A DNA stretch of 64,000 bases, taken from Candidatus Hadarchaeum sp. Lineage in GTDB: Archaea; Hadarchaeota; Hadarchaeia; Hadarchaeales; Hadarchaeaceae. Of the stretch, positions 1-64,000 are shown one piece after another. The stretch covers positions 54,744 to 118,743 of the forward strand of contig NZ_JAVZIN010000003.1 in NCBI RefSeq assembly GCF_038871235.1, read 5' to 3'. How positions within the stretch are numbered: the first letter of the stretch is position 1; the number at the start of each line of letters is the position of its first letter. Under the pieces are notes generated by a model. It made no database searches. It saw only the letters and a program-made list of their open reading frames with translations, and was not told the DNA's origin. Both the position numbers and the translations under genes were made by a program.

Positions 1-194
1 TGATAGTGGGAGGCGTGTTTGCATTCTACAACTACGTTGGCGATCTGTTTGGCATTGAAGTGCCCAGGCCTTGGCCTGAGTATCCGTTTTACCTTCCTGT
101 TGGTATCCTGCTGTCAGCGATCGCCTTTATCTTAGTTTCCTTGGCCACAAAACCACAGCCTGAAAAGTTTAAGGCGTTAAAACCGAGTGATTAA
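1..194 (+). CDS. C-terminal fragment of a membrane transporter, probably Na+/solute symporter family; truncated by the window edge
   Basis: Frame is open from the window start. Ends in a hydrophobic helix followed by 'VSLATKP', typical of SSS-family C-termini. Confidence 0.5.
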   Translation, partial: IVGGVFAFYNYVGDLFGIEVPRPWPEYPFYLPVGILLSAIAFILVSLATKPQPEKFKALKPSD

Positions 195-196
195 AG

Positions 197-2047
197 ATGG
201 CTCCAGCTCCCTGCTACTGCGGGAAGATTCTGGAGGTCGATTTGTCTAGTATCAATATTGTTAAGCGTTCGGTGGATCCAAATGTGGTAAGGAAGCTGGT
301 GGGTGGTAAAGGTCTGGCTGCTTGGTTGCTGTATAAAATGGTTAAGCCAGGGATTGATCCATTTGACGAACAGAATGTGCTGATTTTTGCTACCGGTCCA
401 CTGACGGGCACCATAGCCCCTTCACAGAGGGGATTGGTCTGTGCCAAGTCCCCGCTGACGGGAACTTTTTCTGATTCCTATTTCGGCGGCCACTTCATCC
501 AAGAGCTCAAATACGCTGGTTATGATGCTCTGGTGGTGAAGGGAAGAGCGGAGAGGTTGAGCTATCTTTGGATCGACGATGATCACGTTGAGGTAAAGGA
601 CGCCACTACTTTGAAGGGACAGGATACTACTCAGACCAACGTTTCTATTAAGCGGGAACTGGGGGATTCCCGGGTCAAGGTGGCCTGTATTGGTCCGGCG
701 GGCGAGAAAAAGGTGAGGTTTGCTCTGATCGACTGTGATGTCAAGAGACAAGCGGGCCGTGGCGGTCTTGGGGCGGTGATGGGATCAAAGAACCTTAAAG
801 CCGTGGCCATCCGCGGCACGGGCCCCGTTGAGGTGGCGAGGCCTCAAGAGTTCTTCGAAATAGCGAAAAAGTTCCACCGCATTTTAATCGAAAGCGAGGC
901 CGTGCAGGCGGTGTGGAGCCGGTACGGTACGGCGGGGTCGGTTGAGTTCTCCAACATGCAGGGCTTCTTCCCGACCAAGAACTTCCAAGATGGACATATC
1001 GAGAATGGTGAAAGGCTCTCAGGACTTTCGCAGAGCAAGCTGCTCTGGCTGAGGCGGGCGGCCTGCTTCTCCTGTCCGATCATCTGCTCCGCCATCTCAG
1101 TTATCAGAAATGGTCCTTACAGCGGCACGGTGTTGGACGGCATAGAGTATGAGACCACAGGGCTACTGGGAGCCAACTGCGGACTCACCGACCCAGAGGT
1201 GGTCGCCTACGCCAACCACCTCTGTGATGAGCTCGGTCTGGACACCATCACTGCTGGTGGCGTGATCGGTTTCACCATGGAACTGTTCGAGAGAAGGATC
1301 TGGAGACACCCAGAGCTGGAGGCGCTGAGACTGAGATTTGGCAACGCTGAGGCAGTGCTCGAGCTGATTAGTAAGATAGCCTACCGTGAAGGAGTTGGTG
1401 ATTTGCTGGCTGAGGGGGTGAAGCTAGTCGCGGAGAAGGTTGGAGGAAGTGCTAAGGATTACGCTATACACATCAAAGGATTGGAGACCCCAGCTTGGCC
1501 ACCCCGAGGTTCTCCAGGGATGGGGCTAGCACTAGCGACTGCTGACAGAGGCGGTTGTCACGAGAGAGGATGGCCGGTGGGCTATGAAGTTGAGGGAATT
1601 CCCGGGCCTTCTGGTCCGGTGGAGCGTCTGTCGCTCCAAGGTAAGGCCGAGATAGTAAAGTGGGAGCAGGACTGGTTTGCTGCGGTTGACACCTTGGTTG
1701 GCTGCGATTTCAGCCGAACCGGACTCACGCCGGAGCATTCAGCACAACTTCTTTCTGCAGCCACTGGATGGGACATCAGTGCTGACGAATTCCTGAGAAT
1801 TGGTGAGCGAGTTTGGAACTTAACACGAATGTTTAATGTCCGCGAGGGCTTCACACGGAAGGATGATGACCTGCCTAGACGATTTAAGGAGGAGCCGCTA
1901 CCCTTCGGACCAGCAAAAGGGCACATGGTCAGTTCCAGCGATCTGAACCGGATGCTTGATGATTATTACAAGTTAAGGAAATGGGACTCGAACGGAGTGC
2001 CGACAAAGGAGAAGCTGGCGGAGCTGGGCCTTGAGGAGTTCCTGTGA
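197..2047 (+). CDS. aor: Tungsten-dependent aldehyde:ferredoxin oxidoreductase family protein
   Basis: Motifs KSPLTG, GRGGLGAVMGSKNLKA, CFSCPIIC, EYET, CDELGLDTI and IGERVWNLTRMFN. Confidence 0.93.
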   Translation: MAPAPCYCGKILEVDLSSINIVKRSVDPNVVRKLVGGKGLAAWLLYKMVKPGIDPFDEQNVLIFATGPLTGTIAPSQRGLVCAKSPLTGTFSDSYFGGHFIQELKYAGYDALVVKGRAERLSYLWIDDDHVEVKDATTLKGQDTTQTNVSIKRELGDSRVKVACIGPAGEKKVRFALIDCDVKRQAGRGGLGAVMGSKNLKAVAIRGTGPVEVARPQEFFEIAKKFHRILIESEAVQAVWSRYGTAGSVEFSNMQGFFPTKNFQDGHIENGERLSGLSQSKLLWLRRAACFSCPIICSAISVIRNGPYSGTVLDGIEYETTGLLGANCGLTDPEVVAYANHLCDELGLDTITAGGVIGFTMELFERRIWRHPELEALRLRFGNAEAVLELISKIAYREGVGDLLAEGVKLVAEKVGGSAKDYAIHIKGLETPAWPPRGSPGMGLALATADRGGCHERGWPVGYEVEGIPGPSGPVERLSLQGKAEIVKWEQDWFAAVDTLVGCDFSRTGLTPEHSAQLLSAATGWDISADEFLRIGERVWNLTRMFNVREGFTRKDDDLPRRFKEEPLPFGPAKGHMVSSSDLNRMLDDYYKLRKWDSNGVPTKEKLAELGLEEFL

Positions 2048-2057
2048 GGTAGGTCCT

Positions 2058-2468
2058 ATGCCAATCAAGCTGGAAATTCACCCGGAAAAATGCGTTGGCT
2101 GCAGGTCATGTGAGCTGGCTTGTTCCTTCAAAAAGACCGGCGTGTTTAGCCCGAGTCAGTCGCGGATATCGGTCACGATCAGCAACCCTCGGACAATAAT
2201 GTATCCTGTGGCCTGCATCCAGTGCGTCGAGCAGTCATGCGTCAAGGCCTGTCCGGTTGGGGCGCTAAGAAAAGACGAGGTCACCAACGCCATTGTCTTT
2301 GACCGCGATATCTGTACGGGCTGCGGCCTGTGTGTGAAAAGCTGTCCGTATTCAGCGATAAGGATGGATGAAAGGAGCAGAAAGCCCCTGATTTGCGATC
2401 TTTGCGGCGGTGATCCCGAGTGTGTAAAGTGGTGCCCCACTGCCGCTCTTGAAGCCAAAAGAGTTTGA
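2058..2468 (+). CDS. 4Fe-4S dicluster (DmsB/CooF-like) electron-transfer subunit partnering the AOR
   Basis: Cys motifs CVGCRSCELAC, CIQCVEQSCVKACP, CTGCGLCVKSCP and CDLCGGDPECVKWCP. Start moved to the ATG at 2058, after GAGGT. Confidence 0.9.
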   Translation: MPIKLEIHPEKCVGCRSCELACSFKKTGVFSPSQSRISVTISNPRTIMYPVACIQCVEQSCVKACPVGALRKDEVTNAIVFDRDICTGCGLCVKSCPYSAIRMDERSRKPLICDLCGGDPECVKWCPTAALEAKRV

Positions 2469-2494
2469 AGTTCTAGTTGTTCGCTCAGTCTAGT

Positions 2495-3703
2495 TCAGAT
2501 ATTTCCTTCCCAAATATCTCTTAGCAATGCCTTGATATTTTCTAGCGTAATTACTGCAGGATTGATATCGGGCAGTCCGTAGTTGTACTGTTGTTCCTTG
2601 GCGATGAAAGCGGCCAGTTCATCCAAGTCTTCACGTGGGACGTTTAACTCCTTCAGACTGATGGGCATGTTGAGGTCTAGGAGCAGCTCCTTGAGTCCCT
2701 CGACCACTTGAAGCGCTCTTTTTTTCACATCTTTCGCCGGTTCATCGGTGAAGAATTGTGCCAGCGAGGCGACCCTCTCCGGCCAAGCGGCGATATTGAA
2801 TTTAGTTATATAAGGCAGAACCAAGCCGCAGGCGGCTCCATGAGGTATGTGGTAACGGGGACCAATGGTTTCACCAAGACAGTGGCCAATGTTGACGGCA
2901 GCAGGTGTGGTTATCGCGATGCCTCCGTAGGTGGCTGCCAAGGCCATGCCTGCTCTCGCGACCAGATCTTTTCCGTGATGATAGGCCCTTCTCAGATGCC
3001 TAGCGGCGAGTTCCACAGCCCGGTAGGCGTAGGTGTCTGAGAACATGTTAGCCGTGAATGAAAGAACGGCCTCAACTCCATGGGAGAGGGCATCAAGTCC
3101 GGTGTGCGCAGTCAGTTTCGGTGGCATCGACTGAGAAAGAGTTGGGTCAACAATGGCTACTTCCGAGACGATTTTTGGACTCATCACGAAACCCTTGTAG
3201 CCCTTCTCTTCAATAACCACCGCGTAACCCGAGGCCTCGCTGCCGGTACCGGCGGTGGTGGGGATGAGTATCTTGGGGACTGGTTGCACCTTTATGCTGT
3301 CCTGAAGGTAGGTGATGTAGTCTTTCATTGGTCCCGGGTTGGTGACGGCAGCGGAGGCAAATTTAGCCATATCTAGAGCACTGCCGCCTCCAAAGCCGAT
3401 GACCAAGGCTGGCTTTTCGGCTCTAGCCTTTTCAGCAACCTTCTCCACCATGCTTATGGTGGGTTCTTGCGTGGCTTGGTCATAAACGGTCAGGGTGTAT
3501 TTTTCTTCCTCCAGTGGTTTTAGGATCCTGTTCACCAGCCCTATGTTGATTAGGTTCTTGTCGGTTACGATCAGGATTTTAGAACCCTTCAGAGCTAAGG
3601 GCTCTATTTCGCGGCAAATGTTATCAACCGCATTTGGTCCAAAGATATACTTTTTTGGGTAATTGAACTCCACATATCCAATATTTGAGATTTCCTCAGA
3701 CAT
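2495..3703 (-). CDS. Iron-containing alcohol dehydrogenase
   Basis: GGGSALDMAK, PTTAGTGSE, DALSHGVE, GHCLG and HG metal ligands. Confidence 0.92.
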   Translation of the reverse strand: MSEEISNIGYVEFNYPKKYIFGPNAVDNICREIEPLALKGSKILIVTDKNLINIGLVNRILKPLEEEKYTLTVYDQATQEPTISMVEKVAEKARAEKPALVIGFGGGSALDMAKFASAAVTNPGPMKDYITYLQDSIKVQPVPKILIPTTAGTGSEASGYAVVIEEKGYKGFVMSPKIVSEVAIVDPTLSQSMPPKLTAHTGLDALSHGVEAVLSFTANMFSDTYAYRAVELAARHLRRAYHHGKDLVARAGMALAATYGGIAITTPAAVNIGHCLGETIGPRYHIPHGAACGLVLPYITKFNIAAWPERVASLAQFFTDEPAKDVKKRALQVVEGLKELLLDLNMPISLKELNVPREDLDELAAFIAKEQQYNYGLPDINPAVITLENIKALLRDIWEGNI

Positions 3704-3768
3704 GGGTGAAGTTCACACGTTAGTAAATAAAAATGTTTTGTCCAAATTTTTTGAAATTTTTAATCGGA

Positions 3769-5151
3769 CTAAATAAGAACAGGCACGCCTAGATCTATTA
3801 TTTTCTTTTTCACGTTATTATACAGTTCAGTGTATTCTTTAGTTGGTACCACACGCTTGATGTCGTAACATTCTTGGAATTTTTTACCCAGCGGGGCGTC
3901 TTTGATCTTCCCCTCGTATTCTTTCAAGAGTTTCTTAGCTAACTCGTTTGTCTCATCCCTCTTTAATCCCGCCTTGGCTGCAGCGCGGCCTACCTCACAG
4001 GCCATTCTTGCTTCCACAGGGGTGGTCCTATCTTTGTATTTATTCCTTGCTGCAAAAAATTCCCAGAGGTTAGCACCGGAGACGGTGCTTACTAAACCAT
4101 GGGTGGCGGCCTCAAGGAGTACCATCTCTGTGCATGGTCCAGCAGCGCCGATACCGTTTGACATGCTAAGGAAGGGAGAATTTCTTGCTAAAGCTTGATA
4201 GACCAAGCTGATCATCCAAAGAAGATTTCTTGAGGTATTATTGAGTTGATTTATATCAAAGGGGAAAAACGTGTCGAGGTGTCCTTGATTCACCATTAAT
4301 CCCTGTAAATGAGTCGCCACGCTAACTATTGCTGTGCCTTCTACACCACCGGCATATCCGCCAACCATCGGACCAAATAATGACATGATGATGTATCCGC
4401 ATTTGTGGAAGTTGACCATTCTGTTAAGACCTCCCCAGTCGATCTTCAGTTCTGATATCGTTCCGACCATTCTGCCATCGGTAGTCCTAACGCCCCATTC
4501 GGGATTGCTCACAGAGATTTGGGCGGTGTCCGACAGCGCGGTTTGAACATCCGCCAAGTATATGTTTGGCCTGCCCACTCGCCTCACCGCTTCCCTTATC
4601 ATCAAGGCATGTGCTCCAGCTCCAGCAACATCAGTTGGTGCTTTTGACCTTACCTTTTCACCCCACAGTTCATCAAGCACTCCCGCCCCGACGCCATCCG
4701 CAAGCGGTTCCAGCGCGTAGGCCATTTCAACGATGGCGAAAAGTTCCTCGGAAAAAGGCAGGCTCGGGCTGAACACGCAAAAAGGTCTTCTTCTGTCTTC
4801 AATATCCCTGTGATATACTTCCCTTCTTTCCGTTCCAGATCCGACCACAATTTTTTCCGGAAAGCTGATCAAGGCTTCCTTTATCTCTTCTTCGGTAAAC
4901 ATGATTCTTCTGGAGGTCTCGAGGCACAGGGTCCCCGTGTGCAGGTAGAGTTCTAAGCCTGCCTTCCAGAGATCGTCTGCCAAGCTGTTGTCCGATGGAA
5001 TAATGGTTTCACCATCGAACTTTATATCATACTCCTTTATCAACTCCTTAATCTTTGGAAACAGTATTTTTGTATCGAAGTCTTTTTCCATACACAAGGG
5101 GCCGTTTTCAGATCTTCTTAAAACTTCAGGTATTCTCCAGGGTGGTGCCAT
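3769..5151 (-). CDS. MtmB-family (monomethylamine:corrinoid methyltransferase-like) protein without pyrrolysine
   Basis: LADDLWKAGLEL, ELKID, GGYAGGVEGTAIV, AGPCTEMVLLE and GKKFQECYD. No in-frame TAG. Confidence 0.9.
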   Translation of the reverse strand: MAPPWRIPEVLRRSENGPLCMEKDFDTKILFPKIKELIKEYDIKFDGETIIPSDNSLADDLWKAGLELYLHTGTLCLETSRRIMFTEEEIKEALISFPEKIVVGSGTERREVYHRDIEDRRRPFCVFSPSLPFSEELFAIVEMAYALEPLADGVGAGVLDELWGEKVRSKAPTDVAGAGAHALMIREAVRRVGRPNIYLADVQTALSDTAQISVSNPEWGVRTTDGRMVGTISELKIDWGGLNRMVNFHKCGYIIMSLFGPMVGGYAGGVEGTAIVSVATHLQGLMVNQGHLDTFFPFDINQLNNTSRNLLWMISLVYQALARNSPFLSMSNGIGAAGPCTEMVLLEAATHGLVSTVSGANLWEFFAARNKYKDRTTPVEARMACEVGRAAAKAGLKRDETNELAKKLLKEYEGKIKDAPLGKKFQECYDIKRVVPTKEYTELYNNVKKKIIDLGVPVLI

Positions 5152-5152
5152 T

Positions 5153-5815
5153 TCACGCTCCTCCTTTTAACATTAGTTCTTTAGCTATATTCACACCCTT
5201 AACGGCAGAATCCGCCCATCCATCAGCACCTATCTCCTCCGCCCACTCCTTAGTTACAGGTGCGCCCCCAATCAGAACGAGGAATTTCTCCTTCTGCGAG
5301 ATGCCCTTTAAGATTTCGATGACCTCCCTTTGGGAGGGCATGGATGTCGTCATTAGTGCCGATAGAGCGATGATGTCTGCTTTTGTTTCGTTTGCCCTTT
5401 TGACCACTTCTAGAGAGGGCACATCTCTTCCGAGATCGTAAACCTCAAATCCGTTTACTTTAAGGAGAAAAGCCACAATGTTTTTCCCAATATCGTGGAT
5501 GTCACCAGCAACTGTAGCGATTACCACCTTTCCGAATTTTCTTTCCGCGGCCATCAATTTTCTCTTTTCAATTTCTGACATTATCACGTCAGACGCAGCT
5601 TTCATGACATCCGCGATTAGCATTAGCTCAGGTAAAAATAGCTCTCCGTTTTCATATTTCTCTCCCAAAGTTTTCGCTATGGAAGCAAACTCATCAAAAA
5701 TTTTAGTTGGCTCAATATTTTTGTTTAAAATCTCTACAACAACAGACTTAGCGACATCTTCATTATACTCAAAGATACTTTGTCTCAGTTTTTCGAACAG
5801 TTCATCATTACTCAT
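5153..5815 (-). CDS. Methyltransferase cognate corrinoid protein (MtmC/MtbC-like)
   Basis: B12-binding motif DIHDIGKNIV with SALMTTS and GGAP. N-terminal cap domain ELFLPEL. Confidence 0.93.
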   Translation of the reverse strand: MSNDELFEKLRQSIFEYNEDVAKSVVVEILNKNIEPTKIFDEFASIAKTLGEKYENGELFLPELMLIADVMKAASDVIMSEIEKRKLMAAERKFGKVVIATVAGDIHDIGKNIVAFLLKVNGFEVYDLGRDVPSLEVVKRANETKADIIALSALMTTSMPSQREVIEILKGISQKEKFLVLIGGAPVTKEWAEEIGADGWADSAVKGVNIAKELMLKGGA

Positions 5816-7245
5816 TTCTTTCCCTTTGCGCCTGCTTTCTCAAGTTTACTGATTCCAACGTATAGAACGACAGATATTGCCATTCCTATTACTGCATTTT
5901 CAATCCAGTTGAATATGTAGATATATTCCAAATAGATGTAGATGATATAGGTTACTATAATCGAGATCAGCGCCCCGTTTCTCGTACCTCCCTCCTTCCA
6001 AAATAGTCTCAAAAATAGCGGCCCGGTTAGAACCGCAGCCAAGCCTGTTGAGCCAATGATCGCCAGATATGCAAGCAGCTCCGGTGGCCTAGTAATCACC
6101 CAAGTGAGGCTGCACAGAGCGAGAATTATCACCAATAATCTTGACACCCAGAACCGTGTACGGTCAGAAACTTTGTATTTTTCCCACACTGGTTTTAGCG
6201 CCGTTTCAAAATTTGCGCATGAAGCTATCAGATAGGAGTCCACGCTTGAAATTATTGCGTTTACAATACCAAGGGAGCCAAAGACCATAAGAGCCTCTGG
6301 CAAGTAGCGGCTAAACATTTCCGGCAAGGCTGTATCTGGATCGGCTAGTCCAGGTAAAACCACTCTTGCCGTTAGACCAACCAATACCGGAAAAGAGGTT
6401 AATAGTGTTAGCAAGGAAACAATTGTCGCTACGGTCGCTCTTCTTGTTGCAGGCATCTCGGCAACGGAGATATATTTCTGTGAGAATGACGGCGCAAATT
6501 GGAAGGCCGTATATGCGATCACGATAGCTACAAAGGTCCAAGGAACGGTGCTTGCATATGGCACTCCGGTTGTTGGATAGACCAGTTCAGGATCTATAGC
6601 AGCAGCTCTTTCAAAAAGAGGGCCGAAACCGCCGACTGCGGCAAAGATTATGTATATGCATAAAAAGCAAGCAGCAATCATCCATACTATTGAAACTACA
6701 TCGGTGTACATGACTGCTCTGAGACCGCCTTGCGTCACGTAGATTATGGTAATAATCATAAACACTAAAATGGCAAACAGAGTCGGAATTCCAAGCATTC
6801 TGGACAAAATTGCACCTGCGGCTTTAAATTGTGCAGTGACGAACATCATGTACATTATGAAAATAAGTGCAGCAACTAAAGCTCTTAAGGCGTTGCTATC
6901 TCCATGAGTGTAACCAATTAGGTCGCCGATTGACGTGGCTTTATATTTTGCGATCCAGCTCTTGTAATACGGCACGGCAAAATAGACGACTAAAAATATT
7001 CCCGGAATCCACGCTATTGGTGTGGATAATAGTTCGATGACTCCGTAAGAATATCCGACGCCAGGGGCCCCTATATAAGCCCACCCACTTGCGGAGGCAG
7101 CGGCAAGAGAGCAGGCAAACAAATAGGGTGATAATCTCCAGCCACCGGTAAAAAACTCCTCCCTCGTCATCGTTCTTCGCATCGCCAAAGTTCCCAGACC
7201 TATCATCAATATTATGAACGCTATTAAACCGATCCAAGCAATCAT
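5812..7245 (-). CDS. Sodium:solute symporter (PutP/SSS family)
   Basis: About 13 hydrophobic segments. Motifs SGWAYIGAPG, GGLRAVMYTD, DPDTALP and AIISSVDSYL. ATGA overlap with the corrinoid gene. Confidence 0.9.
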   Translation of the reverse strand: MIAWIGLIAFIILMIGLGTLAMRRTMTREEFFTGGWRLSPYLFACSLAAASASGWAYIGAPGVGYSYGVIELLSTPIAWIPGIFLVVYFAVPYYKSWIAKYKATSIGDLIGYTHGDSNALRALVAALIFIMYMMFVTAQFKAAGAILSRMLGIPTLFAILVFMIITIIYVTQGGLRAVMYTDVVSIVWMIAACFLCIYIIFAAVGGFGPLFERAAAIDPELVYPTTGVPYASTVPWTFVAIVIAYTAFQFAPSFSQKYISVAEMPATRRATVATIVSLLTLLTSFPVLVGLTARVVLPGLADPDTALPEMFSRYLPEALMVFGSLGIVNAIISSVDSYLIASCANFETALKPVWEKYKVSDRTRFWVSRLLVIILALCSLTWVITRPPELLAYLAIIGSTGLAAVLTGPLFLRLFWKEGGTRNGALISIIVTYIIYIYLEYIYIFNWIENAVIGMAISVVLYVGISKLEKAGAKGKK

Positions 7246-7257
7246 ATCAATTCACCC

Positions 7258-7431
7258 TTATTTTTTGCCTTCCTCCTGTTTTCTTGCGATGAGATAGCAG
7301 ATAACCCCCACCAAAAACCATACTGGAAAAGAGACCCAAATCGAAGCACCTATGGAAACAAAACTTGCGGTGACAAACACAATTATTATACCGATCAACG
7401 TAACAAGAAAGTACAACATTTCTTCTTTCAT
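7258..7431 (-). CDS. Small two-helix membrane protein, putative accessory subunit of the SSS transporter
   Basis: 57 aa with two hydrophobic helices, directly upstream of the symporter. Confidence 0.6.
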   Translation of the reverse strand: MKEEMLYFLVTLIGIIIVFVTASFVSIGASIWVSFPVWFLVGVICYLIARKQEEGKK

Positions 7432-7550
7432 CACTATCAATAAAAAAATTGAAAATCGATTTTTATAAAAAGTTTGGAATCACAGGTACTAAATTTTAAT
7501 TCTAACCTGAAATTCAAAAACGATTTTATTGATTCAAGAGAGGAAATTCG

Positions 7551-7736
7551 ATGTCAAAATTGGATGATATCCTTAGTGTATTTGATGATGGTAAAGTGCA
7601 TGGAGTAGAGGAGATCATCAAAAGATTTTCACTACCCGGTGATGTGGTTTTAAAGGTGCTTTATTTTTTAGCCGAGTTTGGGTTCATTAATTTTGATGGA
7701 ACCCAAGGAAAAAGTACGGACTTTTCTAAAAAATGA
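7551..7736 (+). CDS. Small winged-HTH-like protein
   Basis: Pattern DILSVFDDGKVHGVEEI...LYFLAEFGFI, preceded by a GAGG SD-like sequence. Confidence 0.55.
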   Translation: MSKLDDILSVFDDGKVHGVEEIIKRFSLPGDVVLKVLYFLAEFGFINFDGTQGKSTDFSKK

Positions 7737-7742
7737 TTTCTA

Positions 7743-8051
7743 TTAAAGCTGAAGAAGATTCTGAATTTCATTATATTTTTTCAAAAACTCATTTCCCTTC
7801 TCAGTGACCGACCATTTAATCGGGTGGGTTTTTTCAATCTTTATCAGCCCCATCCTAAGTAACTCATCCAGATATTTTTGGCATCGGTTGAAGTTCAGAT
7901 TGGCGCGGTAGACAATGTGGCTTTTTCTTGAGCAAGTTCCTATGGCATTTAAAATATCTACATATAAGGTGATTATATTTCTCCTTTTCCTATCGGAGTT
8001 GACCTCCTTCAATTTGCCCGCCTTCTCAGATGTGTTTCTGCTGGCACACAT
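7743..8051 (-). CDS. Archaeal winged-HTH transcriptional regulator (COG3432/HTH_45-like)
   Basis: RRNIITLYVDIL...KSHIVYRANLNFNRCQKYLDELLRMGLI...VTEKGNEFL. Confidence 0.82.
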   Translation of the reverse strand: MCASRNTSEKAGKLKEVNSDRKRRNIITLYVDILNAIGTCSRKSHIVYRANLNFNRCQKYLDELLRMGLIKIEKTHPIKWSVTEKGNEFLKKYNEIQNLLQL

Positions 8052-8146
8052 CCATGGTTGAGTTTACTTAGTGGTGTATAAAAAGGTAACAATCGACTGG
8101 CCCATTTGCAATTGGCCAATGCCTGAAGAAAAGAATTAACTTGGGT

Positions 8147-8557
8147 TCACCTGTGGTCGGAATCTAAATCTTTTTCAGGATTTGGTTTTAATTCAGACCC
8201 TTCTCCATGGACAACGATCTGCAGCTTTTTCTTCAGCTGCTCCCGGATCTGATCCATGATTAAAAAATCCGTCTCAATCCTCTTTTTCAGGGCTTGCATT
8301 TTTTTCTCCAGTCTTTCAAGTTCTTCCATTTCACGTTGAAGATTTTCTAAAGTTGAGCCCAGCCTTGCTAAGACATGTAACTGTTCGTAGGCGTCGCTAG
8401 GGTTGTTCAACATTCCACGTTTCGATGCATCCGCCATGTTGTCTTTTATCTGATTTAACAGTTTTTCCATCTTGGTTAGCTTTTCTTTGGGGATTATCAT
8501 TGAGTCTAGCGTTGTCGTAATCTCTGCCCACAGTTTAGCGATTTCCTCAGTGCCCAA
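8147..8557 (-). CDS. Hypothetical coiled-coil protein
   Basis: 136 aa ORF rich in L/E/K/Q heptads, divergent from the PadR gene. Confidence 0.55.
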   Translation of the reverse strand: MGTEEIAKLWAEITTTLDSMIIPKEKLTKMEKLLNQIKDNMADASKRGMLNNPSDAYEQLHVLARLGSTLENLQREMEELERLEKKMQALKKRIETDFLIMDQIREQLKKKLQIVVHGEGSELKPNPEKDLDSDHR

Positions 8558-8667
8558 CCGTGCACCCGAGAAGAAGACCCTAGGGCCCGAAAAAATGCTT
8601 TTCTTATTTTTAATCTATCTAATTTCGACACAAAAATTGATATATTTAGAAGGATGTTGATAGTACA

Positions 8668-9024
8668 GTGGTAAAGATGTCAGAGAGTTCTGGAAGAAAA
8701 GATGGCGCCGGTAGCAGCTTAGTTCATAAACTGGTCAAAAGTGAGCTGGAGTACCTCTTTTTGGCTTTGCTAATGAGGCGGCCGATGTGCGGCACCGACA
8801 TCATTAAGGAAATCCATGTAAAGTTCGGTCTGTTGCTCAGCCCAGGCACGGTTTATCCATTGTTACATGATTTGGAGACAAGAGGATTGATACAACATGA
8901 GCCGGGGACGAAGATAAAGATCTATAGTACGGTCAAAGGGATGAGGCAGAAAATCAAAGACATGTTGGAACAGCGAATCAGTGACCTGAAGCAGGTTATT
9001 GAATTTCTCCTGCAGGGCGAATGA
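8668..9024 (+). CDS. PadR-family transcriptional regulator
   Basis: RPMCGTDIIKEI...LSPGTVYPLLHDLETRGLI. Confidence 0.88.
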   Translation: MVKMSESSGRKDGAGSSLVHKLVKSELEYLFLALLMRRPMCGTDIIKEIHVKFGLLLSPGTVYPLLHDLETRGLIQHEPGTKIKIYSTVKGMRQKIKDMLEQRISDLKQVIEFLLQGE

Positions 9025-9042
9025 GATCAGGCATTTAGTCAA

Positions 9043-10014
9043 TCAGGTCCTTTGGATGGACTCAAGAAGATATCTCTGGGCGGCGATGAAATCATTTATC
9101 CTGCTCTCCGCCAGCGCTCGACCCTGCTCGGTGAGGACATAAATCTTGGACCGCATTGATTCTCCCTTCATTATCGTGACCAGACCCCGGGCCTCAAGTG
9201 AATAGAGAAGGGAGTAAACAGTTCCTTGGCTAAGCGAGGTGTAGTAGCGCTGGTAGATGGTCTTGATGACGTCATAGCCGCACATAGGGCGCTCGCTCAG
9301 CATAGAGAGTACAATGGTTTCCAGATGCCGCTTGACGAAGTGCTCTAGGGATTCCTTCGGGGCCAGCTCGAGTTCGGGGATTTCTCTTCGGGACCTGAAG
9401 TTCAGCGCTAGGGTGTTTGTTCCATCAACTGTGGAGATCATTACGTTCCTGTTAATTTCAAGCAGCGTTTTGATTTCCTCCTCATTTAGTGATTCTAGAT
9501 TGAACGCTACTATTGCCGTGCGCAAAATTGGCTGTCTTTTTCTCTCCTGCGGCGGCGTGAAGAACTCTTCCTTCCTAGCCATCAGTTCCTTCAGAAAAGT
9601 GAACGCTTTACCGAAACTGTGTCGGGTGAGAAGGGCACCGAAATCTACCAAGACTCTGGCTGCGCATTTTTCGGAGCGGGACCTAGCGCACAGCTCTTTC
9701 AGCTTTTCACCCAGCTCCTCGATTTCCTTGGGAAGATATCCCTTGCCCAATGGGAACTTCAACAGCCTGCCACTGGACAGGGCCTCGCCGAAGATCGTCT
9801 CCAGCTGCAGCTTATTGTTTGACTCGTCGTACGCGTAGAGGCAGGTTTCGCCATTAGCTAGGCCGCTGTCAATGAAGGAGCCAAAAGACCGCCAGACATC
9901 CACCCCTGGGCTGTAAAGGAGCAGCGAGCATTCGTTGACCAAGAGTTCGTTGACTAGTAGCACCTTTTTATCGAGCGGAATCGTGGCTGCGTTCCTAGGT
10001 ATCGCCATAACCAC
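9043..10014 (-). CDS. MEDS-like sensory domain fused to a C-terminal PadR DNA-binding domain
   Basis: N-terminal SLLLY...FIDSGLANGETCLY resembles the MEDS signature. C-terminal PMCGYDVIKTI...SQGTVYSLLYSLEARGLV...YVLTEQG is PadR. Confidence 0.75.
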   Translation of the reverse strand: MVMAIPRNAATIPLDKKVLLVNELLVNECSLLLYSPGVDVWRSFGSFIDSGLANGETCLYAYDESNNKLQLETIFGEALSSGRLLKFPLGKGYLPKEIEELGEKLKELCARSRSEKCAARVLVDFGALLTRHSFGKAFTFLKELMARKEEFFTPPQERKRQPILRTAIVAFNLESLNEEEIKTLLEINRNVMISTVDGTNTLALNFRSRREIPELELAPKESLEHFVKRHLETIVLSMLSERPMCGYDVIKTIYQRYYTSLSQGTVYSLLYSLEARGLVTIMKGESMRSKIYVLTEQGRALAESRINDFIAAQRYLLESIQRT

Positions 10015-10104
10015 CCACCTGCCTTTTCCGATTGGTCATCGTGATTTTCCCTTCCTTATTAAACCCAGTCTCTGTCTTGACGTTTAAGCTGTTTGAAAGT
10101 CTCA

Positions 10105-11976
10105 TTAAATCTCCTCCTCGACTTGAATTACCTCCATGAAGCGTCTCATCATCTCCAGCTGCTTGGGCTCGAGGGCCAGCGGCGACACGGGGACGATGAG
10201 CCTAGCGCGATTAACTACGGTGATTTCCCTAATGTCGTGCATCATCTTCAGCGTCAGATCAAAGCCATTAGTGGTAATCAGGTATTCTAGGCCCTCGAGC
10301 ATGACGACCGCATTCTCCTTTTTAGAGACAAATGCCGAGATCCGGTCCCTGATGATTCCGAGGTTCGATGGGGAAATCGCGTCTTCCACCTCCACTTTGG
10401 AAAGCCAGAGTATGGTGATGCGTTCAGGAATGTTGTGTTCTCTCCTAGCGTGTGCTGGATGTGATGTAGTTATGATGAGCCCTGGGTTTCCAAAACGCAC
10501 CAAATCGAAGAACATCCTGAAGGCGTGTTTTGAACTCTTTCCTTCCACAAGATAGCACTTTCCCGCAATTAGGGGAAGATAGGTACCTGAAATTTGAACA
10601 CCTTTAGGAATAGCTTCGATGATCCCATAGTGCTGCAGAAAACCGCCGTACCTGCGCAGCAGTTCGGAGAAAATCTCCGATCCTATCTCCGAGGCTTTTT
10701 TTATACCCAGATCGCTTTTGGCAGCATCATAACAGATGTTAGCAGCGATCGAAAATGCTCTCACAATTTCTTGCATGCCCTCTTTGAACTTTGCTTTAGA
10801 TAGATATCGGTAAAGTTTGCTCAGGTCGAACTTTCCCTCATCAGAAAGTATAATTCTGCCTAGAACCGGGTTCTTGCTCGCCAGTTCACTTAACTTCTTT
10901 TTCATCTCAATTTTCGACGACTTCTTGCATTTGCTCAACAACAATTCCAGATAGCGTTTGAATAGGATGTAGGCGAAGTTGCTGGCTTTGTCCGCGTCAG
11001 CTACCCCTTCAGGCAGCCCGATGACTAAATCCCTTTCGTAAACAGCCTCGTTGTATTTACCCAGAGGAACTCCCGCCTTCCAGAGTGCTATATCGTCCCG
11101 GTATAGTTCCGCCTCGGTGGCCACCAGGTAGTTCGCTTGATTCGGTGAGGTGAGCACTGCGTAGAGGTCTATAATGGTGGTATTTAGGTCGGAAAAAGCG
11201 TTGAAAAGTTCTTGGGTTCTTTCGCTCTCGTGAATTCGTTTGCTGTTTTTTATTAACTGGTCTACGTTGAGCAATCCACTCTCGATAATTTTGTCCCCGA
11301 AAAGTATGGGGTGTTCTTCAATGCACTGAGATATGGTATCCTCGACACCAGAGGCGCCGATGACAGGTATAATGTGCGCCAGAAATCTGTTCGTTAGGTT
11401 TGAATAAGCCACTAAGGTTTGGATGTCGTTCTGGACCATTTTAGCTTCTAGGATTTTCAGAGATGGAGTACTCGAAACTAGGAAGAGTTTCCTTTCCGCG
11501 ATGACTAAGCAAACAAACACAACTATCCAAATAGTCTCGCTTCCGACGCTGTACCAGTTGAACCCCTCAGTAACCGTTTGAAAGAAAAATAGCAGATAAA
11601 TGGGTATTCCTAAGAGCAGTACAACCGTTCCAATTAAAGACCACTTGGAACTCGATAGACTTAGCACATTCCGCAGAGAGCCGTAGATTTTTTTAAATGA
11701 ATTGATTTTCCAAGCTTGGCCCATTGAAATTAAGACCGTTCCGGCCACCCAAAGTAGTGCCGCCGTGTAAGCTAGTTCGTTGATGTAATTTAAAAAAATG
11801 ACCACGGCCATGGACGCCATTGAAAGCAAGAAACAGGTTGCCCCTACAGTGGTCATGATCAGGGCCGCGGAATATCTGGTCCTCTTCATGTTTTCAATGG
11901 AGTAGATTACAAAGACTAGCGCTAGGATTAAGAGTACCATACCGAGGAACAGAGCAAAAAATTCTGGGGGGCTCAT
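10105..11976 (-). CDS. Membrane protein: about 5 TM helices, two repeated helical modules and a C-terminal DUF835 (inactive KaiC-like) domain
   Basis: Hydrophobic first 160 aa. C-terminal GLIITTSHP, ILWLSKVE, ISPSNL, VVMLEGLEYLITTNGF and ALEPKQL match DUF835. Confidence 0.82.
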   Translation of the reverse strand: MSPPEFFALFLGMVLLILALVFVIYSIENMKRTRYSAALIMTTVGATCFLLSMASMAVVIFLNYINELAYTAALLWVAGTVLISMGQAWKINSFKKIYGSLRNVLSLSSSKWSLIGTVVLLLGIPIYLLFFFQTVTEGFNWYSVGSETIWIVVFVCLVIAERKLFLVSSTPSLKILEAKMVQNDIQTLVAYSNLTNRFLAHIIPVIGASGVEDTISQCIEEHPILFGDKIIESGLLNVDQLIKNSKRIHESERTQELFNAFSDLNTTIIDLYAVLTSPNQANYLVATEAELYRDDIALWKAGVPLGKYNEAVYERDLVIGLPEGVADADKASNFAYILFKRYLELLLSKCKKSSKIEMKKKLSELASKNPVLGRIILSDEGKFDLSKLYRYLSKAKFKEGMQEIVRAFSIAANICYDAAKSDLGIKKASEIGSEIFSELLRRYGGFLQHYGIIEAIPKGVQISGTYLPLIAGKCYLVEGKSSKHAFRMFFDLVRFGNPGLIITTSHPAHARREHNIPERITILWLSKVEVEDAISPSNLGIIRDRISAFVSKKENAVVMLEGLEYLITTNGFDLTLKMMHDIREITVVNRARLIVPVSPLALEPKQLEMMRRFMEVIQVEEEI

Positions 11977-12860
11977 TTCTCGCGAACCTCCATTACCCTC
12001 TCAAGCGCAAGAGCTTGCTCCTCGGTAAGCTTTTTTGGGTCAATTGAGAGTATCAGGATCAACCTCTTTTTAACGCACAGGTCTTTTAGTTCCCTGAGGA
12101 ATTCAAGAGCTACCTTAAAACTATTGACCAGCTTTATCTCGTTGAAACAGTCAAACATCACCACCGAGCCAAGGTCAATCTTTGAGACCAAGAACTTCAG
12201 CCCCTCTAAATCATCAGGCAGTATCGATTTTTCCTTAGTTTTGCTGAAAGTCAGCCAGACGATTTGGACGTTTTTCACCCTGTATCTATGTTTTACCTTG
12301 TTCGGTTCGAGTTTGCTCACCCAGAGGACCTTAAATGAGTATTGAACCGCTTCCCTTATCATCGCATAGCTTTTTTCCGGTTTTTCCTCTTGCAGAAGAT
12401 GCACCGAACCCGGACGCATCATTTCAAAAATTGGCGGCAGTTTGGTATTTTTAGATAGTTTCCCAATAACGCTGTAAGCGGAGAGAAGACCGCCGTGATC
12501 TCGTAGCATCTGGCGCAACCAAATATCTGCGGCCGGTGAACTTGATTTGAATTCCAGATAGGTTTCGACGAACAAATCCTTGTAAGGCTCAGAAAGATTA
12601 GGTTCCATCTGATCGCCGAGATAAACGAGAATTTTTCTTACAGTTTCGGGCAGATTTAGAGAGCTTAGAGTAGATGTGTTCAATAAAATATTTCCCTTTT
12701 CGTCCAAGTGAACTGTATCACTGAGGTCAACGTTTTTAAGAAATTTTTGGAATTCTATAACATTTTCTCCCAGCTCCTTTCCAGGTAGGCTCAGCAGTAA
12801 CTCTCGCAGGAACGATTTCAAAGTTGATATGGATGGTACTTCGGAAGTAGGTTTCTCCAT
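11973..12860 (-). CDS. Soluble protein with a helical module and a C-terminal DUF835 domain
   Basis: VLWVSKLEP, IVWLT, ILPDDLE, VVMFDCFNEIKLVNSF and LILSIDPKKLTEEQALALER. ATGA overlap with the next gene. Confidence 0.78.
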   Translation of the reverse strand: MEKPTSEVPSISTLKSFLRELLLSLPGKELGENVIEFQKFLKNVDLSDTVHLDEKGNILLNTSTLSSLNLPETVRKILVYLGDQMEPNLSEPYKDLFVETYLEFKSSSPAADIWLRQMLRDHGGLLSAYSVIGKLSKNTKLPPIFEMMRPGSVHLLQEEKPEKSYAMIREAVQYSFKVLWVSKLEPNKVKHRYRVKNVQIVWLTFSKTKEKSILPDDLEGLKFLVSKIDLGSVVMFDCFNEIKLVNSFKVALEFLRELKDLCVKKRLILILSIDPKKLTEEQALALERVMEVREK

Positions 12861-12898
12861 ATCTGTCCCTCGCCAATTATCGAGAGCAGTCTTTTTTT

Positions 12899-13639
12899 CT
12901 AAAGTGAGGCCTTGCCATAGATTCTTTCGCCCTCGCTACTTGTGGGTAGGGATTTTTCCTTTGTCTCTCCCTCGAATTTTAGTGATAAGGCCCATGCAAT
13001 GGCAATGAAGGCAAGGGTACTTATTATCCCGCCTAGAGGCGGATAGTTAACATACTGGACTAAAAGCATGTTAGTAATCGAGACGGCGACGACATAGAAG
13101 ACAAAGTAACTGATCAGCAGAAGCCTGTATTTTTTTCTCAGCAGTTCTGTCGTGGCGGCTCTAATTAAATTGATCCCCACGATCAAATTTGCCAAAATGT
13201 AGATCAAATTGAAAAAGACAGCGATTGCGAAATACCAAGTTGTGGCATACCCGTAGCTCCAGCCAAATTCAGTCCAAAAAATTTTGAAAGGCATGGTTGA
13301 AAGGGTAATTACGTCCATAATTAAGGCCGGGGTCAATACTAACAGGTTTTTCCAGGTTTGTTTTTTTAGCATAAGGAAAGTGATTAGTAAAAAGGCTGGA
13401 AAAGTGAAGCCAAAAACAGCGCCTAGGGTGATGAAATCAGCGGACAGCTCGGCAGTAGGGGCATTTCTATGTAAAAAAGCCATCAGAATCCATAGCCCGG
13501 CGAAGAGCCCGTAAAGAAAGAAAGATCGGTAGATCCAACTTTTTGGATTCCTCATGATTAGGAAAAATGAAACCACGAAAATCAGACCGCTACCGATTAG
13601 GTATTGGAGGGTGATTGGAATGAAATACCAGTCAGCCAA
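12899..13639 (-). CDS. Stand-alone HisKA_7TM-like membrane sensor (7 TM helices, no kinase domain)
   Basis: Seven hydrophobic segments with RNPKSWIYRSFFLY...LW and RKKYRLLL patterns. TTG start 2 nt after the GH3 stop. Confidence 0.7.
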   Translation of the reverse strand: MADWYFIPITLQYLIGSGLIFVVSFFLIMRNPKSWIYRSFFLYGLFAGLWILMAFLHRNAPTAELSADFITLGAVFGFTFPAFLLITFLMLKKQTWKNLLVLTPALIMDVITLSTMPFKIFWTEFGWSYGYATTWYFAIAVFFNLIYILANLIVGINLIRAATTELLRKKYRLLLISYFVFYVVAVSITNMLLVQYVNYPPLGGIISTLAFIAIAWALSLKFEGETKEKSLPTSSEGERIYGKASL

Positions 13640-13641
13640 GT

Positions 13642-15261
13642 TTACACGCTCCTAAGCATTTCGATGTCATCGCTTTTATCGCTACTGGCTATTTTTGGTG
13701 GCTTTATATTTCCGATTGGGACTCCCTCCTTCATTTTTTTCATAGAATACCTCATGAAGGCGCCCTTTTTAAGGTACTGAACTTCGATTATTTCATGAGG
13801 TTCCTTAATCCCGAAATCATCCACGTAATTTTTAAACTCTGGATTTATCCGGTAAAGGGCATTGAATAAGGCCTCCGCGGTTTTTTTCTCAGAGTAATCC
13901 CAATCCGGCTCCATCAAAAGGAGCAGGTGTTCCTTCGGGTCGGTCGCCTTTGCCAAGCACCACCTGTCGGTTTCCTTAAGGCCGGCCTCAAAGAGGGCTT
14001 TGACCGCAATGGCCTGCGAGACCCTGAAGTAACCATAGATATCGATGACCTCGTTTTTTCTGCCCTCAAATTCAAAGATGGGCAGACCGTCGTCCCTAAA
14101 GTCCACGACCTTGAATTTATCCTCGATATTGTACCTCATCAGCATGGTTCCGAAAGGCGTGCCGACGAGTTCGTATATTTCTCCCTTTTTCAGTTCGTCG
14201 ATCTTTTTTATCTCCCCTGATTCGGTTAAAAACTCAAAATACATGTTGCGCAGGTCAGGAATCAAGTCCAGCTTTCTGTCGGCATGTCCGTACATTACCA
14301 TCCCGAATTCCGTACTGCCATAGGCGTTGGTGGGGATGACCCCAAATTCCTCCTTGATATGGTCGAGATACAGTCGCGTGTCATATCCACCTAGACCGAT
14401 TCCCTTTACTGGCAGCACCTCTCTCGCTTTGTTGTATTTTTTCCCCTTAATTTTGCACTGGAGATACTTCAAAAAGAGCAGGAATTTTGTTACCCCCAAG
14501 TTCATCGATTGGTAATAGTCCTTGAAAAATTCATCGGGTTTAGTGAAATATTGTGCCATCATGTAGAAGGTGGAGGCAATTCCCCCGGCGATGTCGATTC
14601 TGGCCCCCTTTTCAATTTCCTTGATGATGATCCACATCTTCTTCCGCATGTTGCTGATGTTGTCGGTAACTGTGCGAGGCGGAATCGGCCTGAGTAGCTT
14701 TTCAATTGGATGCATCTGATAGCCTGAAGCGTAAGGCGCCGGCGCTACTATGTTAAGATAAGTGTCCCCCCTGCGTAGCTTGGTGTCACCAGGTTTCTCG
14801 CTACAAGTTATTATTAGGTAAGTGGTTAGGCTTTCCCATTCTCCGCGGAAGCTCTTTCCATAGGCCAACCATTTGCTTTTTCCGCTACTACCAGAGGTCT
14901 TGGCGCAGAAGTCGAACTCTTCAGGCAACCACCCGTCGAGCATTGGGGCAACCATCCGGCTTATTCGCTGATAGTAGTCCCACCAGAGTTCCCCATTCTG
15001 CCTAGGTACGGTCCTGCTGAGCAGCTCCACCTTTTCACCGAACTCATGTAGAATGGGATAATCCTCATAGGTCGTCAGCGGTACCTCTTCAAAGCTCTTG
15101 ACACCCTGAGGACAAAGCTTCGCGGCCATTTTTGTCTGCTGCCATCTTTTAAAGTATTCATCCCGGGCTTGGAGATTGAATTCCAGCTGTTCGGAAAATG
15201 ATTTTTCAAGGAAAGAGCAATGCTCCTTCCACAGCTCCTCGCCTTCCCCCATAGAGACCAT
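13642..15261 (-). CDS. GH3 (auxin-responsive/JAR1-like) family acyl-adenylate-forming enzyme
   Basis: VPLTTYEDY, motif I KTSGSSGKSK, motif II YGSTE, motif III MRYNIED, then FEFEGR. 539 aa. Confidence 0.85.
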   Translation of the reverse strand: MVSMGEGEELWKEHCSFLEKSFSEQLEFNLQARDEYFKRWQQTKMAAKLCPQGVKSFEEVPLTTYEDYPILHEFGEKVELLSRTVPRQNGELWWDYYQRISRMVAPMLDGWLPEEFDFCAKTSGSSGKSKWLAYGKSFRGEWESLTTYLIITCSEKPGDTKLRRGDTYLNIVAPAPYASGYQMHPIEKLLRPIPPRTVTDNISNMRKKMWIIIKEIEKGARIDIAGGIASTFYMMAQYFTKPDEFFKDYYQSMNLGVTKFLLFLKYLQCKIKGKKYNKAREVLPVKGIGLGGYDTRLYLDHIKEEFGVIPTNAYGSTEFGMVMYGHADRKLDLIPDLRNMYFEFLTESGEIKKIDELKKGEIYELVGTPFGTMLMRYNIEDKFKVVDFRDDGLPIFEFEGRKNEVIDIYGYFRVSQAIAVKALFEAGLKETDRWCLAKATDPKEHLLLLMEPDWDYSEKKTAEALFNALYRINPEFKNYVDDFGIKEPHEIIEVQYLKKGAFMRYSMKKMKEGVPIGNIKPPKIASSDKSDDIEMLRSV

Positions 15262-15393
15262 ATCTCCCGAAAGTCCGGGCGTTATTTAAGGTAATGTTTT
15301 AGTTTCTGAAACTTCCCCTTTATAAATCGCTGTGGGCGCTGAAAAATTGCCTTATCTATCAAAGTTTTCCAAAAATCATTTTGAAATTCGGGA

Positions 15394-16089
15394 CTACTCA
15401 TAAACCGGTCCGAGGACTTCTAATCCACCCTCATTGACCAAAAGCTGGTGCTTCTTCATGGAGTGCCTGCAGGCGCGCATCTTCCTGATCTGAATGTATC
15501 TGGTGACGAGTTCCGGGGTCTCAATCACACCCAGTTCGATGACCCCATCAGCGAGATAGGATTCCGGAATATGTCTTCTTCCCTCACCCACAACCTGAGC
15601 CTCTTGAATGATGAATGAGGTCAAGCCGCTGTCCCTAAGCAGGTTGAAAAAGTGGTAACTTTCTCTCCTCAGGTTATCCGTCTTAGCTAGGGTCTGCAGG
15701 GCATTCAGGGAGTCAAGGCAGAAGACGGTGAACTTTTCCTTCATCTCCTCCTTGTAGAACTTGATCACGTCTTCAGTGATGCTCAGCATATTTAGCGACG
15801 GTTCTTCTTCCCGCCACTCCTTACGGATGTCTTGATAGTCAAAGATCTGAAGATGATCCGGTTTCTTGATTCCCAAGCTTTCCATGTTTCTCAGGTGACT
15901 TTCCTTCGACTCTTCAAGTGTAACATATACTCCGAACTCATCCCTGTGTTTATTCAGGTAGTTAGAGAGAACGTTGTAAACAAAGCTGGATTTCATCGAT
16001 CCCACTCCACCGGTCACCAGTATCACGTAGCCCTTGGGTATATCATTCCTCAAGACGTTATCCAGCCCTTTTACAGTGTCACGGAGCAT
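15394..16089 (-). CDS. Single-domain KaiC/RAD55-family ATPase
   Basis: GLDNVL, Walker A variant GGVGSMKS, YVTLEES, Walker B FCLDSL, YLADGVIEL and IRKMR. Confidence 0.9.
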   Translation of the reverse strand: MLRDTVKGLDNVLRNDIPKGYVILVTGGVGSMKSSFVYNVLSNYLNKHRDEFGVYVTLEESKESHLRNMESLGIKKPDHLQIFDYQDIRKEWREEEPSLNMLSITEDVIKFYKEEMKEKFTVFCLDSLNALQTLAKTDNLRRESYHFFNLLRDSGLTSFIIQEAQVVGEGRRHIPESYLADGVIELGVIETPELVTRYIQIRKMRACRHSMKKHQLLVNEGGLEVLGPVYE

Positions 16090-16162
16090 GGGTTCGCCAC
16101 TAATGGCTTTTCAATGTGATTATAAACCCTTTTCTTTCAGCCCTTGCAACAAATCCGGTGGT

Positions 16163-16843
16163 TCAGAACTCGCCATGTGGATAGCGGCCGGATTTTCGAC
16201 GCTTTTTCAGCTTTGCCCGAACAGGCAGTATCAGCAGGGCGCCGGCAACGAACCCACCTATGTGTGCCCAGTAGGCGACGCCCTCTGAGATTCCGGTTAA
16301 CCAAGTCACCGAGGCTGAGAACACCTGTAGCAGGAACCAGAATCCTAGGAAGAAAATCGCCGGGACCATGATTATCCTCCAGAAAAGATAGATTCCTACC
16401 GCCGTGTAGACCCGGGCTCTGGGGTAGAGCACGAGATAGGCTCCCAGCACCCCTGAAATGGCCCCCGAGGCGCCTATAGTGGGTATCTCTGAGCTAGGGT
16501 CGGTCAGAGCGTGAATGAGGCTTGCAATTACACCCGTTCCCAGATAGAAAGCCAGAAATTTGCCGTGGCCTAGGGCATCCTCAACGTTATCGCCGAAGAT
16601 GTAGAGGTAAAGCATGTTCCCCAAGATGTGTAGGATTCCGCCGTGGAGAAACATCGAGATGAACAGCGTTTCAAGCCTTTTGCCCGCGAGCACCTCGGTT
16701 GGTCTCATCCCATAGAGCTCAATAGTGCTTTCAAACGTCCCGGTGAGCAGCGTGAGCACGAATATGGCAATGTTGATTACAATCAGCGCGATATTAACGT
16801 AGGGAAACCGCGAGCTGGGATTTTCATCCTTAAGGGGAAACAC
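16163..16843 (-). CDS. Rhomboid-family intramembrane serine protease
   Basis: MFLHGGILHILGNMLYL, GASGAISG and AYWAHIGGF. Confidence 0.93.
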   Translation of the reverse strand: MFPLKDENPSSRFPYVNIALIVINIAIFVLTLLTGTFESTIELYGMRPTEVLAGKRLETLFISMFLHGGILHILGNMLYLYIFGDNVEDALGHGKFLAFYLGTGVIASLIHALTDPSSEIPTIGASGAISGVLGAYLVLYPRARVYTAVGIYLFWRIIMVPAIFFLGFWFLLQVFSASVTWLTGISEGVAYWAHIGGFVAGALLILPVRAKLKKRRKSGRYPHGEF

Positions 16844-16849
16844 CGCAAT

Positions 16850-17326
16850 TCACCGCTGCTTTCTCCCAGGGTTCACCACGATGACGGCCTCCCTAAATTT
16901 CTGATTGGGCACGATGATTAGTCTGCCGTCCGGGATCCTTAGCTTTGTGACCGTCAGCGAGATTTCCACGACCGTTCCCCGTTTCCCCTCTATTTCAACT
17001 TCAGTCCCCACTTTGATGTTTTTATCCCCTATCAGCGAGATTCCGGCGAGGATGTTGGATATCCACACATCCTTAACGGCGAAAAGTAGAACGGCGCTGA
17101 TGGTGCTGAAGGCTAGGAATAGCTCTACTATCGCTTGAATTACCCCCCAGACGTTGAGGAGGTAAAGAAAGACCACGATGGTGAAGATCATTGATAGGGA
17201 ATTTGACAACCGCTGGTGCCCCACCATTATCTTTAGCTTTCTCCGGAATAGGCTACCCAGAACTGCCCAGAATATAACGATGATAGCGACAACAATGAGA
17301 GTGGTCAGAATCTGTGACTCCCACAT
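16850..17326 (-). CDS. Small-conductance mechanosensitive channel (MscS family, short form)
   Basis: Three TM helices, then KDVWISNILAGI, IKVGTEVEI, GTVVEI and IIVPN. Confidence 0.8.
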   Translation of the reverse strand: MWESQILTTLIVVAIIVIFWAVLGSLFRRKLKIMVGHQRLSNSLSMIFTIVVFLYLLNVWGVIQAIVELFLAFSTISAVLLFAVKDVWISNILAGISLIGDKNIKVGTEVEIEGKRGTVVEISLTVTKLRIPDGRLIIVPNQKFREAVIVVNPGRKQR

Positions 17327-17386
17327 GCTCTCCCAGTGTTTATTGTTAGGTTAAATATAAATCGGTGAAAGTCTTTCTGGATTTCC

Positions 17387-18079
17387 ATGTTGAATTTGAT
17401 CGTCGCGGACGCCGAGGTTGAAACGGTTCCAGAGGAGATCGCCAATCATCGCGTTATCAGGTGGTACGCTAGGCAGAAGGGAAGACGGCCAGTTGAAATT
17501 ATTCTCAACTCTGGGTTACATCATGCGGCGATGAGGAAGCTTGCTGATGGCGACCGGCGCGGCAGGCCTGACATCGCCCACATGTGTCTGTTGTTGGCCT
17601 TGGACGCGCCGCTGAACCGTGAGGGACTTCTCCGCGTTTACGTCCACACGAGGCAAAATATGGTTATTACCGTTGATCCGTCCACTCGGTTACCTAGGAT
17701 GCTCAACCGCTTTGAAGGCCTCCTCGAGCAGCTCTTTCTTACTGGTGAGGCCCCACCGGGAAAACCGCTGCTGAGGTTGGAAAGAGCAACGCTGGGGGGA
17801 CTGGTGAGCAGATTACGGCCTAAGAAGACCATTACCTTCAGTGACAAGGGCCAAATGAAACCGCTGGCTGAGGTTTTTTCTGGGCTTTGCATAAAGGACA
17901 ATATCTGTGTTTTGGTCGGAGGATTCCCCAGCGGTGATTTTATCTCAGATATAGGCTCGATTTCCGATGAGCAGGTTTGTATAGACCCTGACCTCCTCAC
18001 GGCCCCCACAGTAGTTTCCCGGGCAATTTATGCCTATGAAGAGGCGTTGGGAATCGTTAGGTCTAGATTGGGTAGATGA
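17387..18079 (+). CDS. nep1: 16S rRNA pseudouridine N1-methyltransferase Nep1/Emg1
   Basis: RGRPDIAH, PLNREGLLRVYVHT, RLPR...RFEGLLEQL and VGGFPSGDF. Confidence 0.92.
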   Translation: MLNLIVADAEVETVPEEIANHRVIRWYARQKGRRPVEIILNSGLHHAAMRKLADGDRRGRPDIAHMCLLLALDAPLNREGLLRVYVHTRQNMVITVDPSTRLPRMLNRFEGLLEQLFLTGEAPPGKPLLRLERATLGGLVSRLRPKKTITFSDKGQMKPLAEVFSGLCIKDNICVLVGGFPSGDFISDIGSISDEQVCIDPDLLTAPTVVSRAIYAYEEALGIVRSRLGR

Positions 18080-18468
18080 AGATGCCGCATCGAAAGAAAC
18101 GCCGTGGTCAAAATAACGAATTCAGGGGACTGGCATTAGAGCGCGTGTCCCGCCTGTTTGACCACGCGGAAAGTATTTTCGCGAAGAACCCTGAGCTAGC
18201 CGACCGTTACATCAGGGCCGCGTGGAAGCTCAAGACGCGTTACAATTTGAGGTTGCCCCGGGACATCCGTTTAAAATTTTGTAGAAAGTGTTTGTGCTTT
18301 TGGAAGCCCGGGGTGACCTGTCGGGTTAGAGTTAAGCCCAAGATGATTGTTATTACCTGTTTGAGGTGCGGGCGGGTCAAACGGTTGCCCTATGGTTCAA
18401 AGAGGGGCTCTGTAACGGCCGCCGGGGCCTTGGGAAAAACGTTAATACTGCCTGCGACCAAAAAGTAG
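18076..18468 (+). CDS. rnp4: RNase P protein component 4 (Rpp21)
   Basis: ALERVSRLF, LADRY and a Zn ribbon FCRKC...TCLRCG. Confidence 0.9.
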   Translation: MKMPHRKKRRGQNNEFRGLALERVSRLFDHAESIFAKNPELADRYIRAAWKLKTRYNLRLPRDIRLKFCRKCLCFWKPGVTCRVRVKPKMIVITCLRCGRVKRLPYGSKRGSVTAAGALGKTLILPATKK

Positions 18469-18487
18469 AGGATTAAATCAGGTTGGA

Positions 18488-18919
18488 ATGGAAATGTCTG
18501 TCAGAGAAGTACAACCAACTGCACTGGTGAAGCGGCTGAGCGAGGAACTCAAAAAAATCGAGGCGATAAAGCCGCCCCAGTGGAGCATATTCGTCAAGAC
18601 GGGCGTTCACAAGGAGAGACCGCCGGAGCAGGCTGACTGGTGGTACACTCGGGCGGCTTCACTGTTGCGGCGCCTCTACGTTGACGGCCCGGTAGGAGTT
18701 TCCAGATTGCGCACCTACTACGGGGGCCGGCAGAACCGGGGTCAGCCTCCGGAGCACTTTAGGAAAGCCGGGGGTAAGATCATCCGCGTTGCTTTGCAGC
18801 AGCTTGAGAAGGCCGGCTTAGTGACCAAGGCTGAGCGCAAGGGCAGGAAGCTCACCAGCAAGGGCGTGAGCATGGTGGAATCTCTTGCCCAGCAACTGAA
18901 GAATGAAATGAAGGCCTGA
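18488..18919 (+). CDS. rps19e: 30S ribosomal protein S19e
   Basis: VKTGVHKERPP, WWYTRAASLLR, YGGR and LQQLE. Confidence 0.97.
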   Translation: MEMSVREVQPTALVKRLSEELKKIEAIKPPQWSIFVKTGVHKERPPEQADWWYTRAASLLRRLYVDGPVGVSRLRTYYGGRQNRGQPPEHFRKAGGKIIRVALQQLEKAGLVTKAERKGRKLTSKGVSMVESLAQQLKNEMKA

Positions 18920-18923
18920 TTTT

Positions 18924-19256
18924 ATGGAGGAAGAAAGTGAGCTGGAAGCTTTGCGCAGGAAGAAGGCTCTAGAGCTACAGGCCCAGTATGAGGAGCAGCA
19001 GCGCCAAGCTGAGCTGAGGCGGCAGTTTGAGATCCAGAAGAAGGCGATACTCTCGCAGATATTGACCCCCGAGGCCCGGAGCCGGCTGGCCAACATCCGA
19101 GCGGTAAAGCCCGAGTTTGCCGAGCAGCTGGAGATTCAGCTGATGCAACTGGCTCAGGCGGGCAGAATTGGCGCCAAGATAACCGACTCCCAGCTTAAGG
19201 AGATACTTGATAAATTGCAGTCACGAAAGCGCGATATCAAAATAAGGAGGATTTGA
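18924..19256 (+). CDS. PDCD5-like dsDNA-binding protein
   Basis: ILTPEARSRLANI and ITDSQLKEIL, at the conserved position after rps19e. Confidence 0.92.
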   Translation: MEEESELEALRRKKALELQAQYEEQQRQAELRRQFEIQKKAILSQILTPEARSRLANIRAVKPEFAEQLEIQLMQLAQAGRIGAKITDSQLKEILDKLQSRKRDIKIRRI

Positions 19257-19257
19257 C

Positions 19258-19413
19258 ATGGCAAGGAACAAGAGATTCCCAGTGAAAAAAAGGCTGGCTC
19301 GGGCGGCGAGAAAAACCAGAAGGGCCCCAGTCTGGGTGATGAGCAAAACTAAGGGTAAAATCCGCACCAGCGTTAAGCGGAGGAGCTGGCGCAGGTCGAG
19401 AATTAAACCATAG
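19258..19413 (+). CDS. rpl39e: 50S ribosomal protein L39e (below the ORF-track cutoff)
   Basis: Manual translation gives MARNKRFPVKKRLARAARKTRRAPVWVMSKTKGKIRTSVKRRSWRRSRIKP (51 aa). AGGAGG upstream and the expected synteny. Confidence 0.95.
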   Translation: MARNKRFPVKKRLARAARKTRRAPVWVMSKTKGKIRTSVKRRSWRRSRIKP

Positions 19414-19421
19414 GTGGTCAT

Positions 19422-19673
19422 ATGCCTGAGGAAAAAATATTCGTCATTCCTTTAGGTGAAGTCAAAAGAGCCCCGCGCTACAGACGCGTTAACCGGGCGA
19501 CAAGGCTGATTAGAGACTATCTGGTCAGGCACATGAAGTCGGAGAAGATAAAGTTGGATCCAAAGCTGAATGAGAAGCTCTGGGAGCGCGGTCAAGAGAA
19601 GCCACCATCTAAGATCAGGGTGAAGGCGGTCAAGGATGAGGATGGGATGGTTCACGCTTCTCCCGCCGAGTAG
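19422..19673 (+). CDS. rpl31e: 50S ribosomal protein L31e
   Basis: IPL, RHMK and LNEKLWERGQEKPPSKIRV. Confidence 0.95.
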   Translation: MPEEKIFVIPLGEVKRAPRYRRVNRATRLIRDYLVRHMKSEKIKLDPKLNEKLWERGQEKPPSKIRVKAVKDEDGMVHASPAE

Positions 19674-19684
19674 CTAAGGTGTAG

Positions 19685-20350
19685 GTGATGACGATAATCA
19701 GAATGGCCTTTAACAGAAATCCGTTTTTGGGGGCGTATTCCTTGTGCACCGATAAAATTGCTCTGTTGCCTTCCATCTTCCGATTTAATGAGAGGGAGGT
19801 GGAGGCAGCCCTAGGGGTGCCCGTAGTTAGAACAGACGTCGACCGGAGCCCGCTGATCGGTGTTTTGATGGCCGGCAACTCAAATGGTCTAATCTGTTCG
19901 GAACTTTTCGAGATCGGTTCAGGCGCAGGAAGCCTGAAGCCTGATGTGACGGTGGTTCCAATCCCCGGAAAGTTCAACGCTTTTGGCAACATTTTCCTAG
20001 TAAACGACTATGGAGCTGTAGCCAATCCGGATTTACCTGAGGAGATTTTAAAGCTGGTCGGTCAAAAGCTGCGGGTGCCGGTGGTGCGTGGGACGATAGC
20101 CGGGATAAAAAATGTGGGTGCAGTAGGAGTGGCCACCAATCGTGGTGTTTTAGTTCATCCCGATGTTACTAGCGATGAGGCCAAGCTCATCGAGAAGACA
20201 TTGAATGTTCCGGTAGAGGTGGGTACAGCCTGCGCTGGAGTGAAGTTCGTCGGGCTCTGTATGGCGGCAAATTCTAAGGGAGCTATAGTCGGTATGACGA
20301 CGACCGGACCCGAACTGGGACGCGTCGAAAGCGCGCTAGGGTTCATCTGA
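19685..20350 (+). CDS. eif6: Translation initiation factor aIF6
   Basis: LIGVLMAGNSNG, GNIFLVND, ATNRGVLVHP, ANSKGAIVG and TTGPEL. Confidence 0.93.
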   Translation: MMTIIRMAFNRNPFLGAYSLCTDKIALLPSIFRFNEREVEAALGVPVVRTDVDRSPLIGVLMAGNSNGLICSELFEIGSGAGSLKPDVTVVPIPGKFNAFGNIFLVNDYGAVANPDLPEEILKLVGQKLRVPVVRGTIAGIKNVGAVGVATNRGVLVHPDVTSDEAKLIEKTLNVPVEVGTACAGVKFVGLCMAANSKGAIVGMTTTGPELGRVESALGFI

Positions 20351-20359
20351 GGTGATAGA

Positions 20360-20581
20360 ATGCAAATATATCGGATAAGCGGCTGGTTCAAACAGGGTCT
20401 CTTCAAGCAGAAGTTCAGGCGTGAAGTGGTGGCGCTGACAAAGGAGCAAGCCTTGGAAAGGGTCTACTCCCTTTTAGGGAGCAGGCATGGAATTACCAGA
20501 AACAGAATCCATATAGAGGAAGTTGTCGAGATAAATCCTGAGGAGATAACGGATCCGAGAGTTTTAGCGATGTTGGAGTGA
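20360..20581 (+). CDS. rpl18a: 50S ribosomal protein LX (L18Ae/eL20)
   Basis: ALERVYSLLGSRH...IHIEEV, plus synteny. Confidence 0.9.
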   Translation: MQIYRISGWFKQGLFKQKFRREVVALTKEQALERVYSLLGSRHGITRNRIHIEEVVEINPEEITDPRVLAMLE

Positions 20582-21033
20582 TGGTGATGGAGCCCTTAAA
20601 GGTCGAGGAAAGGGAGAGGCTGCAGCGCCTTCTTGCTGAGATGAATGATGGTCAGGCACTGGTGGAACTCTTGCGTCAGCAGGTCTCAGCGCTGGCAGGG
20701 TCCCTTTCCGAACTCAACATGACAGTTGGTGCGTTAAAGTCGCTCAAGGAAATGCCGCCTTCAACAGACATTCTGGTTCCGCTAGGTTCAGATACCTTTG
20801 TCCCGGCCAAGCTGTCGTCTGCCGAAAGGGTGCTAGTCGGGCTGGGCGCTGATGTCATGGTTGAAAGAACCGCTGAAGAGGCGATAAAGTTCTTGGAAGC
20901 TAGGATTGCAGAGATCGAAAAGGCCGTCGAGCAGACCAAGACAGAGCTGAAAAAGGTTGAGGACCGGATCGAGGCCATCAGGCCCGAGGCGGAAAAGTTA
21001 TTGGTCAAGGCGCGGGGAGCGACCAGTAAATAG
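20578..21033 (+). CDS. pfdA: Prefoldin alpha subunit
   Basis: Coiled coils flanking ILVPLGSDTFV...VLVGLGADVMVE. Confidence 0.93.
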   Translation: MMVMEPLKVEERERLQRLLAEMNDGQALVELLRQQVSALAGSLSELNMTVGALKSLKEMPPSTDILVPLGSDTFVPAKLSSAERVLVGLGADVMVERTAEEAIKFLEARIAEIEKAVEQTKTELKKVEDRIEAIRPEAEKLLVKARGATSK

Positions 21034-21044
21034 AGGCCGCACCG

Positions 21045-22238
21045 ATGTTTGAGAAGCTCAAGCAGAAGCTGAAGCAGGTAAAGGAGCGCATAACTAAAAA
21101 AATAGCTCCTGAGCCGATGGGCGAGGAAACTCCTGAGATCACAGCAGGGACCCAGCCGGAAGCTTTGTCCGTGGAGGAGGTCAAGCCTGAAATTAAACTT
21201 GAGATCAGCGCAGAGGAGCGGGTTAGGCTTGAAGTACCTGAGAAGAAACCAGTGGTCGAGGTCAAGCGTAAAGTCCCTGAAATAGAAGCGGAGAGGAAAC
21301 CGGTTGGGAAAGTCAAGGCAGGAGTTATCCTTCCTGAGAAGCCAAAGCGTGGTTTTATCAGGGCGGTCAAGCGAGTGGCCGGCCGGGAGCTGACGGCTAA
21401 GGATATTGATGATATTCTCTGGGAGCTCCAGGTGGCCATGCTTGAGAGCGATGTTGCCGTGCCAGTCGCCGACCAGATAGTTGAGCGGGTGAAGATGGGT
21501 CTGGTGGGAAAGAGGGTGGGCATTAGAGCTGACTTGAAAAAAATGGCCGATGAGGTTCTCAGTGATGCCATAAAGGAAGTGCTAAGGAGCGAGCATGAGG
21601 TCGATTTAATCAAGATAATTAAGGAGAAGAGGGCGAAGGGTGATCCGGCGGTGTTGGTGTTTGTGGGCATCAATGGTCATGGTAAGACGACTACCATTGC
21701 CAAGCTGGCCAGATATCTTACCAAGCGTGGCTTCAAGGTGGTCCTCGCTGCGGGCGACACCTTCCGAGCGGCAGGCATAGAGCAGCTTGAGATACATGCC
21801 AAGCGCTTGGGGGTGGACATAGTAAAGCAGAGAAGAGGAGCCGACTCCGCCGCTGTGGCTTACGATGCGATAGAGCACGCAAGAGCTCGGAACCTTGATG
21901 TGGTGCTGGTGGACACCGCTGGAAGAATGCAGACTGATGTCAATCTGATGGATGAGATGAAGAAGATCGTGAGGGTGGCCAAGCCCGATGCAGTTATTTT
22001 TGTCGGTGATGCCCTCACCGGAAATGACGCGGTGGAACAGGCTAGGTCCTTTGATCAGGCGGTTGGCATCACCGGGACCATCCTATGCAAGATGGACGCC
22101 GACGCTCGGGGGGGCGCAGCTCTCTCGATAACCCAAGTTACTGGCAAGCCCATCTTGTTTTTAGGTACCGGGCAGGGGTACGATGACTTGGTGGAATTCA
22201 AGCCGGAGATAATCCTCAATGCATTGTTTGGTGATTGA
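21045..22238 (+). CDS. ftsY: Signal recognition particle receptor FtsY
   Basis: Charged N-terminal region, then GINGHGKTTTIAK, DTFRAAG, DTAGR, KMDADARGG and GTGQGYDDL. Confidence 0.96.
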   Translation: MFEKLKQKLKQVKERITKKIAPEPMGEETPEITAGTQPEALSVEEVKPEIKLEISAEERVRLEVPEKKPVVEVKRKVPEIEAERKPVGKVKAGVILPEKPKRGFIRAVKRVAGRELTAKDIDDILWELQVAMLESDVAVPVADQIVERVKMGLVGKRVGIRADLKKMADEVLSDAIKEVLRSEHEVDLIKIIKEKRAKGDPAVLVFVGINGHGKTTTIAKLARYLTKRGFKVVLAAGDTFRAAGIEQLEIHAKRLGVDIVKQRRGADSAAVAYDAIEHARARNLDVVLVDTAGRMQTDVNLMDEMKKIVRVAKPDAVIFVGDALTGNDAVEQARSFDQAVGITGTILCKMDADARGGAALSITQVTGKPILFLGTGQGYDDLVEFKPEIILNALFGD

Positions 22239-22282
22239 TTTTCTGCTTTCGGAGTGGTATTTAATCTACTAAGGGTTCAAGA

Positions 22283-22945
22283 CTATTTATCCCCATTTAG
22301 GCCAACAAATTTAATCCCCACTGCTGGTACCTTGTATCTTCCGGTCAGTTTGATGAGAAGGGCCGTCACCGGTTCCACTAGCCGGCTGTTGCAGAGGCGA
22401 CCTCCGTCGATGGCCCGCAGATTAGCGATTTTTTCCACATAGCTCATGGTCTGACGTCTGGCTTGGGCATCGTCACCGCAGACCACGGTATCTCCCTCGA
22501 TGGGGCGGTCAATTCTCTGTAGTTCTTGAGCGCCGATCGTTTGAAGTGCCGAGCAGACTCGCACCCTATCTCCAACCAACTTGGCGACGGTTTCGGCGGC
22601 AGAACCGGCCGGAGGTGAGTAGCAGGTGAGCAGGCCTTCGGTCAGCTTGAGCGGCACCATGGCGCTCAGCATTATTTTATCCATGGAGAGGGCTGGCGCC
22701 ACCTCCTCCAGTATCTTTTCACACCCCTCAAAGGGAACACTCATAACGATGAAATCGGCACTCCTCGTCGCTTCCAAGTTGGTTTCGCCAAGGATGGTTT
22801 TGCCTACTTTCAAGCTCAGTTCTTGGGCAATCCTTTCGGCTTTTTCTTTCGATCGTGATCCGATAATTACCTTTTCGCCCGCCATCGCCCAGCGCATGGC
22901 AAGGCCTTGTCCTAGATCTCCGGTTCCTCCTAAGATGGCGATCAT
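22283..22945 (-). CDS. npdG: NADPH-dependent F420 reductase (F420H2:NADP+ oxidoreductase)
   Basis: ILGGTGDLGQGLA, IGSR, GSAAE, VCGDD and DGGRLCNSRLVE. Confidence 0.9.
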   Translation of the reverse strand: MIAILGGTGDLGQGLAMRWAMAGEKVIIGSRSKEKAERIAQELSLKVGKTILGETNLEATRSADFIVMSVPFEGCEKILEEVAPALSMDKIMLSAMVPLKLTEGLLTCYSPPAGSAAETVAKLVGDRVRVCSALQTIGAQELQRIDRPIEGDTVVCGDDAQARRQTMSYVEKIANLRAIDGGRLCNSRLVEPVTALLIKLTGRYKVPAVGIKFVGLNGDK

Positions 22946-23070
22946 AGCATCAGCAAAATCATTTTCTCTCGGTCTTGAAAAGGCTTGTTGTTTAGGTAGA
23001 GGATTTACGTGATAATCGACTCGATTTTTACCTGTGGGACAATTATCATGTAAGTGGCAGATTACCCAGG

Positions 23071-23084
23071 GGAAAGTTAAATAC
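23071..23084 (+). promoter_or_regulatory. Putative BRE/TATA promoter of the C/D sRNA
   Basis: GGAAAG followed by TTAAATA, ending about 25 nt before the sRNA terminal stem. Confidence 0.5.
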
Positions 23085-23108
23085 CCGAATAAAATTTAAT
23101 TATAATCG

Positions 23109-23174
23109 GCACGAATGATGTCAAGACATCGTCTGAGCAAGGCGATGATAAGAATGATGGGCGGACTGACGTGC
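23109..23174 (+). ncRNA. Box C/D guide sRNA
   Basis: Terminal stem GCACG/CGTGC. C box ATGATGT (23115-21), D' CTGA (23133-36), C' ATGATAA (23145-51), D CTGA (23166-69). Guides of 11-14 nt. Intergenic. Confidence 0.85.
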
Positions 23175-23175
23175 T

Positions 23176-23553
23176 TTAAATTCCATAAGTAATTACTCGA
23201 GCACCATGGCCGCAGTACTTCAACTGTCGGCAACTTCTACAGAGCGCATAAAGAGCTTCTAGGTCACCCCGTTTGCCCAGCTCGATTGCCGGGTCGCAGG
23301 CGTCGGTTCTGAACTCCTTGCCCGTTCCAAAGGCGACAAGCGTCAGCGTTTTGACGATGCCCTCGATGGTGTGGATTTTCTCGGGTATCACTTTGACCAG
23401 CTTTTCAAAAGAGTCGGTTTCCACCTTGGCCACAATGGCATACGGTCCGGCCACCGTGTAAGCTTCCGCAACCTCATCTACATTTAACAATCTGTTCAGG
23501 ACGTCATCAATCCGCCCCAGCTTTGTCTCCACAAGGACGAAGGCAACTGGCAT
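23176..23553 (-). CDS. Stand-alone Lrp/AsnC ligand-binding domain protein with a Cys-rich C-terminal extension
   Basis: AFVLV...EAYTVAGPYAIVAKV...IEGIVKTLTL with no HTH. Tail is C-x18-CRSC-x5-C. Confidence 0.8.
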   Translation of the reverse strand: MPVAFVLVETKLGRIDDVLNRLLNVDEVAEAYTVAGPYAIVAKVETDSFEKLVKVIPEKIHTIEGIVKTLTLVAFGTGKEFRTDACDPAIELGKRGDLEALYALCRSCRQLKYCGHGARVITYGI

Positions 23554-23561
23554 TTTTACCC

Positions 23562-23792
23562 CTACTCAAAGGCGAACATGGTCAAAGTGTTTTTGACCCC
23601 ATCCACCAGCTGGATCTTTCTAGTTACGGCTTCAGCGACTTTTTCGAACTTATCCGCCTGTAGCTTTACCACGATGTCGTGAGGACCGGCTACGGTGTAG
23701 GCCTCGACAACACCCTCTGTTCGTCTGAGCTGACCTAGGATTTCGCGGATTTTGCCCACATCGGCGTCAATTAAAACAAATGCTACGGGCAT
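23562..23792 (-). CDS. Stand-alone Lrp/AsnC ligand-binding domain protein
   Basis: MPVAFVLI...EAYTVAGPHDIVVKL...VDGVKNTLTM. Start moved to the ATG at 23792, after GAGGTGA. Confidence 0.85.
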   Translation of the reverse strand: MPVAFVLIDADVGKIREILGQLRRTEGVVEAYTVAGPHDIVVKLQADKFEKVAEAVTRKIQLVDGVKNTLTMFAFE

Positions 23793-23805
23793 GTTTTTTA
23801 TCACC

Positions 23806-25164
23806 TCATACTTTGGGTATCTTGGCGATGGCTTCCTTGACCAGCTTTTCCGGATACTCATAGTCGACCAGCTTGCCGCGCAGGAAGGCGTCGTAGGCCG
23901 CTAGGTCGAAGTGCCCGTGCCCGCTGTTGTTGAAAAGTATCACCCTTTCCTCCCCAGTCTCCCTGCATCTCAATGCTTCATCTACCACTCCCTTTATAGC
24001 ATGTGAGGTTTCAGGGGCAGGTATAAAGCCCTCCGTTTCCGCGAAGAGCTTGGCTGCGTTGAAAACTTCCGTTTGATGATAGGCTGCGGCCTCCATGTAT
24101 CCTTCATGGGTGAGCTTGCAGAGAAGTGGGGCATCTCCATGATATCTCAAACCACCGGCATGGATTGGGGGTGGCACGAAACAGTGGCCCAGTGTGTACA
24201 TCTTCAACAACGGAGTCATCGCCGCCGTGTCACCGAAGTCGTACATGTAGGGTCCTTTGGTCAGAGTAGGGCAGGCTTTAGGTTCACAGGATACCGCTCG
24301 CAGTTCAGGTTTTTTCCCGGTTAGTTTATCGGCGAGAAACGGGAAGACAAGTCCGGAGAAATTGCTACCTCCGCCGACGCAACCGAAGATCACGTCGGGA
24401 TAATCGCCGGCCAGTTCAAGTTGTTTTTTGGCTTCAAGACCGATAACTGTTTGATGCAATAGCACATGGTTAAGCACGCTACCTAAGGAATACTTAGTAT
24501 CGTCGTGAGTAGCAGCGTCCTCGATGGCCTCAGAAATCGCGATCCCCAAACTTCCCGGGTTGTTTGGGTCTTCCTTCAAGACCCTTCGACCGTACTCCGT
24601 TCTGTTGCTGGGACTGGGGACGCATTCAGCCCCCCAAGTTTCCATCAAGATGCGGCGATAGGGTTTCTGGTCGTAGCTGACCCGAACCATGTACACAGTG
24701 CATTTGAGCCCGAAGAGCATCGTGCCAAAGGCCAGTGCACTCCCCCATTGCCCAGCCCCAGTTTCTGTGGCCAGCCTCTGCACCCCCTCTTTCATGTTGT
24801 AATAGGCTTGAGCAACCGCGGTGTTCGGCTTATGGCTTCCAGGTGGGCTGACTCCCTCCCACTTGTAGTAAATTCTCGCAGGAGTCTTCAGCGCCTTCTC
24901 GAGCCGGAGTGCCCGGTAGAGGGGTGTTGGGCGCCAGATTCGGTATACGTCCCTGACTTCTTCAGGAATTGGTATCCAGCGTTCTTGGCTCACCTCTTGC
25001 TTTATCAGCTCCATGGGGAAGATCCGGGCCAAATCTTGGGGCCCGATCGGTTCCTTGGTCGCCGGGTTGATTGGCGGGTCCAAGGGGGATGGCAGATCCG
25101 CTTGGATGTTGTACCAAGCCTTAGGAATCTCTTCTTCATCCAGAAGGTATTTCATCTGCTTCAT
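23806..25164 (-). CDS. trpB2: TrpB2-type tryptophan synthase beta chain-like PLP enzyme
   Basis: [17 protein letters not shown] (PLP lysine), [26 protein letters not shown] and SGHGHFD. Confidence 0.93.
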
Positions 25165-25234
25165 TTTTTCGACCACCTCTAATATTACCGTGCCCTTTAT
25201 AAGCTTTGTGCTATTAAGTTCATCAAGGTACAAA

Positions 25235-25870
25235 ATGATACAAACACTAATTCAGCTGCCAATAGGGTTCATCATCGGGCTCTCCGGTTCGCTAATCCCT
25301 GGACCGCTTCTGGCCTACACCATGGCGAAATCGCCAGCGTACGGTGCCCGCACGGGGCCGCTGGCTGTGGCTGGGCACGTTTTGGTGGAGCTGGCAATCC
25401 TTTCCCTGATTGCACTGGGCTTGGATGTCATCCTCCAGGCGAGTGCCTTTCAGCTGGGCTTCGGTCTCTTTGGAGGCGTGATGTTAATAATTCTGGGTCT
25501 CGATGGAGTTTCCAAGTTGCGGAACAGCCCGGCTCCCAAGAAAATGGTGGCCACCAAACACCATCCAGTTCTCGGCGGCATTCTCTACAGCACCCTCTTG
25601 AATCCCACCGTCATCTTCTGGTGGGCTACTATTGGGGTGGCCACTATCATGGAGGCCTATTTGGTTGCCTCCTTGGCCGGGGTCACCCTCTGGTTGATCG
25701 GTCACTTTTTTTCTGATCTGACGTGGTTCTCGCTGGTTTCGGTTTCGGTGGTGAAGGGTAAGAAAGTGATTGGGGTCCGGGGCTACCGGGCAATCCTGCT
25801 CTTCTGCACACTGCTGCTACTTGTCCTGGGAGTCTATTTCATTATCAAGTACGGCCAGCAACTGTTTTAG
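25235..25870 (+). CDS. LysE-family translocator
   Basis: [31 protein letters not shown] and GHFFSD. Its 3' end overlaps cofC convergently by 54 nt. Confidence 0.85.
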
Positions 25871-26494
25871 AACCTCCAGCGTTTTGGTGCCTGTTCCGGT
25901 TTTTTTCAATTTCAGCAAATCTTCCGGTTCGTCTACATCGAAGGATACCGTAGTTGACCGGTAGATGTGGGGCTTAATCCCAGCGCGCACCGCTTCGGCC
26001 AAGTGCTGGGGAAAGCTTTCTCCACCGAACTTTGGGTCCATGAGATCTGGTGGCCTGATAAATAACGCGTTAGTTCCATTTGCCTTTGAGGGGGCGATGA
26101 CCACATCGCGTTCGGCGGTTGCCATGGCGACGATGTTCTCGATGTCAACAGTCCTGATTAGTGGTAGATCTCCTGGGAGCAACAGCACAGCCTTGGCCCC
26201 GGAGGCGACAGCGTGGGACATCGCCAGTTGAAAAGCCCCGTTAAGATCGAGTCCTGGATCCTTAACACCCTCGGCATGCCTGGCTTGGGCGAAGCCAAGC
26301 ACTTCGTTGTCAGGGGAAACGACAGCTGTTTTGAATATTGATGGTGCTTCACCAATCGCGTGAAGCATGTCGGCTAGCATAGCTAGGACTAAACTACGGC
26401 GGGTCACTTGGTCCAAAACTCGAGCAAGGCTGGACTTCGCCTCGTCCAGATGCTTTACCGGAATGATGGCCCAGATGCTCATGATAGCAGGCAT
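25817..26494 (-). CDS. cofC: 2-phospho-L-lactate/PEP guanylyltransferase
   Basis: AIIPVK...AKSSL, LPGDLPL, GTNAL, FGGESF and FDVDEPEDL. Confidence 0.92.
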   Translation of the reverse strand: MPAIMSIWAIIPVKHLDEAKSSLARVLDQVTRRSLVLAMLADMLHAIGEAPSIFKTAVVSPDNEVLGFAQARHAEGVKDPGLDLNGAFQLAMSHAVASGAKAVLLLPGDLPLIRTVDIENIVAMATAERDVVIAPSKANGTNALFIRPPDLMDPKFGGESFPQHLAEAVRAGIKPHIYRSTTVSFDVDEPEDLLKLKKTGTGTKTLEVLKQLLAVLDNEIDSQDK

Positions 26495-26514
26495 ATTTAT
26501 GTTGTTCCTGTTTT

Positions 26515-27588
26515 ATGGTTCTGTCGAGGTGGTGCCCCGTGTCTTTTAAAAGGGAGATCAGCTACTCTCGCAACGTCTTTTTACCTGTGACCAACCTCTG
26601 TCGTAATCGTTGCTTTTACTGCGGCTTCAGGAAGGATCCTGGTGATGGCGCGTGGTTCATGTCACCTGAGGAGGTCTTGCAGTTGGCTAGGTTGGGCAAG
26701 AGGGCTGGCTGCACTGAGGCCCTGATTACCCTTGGCGAACACCCTGAGGTTTACCCGCTAGCGAGAGAAAAGCTGGACGAACTTGGTTATCGCACTACTG
26801 TGGATTATCTTGTTGACCTCTGCAAGCAGATACTTGAAATCGGACTACTACCCCACACTAACGCCGGAGTCCTGAAGCCGTCGGAATTGCAGCGCCTGCG
26901 TCGGTACAATGCCAGCATGGGATTGATGCTCGAGACCACTGCTCATCTCCCTGCCCACTCGATGAGCCCGGGCAAGGAACCGAAGCTGAGGCTGGCGACC
27001 ATCGAAGCCGCGGGAAAACTGAACATACCCTTTACCACAGGCTTATTGGTAGGAATTGGTGAGGGTCCTGACGACCGCCTTCAATCCCTTTTGGAGATTA
27101 AGAAGCTCCATGAGAGATACAGGCATATCCAGGAGATAATCATCCAGCCATTTGATCCCAAGCCAGGCACATTGATGCAGTCGTGGCAGTCCCCGGATGA
27201 GAAAACCCTATTGACCACGGTGGCCCTAGCTCGAGCTACTCTCACCGACGTTAGCGTTCAGGTGCCCCCCAATCTATTGAGCTTAAATGGATCAGTAGCG
27301 CAGCCGGGGGGCCCTGAGTTCAACGCGGCCGTTTCTAGGGCGATCTCGGCCGGTGCCTCTGATTTTGGCGGCATTTCGCCAGTAACCCCAGATTTCATCA
27401 ACTTTGATCATCCCTGGCCTAGTTTAGCCCAGCTTCGTGCCGCCATAGCGTCTGCTGGCCGCATACCTAGGGAGAGGTTACCCATCTACCCACGCTTCAT
27501 AAATGAGGAGAGGTTTATGTCAAGTGAGGTGAAGAAGCTTGTCCTTGAGCTTGCCGATGAGGAAGGCTATCGTGCTGAAGCGGTCTAG
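26515..27588 (+). CDS. cofG: FO synthase subunit 1
   Basis: SYSRNVFLPVTNLCRNRCFYC, LPHTNAG, ASMGLMLE, PFTTGLLVGIGE, QVPPNL and DFGGISP. Confidence 0.95.
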   Translation: MVLSRWCPVSFKREISYSRNVFLPVTNLCRNRCFYCGFRKDPGDGAWFMSPEEVLQLARLGKRAGCTEALITLGEHPEVYPLAREKLDELGYRTTVDYLVDLCKQILEIGLLPHTNAGVLKPSELQRLRRYNASMGLMLETTAHLPAHSMSPGKEPKLRLATIEAAGKLNIPFTTGLLVGIGEGPDDRLQSLLEIKKLHERYRHIQEIIIQPFDPKPGTLMQSWQSPDEKTLLTTVALARATLTDVSVQVPPNLLSLNGSVAQPGGPEFNAAVSRAISAGASDFGGISPVTPDFINFDHPWPSLAQLRAAIASAGRIPRERLPIYPRFINEERFMSSEVKKLVLELADEEGYRAEAV

Positions 27589-28666
27589 ATTTTGGGAGTT
27601 GCTACAGCGCGCGATGGCCGGTGAGGAGCTAAGCGCGGAAGAAGGAGCGCTGCTCCTGAAGGCCGAGGGCAAGAAACTGCAGGCACTAATTCAAACTGCT
27701 GACGAAGTGAGAAGGCGCAGAGTCGGAGATATAGTCACCTATGTAAAGAACCGAAACATAAACTTCACCAATGTGTGCATAGGAAGCTGTAAGTTCTGCG
27801 CTTTTCGTCGCAATCCTGAAGACCCTCAAGCTTACGTACTTTCACCAGAACAAATTGAGTCGAAGGTCAATGAGGCGCTCGAGGCGAATGTCACTGAAAT
27901 CTGCATCCAAGGTGGGTTGCATCCCGATTTTGGTTTAGAAGACTACCTTGAGATTATTCAAACGGTGAAAAAGACGGCCCCCGGAATACATGTCCACGCC
28001 TTTTCGCCCGCGGAGATCAACTACATCGCTGAGAAGGAGGACATGGGATTGGAGGAGGTGATCGTTAGACTCAAGGAAGCAGGGTTGGATTCGGTTCCCG
28101 GGACAGCAGCTGAGATTTTAGTTGATAGGGTTCGTTCGATAATCTGTCCCGAGAAAATTTCCACGGAACAATGGATCAAAACGATCAAGGCCTGTCACCG
28201 CTTGGGACTGCCTACAACCGCAACGATGATGTATGGGCATGTGGAGACGCCCCTAGAGCAGGCACGGCACATTTCCATCATCCGGGAGATCCAGAAAGAG
28301 ACCCATGGCTTCACCGAGTTTGTTTTGTTGGGGTTCGTCTCTCGAAACACCCTCCTGGGCCGAGAATTTAATTTGAGACCATATCCTGACTTGGTCCATA
28401 GTTTGCGCCTGCATGCGGTGGCTAGGCTGATGCTCGCTGGCTACATTGACAACATTCAGACCTCGTGGGTGAAACTTGGACCTAGAGGTGCCCAGCTCAT
28501 GCTCAAGGCAGGTGCAAACGATTTGGGTGGGACGCTCATGGAGGAGAACATAACAAAAGCCGCCGGCGGGAGCCTATGCAGCATGACCGCAGCGCAGCTA
28601 GAACACCTGATTCTGGAAATAGGTCGGATACCGCGGCAGCGGACCACAACTTATGATTTAATTTAA
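27557..28666 (+). CDS. cofH: FO synthase subunit 2
   Basis: VTYVKNRNINFTNVCIGSCKFCAF, PGTAAEIL, NIQTSWVKLG and GANDLGGTLMEENI. Start is ATG 27557 or GTG 27572. Confidence 0.93.
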   Translation: MRKAIVLKRSRFWELLQRAMAGEELSAEEGALLLKAEGKKLQALIQTADEVRRRRVGDIVTYVKNRNINFTNVCIGSCKFCAFRRNPEDPQAYVLSPEQIESKVNEALEANVTEICIQGGLHPDFGLEDYLEIIQTVKKTAPGIHVHAFSPAEINYIAEKEDMGLEEVIVRLKEAGLDSVPGTAAEILVDRVRSIICPEKISTEQWIKTIKACHRLGLPTTATMMYGHVETPLEQARHISIIREIQKETHGFTEFVLLGFVSRNTLLGREFNLRPYPDLVHSLRLHAVARLMLAGYIDNIQTSWVKLGPRGAQLMLKAGANDLGGTLMEENITKAAGGSLCSMTAAQLEHLILEIGRIPRQRTTTYDLI

Positions 28667-28673
28667 CTCACTT

Positions 28674-29621
28674 TCAGCCTGACCGAAATTTAGCTTTGAT
28701 TCCGGCGAATGTTAAGACCGATCGCGCCAGTTTAACTCTGGAAGGAAGGTCTGGCATCAGCAGATCAGTGGAAAATACCGCTATACCAAGATCTTCGATC
28801 TTAGGCCTCAGTGTTTCGTCCCTTCTGTCAATAACCAGCCCGCTGATGAAATCACAGTAGTATTGTGCCACACCCAGTGGGCTGATTTCATAGCCTAGCC
28901 CTCTCATTAGGGCTCCGGCCGGTCCGCTTACCGGGGAACCACCAATGATCGGTGAAACAGCAATGACTTTTTCTCGTAATTTTTTTAGGGCCGACCTGAT
29001 CTCTCTAATTGCCACGATGGGTCCAATGCTGGTCACTGGATTGCTGGGGCCGATGATGATGGCCTCGCCGTCTTCTATTGCCTCTAGGACCCCTGGCGCG
29101 GCCCGGGCCAATTCAGCACCATCAAAAAGGACGGATTTCACCCGGTCCTGAGCCCGCCTAGCGACCCAGAACTCGTGGAAGGTCATGGTCCCGACTTCAG
29201 TATGAATCCGCGTGGTAACTCTATCATCAGACATGGGCATGACGTTGGCGAGGACATCAAACCTTCTGCAGAGTTCTCTTGTAACGGCGGAGAGCGGTTC
29301 TCCCGTTTTCAAGAGGATGGTGCGGAGTTGTTTAACTTTGCGGTCAAGATCCCCAATGCGGAGCAGCTCTGATTTCCCCTCTTGCTTGAGCTTTTCATGC
29401 TCCTCAAACGTGTCTTCTCTTAATCCATACCATGTTTCCTCGTTGACCACACCGGCGAGCGTGTACATGACAGTATCAATGTCCGGCGAGACATAAAGGC
29501 CGGAAATTTCTAGGTCCTCTCCGGTGTTAACGATGATGGACAAGTTTTCCTGACCCACAAGATGAACTAGGCCTTGGAGTAGCTTGGGAGTACCGGTTCC
29601 CCCGGACAATACCGTCAGCAA
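28674..29621 (-). CDS. cofD: 2-phospho-L-lactate transferase
   Basis: LSGGTGTPKLLQG, VNTGED, SPDIDT, IGPSNPVTSIGPI and VSGPA. Confidence 0.95.
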   Translation of the reverse strand: MLTVLSGGTGTPKLLQGLVHLVGQENLSIIVNTGEDLEISGLYVSPDIDTVMYTLAGVVNEETWYGLREDTFEEHEKLKQEGKSELLRIGDLDRKVKQLRTILLKTGEPLSAVTRELCRRFDVLANVMPMSDDRVTTRIHTEVGTMTFHEFWVARRAQDRVKSVLFDGAELARAAPGVLEAIEDGEAIIIGPSNPVTSIGPIVAIREIRSALKKLREKVIAVSPIIGGSPVSGPAGALMRGLGYEISPLGVAQYYCDFISGLVIDRRDETLRPKIEDLGIAVFSTDLLMPDLPSRVKLARSVLTFAGIKAKFRSG

Positions 29622-29625
29622 CTCA

Positions 29626-30375
29626 TCACCTAAAAAGATCCAGTTCGGGCGCCCGGATCACTTCACAAATAGTCCCGTTGCCTTTTTCGTATTTTGCTCC
29701 CTTGATCAGCACGGCGGGAATGCCTTCGTTCGATTCCCCCATTATCATGACAGCTGCAGCCGCCAGCGAATCTGCGGGACAGGTAACGGTTACCTTTAGT
29801 TCCTTTCCGTACAGATCCCGCCAGCCGCGCATGTCCAACAGAGGTTTCATACCTGCGACGCCTATGGCCAGACCGATGCAGCCACAGCGAAAGGGTCTTC
29901 CCTGAGTGTCGGTTATGATTACCGCGATGTCAACGCCCAGCCTTTTTTTGACGGTTTCCCTGATTTTGGCAGCGCTGGCGTCAGGGTCGCTGGGCAATAC
30001 CGTCACGTGTTCATGGTCAACATTGGAGCGGTCCACGCCCGCGTTAGCGCAGACGAAACCTTGCTTGGTCCTCGTAATTATCACGTGGCCCAACCTTACA
30101 ATCTCTGAAGACTGCTGGAGGATGACCTCGACCATGCGCGGATCTTTATCGATTTTTTTCGCGATCTCAATAGCTCGTGGGCTGGGCGTGATGGTGCGCA
30201 GGTCGACGATTTCTCCCTCAGCCTTTGAGATTATTGTCTGGGCCACGGCTAGCACATCTCCATCCTCAATTCTTAAGTGTTGTTTTTCCGCCGCCGCTAC
30301 TATCAGTTCACCAATATCGTCGCCACGTTTTACCATCGGGATACCAATTATCGCGAAAAGCTGCACACTTAACAC
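29626..30375 (-). CDS. cofE: Coenzyme F420-0:L-glutamate ligase
   Basis: ISKAEG, VCANAGVDRSN, PSDPDASA and ITDTQGRPFR. Confidence 0.95.
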   Translation of the reverse strand: MLSVQLFAIIGIPMVKRGDDIGELIVAAAEKQHLRIEDGDVLAVAQTIISKAEGEIVDLRTITPSPRAIEIAKKIDKDPRMVEVILQQSSEIVRLGHVIITRTKQGFVCANAGVDRSNVDHEHVTVLPSDPDASAAKIRETVKKRLGVDIAVIITDTQGRPFRCGCIGLAIGVAGMKPLLDMRGWRDLYGKELKVTVTCPADSLAAAAVMIMGESNEGIPAVLIKGAKYEKGNGTICEVIRAPELDLFR

Positions 30376-30422
30376 CGATGGGGATTATTAGTGTGAATGG
30401 TTTAAATCAGATGGTGGTGGGC

Positions 30423-31409
30423 ATGAAGTTCGGAGTGGAATTCGTCCCCTATCTCAACTTGGGCACCATGGTGGCTCTGGCGAAGGAGGTTGAGCAGCTA
30501 GGGTTCCAGCAGATCTGGGTCTGCGATCACTACCACAACCGTTACGTGCATTCGGTCCTAGCCCAGCTGGCACTAGAGACGCGCCGGGTTCAACTGGGTC
30601 CCGGAGTGACCAACCCCTATCTGGCCCATCCAGCGGTAACGGCGGCCGCGGTGGCCACGCTTAATGAGATGTCAAAAGGCCGGGCGCTTCTTGGGATGTC
30701 TTCCGGAGATCCCTTTTTTTTGGAGACGGTGGGGATAGAGCAGACCAAGCCACTCACCAGCGTTCGTGAAGCCGTATTCATAATCAGAAAGCTGTTTGCT
30801 GGGGAGAAGGTGGACTTTGAGGGCGAGTGCTTTACCTGTCGGGGGGCCAGGCTTAGGTTCAAACCGCTGAATCGAATCCCGATTTATGTTGGTGGCCGAA
30901 GGAGAAAGATGCTTAGGCTGGCGGGTGAAGTTGCCGACGGTGCCCTCATTAACGCTTCTCATCCGGTAGATATCGAGGACTCGGTTAAAAGCATTAAGGA
31001 AGGTTTAAGGCAAAGAGTGAGCCACATTAATGATTTTGACTTTGTAGCCTACATGGCGGTCTCGGTTGACAACGATGAAAGAAGGGCTCGTGATGCGGCC
31101 CGGGGTGTGGTTGCCTTTGTGGCTTCATCAGCCCCGGAGGATTCCTTATCTCACCGGGCAATTTCTGCTGAGGATGTGGAGGAGGTGAGGAGATATCTGC
31201 GCCGAGGTGAGCTGGCAAAAGCAAGAGAGGCGGTGACTGACGAGATGTTGGATGAATTTTCGGTGTGCGGAAAGGCCGACAATTTGGTCGACCGCGTCTT
31301 GGAACTGGAGAAAATTGGAGTCACTAGAGTGGTAATCGGTTCTCCGATAGGGCCAGATCCGCTCAAATCGCTGAAGCTGGTGGCGGAAAAACTTTTGGAT
31401 CAGGGTTGA
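30423..31409 (+). CDS. mer: F420-dependent 5,10-methylene-H4MPT reductase (Mer-like)
   Basis: MKFGVEFVP, DHYHNR, LGPGVTNPY, ADGALINASHP and VIGSPIGPD. Confidence 0.88.
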   Translation: MKFGVEFVPYLNLGTMVALAKEVEQLGFQQIWVCDHYHNRYVHSVLAQLALETRRVQLGPGVTNPYLAHPAVTAAAVATLNEMSKGRALLGMSSGDPFFLETVGIEQTKPLTSVREAVFIIRKLFAGEKVDFEGECFTCRGARLRFKPLNRIPIYVGGRRRKMLRLAGEVADGALINASHPVDIEDSVKSIKEGLRQRVSHINDFDFVAYMAVSVDNDERRARDAARGVVAFVASSAPEDSLSHRAISAEDVEEVRRYLRRGELAKAREAVTDEMLDEFSVCGKADNLVDRVLELEKIGVTRVVIGSPIGPDPLKSLKLVAEKLLDQG

Positions 31410-31437
31410 TCTCAGGATTGCCCAGATTCGGCAGATA

Positions 31438-31719
31438 TCAATCGCAGAACTTTCTAGAGAGCATTTTTACTTCATCTAGAAACTTGATGATTGAATTATC
31501 GGTAATTCGATAGAATATCTTTTTACCCTCCCGCCGAGTATTCACGATTTTACACTTTCTCATTTCCCGGAGGTGGTGTGAGACCAAGGATTGTTCAAGC
31601 TTGGTTTCATTCACGATGTCGTAAACGCATCGCTCTCCCTTTTTTAATAAATGTAAAATTTCAAGCCGCGTTTTATCACTGACGCATTTCAGGAGCTTTA
31701 GTTGTTCGTCTGTTCCCAT
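31438..31719 (-). CDS. ArsR/SmtB-family regulator
   Basis: DKTRLEIL, GERCV, QSLVSHHL and RREGKKIFY. Confidence 0.9.
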   Translation of the reverse strand: MGTDEQLKLLKCVSDKTRLEILHLLKKGERCVYDIVNETKLEQSLVSHHLREMRKCKIVNTRREGKKIFYRITDNSIIKFLDEVKMLSRKFCD

Positions 31720-31768
31720 TCTAACACCATTTCTAAATCAAATTTGGCTGCCTTAAAAAAGCAAGTTT

Positions 31769-32806
31769 CTAGTCAAAGTAGGCCCGAGTTTGTTTGCAGA
31801 GCCAGACCAGAAAGAGCATCAGAGGAACCTCAGTTAGGACCCCGACCACCGTGGCCAGCGCAGCTCCTGATTGTACTCCAAACAAGGTAATCGCTACTGC
31901 GACGGCAACTTCAAAATGGTTGCTGCCGGCGATTATCGCCACCGGGGCAGCGTCTTCGTAGGAGAGATGGATCCTTTTGGAGATTATGTAAGGAATCGCG
32001 AAGATGATGAGAATATTGGCGAAGATGCCGATGGTTATCATGCCGATTATTATTGGAATGGCGAGGAGAAGTTGTCCCTGATAGGAGAAGAGCACGACTA
32101 GGGTGATCAGGAGGGCAGCGATGGCGATCTTGCCGAGTGGCGGTATAAGTTTTTTCTGGAACCAGTCGAGTCCCTTTCTTTCAATCGCTATTTTTCTTGT
32201 GTAGTAACCGGCTACGAGCGGGGTGACGATATATATAGTGACGGTCAGGGCGATGGTGGCCCACGGTACGACGATGCCCGAGATTCCAAGCAGAAAAGTT
32301 GCCAGTGGGGCGTAGAGGACAACCATAGTCAGGGAGTTTATCGCTGTCATCACCAACGTGTGAGCGACATTTGCCTTGGCTAGATAGCTCCACATCAAAA
32401 CCATCGCCGTGCATGGAGCCACTCCGAGCAGTATCATGCCGGCCCGGTATTGCTGGATTTGTTCGGGTGTCAGAAACTGGCCGAAGACAATGCTGAGGAA
32501 AAACCAGGCAAAGAAGGCCATCGTGAAGGGTTTTATCGCCCAGTTCATGAAAAGTGTGAGACCTACTGGTTTTGGTGACCTGATGGCTTTCTTAACCTCT
32601 TTGAAGTCAATCTGGACCATGATGGGATAGATCATGAAAAACAGACAGACGGCTATGGGTATGGAAACTTGGGCGACCTCGAATTCAGCTAGGATTTGCG
32701 AAATCTGGGGAAAAGTTCTTCCCAAGAGTATGCCAACTACAATGCAGAGTGTCACCCACAGAGTAAGATATTTCTCCCATAGGCTGAGCTTTCTTTCCAC
32801 TTTCAT
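31769..32806 (-). CDS. acr3: Acr3-family arsenite efflux transporter
   Basis: EKYLTLWV, MIYPIM, NWAIKPFTM, APCTAMV, SNHFEVAVAVAI and GVLTEVP. Confidence 0.95.
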   Translation of the reverse strand: MKVERKLSLWEKYLTLWVTLCIVVGILLGRTFPQISQILAEFEVAQVSIPIAVCLFFMIYPIMVQIDFKEVKKAIRSPKPVGLTLFMNWAIKPFTMAFFAWFFLSIVFGQFLTPEQIQQYRAGMILLGVAPCTAMVLMWSYLAKANVAHTLVMTAINSLTMVVLYAPLATFLLGISGIVVPWATIALTVTIYIVTPLVAGYYTRKIAIERKGLDWFQKKLIPPLGKIAIAALLITLVVLFSYQGQLLLAIPIIIGMITIGIFANILIIFAIPYIISKRIHLSYEDAAPVAIIAGSNHFEVAVAVAITLFGVQSGAALATVVGVLTEVPLMLFLVWLCKQTRAYFD

Positions 32807-32819
32807 GATATTACCATCA

Positions 32820-32837
32820 TATGAATTTATATTCATA
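32820..32837. promoter_or_regulatory. Palindromic operator upstream of acr3 (ArsR-type)
   Basis: TATGAAT-TTAT-ATTCATA, a perfect 7-bp inverted repeat between a minus-strand TTATATA box and the start codon. Confidence 0.6.
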
Positions 32838-32909
32838 ATAGTTCGTGATCTATATAAGGGTGTTGTCGGTCGAGAGGTTGGCTCTAAAGGGCGGGAAAGG
32901 AAGTAAGGA

Positions 32910-33263
32910 TTAACTTTCGATATCCTTCAATACTTTTCTCCCAAGGTTGGTCAGCCTGTAGATTAAAAAGTTTCTTTCCTTCCGAAACTCCACGAGTCCG
33001 GCATCTTTCAGTATCTTTAAGTGGTAGGAGAGCTTGGAATATTTTATTTTCATCAGATTGACGAAAACACAAACACATAACTCGTTGATCCCTAAGGCCC
33101 GCAGGATACGCAGTCGGGTAGGATGCGATATTGCCTGCAAAAATTTTAGGGTTTTTTTGGTCTCGGCTTCCACAATATCTCTTACTTTTTCCAGCACATC
33201 TGCGGAAATACTGTAGTCCGGTGGAAGCTTAGAACTTAGCCGTTCAAGTGATTTGTCCCGCAT
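32910..33263 (-). CDS. ArsR/SmtB-family regulator
   Basis: HPTRLRIL, ELCVC metal site and SKLSYHLKILKDAGLV. Confidence 0.92.
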   Translation of the reverse strand: MRDKSLERLSSKLPPDYSISADVLEKVRDIVEAETKKTLKFLQAISHPTRLRILRALGINELCVCVFVNLMKIKYSKLSYHLKILKDAGLVEFRKERNFLIYRLTNLGRKVLKDIES

Positions 33264-33304
33264 GATTTCACTAGATTAATGTTGGCACTGAATAATAAAT
33301 TGTT

Positions 33305-33562
33305 TTATAATCCGGCTTCCTTCAGAGCATTTTCCAAAGTTTCCATGCTCGGAGCCAGACCAATGATTCTGATGTCGTGATCGATAACTATGGCAGGAGT
33401 TCTCTCTATCCCATATTCCTTGACCTTTTCATTCATGCCCTCATAGATTTTTATTTCGACTCGGTCCCCGTACTTCTCAGAAATTTCGCGCATCATCTTT
33501 TTAACCATTCTTCCTCCAGAACAGGGGGGAAGTGAAGCAAATACCTCTACGAGTACTTTCAT
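33305..33562 (-). CDS. Thioredoxin-fold protein, monothiol (PPCSGG)
   Basis: VEVFASLPPCSGG...YGIERTPAIVID. ATGA overlap with the upstream gene. Confidence 0.8.
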   Translation of the reverse strand: MKVLVEVFASLPPCSGGRMVKKMMREISEKYGDRVEIKIYEGMNEKVKEYGIERTPAIVIDHDIRIIGLAPSMETLENALKEAGL

Positions 33563-33813
33563 ACTCCAGCCTCCCAAAGAGCAGTTTTCAATGTCTTCTC
33601 ACTCGGACAAACACCCATTATTTTTATCTTTTCTTCAACGACTACTGCAGGAACAACGGTTATGCCGTACTTTGTGAATTCGTCACAAGGTCCGATGTGT
33701 TTTATGACCTCGACCTTATCGCCGTATTCCGCTTTTATCCTGTCAGCGAGTTCAAGAAGTTTCAAACATCCGGGGCAGGGAGGTTCGGCGGTGAAAACTT
33801 CCAATTTTACCAT
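33559..33813 (-). CDS. Thioredoxin-fold protein (PPCPGC)
   Basis: LEVFTAEPPCPGC...YGITVVPAVVV. Confidence 0.85.
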   Translation of the reverse strand: MVKLEVFTAEPPCPGCLKLLELADRIKAEYGDKVEVIKHIGPCDEFTKYGITVVPAVVVEEKIKIMGVCPSEKTLKTALWEAGV

Positions 33814-33814
33814 T

Positions 33815-34078
33815 TCATGCACCCTTTCTGATTTTTTCGATGGCGCGCTTGATCTCTTCTTTGGTTGGGACGCCACCAACCTTTACAATTGTTTTGTCAA
33901 TTACCACTGTAGGCGTCATCATAACGCCCATTTTTGCAGCCTCTTCTGATAAGGCATCTTCTTTAGTCACTTCTATGTCAGTATAGCCTAGTTCCTCCAC
34001 CGTTTCTCTTACCACCTTTTCTGCCGCTTTGCACTTCATACAGGGGGGCACTGTGCCAAAAATTCTTATTCTCATCAA
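33815..34078 (-). CDS. Small thioredoxin-like protein, MTH895 type (PPCMKC)
   Basis: IRIFGTVPPCMKC...GVMMTPTVVID...GGVP. Confidence 0.85.
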   Translation of the reverse strand: MMRIRIFGTVPPCMKCKAAEKVVRETVEELGYTDIEVTKEDALSEEAAKMGVMMTPTVVIDKTIVKVGGVPTKEEIKRAIEKIRKGA

Positions 34079-34084
34079 ACCACC

Positions 34085-34118
34085 ATTTCAATTTTATTTG
34101 AAATTCTGAATATTTAAA
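34085..34118 (-). promoter_or_regulatory. TATA box plus palindromic operator upstream of the thioredoxin triad
   Basis: ATTTCAATTTTATTTGAA (34085-34102) next to TATTTAAA (34111-18). 16/18 identical to the site at 38346. Confidence 0.65.
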
Positions 34119-34145
34119 CTTTCTTAAGCGGAGGATGATTTTCAA

Positions 34146-35522
34146 TTACTTCAATTTTTGGAGTATTTCGTTGGCAAGGAAGCGCATCGCCTTTTTGAAG
34201 ACGAATCCCTTATCCCTTATTAAGTCCAGCAGCAGCATTTTTGGCCGAAGATAAAATTTCATGTAGGCCGTTCTCAAGGCTTTGGTTATCTGATCGGCCG
34301 TGAGGTATTTCAACTTCATCACGGGATCTAGGGTGGTGAACTTTCTCCAGTTCATGGTGACTAGTATCTTTTCCTTCAGGGCGTATGTCCACAGCCTTGT
34401 CCCCGGATATGGGGTGGCGATGGTGAACTGGGCGAGATCAACGCCGACTTTTTTAGAAAATTTTATCGTTGTTTCAATTTCTTCCGGGCTTTCTTCTGGA
34501 AAGCCGATGACAAAGGACCCTAGTGCGTGAAGCCCAGCTTTTTTGGCGTTTCTTACCGCCCACTCAGACTTTGCCGGCGTAATCCCCTTTCCGATGAAAT
34601 CCAGCGTTTTCTGCGATCCCGATTCAATTCCAAAGTAAACGGTATGAGCTCCCGCTTTCTTCATCGCGCAGGCCACTTCCGGGGAAAAGGTATCGACCCT
34701 TGACGAAGCCGTCCAGGTAATATCCAGCCCCTCTTTTCTGATTTCGTCGGCAAGGGCAATAGCTCGCGACCTTTGCAGAGTAAAAGTGTCATCCAGAAAT
34801 TCAATCTCCCTTTTTCCATACTCTTTTCTGAGTACTGACAGCTCCTCCAACGTCCTAGCGACGCTGTGTCCGCGCCATTTTTTACCGAATTGGAGCGAGG
34901 ATGAACAGAAGATGCAGTTGAATGAGCAACCACGGCTCGTGATTACAGTACCGAATTCTATTTTCCCCGCCCGGTATTTTTTCATTGGGAGCAGGTCGTA
35001 AGCGGGCATTGGGATATCGTCAACGTTTTCTACCGGCCCTCTTGGCGGGTTGTTTATTACTCTTCCATTATGTTGAAATGACAAACCGAGTATGTCTTTC
35101 AGGTCCTTTTTCTTTTCTAAGGAATCTACCAATTCTTTAAAGGTGTGCTCCCCCTCACCCCTCACGATGAAGTCCACCTGCGGGCATTCCTGCATAGTTA
35201 CTTCAGGCAGAAAAGTTACATGGGGACCACCAAGGACGATTTTCACATTTTCGTTGATTTTCTTGGCAACTTTGACGGTTTCGTAGGCGTCGGGCATCAT
35301 GGAGGTAGTCGCGGTTAAGCCAATCAGTTCTGGATCATAGCTCCTTATTATCCTGCCTAAGTTTTCTAGATCATATCCTTCAGCAACTGCGTCGACGATT
35401 TTCACATCGTGATCCCCTCTGATCATTGAGGCAAGATAAGCTAGACCGAGCGGAGGACCGGTGGTGCCCATGACCTTAGTTATGGCGCTCTCATTAGGTG
35501 GAGAGATGAGCAGCACCCTCAT
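34146..35522 (-). CDS. Cobalamin-binding (class B) radical SAM protein
   Basis: PPLGLAYLAS, GGPHVT, RGEGE, SRGCSFNCIFC, FLDDTF, GIESGSQ and TPYPGT. Confidence 0.9.
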   Translation of the reverse strand: MRVLLISPPNESAITKVMGTTGPPLGLAYLASMIRGDHDVKIVDAVAEGYDLENLGRIIRSYDPELIGLTATTSMMPDAYETVKVAKKINENVKIVLGGPHVTFLPEVTMQECPQVDFIVRGEGEHTFKELVDSLEKKKDLKDILGLSFQHNGRVINNPPRGPVENVDDIPMPAYDLLPMKKYRAGKIEFGTVITSRGCSFNCIFCSSSLQFGKKWRGHSVARTLEELSVLRKEYGKREIEFLDDTFTLQRSRAIALADEIRKEGLDITWTASSRVDTFSPEVACAMKKAGAHTVYFGIESGSQKTLDFIGKGITPAKSEWAVRNAKKAGLHALGSFVIGFPEESPEEIETTIKFSKKVGVDLAQFTIATPYPGTRLWTYALKEKILVTMNWRKFTTLDPVMKLKYLTADQITKALRTAYMKFYLRPKMLLLDLIRDKGFVFKKAMRFLANEILQKLK

Positions 35523-35525
35523 CTT

Positions 35526-36467
35526 TCAGTCACCCACATAAGTAAATAGTTCATAAAATACTATAGTCATATCATTTAAGCGCAGTTTTGACTTTGAAGG
35601 ATAGCCAACTTGGAAAAGAACATTTTTTCTTTCTATTTTGACTTTAAAAATAGAAGTAGCTCGCAGGATAGTTTTGAAAAGATTTTTGATCCTTCCAGAA
35701 TTGGGTGATTTAACAGCGTGGCCTTCATTAGCGACCATCTGGTATGAAAGTAAATGCTGATAAGCTTGCTTTGAGCGAGACATAGGTATCGCTTTTTTTG
35801 ACAAATACTTCAGAATCTCGATGATCGAGGGCAGAAAGCGGCCGGGAAAGCCAAGGATGGCCTCATTCATCCCGATATCCGTTGCATCCCTGCAGCCGTA
35901 GCAGCCGAATGAGTAATTCAGTCGATTCTCTAAGTAGGGTATGATTGTGGCATCGACGCAAGCGGCTTGGAGCACGGCCGTGGAGGCTTGCACACGTTCG
36001 CCACCCTTCATGTTCAAGTATGCCAGAACAATCCACATGAGTTTTTCCACTTCGTCTTCCACGATTACTACGTCGGGATTGTAGTCGAACCTGTCCAAGG
36101 GAAAAAGATGTATCTGTTTGATCAGCCCAGGTTGCAGTTTCGGCATACCGGCGAACATCCTCTGTCCCACGGCCTCATCGGAGACGATGCCAAAGCCGAC
36201 GAGGGCTTTGCCTGATTTTAGGTTGTCCGTCAATTCCCGAAAACCGCAAGATGAAGCCGCCGCTGGGCAGGAAAGTTCATCCTTCTTAAGCAAGACGTTG
36301 TACCCCTTTCTGGCTTTCATTACCGCTTGGCAATATCGGTGCTTTGTTAATACTTCGGCGTTAGGTACATCTTTCTCAGCCGCCATCAGCCGAACTCCTA
36401 CGGGCGACCACTTCAGATCAAGGATGTTTTTCATCCCCTCGCCAAGCTTTCTAAACTCCACAGCCAT
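35526..36467 (-). CDS. DUF169-family protein
   Basis: SPVGV, RYCQAV, LSCPAAA, PDVVIV, QAACVD and SFGCYGCR. The last ~70 aa are atypical. Confidence 0.8.
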   Translation of the reverse strand: MAVEFRKLGEGMKNILDLKWSPVGVRLMAAEKDVPNAEVLTKHRYCQAVMKARKGYNVLLKKDELSCPAAASSCGFRELTDNLKSGKALVGFGIVSDEAVGQRMFAGMPKLQPGLIKQIHLFPLDRFDYNPDVVIVEDEVEKLMWIVLAYLNMKGGERVQASTAVLQAACVDATIIPYLENRLNYSFGCYGCRDATDIGMNEAILGFPGRFLPSIIEILKYLSKKAIPMSRSKQAYQHLLSYQMVANEGHAVKSPNSGRIKNLFKTILRATSIFKVKIERKNVLFQVGYPSKSKLRLNDMTIVFYELFTYVGD

Positions 36468-36469
36468 GT

Positions 36470-37192
36470 CTATACCGCCCCGCCCAGCCTTTTTTTAATG
36501 TATCCGATACATATGAGGTTCTTTGCTATTACCGGCAAGAGTTCGGCAGGAATTCCAATTATCACGCCATCATCTAGGTACCCCAGTCCCAGCTCCTTTG
36601 CTTTATTTCTCGAAAATTCGCAGGCGAACGTTACGTTGAGACTTCCAAGATAAGGTCTAGCTGTCGAGTAAGAGCATATCTGGCGCGGCGCTGAGATCCA
36701 GCTTTCGACTTTTCCACCTTTTTCAAATATGGTGGCTTGTACTAATTCTAAGGCCCTTCGGGGCATGGTTTCTGCGATTATCACGTCCGGTTTTAGTGGC
36801 GTGGTTTCTAGTGGGGAGAGAAGTATTGCGTACACGCTTTTGGGCCTTAAGCATGGGGCCGCCTCAAAATATCTCCTTGCGGCCATCTTTGAGCTACATG
36901 AGTCCCTGCTGAAGTAGAATTCACCAGTAATTTCTTCCTCAGGCGGTTCCGTGAGTCCTAAGGCCGACGCACCCCTTTTACATTCATGAAGCCGCTCCGT
37001 CGCATAGAAAGTATTGCCGGCCATGGCATACTTTACCATAACACAGTAGAACATTGGTCTGTCGAGTTCTTTAACGCCCGCTGGGATATCCCCTGGTTTG
37101 TTCAGTAAACTCACAGCCACTAATGGAGATTTAAGTGCTAGTATTTCTCGAAGCCTACGACCGATTTCTCGATACTGCTCAAGCTCGATCAA
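36470..37192 (-). CDS. DUF169-family protein
   Basis: SPLVAV, FYCVMV, HECKRGASALGL, PDVII, QICS and FACEFSR. Confidence 0.78.
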   Translation of the reverse strand: MIELEQYREIGRRLREILALKSPLVAVSLLNKPGDIPAGVKELDRPMFYCVMVKYAMAGNTFYATERLHECKRGASALGLTEPPEEEITGEFYFSRDSCSSKMAARRYFEAAPCLRPKSVYAILLSPLETTPLKPDVIIAETMPRRALELVQATIFEKGGKVESWISAPRQICSYSTARPYLGSLNVTFACEFSRNKAKELGLGYLDDGVIIGIPAELLPVIAKNLICIGYIKKRLGGAV

Positions 37193-37247
37193 ATAACGCT
37201 GCCTCCATTTTTCACGTATTCATTCTGCGCTTGATACGTCACGAGAA

Positions 37248-38342
37248 TCATACCAAGCCTCCGTAGAGCATACCGATCATGGTGGCGACAATGACCACCA
37301 GCACTATATACACACCGGCTTTTCTCCACCCGACCATCCTCATCAGCACGACCATGCTGGGTAGGCTCAGGGCTGGCCCAGCTAGCAGCAGGGCAAGGGC
37401 AGGGCCAGGTGCCATGAGCCCGGAGCTGTAACCGAAAAGAGTCCCTATAATTGGAACCTCGAGCAGCGTCGGCATATACAGCAGCGCGCCAACGACTGAC
37501 GCCAGCAGGCAGGCGAAGAACGAGTTGTCTCCGAGATAAGGTTTGGTCAGCTCCCCCACAGCTATCGACGGATCATGGGATGGTGAGAAATTTGCCGCGA
37601 TTCCACCGATCACTCCAACTACAAAAACGCCGACCAGCAGGACGGGGAATATCTTTTTTACGATCCACCATGTTTCATGACCCCAGTTTTTGACCTCGTC
37701 CTTTGTGTAATAGAATATTAATATCACAGCGACCGCGATGGTTAGCAAGTAAACAACCGCCAGCCTGAACAACAGTGAAATCAGTCCGGAGGCGCCGACG
37801 ACCAGTATCGCGACCAAGAGAATGAAAAATATTGGAGAAACGTATTTGGGTCTGGTGCCAGTGGACGTTTCAACTTGAGTGACTTGATTAATGGCTAAAA
37901 CCTCTTTTTTTGCCCCCCGTTCAAAAATTGCTTCCATAATGAGGCCGATGATAATCGCCATAGACACCGAACTCACTGCTCGGGCAATGCCTAGGTCAAA
38001 GCCTAGCACGCTGGCCGTGAAGACTATTGCCAAGACGTTGATGGCCGGTCCCGAAAATAAAAAGGAGAAGGCAGGACCTATTCCAGCGCCGCGCTTGTAA
38101 ATGCCTTGGAATATGGGCAATATCGTGCAGCTGCATACCGCCAAGATGGCTCCAGAGATAGAGGCAACGCTGTAGGAGAGCCATTTCTTGGTCCCGGACC
38201 CAAAATACTTGATCACGGATTGCTTGCTGACGAGAGCTGCTATTGCACCGGAGATGAAAAAGGCGGGCACTAGGCAGGTGATCACGTGAGCCGAGAGATA
38301 CTCAATCAAGGCGTCGATTCCTGGTCTGATGATATCATACAT
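37248..38342 (-). CDS. ArsP/DUF318-family permease
   Basis: HVITCLVPAFFISGAI, LAVCSCTILP, FLFSGPAIN, PTLLEVPI and LLAGPALSLP. Confidence 0.88.
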   Translation of the reverse strand: MYDIIRPGIDALIEYLSAHVITCLVPAFFISGAIAALVSKQSVIKYFGSGTKKWLSYSVASISGAILAVCSCTILPIFQGIYKRGAGIGPAFSFLFSGPAINVLAIVFTASVLGFDLGIARAVSSVSMAIIIGLIMEAIFERGAKKEVLAINQVTQVETSTGTRPKYVSPIFFILLVAILVVGASGLISLLFRLAVVYLLTIAVAVILIFYYTKDEVKNWGHETWWIVKKIFPVLLVGVFVVGVIGGIAANFSPSHDPSIAVGELTKPYLGDNSFFACLLASVVGALLYMPTLLEVPIIGTLFGYSSGLMAPGPALALLLAGPALSLPSMVVLMRMVGWRKAGVYIVLVVIVATMIGMLYGGLV

Positions 38343-38345
38343 AGT

Positions 38346-38375
38346 ATTTCAAAATTATTTGAACTACTATTTAAA
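38346..38375 (-). promoter_or_regulatory. TATA box plus palindromic operator upstream of the permease (probably leaderless mRNA)
   Basis: ATTTCAAAATTATTTGAA (38346-63) and TATTTAAA (38368-75), about 25 nt from the ATG. Confidence 0.65.
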
Positions 38376-38421
38376 GATTAAGTCAGCCACGGTTAGAAGA
38401 AGCAGCTGGTCGTAATCTATT

Positions 38422-39570
38422 CTATACGTGGCAAATGCCTTTGTCCGACTCGATTGGCTCGGTTATGGTTTCACTTGGAGGTTGCTCCATCCAAACCGGC
38501 AACATCTTTTTCTCCCTTCTCAGAGTCTCGATGGTTTGAGCCGCTAAGGTTCTCTTCTTCAACGCTTCCTGCCTTATGGCTTCCAAACCGGGTCGCACGC
38601 TGGCAAGATCAATTACGGAAAATTTGCCCAGTTTTCCCGCTTCAGCGAAAGCTTCTTCCCCCAGTTCCGTCCTGATTAACACCGTCGATCTTCCTGCAGG
38701 TGAGCCCAAATATCCAATTGAGATGTCGGCCATTTCAGCTGAGAAGTTCGAGCAGATTCGGCAAGGCAGGTCAATGTATTTTCTTACTTCAGCGAGCGGG
38801 AGTTCCCGGGACGGGCCGTGCTTTAAGTAAATGATTAATTTCTCGTTTTTCAGGTCAAACTTGTTCACCGAAGCCAATGGTATCTGGAGGCTCTTTTCAA
38901 CGATATTTTTGAAAAAGTCTCCATACTTGAAGACACCACTGCAGAACAGACCTATTCTCAACTTTATCGCGTCCGAGATGTGCTCATTCTTGGGCGTTGA
39001 AAGCCCCATTCTTCTCGAGGCCACTATCTGGCAGGGTGTTCCGACTACGGCGACTTTTTTTCGATAATACATGTTCACCGCTTCGCGGAGCCCGAGTGAT
39101 ATCGGCCCCCGTGAGTATTTGGTTCCGGCGCACTCTAGCACCTCTTGTGGGGTTATAGCTACTTTAGCTACAGGATACCATGGAGTTTCAGCAGTTCCAG
39201 TGACAATCGCCGCGTCTATGAACCCGATCTCAAGCAATGAGCTGAGCAGAGCGGTCACCGCGCCACCATCTTGAGCACGGATTTTAGTGCTTGAATCATT
39301 AGCCTCCACCGAGAGGGCGTGCCTGTAAGTGCCGATCAGTTCGTCTTGGGGTGGGGCGCCAAAGACGGGGATCTGCAGGCTGTTGGGGTCAACGACCTCA
39401 GGACAGGTGCCGTAACAGATGCCGCAGTTAATACAGACACCCTTCAGCGCTGGTTTTTCATTAACCCTTTCCAGAGCCTGCACCGGACAGGTCGCCACAC
39501 AGCTACCGCAGCCTATGCAGTAATCAGGATTTACAACATCTTTGGCTAGATGCTGCCAGACCTTCACCAT
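38422..39570 (-). CDS. FrhB/FpoF-family F420-interacting flavo-iron-sulfur protein
   Basis: N-terminal CIGCGSCVATCP and CINCGICYGTCP, then AQDGGAVTALL, AGTKY, VGTPCQI, IGLFC and CRICSNFSAEMADISIG. Confidence 0.9.
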   Translation of the reverse strand: MVKVWQHLAKDVVNPDYCIGCGSCVATCPVQALERVNEKPALKGVCINCGICYGTCPEVVDPNSLQIPVFGAPPQDELIGTYRHALSVEANDSSTKIRAQDGGAVTALLSSLLEIGFIDAAIVTGTAETPWYPVAKVAITPQEVLECAGTKYSRGPISLGLREAVNMYYRKKVAVVGTPCQIVASRRMGLSTPKNEHISDAIKLRIGLFCSGVFKYGDFFKNIVEKSLQIPLASVNKFDLKNEKLIIYLKHGPSRELPLAEVRKYIDLPCRICSNFSAEMADISIGYLGSPAGRSTVLIRTELGEEAFAEAGKLGKFSVIDLASVRPGLEAIRQEALKKRTLAAQTIETLRREKKMLPVWMEQPPSETITEPIESDKGICHV

Positions 39571-39571
39571 A

Positions 39572-40690
39572 TTATTTCCTCTTAAACCCGTACTGTTCGG
39601 GATTATAAAAGGGCCAATCCACAACTTCGGCTTTCCTTTTTCTGCCGTGGATTTCTACCCCGAGGGTATCGCCCACCTTAACCTCGGGAAGCACATAGCC
39701 CATCGCGATCCCTATCTTCAAAAGGGGTGAGAAGGTTCCAGAAGACACCCAGCCGATCTTTTCGCCATTCCGGAAGATGCCGTAGCCTTGTCTAGGTATC
39801 CCAGGCTCGAGCATTCGTAGCCCAATTCTAATTTTCTTCAATCCTGATTTCTTTTGTTCCAGCAATGCCGCCCGCCCGACGAAGTCCCCCTTGTCAAGCT
39901 TGACCGCAAATTCTATTCTGGCCTCAAGGGGTGATATCTCCTCCGTGAGGTCGTTTCCATACAAACACAGGCCGGCTTCAAGGCGTAAGGTATCACGGGC
40001 CCCGAGTCCGCAGGGTTTGACCCCATATTCCTTACCAGCCTCCAGGATGGCCTTCCACAGACGCTCAGCCCGTTTAGGGTTGGCCTGCGGTTCGTCCAGC
40101 AGGAAAACTTCTAGACCATCTTCACCAGTATAACCGGTCCTGCTGATGAGTGCTTCTGTGCCGGCGACATTTACCCAGCTGGCCTTGAATCTCTTTATCT
40201 TGGCGAGATCAAAGTCGGTTAACTTTTGCAGCGTTGGTATCGCTTTTGGTCCTTGTAAAGCAAAAAGCGTCGTCGTCATAGTTATGTCCTTAATTTCCAC
40301 ATCAAACTTGTTCTTCTGGGTGAACCAATTTCCTATTTTTTCAACGTTAGCGGCGTTGCAGACCACTAGATAGTCGTTTTCAGCAAGGCGGTAGACCAGA
40401 ATGTCGTCGCGAGTTCCCCCTTGTTCGTTGGTCACCGTTGAATACTGGCTCCCTAGTATTTCAAGCTTGGAGACATCGTTGGTCGTCACCATTTGAAGAA
40501 ATCCCAGTGCTTCTCGTCCGCTCACTTTAAACTCTCCCATGTGGCTGACGTCAAAAAGTCCCGCCGCTTCCCGCACAGCCGTATGTTCTTCTGCCAAACT
40601 CGTGTAGCTCAGTGGCATCTCCCATCCTGCAAACTCGATCAGCTTTGCACCCAGCGAGCGATGGATGTGGGCTATGTGGAGCTGTTTCAT
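39572..40690 (-). CDS. gcvT: Glycine cleavage system aminomethyltransferase T
   Basis: FAGWEMP, GLFDVSHMG, ALQGP, SRTGYTGEDG, GLGARDTLRLEAG and SSGTFSP. Confidence 0.95.
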   Translation of the reverse strand: MKQLHIAHIHRSLGAKLIEFAGWEMPLSYTSLAEEHTAVREAAGLFDVSHMGEFKVSGREALGFLQMVTTNDVSKLEILGSQYSTVTNEQGGTRDDILVYRLAENDYLVVCNAANVEKIGNWFTQKNKFDVEIKDITMTTTLFALQGPKAIPTLQKLTDFDLAKIKRFKASWVNVAGTEALISRTGYTGEDGLEVFLLDEPQANPKRAERLWKAILEAGKEYGVKPCGLGARDTLRLEAGLCLYGNDLTEEISPLEARIEFAVKLDKGDFVGRAALLEQKKSGLKKIRIGLRMLEPGIPRQGYGIFRNGEKIGWVSSGTFSPLLKIGIAMGYVLPEVKVGDTLGVEIHGRKRKAEVVDWPFYNPEQYGFKRK

Positions 40691-40808
40691 GTTATCCCAT
40701 CACACCTCTTTACTCTTCTTTATTAGCTTTCTGTTTTAACTTTGGTTTCTTCCAACTAATTCTTTAATAATTTCTCAAGACGATTTTAGGCTACTGAAGG
40801 GGACGTTT

Positions 40809-40970
40809 TCAATGCCTTTTTTTCACAGCCTTTTTGGTGACCTCGCTTAGCCTCGCTTGCACATCCTTGGCTAGGGAGGTTGGTTCTTGTTCCTTCAAGA
40901 TCTTTTGCCATCTCCCCTAACCCTTTGCGCCATGCCCTTTCTGACCCCTATCAAATTTCCCTTCGGTCAT
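40809..40970 (-). pseudogene. Eroded 3' remnant of an MttB-family methyltransferase gene
   Basis: Minus strand, with frameshifts, reads KGMAQRVR/EMAK/KILKEQEPTSLAKDVQARLSEVTKKAVKK. This aligns to the C-terminus of the MttB-like ORF at 59861 (11/28 identities in the last block, counted by eye). Confidence 0.55.
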
Positions 40971-41284
40971 TTGGCACGTTTTTTAGATTGGAAGTTATTT
41001 GGGTAAGGGCCAAAAACTCGAAATTCCAAAGAATTCAGAACCCTTCAGCTGATGGAGGTTTAGCATTTGGTGGATGGTGCTTAAGGCAGAGAGACGGGAG
41101 AATCTTTTTTATTTAAGCAGCTTTTTATTATTATGTAAGGATTGAGATGGTAGGTTGAATGCGGCAGAGTATAGCACGGGACTTGATTAATCACGAGCTT
41201 TCCAGAATCAGGAAAGAGATTGAAATGAGTGGCCTGTCCAAATGGTCATCTCGGTTCTTTAATAAAAAAATAGGGTGATAAAAA

Positions 41285-42457
41285 ATGGATATAGATCTCT
41301 CTTTAAAGCTGGCTGGATTGGAGTTAAAAAACCCGATAATAGTGGCTGCCTCTGAGTTTTCCAGAAATGGGGCCACGATAAAGAAACTCTCGGAGTATGG
41401 TCCCGCCGCAATTGTGACCAAGACCATTGTCGCTCAACCAGTCCCCCACGTCAGGCCATGTTACGCGATGATTGAGGGTGGATTCATAAACTGTGTTTCT
41501 GGGAGCGACCTTTCTGCCGATCAGTGGTTCAAAGAGGAGATCAAGGTAGCTAAAGAAGGCGAGGCAAAGATAATAGCGAGCATAGCTGGTAGATTTCTTG
41601 AGGAGAGCATAGAACTGGCGAAAAGAGCTGAAGAAGCCGGAGCTGACATGATAGAATATGCAACCGCCTGTCCTCACTTAGCCGAAATATACAATACCAT
41701 GTTTCCGGGGTCGATGGGGCCACCAGAGGTCCACAATCCAGAGCCGCTGGCTAAGACGCTGTCGGAAATAAAAAAGGCCGTTAGCGTGCCGATAATGCCG
41801 AAATTTAGTTCCATATTTTTCGTAGATGCAGTGAAGTGGGCAAAAGCATCAGAAAAAGCGGGCGCGGATGCTATTGCAGCGGCCGATGCTTTAGGGCCGA
41901 TTCTGCAGATAGACATAGAAACAGGCCAACCTGTCCTCGGCGGACCAAAAGGTAGCGGCGGACTAACCGGTCCCGCAATCAAGCCCCTCGTCTTGAAAAT
42001 GGTGCTGGACATGGCTGAAAATATTAATATTCCGATAGTTGGTGTGGGGGGCGTTAGCAGTTGGAGGGACGCGATAGAGTACTTTATGGCTGGGGCAACT
42101 TGCGTTGGACTGGCTTCTGCCGTTCACCTGAGGGGGCCCAAAGTTATTCAACAAATCTTGGATGGCATCAAAAAATTCATGGTGGACAAAGGTTACTCTT
42201 CACTAAGCGAAATCAGGGGCCTCACCCATCGAAGGATAAAGGAGAGAGAAAGCAAAGGTAAACAGCTGATCACGACTTCTAAGGTGCCAGAAATCGATGT
42301 CGATAAGTGCAATGCGTGTGGACTCTGTCAAAGAGCCTGCATATATGAAGCCATAAAGATCGATGAGTTTGCTAGGATAGATCCGGTGAAATGTTTTGGC
42401 TGCAGACTGTGTGTGACAGTTTGTCCAACTAAGGCGTTGTCGCTGGATTATTATTGA
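41285..42457 (+). CDS. Dihydropyrimidine dehydrogenase PreA / class 1 DHODH-like FMN enzyme with a C-terminal 2x[4Fe-4S] domain; divergent active site
   Basis: LKNPIIVAA, VTKT, ACPH, GGLTGPAIKP, VGVGGV, CNACGLCQRAC and CFGCRLCVTVCP. Confidence 0.85.
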   Translation: MDIDLSLKLAGLELKNPIIVAASEFSRNGATIKKLSEYGPAAIVTKTIVAQPVPHVRPCYAMIEGGFINCVSGSDLSADQWFKEEIKVAKEGEAKIIASIAGRFLEESIELAKRAEEAGADMIEYATACPHLAEIYNTMFPGSMGPPEVHNPEPLAKTLSEIKKAVSVPIMPKFSSIFFVDAVKWAKASEKAGADAIAAADALGPILQIDIETGQPVLGGPKGSGGLTGPAIKPLVLKMVLDMAENINIPIVGVGGVSSWRDAIEYFMAGATCVGLASAVHLRGPKVIQQILDGIKKFMVDKGYSSLSEIRGLTHRRIKERESKGKQLITTSKVPEIDVDKCNACGLCQRACIYEAIKIDEFARIDPVKCFGCRLCVTVCPTKALSLDYY

Positions 42458-42763
42458 TGAATTTGGCAAATTTTCTTCGCATTGGAAACATTGCGTATAC
42501 ACTTCTGACTAGAGAACCGCTTAAAGGGCAAAGGGTCTGCTTTTCGTATAAAATGGGGTGATTAAAAAGAGCATTGTTTGACTAGGCTTGCGTTTTTGCA
42601 TGCTTCAGTTTATTTTGATAGAACAACGGCATACAAACGGGTTATCTTAATCTGGGAGCTTTTCAAAATAATGTAGGGGCGAGGTTTAAGTAAACCTCCT
42701 AGCTCGATATCTAGAGTTAACTATTTTGGCTGTCTGATTTAGTATAATAAAGGGACAAATATT

Positions 42764-43879
42764 CTAAATTTCCCCTTCGTACAAGTATTTATTCAACGTT
42801 TTTAGGTCCCAAGACGGATCTATTCCCATTTTTTCTACAGTTCTGCCGATGCTTCTGAAATCCCTATCCAGCAAAGCCTCGGCTATCGTAATCTCTGCAT
42901 CAACCACTGGCGTCGGGACGTTCAGCATGTCGCCCAGAGAAGAGAAAGTTACTAGCCCGTATGGTATATCCTCGAGCAAATGTCGCGTGTCAAGCCTGAA
43001 CGGACCCTCGCACATCTCTAAGAAAGGCGTGTGAATCGCCTCATATAGTGGAAGCACATAGTCCTCGCCGTGTGGATTCCATTTCACGTGAAGAATTTCC
43101 TCCTCCAGAGTGTAGGCCCTTATTCCGAGAGCTTTGGACAACGCCATTCTTTCCCGATCTACTCTCTCGGTTAGTCTGACTACTGAGGGTGTCAAGGCAT
43201 CTTTCCCGAAAAGATGGAAGCTCTTATCTCCTGATTCAATTCTGCCCGCGTTACATAGCATTGGTGGCGGGTGGGTGATAGCATTGTAGTCAACAAGAAC
43301 TGTTTCCAGTGGGCTTTGGGCTTTTCTCACTGAGTACATGGGGTAGGCTTTCTTCACCATTTCGACGACCTTATCGGTATTTTTATCCGGAAATGCGGTC
43401 GTTATTATCTCCCAAGTTCTCGACTCCAGTCTTACGACGTTATCCCCCATGTACGAGGCTCCGTAGGGCAGCGTGTTGGTATCGCCCAAGTAAACTTCCT
43501 TTTTAACGCCTAGTTCTTTAAACACTCTGTAATACTCGATCGCACCACCGCCTTTACCAAAATAGACTAGCGTTTGCCCGTCCTCTATGTGCGGAGCTAC
43601 CAGTTTGGCATAATTCCGCACACCAAAAAATGGTAACGGATTCACGATTAGATCAGCCCCCGAAATGGCTTCCTTTATATCTGTGGTTATCAGCGAAATC
43701 TTTGCGAATTCACCTGGTAGCTCTTCTTTTTTACCTATGAGTTTAATTCCTCCCTTCTCAATCACAGGTTTGAATCTCTCTCCAGTTCTCGAGTAAAAGC
43801 GGACCTCATGACCTCGCAGCGAAAAATCGGCCGCACACATGAAGCCCCCACTTCCCGAACCCAAAACAGCTATTTTTAT
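42764..43879 (-). CDS. NAD/NADP octopine/nopaline (opine) dehydrogenase family protein
   Basis: KIAVLGSGSGG, DTNTLPY, NAITHP, VDRERM and RHLLEDIPYGL. Start inferred at ATA 43879; the track gives TTG 43864. Confidence 0.85.
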   Translation of the reverse strand: MKIAVLGSGSGGFMCAADFSLRGHEVRFYSRTGERFKPVIEKGGIKLIGKKEELPGEFAKISLITTDIKEAISGADLIVNPLPFFGVRNYAKLVAPHIEDGQTLVYFGKGGGAIEYYRVFKELGVKKEVYLGDTNTLPYGASYMGDNVVRLESRTWEIITTAFPDKNTDKVVEMVKKAYPMYSVRKAQSPLETVLVDYNAITHPPPMLCNAGRIESGDKSFHLFGKDALTPSVVRLTERVDRERMALSKALGIRAYTLEEEILHVKWNPHGEDYVLPLYEAIHTPFLEMCEGPFRLDTRHLLEDIPYGLVTFSSLGDMLNVPTPVVDAEITIAEALLDRDFRSIGRTVEKMGIDPSWDLKTLNKYLYEGEI

Positions 43880-44075
43880 TTTATCACCCCTATTTTGTCA
43901 GCAATTGTTTCATATATATTCTTTTTCCTTTCTTGCTTCTAAGGGCTTCTTTCTATCTGCGAGAGCTAGGGATCAAGATTAAACACTTTTACCTACCCAA
44001 GTTGATATAACTCAATTCAATTTTTGTGTTATCTTATTTCCTAGTGCGTTTTTAAAGGGGCTTTTTCAATTAGGT

Positions 44076-45258
44076 ATGGGCAAATCCATGAATAAAAATT
44101 TGAACTATTTCAAAAATTCTGAAATAGTTTTTCAGTGGGGAGCGATTGAATATGTGCGTAAACTGGAAGGCAAACGGGCGGCGATTTTGACTGACATGTC
44201 ATCGATGGGAAAACTGGGATTTGTTAAAAAAATCTCCTCATTTCTTAGAGACTCAAATATTGATTCAAGGACAATTGCAAGTATTGAAAAGGGAGCCCAC
44301 GATAGATGAAATTTACCTTGGAGCAAAATCTCTCTTGGAATTTCAGCCTGATTTGATAATCGCTCTTGGTGGTGGATCAGTTATAGACGCTGCCAAGGCG
44401 ATGTGGATATTGTACGAATATCCAACAATTGATCGAGAAAAAATTTTCATTCCTTTCGCAATCCCGCCGCTTCGTAATAAGGCAAGGCTGGTAGCCATAC
44501 CCTCTACCAGCGGCACGGGTTCAGAAACCTCCTGTGCTGCGGTTTTCATCGAGCCAAATAAAAAGACAAAGCACCTGATTCTTTCTCGAGAGATAATACC
44601 CGATCTAGCCATCTTGGATCCAGAAATTCCGATGACCATGCCGCCAAGAATAACAGCCTCTAGCGGAATGGATGCCTTGAGTCACGCACTGGAGTCCTAT
44701 GTTTTCACACTTTCCAATGATTTTTCCGAAGCCGCGGCGTTGAAAGCAATAAAGTTGATATTTGAAAATTTGGAAAGAGCCTACAAAAACGGCAAAGATC
44801 AAACAGCCCGAGAAAAAATGCACTATGCGGCGACGTTGGCAGGAATTGCGATAAACAATTCCGGCACTGGACTTGCTCATGCCATGGATCACATAGGTCC
44901 CCAGTTCAACATCCCCCATGGTGTTGCATGCGCAATTCTGTTGCCCTATGTAATGGAATTTAATTTGGGTTCAGAAAGGGCGAGGAAGAAATACGCCGAA
45001 ATTGCGAGATTCGTCGGTCTGAATGGTAGAAACGAGGACGAACTCTCCAAAGGTCTGATAGAAGAGGTAAGAAGGCTCCAGTCGGCTCTTAATTTACCAG
45101 TCACTATCAAAGCTGCAGGGGTAACTGAGGAAGAATTTTTCAGTGTTTTGGAACTTATGGTCAAACATTCTTCGGAAAATTTCAGCGCTAAATTAAATCC
45201 AAGAGCATCAACTCCGTCAGATATCAGAGAACTGTATTTGAAGGCTTTTCACGGTTAG
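44076..45258 (+). pseudogene. Iron-containing alcohol dehydrogenase interrupted by a single +1 frameshift (pseudogene or sequence error)
   Basis: The N-terminus (IVFQWGAIEY...AAILTD...GFVKKI) is in one frame. EPTID, GGGSVIDAAK, PSTSGTGSE, DALSHALE and GLAHAM are in the +1 frame. The junction is at AAAAGGG 44287-44293. Confidence 0.8.
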
Positions 45259-45424
45259 AAAAGCCGTTATAATAGACTTGTTATGCTTTAAGAAGCAAAG
45301 ACCAACCTTTTAATACTTGGTCCTGTCTTGAAGATTGCCCAACAATAAGGTTTGCCTTTTTCTGGGACTCAAAAAGGAAGATTTTTAAAGTTAGTTCTTT
45401 TATTTAAACTGGAGGACTGAAAAA

Positions 45425-46768
45425 GTGAAAAAAGGAGAACTAGCCAAAGAACTGGGTGTTTGGGAAGCTTTCTTGCTCTCTGTCGGTGGCATGATCGGCG
45501 CTGCAATCTTTGTTCTCGGTGCTCAAACGGGCATGATCGCTGGTCCCTCGGCAATATTGGCTTGGGCGCTTGCTGGACTGCTGATGTTCATTATCGCCTT
45601 GGTGCTGGTGGAACAGGCGACGGTATTTCCTAGGGCCGGAGCGATACCAGCCTACGCCATGGAAACGTTTGGGAAGAGCTTTGCTGTAAGATCTTTCGCC
45701 AGCTTCTTAGGTGGATGGGGTTCATTAATAGGACAATGGTTCGGCGTTCCTTTTAGTGCTATGTACGTCGGAGGTTACGTGGTTTCCATAATTCCCAGTC
45801 TGGCAGGATACGAAACAATTATCACTTGGTTGGTCTTGACATTTGCGTTCCTGCTGAACATTTCAGGAATATCGATCACTGGAAAGGCTAACGCGGCGCT
45901 CACAGCATTATTGCTGGTGCTTATGCTCGCATTCTTCTTCAGAGGTGCCCCAGCAGTTAACCTTAATAACTACTCACCGTTTTTCGCCACCGGAGGCATA
46001 AACTTCCTGAAAGCGATCCCAATAGCGGCTTTGGGCTTCGGTGCTTGGCTGTCTATCCTAGCTGCGGCTGAGGAGATCAAAAACCCTGAAAAGACGCTCC
46101 CGAAGGCAATAGGTCTATCAATTCTAGTGACGACCGTATTTTACCTACTGATACTCTTCCCACTATATGGAACAGTAAACTGGCAGGAATTCACCCCGGA
46201 AAACCCATTCGCCTTTTGGGCGCCACTTTCCTATGCTGCGGTGAAATTTGCCCCTGCTGAATCTTGGGTACAACTGGTAATTTCTCTGGCAGCTATCTTG
46301 GCATTGATAACGACGGTCATAGCTCTGATGTTGTTGGCCAGCAGAGTAATATATGGTATGGGTAAGATAGGAATCTTCCCGTCCGGCTGTGGCTACGTCT
46401 GGGCGAGGAGGAGGACTCCAGCGGTAGCATTGATAATCGTGTACGTGGTTTCGATGATCCTAGGTTCAAACCCAGATTGGGTGATGGCAATAATCGTCAT
46501 AGGTACAGTAATGTACGCGATAGGTTTCTTAGTCGGAATCCTTTCGCATATCGGGCTTAGGATAAACAGAAAAGACATCAAGGCACCTTTCCGGGTTCCG
46601 GGTGGCATCGGTTTCTCAATAATAGCATTCGTGGCGTTGGCACTGCTACTCATCAATGTTTCAACGCTTGAGATCTGGTATTCGCTGCTCGCTGTAGTGG
46701 TAGGCATAGTGTACTTCGTAATAAGATATGCCTCCAGAACGGGAGTTTTCGCCAAGAAACCCAGTTAA
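45425..46768 (+). CDS. APC-family amino acid/polyamine permease
   Basis: GGMIGAAIF, AGPSAILAW, AEEIKNPEKTLPKAI, SRVIYGMG and APFRVPG. About 12 TM helices. Confidence 0.92.
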   Translation: MKKGELAKELGVWEAFLLSVGGMIGAAIFVLGAQTGMIAGPSAILAWALAGLLMFIIALVLVEQATVFPRAGAIPAYAMETFGKSFAVRSFASFLGGWGSLIGQWFGVPFSAMYVGGYVVSIIPSLAGYETIITWLVLTFAFLLNISGISITGKANAALTALLLVLMLAFFFRGAPAVNLNNYSPFFATGGINFLKAIPIAALGFGAWLSILAAAEEIKNPEKTLPKAIGLSILVTTVFYLLILFPLYGTVNWQEFTPENPFAFWAPLSYAAVKFAPAESWVQLVISLAAILALITTVIALMLLASRVIYGMGKIGIFPSGCGYVWARRRTPAVALIIVYVVSMILGSNPDWVMAIIVIGTVMYAIGFLVGILSHIGLRINRKDIKAPFRVPGGIGFSIIAFVALALLLINVSTLEIWYSLLAVVVGIVYFVIRYASRTGVFAKKPS

Positions 46769-46774
46769 TTAAAT

Positions 46775-46790
46775 CTTTTTTGTTTTTTGT
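46775..46790 (+). terminator. Putative archaeal oligo-T terminator
   Basis: Tandem T-runs just after the permease stop codon, in a convergent intergenic region. Confidence 0.4.
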
Positions 46791-46939
46791 CTTACTCATT
46801 CGGCTAGTTGTATTTAGGCATAGCTTTGCCGAGGTTTAAAAATTTCCTAAAACAAAACTAAAAAAAGCTAATTGGAAGTCACGGATAAAATTGCAATTTC
46901 ATCTTAAGGAAAAATTAAATTTTGACCAAAATGGTAGCA

Positions 46940-47530
46940 TTAAATAGATTTCAGACCTAGGTCAAAGGCCTTCAAGTTCATATCTACTGTTTTTCGGGGC
47001 ACGTTTTCCGTTATGACTTGTCTTAGCGTTTCCGTTGAGAATGGCAACTTTCCGGTGGCTGCTAGAGCGCCGAGCATGACAACGTTGAGTGTTCTAACAT
47101 TACCAGCCTGTTGGGCGAGGGAAGTACCGTCAATTTCGATTATTTTACCGCCCAGCTTAGCCACAGCGTCTCTTATTTGCTCCATGTTTGGATATTTCGC
47201 CCGGCCTATGTTAACGTTCACAGGCAACCATTCATGGGTGTTCGTCAAGAGAAGCCCTCCTTTCGCCATAAAATCAACAACATTTCGTAATCCCTCCAAA
47301 GGTTCCATCGCCAGAACTATTTCAGCACCACCGCGGGGAACCAGCGGAGCGTTTACATCCTCACCTATCCGGACATGGCTGGCGACAGCACCTCCACGCA
47401 TAGCAGCGCCGAAGGTCTCGCCTACTCGAGCTCTGAGGCCGTCCCTAATTGCAGCCATTGCCACCATATGCGAAGCCAAGACACTGCCTTGGCCTCCAAC
47501 CCCCGCTATGATTAAGTTTAAGTTTTTCAT
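46940..47530 (-). CDS. iorB: Indolepyruvate:ferredoxin oxidoreductase beta subunit
   Basis: IAGVGGQG, ETFGAAMRGGAVASHVRIG, MEPLEGLR and NVVMLGAL. Confidence 0.92.
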   Translation of the reverse strand: MKNLNLIIAGVGGQGSVLASHMVAMAAIRDGLRARVGETFGAAMRGGAVASHVRIGEDVNAPLVPRGGAEIVLAMEPLEGLRNVVDFMAKGGLLLTNTHEWLPVNVNIGRAKYPNMEQIRDAVAKLGGKIIEIDGTSLAQQAGNVRTLNVVMLGALAATGKLPFSTETLRQVITENVPRKTVDMNLKAFDLGLKSI

Positions 47531-49495
47531 TCATTCACCTACCTTTATAGCGTTAACGGGGCAAACTTGAGCACAGATTCCGCACCCCACACAGATGATG
47601 GGATCAATGCCCGCTTTATTTTCGTCAACGTTAAACGTTATCGCTGGGCAGCCAATGGAAACACAGAGTCGACAACCGGTGCAAGTATCCTTGTCTAAGG
47701 TCATCTTCTTACCTGAGTACTGTTTTAGTCTAATGGCCTGTAAAGTGCATATCCTTCTAGTGACCACGATGGCGAACTTGTCGCTTTTCAAACCTTCTTC
47801 GATTGCAGATTGCGTGGCCTTAAGGTCGAACGGATCCACGACCCTAATAAACTCAACTCCCAACGCCTTTGCAACGTCCTCAACGCGGAGTGACTTTGTT
47901 TCACTTCCGGTTGCAGTTATCCCCGTTACCGGGTTCGGCTGGTGTCCGGTCATTGCCGTCCATGAGTTATCCATGACAATGAACAATCCCTTGGATTTGT
48001 TATAAACAGCGTTGACAACAGCGGGCAGACAAGCGTGGAAGAATGTTGAGTCACCTGCCACGGCGACAACCGAGCCGTCACGATAACCTGCATGATATTC
48101 GCCTTGCATCAGGCCGACTCCACCACCCATGATATAGTTAGTGTCCAGCGTTTCGTATGGCGCTTCTATTTTGTAACGGACCGATTCTGTGGAAAAACTT
48201 GGTTTGTACTCCTTACCGGCAATTCCGTAGCCGCCTTGTTCGTAACAACCGATGTCACCATTAACTATTGGCACCGTTCCACCGGATGTCAAGAGTGCTC
48301 TCTTCAGGGCCCAGTAGGTTCCTAGATGAGGACAGCCTGCGCAAAGTGTCGACGACCGCGGCACAACGAGCTTTCTGACTTCTTCTCTTGTTTTTTCAAT
48401 TTGGGGATCAACAGGAATTTCTCTCCCCAAAATTTTGGAGACAGCGCTTGCCACCACGTCGATGTTGATTTCTCCAACTTGTGGCATTTCTCCGGTGAGT
48501 TTACCCAATATCTTAACTTTGGGGTTAGTGTCTTTGGCCAGCGTTTTTACCAGCAGCTCAACCAACGGTTCACCCTCTTCAACCACCAAGACCGTGTCAA
48601 CGGCTTTCAATAATCTTGCCACAAGTTTTTCCGGTAGTGGTGTAGGTGTGCCTATCTTCAGAAAGGCTACCTTTCCCTCCAACCCAAGCAATTTTATCGC
48701 GTCGCTGGCATAGCTGGCACCTATTCCTGACGCAATTACTCCAAAATTTTGTCCATCTTTTAATTCCAGTCTGTTCCATGGGAGCTGTTCTACTATTTCT
48801 TTAATCTTGGGCATCCGGCTGTGTAGCCATTCGTGCTTCTTAACGGCGCTTGGTGGGCCATAAACGTTCCATCGCCATGCCATCTTCCAATGCTTGTCGA
48901 ATACTGGTTTGCGGTCCCGCTTCTCAATTTTTCCCAGCTCAACATCTCCGGAGGCATGGGAGATCCTAGTAACCGAACGGAGAAAAACTGGCAGTTCTAG
49001 TTGCTCCGATAGCTCAAAGGCATAACGTGCCATATCCTTGGCTTCCTGAGCGTCTGCTGGCTCGAGACAGGGAATTTCACCATAGAAGGCGGCGAATCGA
49101 GTGTCTTGTTCGTTAGAGGAATAATGGGCATCAGGATCGTCTGCAACAACGATGAGAAAACCGCCTCTGACCCCACCGTAGACAAGAGTCATGAACATGT
49201 CCATAACCCAGTTGAGCCCAGCGTTTTTCATAGAAGTCATGGAGCGAACTCCAGTGATGGCTGCCCCAGCCGCTACTTCAAATGCCACTTTCTCGTTGGT
49301 GGACCATTCAACGTGGAAACCTAATTTAGGTGCAGCCTCAGCCAACGTTTCTAGGATCTCCGATGAAGGCGTCCCAGGATATGAGGCCGCGAGACCTACC
49401 CCAGCCTCAATTGCTCCCCGAGCTATGGCCTCATTGCCCATGAGGAGCACCCGTTTTCCTGGTGAGTCCTCAATTATTATTTCAGATTTTCCCAT
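47531..49495 (-). CDS. iorA: Indolepyruvate:ferredoxin oxidoreductase alpha subunit
   Basis: LMGNEAIARGA, YPGTPSSEI, NEKVAFE, LCAGCPH, GDIGCY, GDSTFFH, AMTGHQP and a C-terminal ferredoxin domain. Confidence 0.94.
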   Translation of the reverse strand: MGKSEIIIEDSPGKRVLLMGNEAIARGAIEAGVGLAASYPGTPSSEILETLAEAAPKLGFHVEWSTNEKVAFEVAAGAAITGVRSMTSMKNAGLNWVMDMFMTLVYGGVRGGFLIVVADDPDAHYSSNEQDTRFAAFYGEIPCLEPADAQEAKDMARYAFELSEQLELPVFLRSVTRISHASGDVELGKIEKRDRKPVFDKHWKMAWRWNVYGPPSAVKKHEWLHSRMPKIKEIVEQLPWNRLELKDGQNFGVIASGIGASYASDAIKLLGLEGKVAFLKIGTPTPLPEKLVARLLKAVDTVLVVEEGEPLVELLVKTLAKDTNPKVKILGKLTGEMPQVGEINIDVVASAVSKILGREIPVDPQIEKTREEVRKLVVPRSSTLCAGCPHLGTYWALKRALLTSGGTVPIVNGDIGCYEQGGYGIAGKEYKPSFSTESVRYKIEAPYETLDTNYIMGGGVGLMQGEYHAGYRDGSVVAVAGDSTFFHACLPAVVNAVYNKSKGLFIVMDNSWTAMTGHQPNPVTGITATGSETKSLRVEDVAKALGVEFIRVVDPFDLKATQSAIEEGLKSDKFAIVVTRRICTLQAIRLKQYSGKKMTLDKDTCTGCRLCVSIGCPAITFNVDENKAGIDPIICVGCGICAQVCPVNAIKVGE

Positions 49496-49769
49496 TTCAA
49501 CGACCTTTTTTTCTTATTCACTTTTAACTTAAAAAACTGATTACTAACGTTATTTTTCAAAATTTTAAGTTTATCTTGATGTGCCTGTTTTAGATATACC
49601 AAGAAATAAATTACGTTTTGATCGCGTTCGGCCGAGCGTCCAACTTTTTGCGTTTTTTGAGGCATTTTTGACAATCATCGATCTCGAATAAAAATTAGCT
49701 CAAAATGAAGGTGGCATGACAGATAGTTTTTAAAGGGCTGAAAATACTTAAGTGGTGAGGTGAATTGAA

Positions 49770-51149
49770 TTGGAATTTTGGGAGGTAGCGAGGAGGGCTG
49801 AAGTCGGCCCCATGATGAAAGAAAGCGATTTTGACATGAAAATCTCGATGACCGCAATGGAGCTGGCTAAGGAGCACGATATCGTTTACGATCCGAGTGT
49901 CTACGTTTCAAGCGACGACAGCATGGCAGATGACGTTTGGCAGGCAGGTCTAGAACTGTTGCTCAGGTGTGGAGTCTATAACGTTAGCAACAAACGGGTG
50001 ATAACTTTTGCGGAGGATGAGGTCAAAAATGCTTTGAGGCATGTTGTTGCGGAATTTGAGATTGGAAAAGGCAAGGACAGGATTAAGATTCGGTCAAGAA
50101 AAGTTGAGGACAGAACCAAGCCCACCATATTTTCAGGAGCGTTCGGAGTTGAGACGACATTGGACATGTTTGTGCCGTTTAATCAGGCCTTTGTTCAGGA
50201 GCCCTTGATAGATGTGCTCTTTCATGGAGGACACATTCAGAGCATAGATGGGATTACCACCATAAGAGCCAACTCGGCATTTGAAGTGATCGCCGCGAGA
50301 ATTTATGCGGAGCTTATGAATCAGGCCTTGATTCTCGGCGGAAGGCCATTCATGCCCATCGTGTGGGGAGTTGCCGCAGGAGTTTCCAGCCTTAACGAGT
50401 TAGGAGCTGACAGCATCATGCCGCGGAATCCAGAAGACATTCTAAGGGCCGTGATGTTTTTACCTGAACTAAAATTGGACGATGTTCTGCTCTCCAAAAC
50501 AGCGCATTTTATGAATTATGGATACCCTCTCTATGCAGGAACGACACCAGTGATTGGTGGATATGCAGGAGATGCTAACACAGCGGCCATTGTAGCGGTC
50601 GCAGAACAGATTGCTACTAACTTAGTATTTGGCGCGTTGGTTAACCACATAGGGCCTCAGCATATGAGATATCGTTCACAGACGAACCCCGCGTCGCTAT
50701 GGATGAACAGCGTTATGGGCCAAGCCGTGGCGAGAAATTCCAACCTAATAACCACAACCAGCGTCACCACGGCTGGAAGACCCGGAAGCATGCAGATGCA
50801 TCTTGAAGGAGCCGCCATGGCGATATCTTCAGTAGTTTCCGGTAGAAATCTGCTGGGCCCGCGACCAGCGCAGCCCTTGTATCCGAATCACCACAACCCC
50901 CTACACTCACGTCTTTTTGCTGAAGTAGCGCATGCGGCTACAAAGCTTAAGCGCGAGGAGGCAAACGAGATTGTTGCGAAACTGGTTTTGACTTATAAAG
51001 ATACACTTGATTTTGACAAGTCGCCTAAGGGTAAGCCCTTCGAGCAGAGCTACGATGTAAAGACTTTAAAGCCCACTGAGGAGAACCTAAACCTATATAG
51101 AGAGGCAAAGGCTAAACTTATCGACTTAGGCTTGGAGTTGGAAATATGA
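49770..51149 (+). CDS. Second MtmB-family methyltransferase without pyrrolysine
   Basis: MADDVWQAGLEL, GRP, PELKLD, PVIGGYAG and KGKPFEQSYDVKTLKP. No in-frame TAG. TTG start after GAGGTGA. Confidence 0.88.
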   Translation: MEFWEVARRAEVGPMMKESDFDMKISMTAMELAKEHDIVYDPSVYVSSDDSMADDVWQAGLELLLRCGVYNVSNKRVITFAEDEVKNALRHVVAEFEIGKGKDRIKIRSRKVEDRTKPTIFSGAFGVETTLDMFVPFNQAFVQEPLIDVLFHGGHIQSIDGITTIRANSAFEVIAARIYAELMNQALILGGRPFMPIVWGVAAGVSSLNELGADSIMPRNPEDILRAVMFLPELKLDDVLLSKTAHFMNYGYPLYAGTTPVIGGYAGDANTAAIVAVAEQIATNLVFGALVNHIGPQHMRYRSQTNPASLWMNSVMGQAVARNSNLITTTSVTTAGRPGSMQMHLEGAAMAISSVVSGRNLLGPRPAQPLYPNHHNPLHSRLFAEVAHAATKLKREEANEIVAKLVLTYKDTLDFDKSPKGKPFEQSYDVKTLKPTEENLNLYREAKAKLIDLGLELEI

Positions 51150-51808
51150 GCATGTCAAAGGAAGAGATTCTTAAAGAATTGCGTGAGGGAGTGTTAAACT
51201 ACGATGAGGAACGGGTTAAACGGGCCGCCAAAAAGGCATTGGAAGACGGAATAGATCCCTATGTGGCAATTACTGAGGGGCTCACACCGGCGATAAGAGA
51301 GATAGGTGAAAAATTCGAGCGAATGGAGATCTTCCTACCTCAGTTAACAATAGCCGCAAAGGCTATGGAGGCGGGAGTGGCAGTTTTGGAGCCCTCGTTG
51401 GATAAAGCGCAAGGTCAAAAGGTGAAGCAAGGAAAAGTTGTCATAGGCACGGTGCAAGGAGATATTCACAGCATTGGGAAAAACATAGTTGCCACGATGC
51501 TCAAAGCCGCAGGCTTCGAGGTTATTGATCTAGGCGTCGATGTTGCAGTAGATAAGTTTATCGAAGCGGCCGAGCGGTCGAATGCAGACATCATAGCGGC
51601 TTCGGCTTTAATGTCGTTCACCAAGGTAATGCAGCGCGATCTGGTTGAGTATATGAAGTCAGTGGGTACAAGGGACAAGTATAAACTTATGGTTGGCGGT
51701 GGTCCGGTGAACGAGGAGTGGGCACGCGAAATAGGAGCCGATGGTTACGCTGAGGATGCGATCAAGGCAGTTAAGGTGGCTAAGGAACTCGTTGAGAAAA
51801 AGCTTTGA
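51146..51808 (+). CDS. Cognate corrinoid protein
   Basis: EIFLPQL, GDIHSIGKNIV, SALMS and GGGP. ATGA overlap. Confidence 0.93.
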   Translation: MSMSKEEILKELREGVLNYDEERVKRAAKKALEDGIDPYVAITEGLTPAIREIGEKFERMEIFLPQLTIAAKAMEAGVAVLEPSLDKAQGQKVKQGKVVIGTVQGDIHSIGKNIVATMLKAAGFEVIDLGVDVAVDKFIEAAERSNADIIAASALMSFTKVMQRDLVEYMKSVGTRDKYKLMVGGGPVNEEWAREIGADGYAEDAIKAVKVAKELVEKKL

Positions 51809-51989
51809 AGAAAGAAGCGGAGCCAGTCTATAAAAAATAATTTTTCAACATAGCTGTTTGTTTTTCCATAGTTAACCGACCATGTATCTGGCCTTGAGTG
51901 GGGAAAATCATCCTTTTGAATTTTGAAACTAAATTTAACGAAAAATTAAAAAGCACAGGGAAGCTTAAATACTGCGTGATGGAGGCAAT

Positions 51990-53003
51990 TTGATGGTGCA
52001 AACAGGTCTTTATGGGAAACATTGGGTGGCTCCTGAGCTTGAGTGGACGCTTGAGGAGCTTGAAACGGTTCTTGACGTGGCGTTTGATCTTAAGAAAAAA
52101 TATGCTCAAGGAATACCCCATCGTTACCTCGAAGGAAAATCTTTGTTCATGATTTTCTACAACCCATCTACCAGGACTAGAAACTCCTTTGAATGTGGCA
52201 TGACCCAATTGGGTGGCCATGCTAACTTTCTAGATCTCACCACCACTTGGATAGAATCTGAGGATATCAAGGACACAGCAGCGGTTTTATCTCGTTATGG
52301 ACATGGTATCGCTGTCAGATGTTGTCCAGCAGGAAAAGAATACGGTACAGGGCACAACGTTATCCGTGCTTATCAAAAAGCTTCTACGGTCCCGGTCATA
52401 AATATGGAGGATGATAAGTTTCATCCTTGCCAAGGCATGGCCGATATAATGACCATCAAGGAGAAGATGAGAAAGTTTGAGGGAAAGAAGTTCGCCATGT
52501 GCTGGGCGCCAGGGCACGTAAGAGCGCCACTGGCTGTGGCCCAGACCAGCATATTGTTGATGACCCGTTTTGGCATGGATGTGACTTTGGCTCATCCTCC
52601 GGAGTATGATCTGGACCCAGAGATCATCAAAAAAGCGAAGGAGTATTCCGAAGAGGCGGGAACAGAGTTCACGATCACGAACAACGTAGAGGAGGCTTAC
52701 CAAGGAGCCGACGTAGTTTATCCGAAATCCTGGATAAGTTGGAAACTATACCGGGAGGGCGGTTTCACCGAAAAGTTGTTACCTGCTCACAGAAACAAAT
52801 ACTTGAACTGGACATGTAAACCTGAATTGATTGATCTTTGTAATAAAAAATCCATCTACATGCACTGCCTGCCTGCCGTTAGAGGTGAAGAGGTAGTAAA
52901 CGAAGTTATTGATGGCCCCCATTCTGTGGTTATTGACCAAGCTGAAAATAGATTACACGCACAAAAGGCCATAATGGCACTGACGATGGGTGGCTCGAGG
53001 TAA
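51990..53003 (+). CDS. Carbamoyltransferase, YgeW/N-acylornithine-type branch
   Basis: STRTR, HPCQ, MHCLP and QAENR. WAPGHVRAPLAV and VYPKSW resemble YgeW/AOTCase rather than canonical OTC or ATC. Confidence 0.8.
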   Translation: MMVQTGLYGKHWVAPELEWTLEELETVLDVAFDLKKKYAQGIPHRYLEGKSLFMIFYNPSTRTRNSFECGMTQLGGHANFLDLTTTWIESEDIKDTAAVLSRYGHGIAVRCCPAGKEYGTGHNVIRAYQKASTVPVINMEDDKFHPCQGMADIMTIKEKMRKFEGKKFAMCWAPGHVRAPLAVAQTSILLMTRFGMDVTLAHPPEYDLDPEIIKKAKEYSEEAGTEFTITNNVEEAYQGADVVYPKSWISWKLYREGGFTEKLLPAHRNKYLNWTCKPELIDLCNKKSIYMHCLPAVRGEEVVNEVIDGPHSVVIDQAENRLHAQKAIMALTMGGSR

Positions 53004-53025
53004 TCGTGTAAGAAAGGTATGCTGA

Positions 53026-54408
53026 ATGTTGGTGGACACGGCGATAAAAAATTGTAGGATAGTTGGGGTTGACGGTACAGTTGCTGGCGGAATTGCTATT
53101 GACAACGGAAAAATTATAGCTATAGCAAAAGATCCGAATCTTCCGAGCGCAGATAGATATATAGATGCAAAGGGAAGGTTTGTAATCCCTGGTGTCATAG
53201 ATCCCCATGTTCACTATTCTCTTTACCGTCCGTTCGAGGAGGATTGCAAAAGTGAAACCAAGGCCGCAGTGGCTGGCGGAATTACTACTGAGGCGCTGAT
53301 GACTTGGGGAGGAATGGATAAGCTACTGGCACCATACAAGGAAAAATTTGACGAAGCTAAAAACACCGTTGAAAGACATGCACTGGCTAACGTGGTTTTC
53401 ATTGCTTGTCTCTTCACAGACCAACATATACAAGAGATACCGGAATATGCTCGAGATTTGGGCATTACTCAGTTCAAACATTGTATGTTTCTAAAGGGCC
53501 GCGATGCCGAGGCCCTAGGTCTGCCTTCATTTGATGATGCCAAACTATACTCTGGACTTGAGATAGCGTCAACTTTGGGCCCTCCTGCAATATCGATGAT
53601 TCACGCCGAAAATGTGGAGATATACTATGGGCTGAAAGAAAAGCTGCTGAAGGCGGGAAGGAAGGATCTTAGGGCATGGACTGAAGCCAAGTCGAGTCTC
53701 TGCGAGGCCGAGGCGGTAAGTCGGGTGATTGCCGTTTCCGATTACTTAGGGGCCCCGATTTATCTGGTCCACATAAGTTCTAGGGAATCCCTCGACATCG
53801 CCGTTCAAGCCCAAGCAAGGGGCAGCAAGCTTACTGTGGAAACGTGTCCCCATTATTTGTCTCTTTCTTACAAAGATTTCCCCGACGATTGTGTATTGGC
53901 GAAGTGCAATCCACCGTTGAGAGACGAAAGAGATATAGAAAGACTTTGGTGGGGAATTCAAAGGGGGCACGTGCATTGTATAGGAACTGATCACTGTGCT
54001 TCTACTGGTAAAGGCGCCCTCGATATTTGGTCGGCGCCCGCAGGTTTGCCGGGTTTAGAGACGCTTCTCCCAGTGATGTTAAGCGAAGGGGTGAATAAGG
54101 GCAGGATTTCGATGGAAAAATTGGTTGAAGTCTGTTGTTACAATCCAGCGAAAGTGCTGGGAATCCTCCCCCAAAAGGGCACCATTGTGGTTGGTTCAGA
54201 CGCTGATCTGGTGATAGTGGATTCGGATGAGAGTAAAATAGTGAAAGCGGAGAACCTGTGCACCGCTTCGGACTTTACACCCTACGAGGGAAGAGAGCTT
54301 AAAGGCTGGCCGGTTCTCACCATGGTGGGGGGCAATGTCGTCATGGAAGACGGCGAGATTATTGGAAAACCCGGTATTGGAAAATACATACCGCGGAAGC
54401 TTTTCTAA
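53026..54408 (+). CDS. Cyclic amidohydrolase (dihydropyrimidinase/hydantoinase/allantoinase family)
   Basis: PGVIDPHVH, GGITT, FK, IHAEN, LVHIS, ETCPHYL, NPPLR and GTDH. Confidence 0.9.
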   Translation: MLVDTAIKNCRIVGVDGTVAGGIAIDNGKIIAIAKDPNLPSADRYIDAKGRFVIPGVIDPHVHYSLYRPFEEDCKSETKAAVAGGITTEALMTWGGMDKLLAPYKEKFDEAKNTVERHALANVVFIACLFTDQHIQEIPEYARDLGITQFKHCMFLKGRDAEALGLPSFDDAKLYSGLEIASTLGPPAISMIHAENVEIYYGLKEKLLKAGRKDLRAWTEAKSSLCEAEAVSRVIAVSDYLGAPIYLVHISSRESLDIAVQAQARGSKLTVETCPHYLSLSYKDFPDDCVLAKCNPPLRDERDIERLWWGIQRGHVHCIGTDHCASTGKGALDIWSAPAGLPGLETLLPVMLSEGVNKGRISMEKLVEVCCYNPAKVLGILPQKGTIVVGSDADLVIVDSDESKIVKAENLCTASDFTPYEGRELKGWPVLTMVGGNVVMEDGEIIGKPGIGKYIPRKLF

Positions 54409-54501
54409 ACGAATGGCGAGTTTGACCGCAGATCTAGCTAAAATTGTTAAATTGTAGCATCATATTTTTAAGTGAGAAATTTTAAGGACAATGGGAACAA
54501 A

Positions 54502-56316
54502 ATGAGCAAAAATTATTTGGAGAAAAAAATTTTGAGGATAGATCTTTCGAATAGGAGGATAAAAGAACAGACGGTTCCGCAGGACTGGTTTAAAAAATAC
54601 ATCGGTGGCATGGGATTCGGTATAAAGATTCTATTCGATGAGGTGAATCCAAAGGTCGATGCTCTTTCCTCTGAAAATAAACTGATTTTCTCGATTGGCC
54701 CGTTGACGGGAACAATGGCCCCGATGTTCGCCCAGACCTGTGTGGTGACAAAATCACCGCTCACCAACGGCGCCCTGAACACCTATGCTGGAGGATTTCT
54801 GGGAGCTGAAATCAGCCGCACCAACTATAGCACCATCGTAATCGAGGGCCGCGCGGAGAAGCCTTGCTACATCCGAGTTGATGAGGATGGGGCAGAAATC
54901 ATCGATGCCGGGAGCCTGTGGGGAATGAACACTATTCAAACACAGGAGGCTATAAAAAAGGACCTAGGGAACAAGGCCCAAGTAGCATGTATTGGCCCGG
55001 CTGGCGAGAATCTAGTTAGGTTTTCCTCGATCATAGCCGGCAGGCGGGCTTTCGGAAGAGGTGGGGCCGGTTCTGTGATGGGATCTAAAAAACTCAAAGC
55101 GATTGCCGTTAGCGGCGGTGAGAAATCCCCAGAAAATGAAAAACTGAACGAAGCCATCAAAGAAGCAAGGGAGATCTTGAAGAAGGCACTTTCTCAGGAA
55201 TGGAACTTGATAACACTGTTCTCTAAATATGGGACAAACGCTGCCATGCCGGCATTAAATGAAAAGGGGATGCTTTCGACAAGGAACCATCAGGAAGGGG
55301 TCTTTGAGGGAGTGAATAAAATAAGCGCGGAATATTTCGGTAAAAATCTCTTCGTGAAAAATGTAGCTTGCTTTGCTTGCCCGGTTGCCTGTGGAAGGTT
55401 CTCTGTGGTGAAAAGCGGACCGTATGCAGGAACGGAGACAGAGGGACCGGAATACGAAACGATATATGCTCTCGGCTCAAACTGCGGAATTGACAGTGCA
55501 GAGGCAATAGCGAGGGCAGATCAGTTATGTGATGAGTATGGCATGGACACGCTTTCCACTGGAGTCACCGTCTCTTTCGCGATGGAATGTTTTGAGCGCG
55601 GAATAATAAATAAAAAGGACACTGCCGGGCTGGAACTCAGGTTCGGAAACCACGAAGCCATGGTGAAGCTAGTGGAAATGATTGCCAAGCGTGAAGGTAT
55701 AGGAGACCTTCTGGCTGAAGGTACTAAGAGGGCTTCGGAAAGGTTAAATAAGGGATCAGAAGTTTTTGCGATGCAAGTTAAGGGAATGGAATTCGCAGCT
55801 TGGATGCCTGAAGCGATGAAGGGAATAGCCTGCACATTCGCGACATCTAATCGTGGGGCATGCCATAAGCGAGCAATCATCGGGGATGAGTTTTCAGGCA
55901 GGGCTGATCCTCTTGCCTACGAGGGAAAGGGCAAATTGACCAAGGAGATCCAAGACAAGGTAAATGCGATTTTCACCCTGATAGGCTGTAGATTTTCTGA
56001 GTTTACTTATCCCCTCGAGATGTATCCCAAATTGTTAAACGCTGCGACCGGGATGAACTTCTCCGACAGGGAGTTTGTTTTGGTGGGTGAAAGGATCTGG
56101 AACATGGAGAGAATTTTCAGCGGGTTTACCAGAAAGGATGATGTACTGCCTGAAAGATGCTACACACATCCCATTCCATCAGGACCGCTCGCTGGAACAC
56201 TAGTTGACAGAGAAAAGTTTGAAAGAATGCTCGATGAATATTATGAGGCAAGAGGGTGGAATAAAGAAGGAAGACCCACTGGGGCTAAGTTGAGAGAGTT
56301 GTCGATTTTAATCTAG
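54502..56316 (+). CDS. aor: Second tungsten aldehyde:ferredoxin oxidoreductase family protein
   Basis: KSPLT, GRGGAGSVMGSKKLKA, CFACPVAC, GPEYET, CDEYGMDT and RGACH. Confidence 0.93.
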   Translation: MSKNYLEKKILRIDLSNRRIKEQTVPQDWFKKYIGGMGFGIKILFDEVNPKVDALSSENKLIFSIGPLTGTMAPMFAQTCVVTKSPLTNGALNTYAGGFLGAEISRTNYSTIVIEGRAEKPCYIRVDEDGAEIIDAGSLWGMNTIQTQEAIKKDLGNKAQVACIGPAGENLVRFSSIIAGRRAFGRGGAGSVMGSKKLKAIAVSGGEKSPENEKLNEAIKEAREILKKALSQEWNLITLFSKYGTNAAMPALNEKGMLSTRNHQEGVFEGVNKISAEYFGKNLFVKNVACFACPVACGRFSVVKSGPYAGTETEGPEYETIYALGSNCGIDSAEAIARADQLCDEYGMDTLSTGVTVSFAMECFERGIINKKDTAGLELRFGNHEAMVKLVEMIAKREGIGDLLAEGTKRASERLNKGSEVFAMQVKGMEFAAWMPEAMKGIACTFATSNRGACHKRAIIGDEFSGRADPLAYEGKGKLTKEIQDKVNAIFTLIGCRFSEFTYPLEMYPKLLNAATGMNFSDREFVLVGERIWNMERIFSGFTRKDDVLPERCYTHPIPSGPLAGTLVDREKFERMLDEYYEARGWNKEGRPTGAKLRELSILI

Positions 56317-56639
56317 CCGAGCAATGGGGAAAAATTCCCAATTAAAATCTACCACTGTCTCAGTGTAGATCATTTTAAGGCTTTAAGAGTTGGTTTAACC
56401 CCTGTTAAAAAATATAACTTTAGCTATTGAATGTTGTTTTTTCATTAGCAACGTGTTGCAATTATCTTCAGGCAAATTTATACAATGGGCCCATAAGTTG
56501 AGGGTTCTATTTTTAATATGCTGCAAATATATACACCTAAAAACCATTTCTTCTCGTCAAGTTTTGGTGTTGTTTAGTTCAAATCACATCAGAGAATTTT
56601 AAAAAAAATTTATATAGTAGGTATTCTAAACCCTAACAC

Positions 56640-57962
56640 ATGACCGACCTAAGTGTTAGCTTTATGGGAAAGGAGTTGAAGAGCCCGATTCTCCTGGCGC
56701 CGGCGATGTACAACACTTTTGTGGGATGGTTCCCGAAATTTGCCCACAAAATCGCCAAAGCTGGCTGGGGGGGAATTGTGGCGAAAAATATAGTTACGGA
56801 CGACGTTCGAGTGGGATTCTGCAGTGAGCCGGCGTTGTGGACCACTCGGATGGATACTCCGGTGGGCAAGCGAATGAAAGAGGGCATGGCTTTAGTAAAC
56901 GCCGGGCCAGATGTCGAGTATTACTCGGAGAAAAAATTAGATGACCCGGCAGAGGAGATTTGGAGGATTAGTAAAGAAAGAATGAAAAAGGGAATTGAAA
57001 AGGCGCATCAAGAAGGACTAGTCGTAATTGGAAACTTCTCCCCCACTGGACCTGAAAATGCCGTCAGGATTGCTAAAGTATATGAGGAATGTGGATACGA
57101 TGGACTTGAGTTCAATACATCTTGTCCCATGATACATGAGCTAGGAATGGGAGCTTTTGCAGTAGGGGTGTATGCGGAAAAGATACAGGAAATAATAAAA
57201 GCGGTTAAACAGGCCACTAGCCTTCCACTGATGGTTAAGCTGAGCCCCCACACGCTCAGTGTTCCAGACACGGCAAGAGCTGCGGTGAGAGCAGGCGCAG
57301 ATGCTATTTCAGCCATAAACACCGTGCTGTCGATAATTGGCATCGATGTCGAAACGGGATATCCTCTATCGCGTTCTGCGGATGGAGGCTTTTCCTCACC
57401 ATGTGGATATTCAGGTCCACCGATTAAACCTATTGGTCTGAGGGTCGTTTGGGAAATTGCTCGATCAGTAAAAATCCCCGTTAGCGGCATAGGGGGAGCA
57501 CACGACTGGAAAAGTGTTATTGAATACATGATGGTTGGAGCGACAACGGTCCAGCTTTCCACTGCTCCAATGTTCCGTGGGCTCGGCGTTGGCAGGGAGA
57601 TTTTGGATGGGATGACTGAATTCATGAAGAGAAAGGGATACACTAGCGTCTACGATTTCATTGGAATGTCAGTTTCTCGCATTGTCCCAGTTGGTGTAGC
57701 GACATTTACTTCAGCTAAACCTGCAGTAGGGGTCGTCGATACCGAGAAGTGTACAGGGTGCAGGCGCTGTGAGATCGTTTGCGATGACAACTGCTCAAGC
57801 GCTGCAAAGGTCATAGATGGAAAAGCGATAATTGATGACAATTTGTGCTTGGGTTGCGGGTTGTGTTCGGTCGTTTGTCCAGTGGAATGCATTAGTTACA
57901 AGCCGATAACAATGGAGAAAAAGATTGAAATAATGAAGAACTTCCACCGACAAGGAGAATGA
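56640..57962 (+). CDS. Second PreA-like dihydropyrimidine dehydrogenase FMN/Fe-S subunit
   Basis: EFNTSCP, MVKLSP, SAINT, GYSGPPIKP, SGIGG and a C-terminal 2x[4Fe-4S] domain. Confidence 0.85.
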   Translation: MTDLSVSFMGKELKSPILLAPAMYNTFVGWFPKFAHKIAKAGWGGIVAKNIVTDDVRVGFCSEPALWTTRMDTPVGKRMKEGMALVNAGPDVEYYSEKKLDDPAEEIWRISKERMKKGIEKAHQEGLVVIGNFSPTGPENAVRIAKVYEECGYDGLEFNTSCPMIHELGMGAFAVGVYAEKIQEIIKAVKQATSLPLMVKLSPHTLSVPDTARAAVRAGADAISAINTVLSIIGIDVETGYPLSRSADGGFSSPCGYSGPPIKPIGLRVVWEIARSVKIPVSGIGGAHDWKSVIEYMMVGATTVQLSTAPMFRGLGVGREILDGMTEFMKRKGYTSVYDFIGMSVSRIVPVGVATFTSAKPAVGVVDTEKCTGCRRCEIVCDDNCSSAAKVIDGKAIIDDNLCLGCGLCSVVCPVECISYKPITMEKKIEIMKNFHRQGE

Positions 57963-58456
57963 ATCCATAAAGCAGTCAGCTAGGTGATTGCTGCAATAGA
58001 GCAGTGAACTTTTCCATTGCCCAAGAAATCTGAAGATGTTGCACCCACAGCGTAACGGTGGTTATCGCTACCACCATACGGTGCTGTAGAATAGCGCAGC
58101 AGCTCATTTTGAGGCCGCGATGGCCCTAAGTCAAAAAAGAACGGTTCTTCATTTTTGCAGAACTTATATTTTCAGAACAATTTTTAGCGTTTAACAACTC
58201 CAGCGATTTTAATACTTGCTATTATTAACGATTAAAATTGCTTTTGATTGAGGATGAGGGAAGAATAAAATTGAATGTTTATCTTGTTTTGGAAAGTTCT
58301 ATTAAACTTGGATTTCTTAGTTTAGACGGAGAATATACTCATAATTGGAAAAGGTGCAGGATGGGAGAAAGATGATAAAAAGATCAGAAGGGAAATCAGT
58401 GGCGAATAAATTAAATCTGGATCGGCAAAAGAATGAAGGTACTGGATGGTGATAAG

Positions 58457-59809
58457 ATGTCCCTGAGAAGTTTCTTTGAGCCATCAAGCGTTGCCGTGAT
58501 TGGCGCCTCGCGCGAGCCGGGTAAACTGGGTCATGAGATATTCAAAAATATAATTGATGCTGGTTATAAGGGAAATATCTATCCGGTGAATCCAAAGGCA
58601 CCCGATGTTTTGGGAGTAAGGTGCTATCCATCCATTAAACAAGTCCCGGGCGAGGTTGAACTTGCTGTGGTGATAGTTCCCGCGCGTTTTGTCCCCTCCG
58701 TGATCTCAGATTGTGGCGAGAAGGGGGTCAAGGCCGCGGTGGTCATCTCGGGTGGCTTTGGTGAGACCGGACCTTCAGGTGCCGAGCTGGAGCGCCAGCT
58801 GGTGGAGACTGCAAAAAAAGCAGGGATTAGAATAGTCGGCCCCAACTGTCAAGGAGTTAATAGCACATCAGTAGGTCTTTGTGCCAGTTGGCCGCTTGTC
58901 AGGACAAAAGGATCGATATCGGTGATTTCCCAAAGCGGAACAGTTTTGGCCGCAATCGCCTGCTGGGCCGAAGAAGAGAAGGTGGGCGTGGACAAGATAG
59001 TGGCGTTGGGAAATAAATGCGATGTGGATGAAACTGAGCTTCTTGATTATTTCTCCAACGAACCCGCAACTAGAGTCATTGCGCTTTACATCGAGGGCGT
59101 CAGAGACGGAAGAAAATTTTTCAGAGTCGCTCGTGCTGCGGCTGAGAAAAAGCCGATCGTGGTCTTGAAGAGCGGGAGGACGGCTAAGGGCGCTCTCGCC
59201 GTGGCCTCGCATACACGATCACTTGCAGGAAAGGACGCGATATTTGATTCGGTATTCAAGCAGGCAGGCGTCCAGAGGGTTTCAAGTGTGGAAGAGTTGT
59301 ATGATGTCTGCAAGGCATTTGCGTCTCTGCCATTGCCCACCGGCAAAGATGTGGCCATAATCACAAGCTCAGGTGGCTCCGGCATCCTAGCCCTTGACAC
59401 TTGTGTGGAACTCGGGATGAACGCTCCGGACCTGCCTCCTGAAACGCGCGAGAAGTTAAAGGAAAAACTGCCTCCGGAGTGCATCCTGCGGAACCCGCTT
59501 GACCTAACCGGTAGCGCGACATCTCAAATGTATGATGAAGCAATTACAGCGTTGGATGCATCGGGCGTGATCGATGCTTTCGTGGTGATTGTCGGAGACC
59601 CGATGCCGGGAATCTCGGATGTTATCGTCAAACACGTTTCGCGTGGCAAGACCATAGTTCCAGTTATGTTGGGGGGAGGCAAGGCGGAAGCTGAGGAAAG
59701 GAAGAAATTGGCGGATTCAGGGGTACCTGTGTATTCAGACCCAGTTCGTGCAGTTAGAGCCCTGTCTGCTTGTGTGCGCCGTGCCCTGTGGAAAAGTTCA
59801 TCTCAATAG
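58457..59809 (+). CDS. acdA: ADP-forming acyl-CoA synthetase alpha subunit
   Basis: VAVIGASR, YPVNP, GPNCQG, SQSG, LYIEG, ASHT (phospho-His), SGGSG and NPLDLTG. Start at ATG 58457, after GGTGA. Confidence 0.9.
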   Translation: MSLRSFFEPSSVAVIGASREPGKLGHEIFKNIIDAGYKGNIYPVNPKAPDVLGVRCYPSIKQVPGEVELAVVIVPARFVPSVISDCGEKGVKAAVVISGGFGETGPSGAELERQLVETAKKAGIRIVGPNCQGVNSTSVGLCASWPLVRTKGSISVISQSGTVLAAIACWAEEEKVGVDKIVALGNKCDVDETELLDYFSNEPATRVIALYIEGVRDGRKFFRVARAAAEKKPIVVLKSGRTAKGALAVASHTRSLAGKDAIFDSVFKQAGVQRVSSVEELYDVCKAFASLPLPTGKDVAIITSSGGSGILALDTCVELGMNAPDLPPETREKLKEKLPPECILRNPLDLTGSATSQMYDEAITALDASGVIDAFVVIVGDPMPGISDVIVKHVSRGKTIVPVMLGGGKAEAEERKKLADSGVPVYSDPVRAVRALSACVRRALWKSSSQ

Positions 59810-59860
59810 CATGAGCTTTGACAATATTTAAAAGATAAAATTGCTATTTCACTACAAGAG

Positions 59861-61327
59861 GTGGCAGTCTTGGTAGGTTTGAAAGGCGGACAACTTGAAA
59901 TTCTGTCTCAAGATGAGGTATACAAAATTCACCAGAAGACAATACAGGTTTTAGAAAAAGTTGGCGTTAAAGTTCTGGAGCCCAACGCCTTCAAAATTTT
60001 AAAGGATAACGGCGCGGAAGTGGACCCTGAGACAAACCGGGTTTATCTTCCTGAGCATTTGGTTAAGGAGGCGCTGAAGAAGGCACCGGGAGAATTTACT
60101 CTCCATGCTCGAAATCCAAAGTACGACGTTAAAATCGAAAAGAAACGCGTCTACTTCGGGCCGATGATAGGCCGGATTTACATCCTTGATCTTGAAACAG
60201 GGAAAAGGCGCATGACTAATTTAAAGGATGTAGAAAATTTGTGCAAAGTCGTTGACGCGATGGAGACCTACAGGCTTATCCACGGTGGCGCTGTCATGCC
60301 CAACATCGACGGCGTGCCGGGCAAGGTTACCCACGTGCTGGGTTATATCGCCAGCGTTAAGAACACCTCAAAAGTGGTTAAAGCGACGGCTCGCGGCACC
60401 CAGCGGGCGAGGGATTGTTTAAAAATGGCCGCGATTTTAGCGGGCGGAGAGGAGGAACTGCGCAAGAAGCCGATGGTCTATACAACAGTAAATCCAATCA
60501 GTCCGCTTCAGCATGCAACCGATATGACGGAGGGTCTTTTGGAATATGCCAAGATGGGCCAGCCCGTTGACTTCGGTGTTGAGATCCAAGCTGGCGCCAC
60601 TGGTCCGGTTACTTTGGCCGGTGTTCTGGTGCAACAGGGTGCGGAGATCCTAAGTGGCGTTACCATAGCACAGCTCGTCAACCCAGGTACTCCTGTGTTC
60701 TACGGCACCTGTTCGACCATTATGGATATGAAACGGGGGCACATAGCTTTGGGCGCGATCGAGGCCGGCATCTTAAACGTGGCATCGGCGCAGATGGCGA
60801 GGTATTATAACTTACCATGTAGGGGAACTGCTGGAGATACTGAATCCAAACTGATCGATGTTCAAAACGGCTATGAAAGAGCGTTGAACTTGTTGCTGGC
60901 TTCCCTCGCTGGCGTGAATTATATTTTCTACCCTGGGACATTAGAGTCGGCCCGAACTATTAGTCTGGAGCAGCTAGTTATCGACGATGAAATTTGTGGC
61001 ATGATTTACCGCGTCCTGAAAGGAATTAAGGTAGATGAGGATACCTTAGCTTATGATGTAATAGCTCAAACCGGGCCGGGTGGGCATTATTTGGACAAAA
61101 TGCACACATTAAAGTACCTGATGGAAGAGCAGTATTTTCCAAAAATAAGTGACAGGGAGACGCGGGAAAACTGGGAGAAGGCGGGCTCGAAAGACCTGTG
61201 GCAAGTGGCTCGGGAAAAAGTTAAAGAGATCCTCAAGACACATGAGCCTGACCCGTTGGATAAAGAAATTGAAAAGCAGTTAATTGAGTATGCTAAAGAA
61301 GTTGAGAAAAGGGAGAGTAAATTCTAA
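59861..61327 (+). CDS. MttB-superfamily (trimethylamine methyltransferase-like) protein without pyrrolysine
   Basis: IHQKTIQVLEKVGV, NPISPL, AGATGPVTLAG, AQLVNPGTPV, EQLVIDDE and GPGGHYL. No in-frame TAG. Confidence 0.92.
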   Translation: MAVLVGLKGGQLEILSQDEVYKIHQKTIQVLEKVGVKVLEPNAFKILKDNGAEVDPETNRVYLPEHLVKEALKKAPGEFTLHARNPKYDVKIEKKRVYFGPMIGRIYILDLETGKRRMTNLKDVENLCKVVDAMETYRLIHGGAVMPNIDGVPGKVTHVLGYIASVKNTSKVVKATARGTQRARDCLKMAAILAGGEEELRKKPMVYTTVNPISPLQHATDMTEGLLEYAKMGQPVDFGVEIQAGATGPVTLAGVLVQQGAEILSGVTIAQLVNPGTPVFYGTCSTIMDMKRGHIALGAIEAGILNVASAQMARYYNLPCRGTAGDTESKLIDVQNGYERALNLLLASLAGVNYIFYPGTLESARTISLEQLVIDDEICGMIYRVLKGIKVDEDTLAYDVIAQTGPGGHYLDKMHTLKYLMEEQYFPKISDRETRENWEKAGSKDLWQVAREKVKEILKTHEPDPLDKEIEKQLIEYAKEVEKRESKF

Positions 61328-61367
61328 AATTGGTCAAGCAATCGCAGCGAGTCAATAGGTAGTTTAT

Positions 61368-62411
61368 CTATACCCAAATCGGTTCGTTCCAAAGCGTTAA
61401 AGTTTTTCCTATTCCCTCTTTTTTAGCCCTTTCGTAGATCATGGAAGCTACTGCAACGTCTTCGTGCGCCATACCGATGGGAGCAAAGAAAATTCTTTCG
61501 TGGTCGTTTTCTCTTCCAGGTTTCTTTCCGGCAACTATTTCGTCAAAATTAGCGTAGATATCGCTGTCGGTGATCAGTTTTTCATCATACATTCTCGCCA
61601 GAACCGGTGTCCGGCGATGTTTGACCACATGCCAGTCGTCCACCACAATTTTATCTGAGTTGAGAACCACATCGTATTCTTCCTCCACATAAGAGCCGAT
61701 GTGAATGAACAGGCTTCCTTCCTTGACCCATTTTTCCTTGACTATTGGCTCGTTCGCCACAGTTGCTGTGACGATAACATCAGCGCCCTTGACGGCCTCT
61801 TCTGGCGATTCGACGAATTTCGTGGTTATCCCAGTGAGTTTTTCAATGTCCCTTGCGCCTTGGATTCCCCTTTCTTTCGATTTATCAAAGCCACGAATTT
61901 CCTTTAAAGATGGCAGCGCTTCTTTTATTGCCATGGCCTGAGTCTTAGCCTGTACGCCGAGGCCTATTAAGCAGAGAACTTCCGAATTTTTGCGAGCGAG
62001 ATATTTTGCTCCCAAGCCCCCAACGGCTCCTGTCCGTACCGCGCTTGGTATTGTACCATCCATGACGGCCAAGGGCAACCCTGTTTGAGTGTCGTTGAGG
62101 ATGATAAGCGCGCTAGCCCTAGGTAAACCGCGTTGAAACGGGTTTTTCGGGAAGCTAGGGATCCACTTTATCCCCGCGACTTCCCAGTCACCACCGATAT
62201 AAGCAGCCAAGCCGTTCATTCGCCCTCTTTCCTGCTCCCCAGGAGGTAACTCCATAACAATTTTATCCGGGATGACAACCTGCCCCGCGTTAAGAAGTTT
62301 AAAAGCTCTCTCGATGGCTTCCATAGCCATTTTCATGTCAAGGCCGCCCGCCGCTCTGACGTCTTCTTGACTCAGGTACAAAAATTCGACCTTTTTGGTC
62401 ATCGTTTTCAC
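61368..62411 (-). CDS. Ornithine cyclodeaminase/mu-crystallin family protein (SbnB-like N-terminal motif)
   Basis: AGIKWIPSFPKN...GLPRASALIILND..TGLP, SAVRTGA, IGLGVQA, KPGREN and GMAHED. Confidence 0.88.
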   Translation of the reverse strand: MKTMTKKVEFLYLSQEDVRAAGGLDMKMAMEAIERAFKLLNAGQVVIPDKIVMELPPGEQERGRMNGLAAYIGGDWEVAGIKWIPSFPKNPFQRGLPRASALIILNDTQTGLPLAVMDGTIPSAVRTGAVGGLGAKYLARKNSEVLCLIGLGVQAKTQAMAIKEALPSLKEIRGFDKSKERGIQGARDIEKLTGITTKFVESPEEAVKGADVIVTATVANEPIVKEKWVKEGSLFIHIGSYVEEEYDVVLNSDKIVVDDWHVVKHRRTPVLARMYDEKLITDSDIYANFDEIVAGKKPGRENDHERIFFAPIGMAHEDVAVASMIYERAKKEGIGKTLTLWNEPIWV

Positions 62412-62548
62412 CCGTTATCCTACTCATTTTCTGGTATTTAAAAATAAAGGCCGACCCAACTTAGAGTTAAAATTTCTTTTTTATTTTAGACGATTTTCGG
62501 ACAAAACGTGATTTAATTGTTTAACCACTAGAAAATACTATTTGATAG

Positions 62549-63745
62549 GTGTCAGAAATGAATTTTGGTAACAAAGGATATACTCGTTGGTTAATAGTGG
62601 TTGCCTCATTTCTAGCGCTGTTGGTCGTTGGTGCTAAATATGTTTTTGGTATTTTTATTCCTTACTTGCACGCGGAGTTTGGTTGGTCAAGCGCTGAAAT
62701 TTCATTGGCTTTTTCCATCTCTTTTTTATTTACAACTTTTCTTGCATATCTGATGGGCAAGGCAAGCGATAAATTTGGAGTAAGAAGAGTCATGATCCTT
62801 GGCGCAGTTCTCGTGAGTGCGGGTTATTTTTTTGCCGGCAGAGTTCGCTCTTTAATGGAGCTTTATCTTTCTTTTACTTTTATCGGGATCGGATCAAGTA
62901 CACTATATGTTCCACCCGTGTCTACTATCGCGCGATGGTTTGATAAACAGCAAGGATTAGCCACCGGCATAGCAATCACCGCATTGAGTTTTGGTTTGGT
63001 TTTCTTTTCACCCTTGGCGCAGATATTGATTCGTGATTTTGGTTGGAGATCAACCTTTCTTATCTTTGGCGCTTTTATTGCGGTTATATTGATGGTTTCA
63101 ATTTTACTCATGAAAGAAAATCCAGATGTAAAAGAATTTTCGAAGGTAAGCTCTGAAAATGCAGAAAAGTCGATAGATTGCGACGTGAAAGAGGCGATGA
63201 GAAGAAGACCGTTTTGGTACTTTTATTTAACCTTGGCCCTTGCTAGTTTTGGAGTTTTTGCTATTACAGTCCATATTGTGCCATTTGCAATTAAAAATGG
63301 TGTAGAAGAGTTCCAAGCTAGCATCGCTTTGTTTTTGGTCGGGATATTCAGCATTTTGACTCGTATTTTAGGTGGTTGGATGGCTGAAAAACTTGGGGTG
63401 GTTAAAATGCTAATAATTTTCCTGTGTGTACAGGCAATTTCTACATTTGGGCTTTTAATTTCAGGAGGCACATTATTTGTCTATTTGGTTGCATCAGGTA
63501 TAGGCATTGCATGGGGAGGCTGGGCTGCAGCTTATCCCGTCACATTAAGAAAATTTTTTGGAACTAAAAATTTGGGTGCAATAATGGGGGCGTATGAACT
63601 CGGGATCGGTATGGGTGGCATGGCGGGGCCAGCGATTGTTGGATACATTTTTGATATTTTTAATACATATGCTTTGGCTTTTCTACTATGTGGATTCATT
63701 GATACGTTAGCAATTCTGATTTCGATCTTGTTAAAAAGAAGCTAA
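62549..63745 (+). CDS. MFS transporter (monocarboxylate/OFA-like)
   Basis: GKASDKFGVRR, RWFDKQQGLATGI, GWRSTF and FFGTKNLGAIMG. About 12 TM helices. Confidence 0.9.
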   Translation: MSEMNFGNKGYTRWLIVVASFLALLVVGAKYVFGIFIPYLHAEFGWSSAEISLAFSISFLFTTFLAYLMGKASDKFGVRRVMILGAVLVSAGYFFAGRVRSLMELYLSFTFIGIGSSTLYVPPVSTIARWFDKQQGLATGIAITALSFGLVFFSPLAQILIRDFGWRSTFLIFGAFIAVILMVSILLMKENPDVKEFSKVSSENAEKSIDCDVKEAMRRRPFWYFYLTLALASFGVFAITVHIVPFAIKNGVEEFQASIALFLVGIFSILTRILGGWMAEKLGVVKMLIIFLCVQAISTFGLLISGGTLFVYLVASGIGIAWGGWAAAYPVTLRKFFGTKNLGAIMGAYELGIGMGGMAGPAIVGYIFDIFNTYALAFLLCGFIDTLAILISILLKRS

Positions 63746-63760
63746 ACGCTTAGTCAAAGA

Positions 63761-64000
63761 TTATCTCTTAAATTTCAACCCAAGGTCTTCCATCTCTTTT
63801 TTAACTTTATCATATAGCTCAAGGAATTCTTTTCTGGGCGTGACGGTTTTTACATCATAGATTTCGTCAAATGTGTGCCCCCAAGGTCCACCCTCTTTGG
63901 TGATCCTGTCCTCATATTTTTTCAGCAGCTCATTGACGATCTCGTTCGCGTCATCTGGCTTCAAACCCGCTGCAGCATACGAGACCTCAGCCAGCCATCT
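63761..64000 (-). CDS. C-terminal fragment of a third MtmB-family protein; truncated by the window edge
   Basis: AEVSYAAAGLKPDDANEIVNELLKKYE...GHTFDEIYDVKTVTP...LYDKVKKEMEDLGL matches the C-termini of the other two copies. Confidence 0.85.
   Translation of the reverse strand, partial: RWLAEVSYAAAGLKPDDANEIVNELLKKYEDRITKEGGPWGHTFDEIYDVKTVTPRKEFLELYDKVKKEMEDLGLKFKR

What the first reader, a model, noticed from the sequence alone, without database searches (positions are those of the whole stretch)
7551..16089. Candidate undescribed archaeal signalling system: GH3 amido-synthetase, 7TM receptor, DUF835/KaiC transducers and PadR outputs
Seen: six co-oriented minus-strand genes run KaiC-like ATPase > GH3-family enzyme > HisKA_7TM-like protein > soluble DUF835 > membrane DUF835 > MEDS-like/PadR fusion. 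The four central genes are tightly packed (2-nt gap, 38-nt gap, ATGA overlap). A second PadR and two wHTH genes follow. No histidine kinase or receiver domain is present. Established: GH3 enzymes adenylate carboxylic acids and conjugate them to amino acids (JA-Ile, IAA-Asp in plants). DUF835 and MEDS are regarded as inactivated KaiC/RecA-fold domains, and KaiC-like ATPases have been proposed as archaeal signalling hubs. Inference: a synthase-receptor-transducer-regulator cassette. GH3 would make or inactivate an N-acyl-amide signal, the membrane domains would sense it, DUF835 would relay it to the KaiC oligomer, and PadR/wHTH proteins would change transcription. That amounts to a kinase-free, hormone- or quorum-like circuit. 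I know of no described system linking GH3 to KaiC/DUF835, but I cannot check the literature.
Basis: partly seen in the sequence, partly recalled or inferred. Interest (0 to 1): 0.9.

Follow-up and report, generated by a model that had tools for sequence, protein, structure and literature searches.

The report
GH3 enzyme paired with 7TM receptor
An archaeon with no two-component signalling keeps a plant-hormone-type (GH3) conjugating enzyme next to a seven-helix membrane receptor, and the same enzyme-receptor pair recurs across several archaeal and bacterial phyla with either a KaiC-like or a histidine-kinase output, so it looks like an undescribed signal-maker plus receptor system.

Summary
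The gene array is real, with small corrections, and its core recurs widely.

- **Organism.** The window comes from a Hadarchaeum-like archaeon with a 1.2 Mb genome.
- **The pair.** In 31 loci found through the GH3-like enzyme alone, 25 carry a homologue of the 7TM protein. It is the next gene in 24 of them. The other 6 loci are cut by a contig end on the side where the receptor would lie.
- **Genome samples.** All 13 genomes with the enzyme also have the 7TM gene, and it is adjacent in 12.
- **The receptor.** It consists of a 7TM domain (HisKA_7TM-like), a conserved roughly 120-residue juxtamembrane domain and a transmitter. The transmitter is DUF835, an inactive KaiC fold, in most cases. It is HisKA+HATPase_c in others, with at least two swaps on the enzyme tree. 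In the window the receptor is split into two genes.
- **Partners.** KaiC goes with the DUF835 forms and receiver domains with the kinase forms.
- **This genome.** No HisKA or receiver domain was found.
- **The enzyme.** All GH3 nucleotide-binding motifs are kept.

That the enzyme makes the receptor's ligand is inference, which I put at about 0.45. The literature I could reach does not describe this pairing, but the key 2017 KaiC paper was not available to read.

The parts
15394..16089 (-). Single-domain KaiC-like ATPase. It has a variant Walker A (GGVGSMKS where other GH3-linked KaiCs have GGPGTGKT). The Walker B Asp and the EE pair are present.
   Evidence: PF06745 E 6.9e-34. Alignment A4. 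A KaiC gene lies directly upstream of GH3 in 7 of 31 loci.
13642..15261 (-). Divergent GH3-type adenylating acyl-acid amido synthetase, 539 aa, cytoplasmic. Motifs are TSGSSGKSK (122-130), YGSTE (314-318), RY..ED (376-381) and a C-terminal G-x-I-K-P-P-K.
   Evidence: GH3_M above cut-off. A family profile hits only plant GH3 structures, best E 3.4e-9. Invariant and near-invariant residues are listed. Motif definitions come from PMC12493201.
12899..13639 (-). 7TM sensor half of a split receptor (246 aa), HisKA_7TM-like. It has seven helices and a beta-hairpin at 118-131 that carries the invariant GW.Y motif. Predicted topology is N-terminus outside, C-terminus inside.
   Evidence: AF2 model pLDDT 90.1. 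Foldseek best matches are class C GPCR 7TM domains, E 7e-4, TMq 0.56. Homologues hit PF16927.
11973..12860 (-). Cytoplasmic half of the split receptor. It holds a helical juxtamembrane (JM) domain at about 14-134 with the invariant motif PGKELG, followed by a DUF835 (inactive KaiC-like) transmitter at 159-290.
   Evidence: DUF835 E 4.6e-19. The JM domain follows the 7TM domain in fused homologues of both output types. AF2 pLDDT 86.4. Best fold match is FlaH 4yds. Alignment A3.
10105..11976 (-). Second membrane receptor (623 aa): an N-terminal multi-TM region, a long helical region and a DUF835 transmitter. Its start overlaps the previous stop (ATGA).
   Evidence: DUF835 E 1.8e-27. Homologues occur in 9 of 31 loci. 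Those in L012 and L013 end in HisKA+HATPase_c instead. The overlap is read.
9043..10014 (-). Candidate output regulator. The C-terminal PadR winged helix (235-301) is clear. The N-terminal domain resembles MEDS only below threshold.
   Evidence: PadR E 1.4e-13 and MEDS 23.2 bits below its cut-off. An orthologue sits at the same position in L016. hhalign against the DUF835 and KaiC profiles is not significant.
8668..9024 (+). Small PadR-family regulator on the opposite strand, convergent with the array.
   Evidence: PadR E 2e-9.
8147..8557 (-). Coiled-coil protein of 136 aa with no family. It is conserved after the PadR fusion in L016.
   Evidence: No family above a cut-off. L016 homologue E 2.3e-20.
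7743..8051 (-). Winged-helix protein (HTH_45, Sso10a family). Homologues lie near the module in 3 Bathyarchaeia loci.
   Evidence: HTH_45 E 1.2e-18. NF053610 at 60.5 bits. Hits in L017, L025 and L034.
15319..15326 (-). TATA-like TTTATAAA, 65 nt upstream of the GH3 ATG. It is a possible separate promoter for the four tightly packed genes. This is a motif sighting only.
   Evidence: Read. Not tested against chance.
16119..16126 (-). TATA-like TTTATAAT, 37 nt upstream of the KaiC ATG. This is a motif sighting only.
   Evidence: Read. Not tested against chance.

Best explanation
**Shown.** The core is a conserved, horizontally mobile two-gene module. One gene is a catalytically intact GH3-type ATP-dependent carboxylate-amine ligase. 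The other is a dedicated membrane receptor with a GPCR-like 7TM bundle (HisKA_7TM-like), a conserved juxtamembrane domain and an exchangeable transmitter.

**Inferred mechanism.**
1. The cytoplasmic enzyme conjugates a probably lipophilic carboxylic acid to an amino acid or amine.
2. The amide product reaches the outer leaflet or the medium.
3. It binds the outward-facing conserved pocket of the 7TM domain.
4. The juxtamembrane domain passes the change to the transmitter.

In this Hadarchaeon, which lacks two-component systems, the transmitter is DUF835, an inactive KaiC fold. I propose that it acts by joining or remodelling an oligomer with the adjacent KaiC ATPase. The downstream PadR-fusion and winged-helix proteins would then set transcription. 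In Bathyarchaeia the same sensor drives a normal histidine kinase and receiver. The arrangement would work like a synthase-receptor (autoinducer or homeostatic) pair.
For: **Adjacency.** A 7TM homologue is present in 25 of 31 GH3-seeded loci. It is the next gene in 24: 17 downstream on the same strand and 7 divergent upstream. The 6 loci without it all lack the relevant flank.

**Co-occurrence.** In 66 Hadarchaeota genomes, GH3 is found in 10 and the 7TM gene in 12. All 10 GH3 genomes have the 7TM gene, adjacent in 9. One genome (G049) has both genes broken. In 121 Bathyarchaeia genomes the family is found in 3, each with an adjacent 7TM gene. The 7TM gene is single-copy in 3 of 3 genomes checked.

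**Same sensor, different outputs.**
- DUF835 output in 11 loci, plus 2 weak or inferred.
- HisKA or HisKA_2 with HATPase_c in 8 loci.
- 4 loci truncated.
- Among 53 database representatives, 31 carry DUF835 and 9 carry HATPase_c.
- At least 2 output changes are forced on the GH3 tree.

**Other support.**
- The JM domain is shared by both output types.
- KaiC accompanies DUF835 forms. REC accompanies kinase forms.
- The enzyme is intact: motifs I-III and the C-terminal Lys are conserved across 22 sequences. The motifs are as defined in PMC12493201.
- A bacterial GH3-like enzyme, OlsH, makes N-acyl ornithine (abstract and sections read), so lipid-like amide products have a precedent.
- Predicted topology is N-out, C-in: mean K+R is 10.3 on the inside loops against 2.7 on the outside ones. 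About 11 of 17 conserved positions lie at the outer face. This places the binding site away from the cytoplasmic enzyme.
- Small-molecule enzymes recur inside some modules: aminotransferase in 6 loci, UbiA in 4, and an ICMT-metallo-beta-lactamase fusion in 1.
Against: - No product, ligand, binding or interaction has been shown, and every organism is an uncultured MAG.
- Adjacency fits other couplings equally well, such as a regulator next to its target or a receptor-modifying enzyme.
- No exporter is conserved in the module.
- The cytoplasmic JM domain is also strongly conserved (PGKELG). A cytoplasmic input is therefore possible.
- The KaiC proteins next to GH3 in different phyla are only 24-27% identical to the window's, and KaiC is present in only 9 of 31 loci.
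- The PadR fusion recurs in just 1 of 31 loci.
- The MEDS/KaiC-like nature of the PadR fusion's N-terminus is not established.
- TATA-like motifs before both KaiC and GH3 suggest separate transcription units.
Confidence: 0.45

Rival explanations
1. Feedback control of a membrane amino-lipid. The GH3-like enzyme makes an N-acyl amino acid lipid for the cell's own membrane, as OlsH does. The 7TM receptor monitors membrane state or that lipid and adjusts expression. The module would then serve homeostasis, not communication.
For: OlsH, a bacterial GH3-like enzyme, forms N-acyl ornithine from free fatty acids (PMC12493201). The sensor is wholly membrane-embedded, with no large extracellular domain. 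UbiA prenyltransferase genes lie inside 4 modules. Rhomboid and MscS membrane genes flank the Hadarchaeum loci.
Against: The family's distribution is patchy, 10 of 66 and 3 of 121 genomes. That is unusual for a core membrane function. No O-acyltransferase partner such as OlsI was seen among the neighbours I annotated. According to PMC12493201, amino lipids of this type have not been reported in archaea.
Confidence: 0.2
2. Receptor-modifying or adaptation enzyme. The GH3-like protein adenylates a carboxylate on the receptor, for example in the invariant PGKELG motif of the JM domain, or ligates an amine to it. This would tune sensitivity much as CheR and CheB tune chemoreceptors.
For: The enzyme tracks the 7TM-JM unit whatever the transmitter. 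The JM domain has invariant acidic and Lys residues. Start and stop codons overlap or nearly touch in many loci.
Against: Characterised GH3 enzymes act on small-molecule acids (PDB hits; OlsH). I know of no GH3 enzyme that modifies a protein, from recall only.
Confidence: 0.15
3. Signal-inactivating enzyme. The receptor senses an external or metabolic carboxylic acid. The enzyme conjugates, and so removes, the imported acid, as plant group II GH3s do with auxin. This would give desensitisation.
For: Plant GH3s that inactivate IAA are among the PDB relatives.
Against: The conserved receptor pocket is predicted to face outward while the enzyme is cytoplasmic. No importer is conserved in the module.
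Confidence: 0.12
4. Neighbourhood without functional coupling. On this reading the genes merely travel together on a mobile island.
For: The module is patchy and evidently transferred between phyla, bacteria included.
Against: The adjacency survives changes of orientation (7 divergent, 17 co-directional), changes of transmitter, gene fission (window, L008, L025) and changes in every other neighbour. Both genes are disrupted together in G049.
Confidence: 0.03

Closest known systems
Plant GH3 acyl acid amido synthetases (JAR1/GH3.11, PBS3/GH3.12, IAA-amido synthetases)
   Same: They are the only solved relatives found with the family profile. The three nucleotide-binding motifs and the C-terminal G-Q-x-K-x-P-(R/K) motif are shared. 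Both families make, or unmake, signalling-active amide conjugates.
   Different: Only GH3_M passes its Pfam cut-off, and the N-terminal half is highly divergent. The protein is about 540 aa against 575-620 aa. It is prokaryotic. It is genetically tied to a membrane receptor, unlike the soluble F-box receptors of plants (recalled).
OlsH, the GH3-like N-acyl-ornithine synthase of Singulisphaera acidiphila (PMC12493201)
   Same: It is a prokaryotic GH3-like enzyme shown to ligate free fatty acids to an amino acid with ATP and Mg2+.
   Different: OlsH sits in an operon with the O-acyltransferase OlsI for bulk lipid synthesis, with no receptor. That paper surveyed bacteria only. I could not compare the sequences directly because no OlsH sequence was available to the tools.
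HisKA_7TM (PF16927) sensor domains of histidine kinases
   Same: Both are N-terminal 7TM modules ahead of a transmitter. Homologues of the window protein hit PF16927: L019 at 29.5 bits, above the cut-off, and 13 of 53 representatives.
   Different: The window protein gets no Pfam hit of its own. It belongs to a compact subfamily of 75 clusters at E<=1e-30, followed by a gap. Members mostly end in DUF835 and carry an extra JM domain. No ligand or linked enzyme for HisKA_7TM is mentioned in the two papers that name it.
KaiC / inactivated-KaiC (DUF835, MEDS) signalling hubs proposed for archaea (Makarova, Galperin, Koonin 2017, mBio)
   Same: DUF835 is treated as an inactivated KaiC domain linked to sensors and REC domains. 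I saw this in Table entries and text of PMC5847659. The KaiC gene lies beside the DUF835 genes here.
   Different: The 2017 paper is not held, so I know it only from recall of its abstract and from citations. I cannot say whether it lists a GH3 neighbour. The direct DUF835-for-kinase swap on one sensor family, and the GH3 link, do not appear in any text I could search.
Autoinducer synthase plus membrane sensor-kinase pairs (CqsA/CqsS, LuxM/LuxN; recalled, not checked here)
   Same: An enzyme gene sits adjacent to a polytopic membrane receptor whose ligand-binding site lies in the TM bundle. The ligands are lipophilic.
   Different: The enzyme chemistry is unrelated (GH3 adenylation against PLP-dependent or acyltransferase chemistry). 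The receptor fold differs. The output here is a KaiC-family pseudo-ATPase, not a phosphorelay.

Membership tests
[quoted passage not shown] | Pfam models above their gathering scores | tested here: inconclusive
   GH3_M scores 29.4 against 23.6 and passes. GH3_C (19.4) and the GH3 N-domain (15.9) fall below 23.6. There is no NCBIfam hit.
[quoted passage not shown] | Nucleotide-binding motifs I (S/T-S-G-T-S/T-x-G-x-x-K), II (Y-G-S-S/T-E) and III (Y-R-x-G-D-like), as listed in PMC12493201 | tested here: met
   The window protein has TSGSSGKSK at 122-130, YGSTE at 314-318 and RYNIED at 376-381. G124, R376 and D381 are invariant. T122, G127, K130, Y314, E318 and Y377 are conserved in at least 90% of 22 sequences.
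[quoted passage not shown] | Closest solved structures are GH3 enzymes, not other ANL adenylating enzymes | tested here: met
   All 10 PDB sequences at E<=0.01 are plant GH3s, with a best E of 3.4e-9 covering profile positions 309-527. The C-terminal GQ(I/Y)K(P/T)P motif is aligned.
[quoted passage not shown] | ATP-dependent formation of an acyl-amino acid amide | not testable with these tools
   This needs an enzyme assay.
HisKA_7TM sensor domain (PF16927) | Match to the Pfam model | tested here: inconclusive
   The window protein has no hit. Among homologues, L019 scores 29.5 bits (cut-off 28.6), L026 scores 25.6, and 13 of 53 representatives hit at E<=0.001.
HisKA_7TM sensor domain (PF16927) | Seven TM helices placed N-terminal to a signalling transmitter | tested here: met
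   The AF2 model shows 7 helices. The domain sits at residues 1 to about 235 in every homologue. In the window the transmitter is on the next gene, so the receptor is split.
DUF835 (PF05763), inactivated KaiC-like domain | Pfam match above cut-off and a RecA/KaiC-like fold | tested here: met
   Scores are 69.0 and 96.2 bits against a cut-off of 33.1. For the 295-aa protein, the best Foldseek match is FlaH 4yds at E 1.9e-4, followed by Rad51, RadA and KaiC-CI.
DUF835 (PF05763), inactivated KaiC-like domain | Loss of the Walker A P-loop | tested here: met
   No GxxxxGK[ST] appears after the first core strand in any of the 10 aligned sequences. An invariant D237 remains at the Walker-B-like position. 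The 623-aa protein was not examined in the same way.
KaiC family ATPase (PF06745) | Pfam match plus Walker A, Walker B and catalytic Glu residues | tested here: inconclusive
   PF06745 E 6.9e-34. The EE pair and the Walker B Asp are present. Walker A reads GGVGSMKS, with Met where the conserved Gly stands in the other GH3-linked KaiCs. Activity is unknown.
MEDS domain (PF14417) | Pfam match above cut-off | tested here: not met
   The score is 23.2 bits against 29.8. hhalign against the DUF835 and KaiC profiles gives probabilities below 2%.
PadR-family transcription regulator (PF03551) | Pfam match above cut-off | tested here: met
   The fusion scores 51.0 bits and the plus-strand gene 37.8 bits, against a cut-off of 27.
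Two-component system (histidine kinase plus response regulator) | HisKA/HATPase_c kinase and REC receiver present | tested here: not met
   The window's own genome has 0 REC and 0 HisKA hits. Its two HATPase_c frames are not kinases. The genome is 94.75% complete. Orthologous modules in Bathyarchaeia do meet this feature.
Autoinducer synthase-receptor (quorum-sensing-type) pair | The enzyme's product is released and is the receptor's ligand | not testable with these tools
   Only adjacency, co-occurrence and the outward-facing conserved pocket were shown.

The most novel reading that the evidence does not exclude
A widespread, horizontally mobile communication system of uncultured archaea, with some bacteria. 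A GH3 enzyme makes an acyl-amino-acid 'hormone'. A GPCR-like 7TM receptor senses it. In lineages without two-component systems, the receptor signals through KaiC-family pseudo-ATPases instead of phosphotransfer. This would be the first ligand-defined entry point into the hypothetical KaiC signalling network. It would also be a prokaryotic counterpart of plant GH3 hormone conjugation.
Probability: 0.3. Interest if true: 0.9.

Novelty: new variant of a known kind. Interest (0 to 1): 0.78.

Why it matters
The finding matters for three reasons.

**A lead on an orphan sensor.** HisKA_7TM-type sensors have no known ligand. A dedicated, catalytically intact small-molecule ligase next to the sensor gives a concrete biochemical lead.

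**Evidence on DUF835.** DUF835/iKaiC signalling in archaea is so far a purely computational proposal. Here the same sensor family is wired either to DUF835, with KaiC nearby, or to a classical histidine kinase, with REC nearby. That is natural domain-swap evidence that DUF835 occupies the transmitter position. It also offers a tractable assay: the kinase-type orthologue gives an easy phosphorylation read-out for the ligand.

**Possible chemical signalling.** If the enzyme product is a released signal, this would be a new class of prokaryotic signal. It would occur in lineages (Hadarchaeota, Bathyarchaeia, Nitrososphaeria, Thermoplasmatota) where cell-cell signalling is essentially unknown.

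Tried and rejected
**Complex prediction.** I submitted the 7TM protein, the JM domain (residues 1-158 of the 295-aa protein) and the GH3-like enzyme as partner, each as an alignment. The verdict was 'no answer' with scores of 0.00 and 0.00. I do not use it as evidence either way.

**MEDS/KaiC nature of the PadR fusion's N-terminus.** hhalign against the DUF835 profile and the KaiC profile gave probabilities of 1.8% and 0.8%. This leaves the question unresolved.

**Defence-system reading.** A PADLOC scan of 8 proteins found nothing for the six core proteins. The wHTH gave three weak hits (E 2e-4 to 6e-4). I rejected this reading.

**Word-indexed search with the fused receptor of L016, residues 1-370.** It returned only 9 proteins, too few for a census. 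I replaced it with the full HMMER search and a Pfam census of 53 of the best 150 proteins. Those 53 were all proteins of at least 430 aa down to about E 1e-29. Shorter proteins, which are probably fragments or split forms, were left out.

**Transcription evidence.**
- Two runs each hold 6% of the sampled words.
- One run is labelled as a metatranscriptome and is kept as contigs. It has a 257-nt contig identical to the window across 12694-12949, which spans the 7TM stop and the start of the next gene. It also has short contigs inside GH3, inside KaiC and at the rhomboid end.
- Contigs cannot show transcripts, DNA carry-over was not excluded, and I laid no silent control stretch.
- I take this only as an independent sighting of the split junction, not as proof of co-transcription.

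**Literature.**
- Makarova et al. 2017 (PMC5717392, doi 10.1128/mBio.01959-17) is not held.
- These searches found no description of the pairing: DUF835+KaiC+archaea, 'KaiC-like ATPases'+'signal transduction hubs', GH3+archaea+KaiC, HisKA_7TM, GH3+amido synthetase+bacteria+histidine kinase, 'GH3 auxin-responsive promoter'+archaea and DUF835 alone.
- I did not request supplementary files. Supplements of PMC5847659 and of the 2017 paper could list such neighbourhoods.

**Tools and scans not used.**
- The look-up of encoding contigs is declared closed and I did not call it. Contexts of the 157 database homologues were therefore not surveyed beyond the 31 genome loci and the two genome samples.
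- I did not use the bacterial promoter/terminator scan, because the organism is an archaeon. The TATA-like motifs were read by eye and not tested against chance.

**Rows dropped.** The GH3 tree used 30 rows. L035 and L036 were left out because their GH3 fragments are under 430 aa. Eight rows had no output label because the receptor was truncated or missing.

Full report
**1. What is in the window**

The window is contig C3:54744-118743 of a 1.2 Mb genome that is 94.75% complete. The best protein matches are annotated Candidatus Hadarchaeaceae or Hadarchaeum.

| Gene | Coordinates | Evidence |
|---|---|---|
| KaiC-like ATPase | 15394-16089 | PF06745 E 6.9e-34 |
| GH3-like protein, 539 aa | 13642-15261 | GH3_M above cut-off; the other two GH3 models below |
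| Polytopic membrane protein, 246 aa | 12899-13639 | no family hit of its own |
| DUF835 protein, 295 aa | 11973-12860 | PF05763 |
| Membrane DUF835 protein, 623 aa | 10105-11976 | PF05763 |
| PadR fusion, 323 aa | 9043-10014 | PadR clear; N-terminus hits MEDS only below threshold |

The spacings of 2 nt, 38 nt and the ATGA overlap are correct.

- The second PadR (8668-9024) lies on the plus strand.
- 8147-8557 is a family-less coiled-coil protein.
- Only one wHTH is confirmed (7743-8051, HTH_45/Sso10a).
- The small plus-strand ORF 7551-7736 has no family.

Upstream lie a rhomboid protease and an MscS-type channel.

**2. The enzyme**

A search of 5.8 billion clustered proteins found 157 relatives among the 8000 candidates scored. 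They are nearly all 533-545 aa long. The 120 listed are 44-89% identical to the query. They come from Hadarchaeota, Bathyarchaeota, Thermoplasmatota and a few bacteria.

A profile of 22 of these proteins hits only plant GH3 structures in the PDB (10 sequences at E<=0.01, best 3.4e-9). The C-terminal G-Q-x-K-x-P motif is aligned.

The three GH3 nucleotide-binding motifs are defined in the OlsH paper, of which I read the abstract, sections 6-8 and passages. All three are present, and their key residues are invariant or nearly so.

The protein is therefore a divergent but probably active GH3-type adenylating ligase. It has no TM segment.

**3. The conserved partner**

I seeded a scan of one genome per species with the enzyme alignment only. 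It returned 31 loci. I then called ORFs in those loci and searched them with the window's proteins. I also clustered the neighbours without reference to the window.

A homologue of the 246-aa membrane protein is present in 25 of 31 loci:
- the next gene downstream on the same strand in 17;
- the next gene upstream on the opposite strand in 7;
- three genes away in 1 (L014).

The six loci without it all end at or inside the enzyme gene on the side where the receptor would be expected:
- L009, L035 and L036 lack the downstream flank.
- L020, L024 and L033 lack the upstream flank. Their downstream genes match the divergent-type loci.

The loci come from Hadarchaeota, Hydrothermarchaeota, Thermoplasmata, Bathyarchaeia, Nitrososphaeria, Desulfobacteraceae, Neomarinimicrobiota and Spirochaetales.

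Two unbiased genome samples agree.
- **Hadarchaeota, 66 genomes.** The enzyme is found in 10 and the 7TM domain in 12. All 10 enzyme-bearing genomes have the 7TM gene. It is adjacent in 9, and in G033 both genes sit at contig ends. In G049 the enzyme gene is in two pieces and the adjacent 7TM gene carries two stops. The two extra 7TM genomes are a 79%-complete MAG and a weak hit at 5.9e-13.
- **Bathyarchaeia, 121 genomes.** The family (E<=1e-246) is found in 3, each with an adjacent 7TM gene. Six further genomes have only distant partial GH3-like matches (E 1e-22 to 1e-28) and no 7TM hit. Two have a 7TM hit without the enzyme. One of these sits 1 kb from a contig start, and the other is weak.

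In three genomes checked, the 7TM profile finds exactly one gene, the enzyme's neighbour.

**4. What the partner is**

The 7TM domain is always at the N-terminus, at residues 1 to about 235.

Its AF2 model is confident (pLDDT 90.1). It shows seven helices and a beta-hairpin between helices 4 and 5. The best PDB fold matches are the 7TM bundles of class C GPCRs (E about 7e-4, TMq 0.5-0.58). I read this only as a receptor-like seven-helix bundle.

Some homologues reach the HisKA_7TM model.

Positive charges concentrate on loops 1, 3 and 5 and on the C-terminus. The summed mean K+R is 10.3 there against 2.7 on the other side. This predicts an outside N-terminus and a cytoplasmic C-terminus. Most invariant positions lie at the predicted outer face. 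They are the QY in helix 1, W50, R58 in the HRxAP motif, GW.Y in the hairpin, N190 and the PPxGG motif.

After the 7TM domain comes a conserved helical juxtamembrane domain of about 120 residues, with an invariant PGKELG motif. In the window it forms residues 14-134 of the 295-aa 'soluble DUF835' protein. In relatives it is fused to the 7TM domain, in both output types.

The window's two genes are therefore the halves of one receptor. The split is shared by L008 and by three genomes of the genus, while G038 of the same genus has a fused 529-aa frame. The split junction also appears unchanged in a 257-nt contig of an independent library.

**5. Exchangeable transmitters**

The C-terminal part of the receptor varies among the 25 loci:

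| Output | Loci |
|---|---|
| DUF835 | 11, plus L015 below cut-off and L032 by similarity to L031 |
| HisKA or HisKA_2 with HATPase_c, sometimes with PAS | 8 (L025 is split) |
| Undetermined because truncated | 4 |

Among 53 longer representatives of the 7TM family from a 1.84-billion-protein library, 31 carry DUF835, 9 HATPase_c, 8 HisKA and 2 HisKA_2. A further 8 carry DUF7090 and 3 DUF7504.

On a maximum-likelihood tree of the enzyme (30 rows), well-supported branches force at least two changes of output type. One is a Bathyarchaeia kinase clade. The other is the lone PAS-HisKA_2 form, L021.

The DUF835 domain model has a RecA/KaiC-like core whose best match is the KaiC-like FlaH. It lacks a P-loop.

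The second receptor of the window, the 623-aa protein, behaves the same way. Homologues occur in 9 of 31 loci. Those in L012 and L013 end in HisKA+HATPase_c.

**6. Partners follow the transmitter**

- A KaiC gene lies in 9 of 31 loci and directly upstream of the enzyme in 7. All of these have DUF835-type, weak-DUF835 or truncated receptors.
- In four Nitrososphaeria and Bathyarchaeia loci the order is HTH-V4R, KaiC, enzyme, receptor, with overlapping or near-touching genes.
- Kinase-type Bathyarchaeia loci instead carry a convergent trio followed by a TrmB-like regulator. The trio is two unknown small proteins (in 10 and 9 loci) and a receiver protein.
- Mixed cases exist. REC lies before the enzyme in L011-L013, and L036 has a REC-DUF835-HTH protein.
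- The window's genome has no receiver and no HisKA domain. Its two HATPase_c frames are topoisomerase VI B and a non-kinase protein. It has six DUF835 genes and at least four KaiC-like genes above cut-off.
- The PadR fusion and the coiled-coil protein recur only in L016, and L008 ends too early to tell.

**7. Interpretation**

The following are shown:
- a conserved enzyme-receptor pair;
- a modular receptor;
- DUF835 standing where a kinase core stands in orthologues;
- KaiC or REC co-varying with the transmitter.

The rest is inferred. I favour a synthase-receptor reading, at about 0.45, for four reasons:
- The enzyme is intact.
- The receptor's most conserved surface is predicted to face outward.
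- Lipophilic amide products have a bacterial precedent in OlsH.
- Small-molecule enzymes are inserted in some modules. These are aminotransferases in 6 loci, UbiA in 4, and an ICMT-metallo-beta-lactamase fusion plus an ATC-hydrolase-family gene in L014.

Three readings are not excluded. One is feedback control of a membrane amino-lipid. Another is covalent tuning of the receptor by the enzyme. The third is signal inactivation.

The proposed relay from DUF835 to KaiC to the PadR fusion rests on adjacency and on the 2017 proposal. I could not read that proposal. The MEDS assignment of the PadR fusion is not established.

TATA-like motifs precede both KaiC and the enzyme gene. KaiC may therefore be transcribed separately from the four tightly packed genes.

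**8. Comparison and novelty**

The parts belong to known families: GH3, HisKA_7TM-like, DUF835, KaiC and PadR. The combination is what is new.

None of the seven literature searches found a description of a GH3 enzyme tied to a 7TM/DUF835 or 7TM/kinase receptor. The passages I read in PMC5847659, PMC6944256, PMC6393860 and PMC9425974 do not describe one either. DUF835 is mentioned in only one held paper.

The caveat is that Makarova et al. 2017 and all supplements were out of reach.

I rate this a new variant of a known kind, namely a sensor with a linked signal enzyme. It is of high interest because it makes two open questions testable. One is the ligand of HisKA_7TM-type sensors. The other is whether DUF835/KaiC really transduces signals.

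Noticed in passing
window 3769-7245 (minus strand): A full-length MtmB-family protein (460 aa, PF05369 E 2.5e-106) has no in-frame stop. It sits directly beside a methyltransferase-type corrinoid protein (5153-5815) and a sodium:solute symporter (5812-7245). This would be a pyrrolysine-free MtmB-like methyltransferase cluster in a Hadarchaeon.
   Followed up: no
G049:C1:645631-647835 (Hadarchaeota genome, not fetched as a locus): The GH3-like gene is matched in two overlapping pieces. The adjacent 7TM gene carries one TGA and one TAG. This looks like joint decay of both partners.
   Followed up: partly
L017:8407-9554 and the equivalent positions in L019, L020, L023, L024, L025, L027, L028, L033, L034: Two small proteins with no Pfam family (about 131 aa in 10 loci and about 101 aa in 9 loci) are always followed by a 150-160 aa receiver protein. 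The trio is convergent with the GH3 gene in kinase-type Bathyarchaeia modules.
   Followed up: partly
L011:11127-12008, L012:8190-9059, L013:8639-9607, L014:1931-4655: UbiA prenyltransferase genes lie inside the module in 4 loci. L014 also has an ICMT/PEMT-like methyltransferase fused to a metallo-beta-lactamase domain, and an ATC-hydrolase-family gene, between the enzyme and the receptor. Class I/II aminotransferases lie in 6 loci (L011-L013, L026, L030, L037). These may hint at the enzyme's substrate.
   Followed up: partly
L036:8422-9522: A single protein combines a receiver domain, DUF835 and an ArsR-type HTH (REC-DUF835-wHTH). It is divergent from a GH3 gene. It amounts to a response regulator whose middle module is an inactive KaiC domain.
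   Followed up: no
L018, L026, L030, L037: Bacterial MAG contigs (Desulfobacteraceae, Neomarinimicrobiota, Spirochaetales, one unclassified) carry the enzyme-receptor pair with DUF835 domains. Pfam describes that family as archaeal. L026 and L037 add a second HisKA_7TM-DUF835 protein, a HisKA_2 kinase and a hybrid REC-kinase.
   Followed up: partly
window 16163-17326; L008, L009, L016: A rhomboid protease lies immediately upstream of KaiC in the window and in all three Hadarchaeota loci. The MscS-type channel fragment recurs in the window and L008 only.
   Followed up: no
G000:C9:4130-9386: In the same genome a second KaiC-like gene (C9:4130-4876, the best PF06745 hit) lies a few kb from another DUF835 protein (763-aa frame). 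KaiC-DUF835 proximity is therefore not unique to the window.
   Followed up: no
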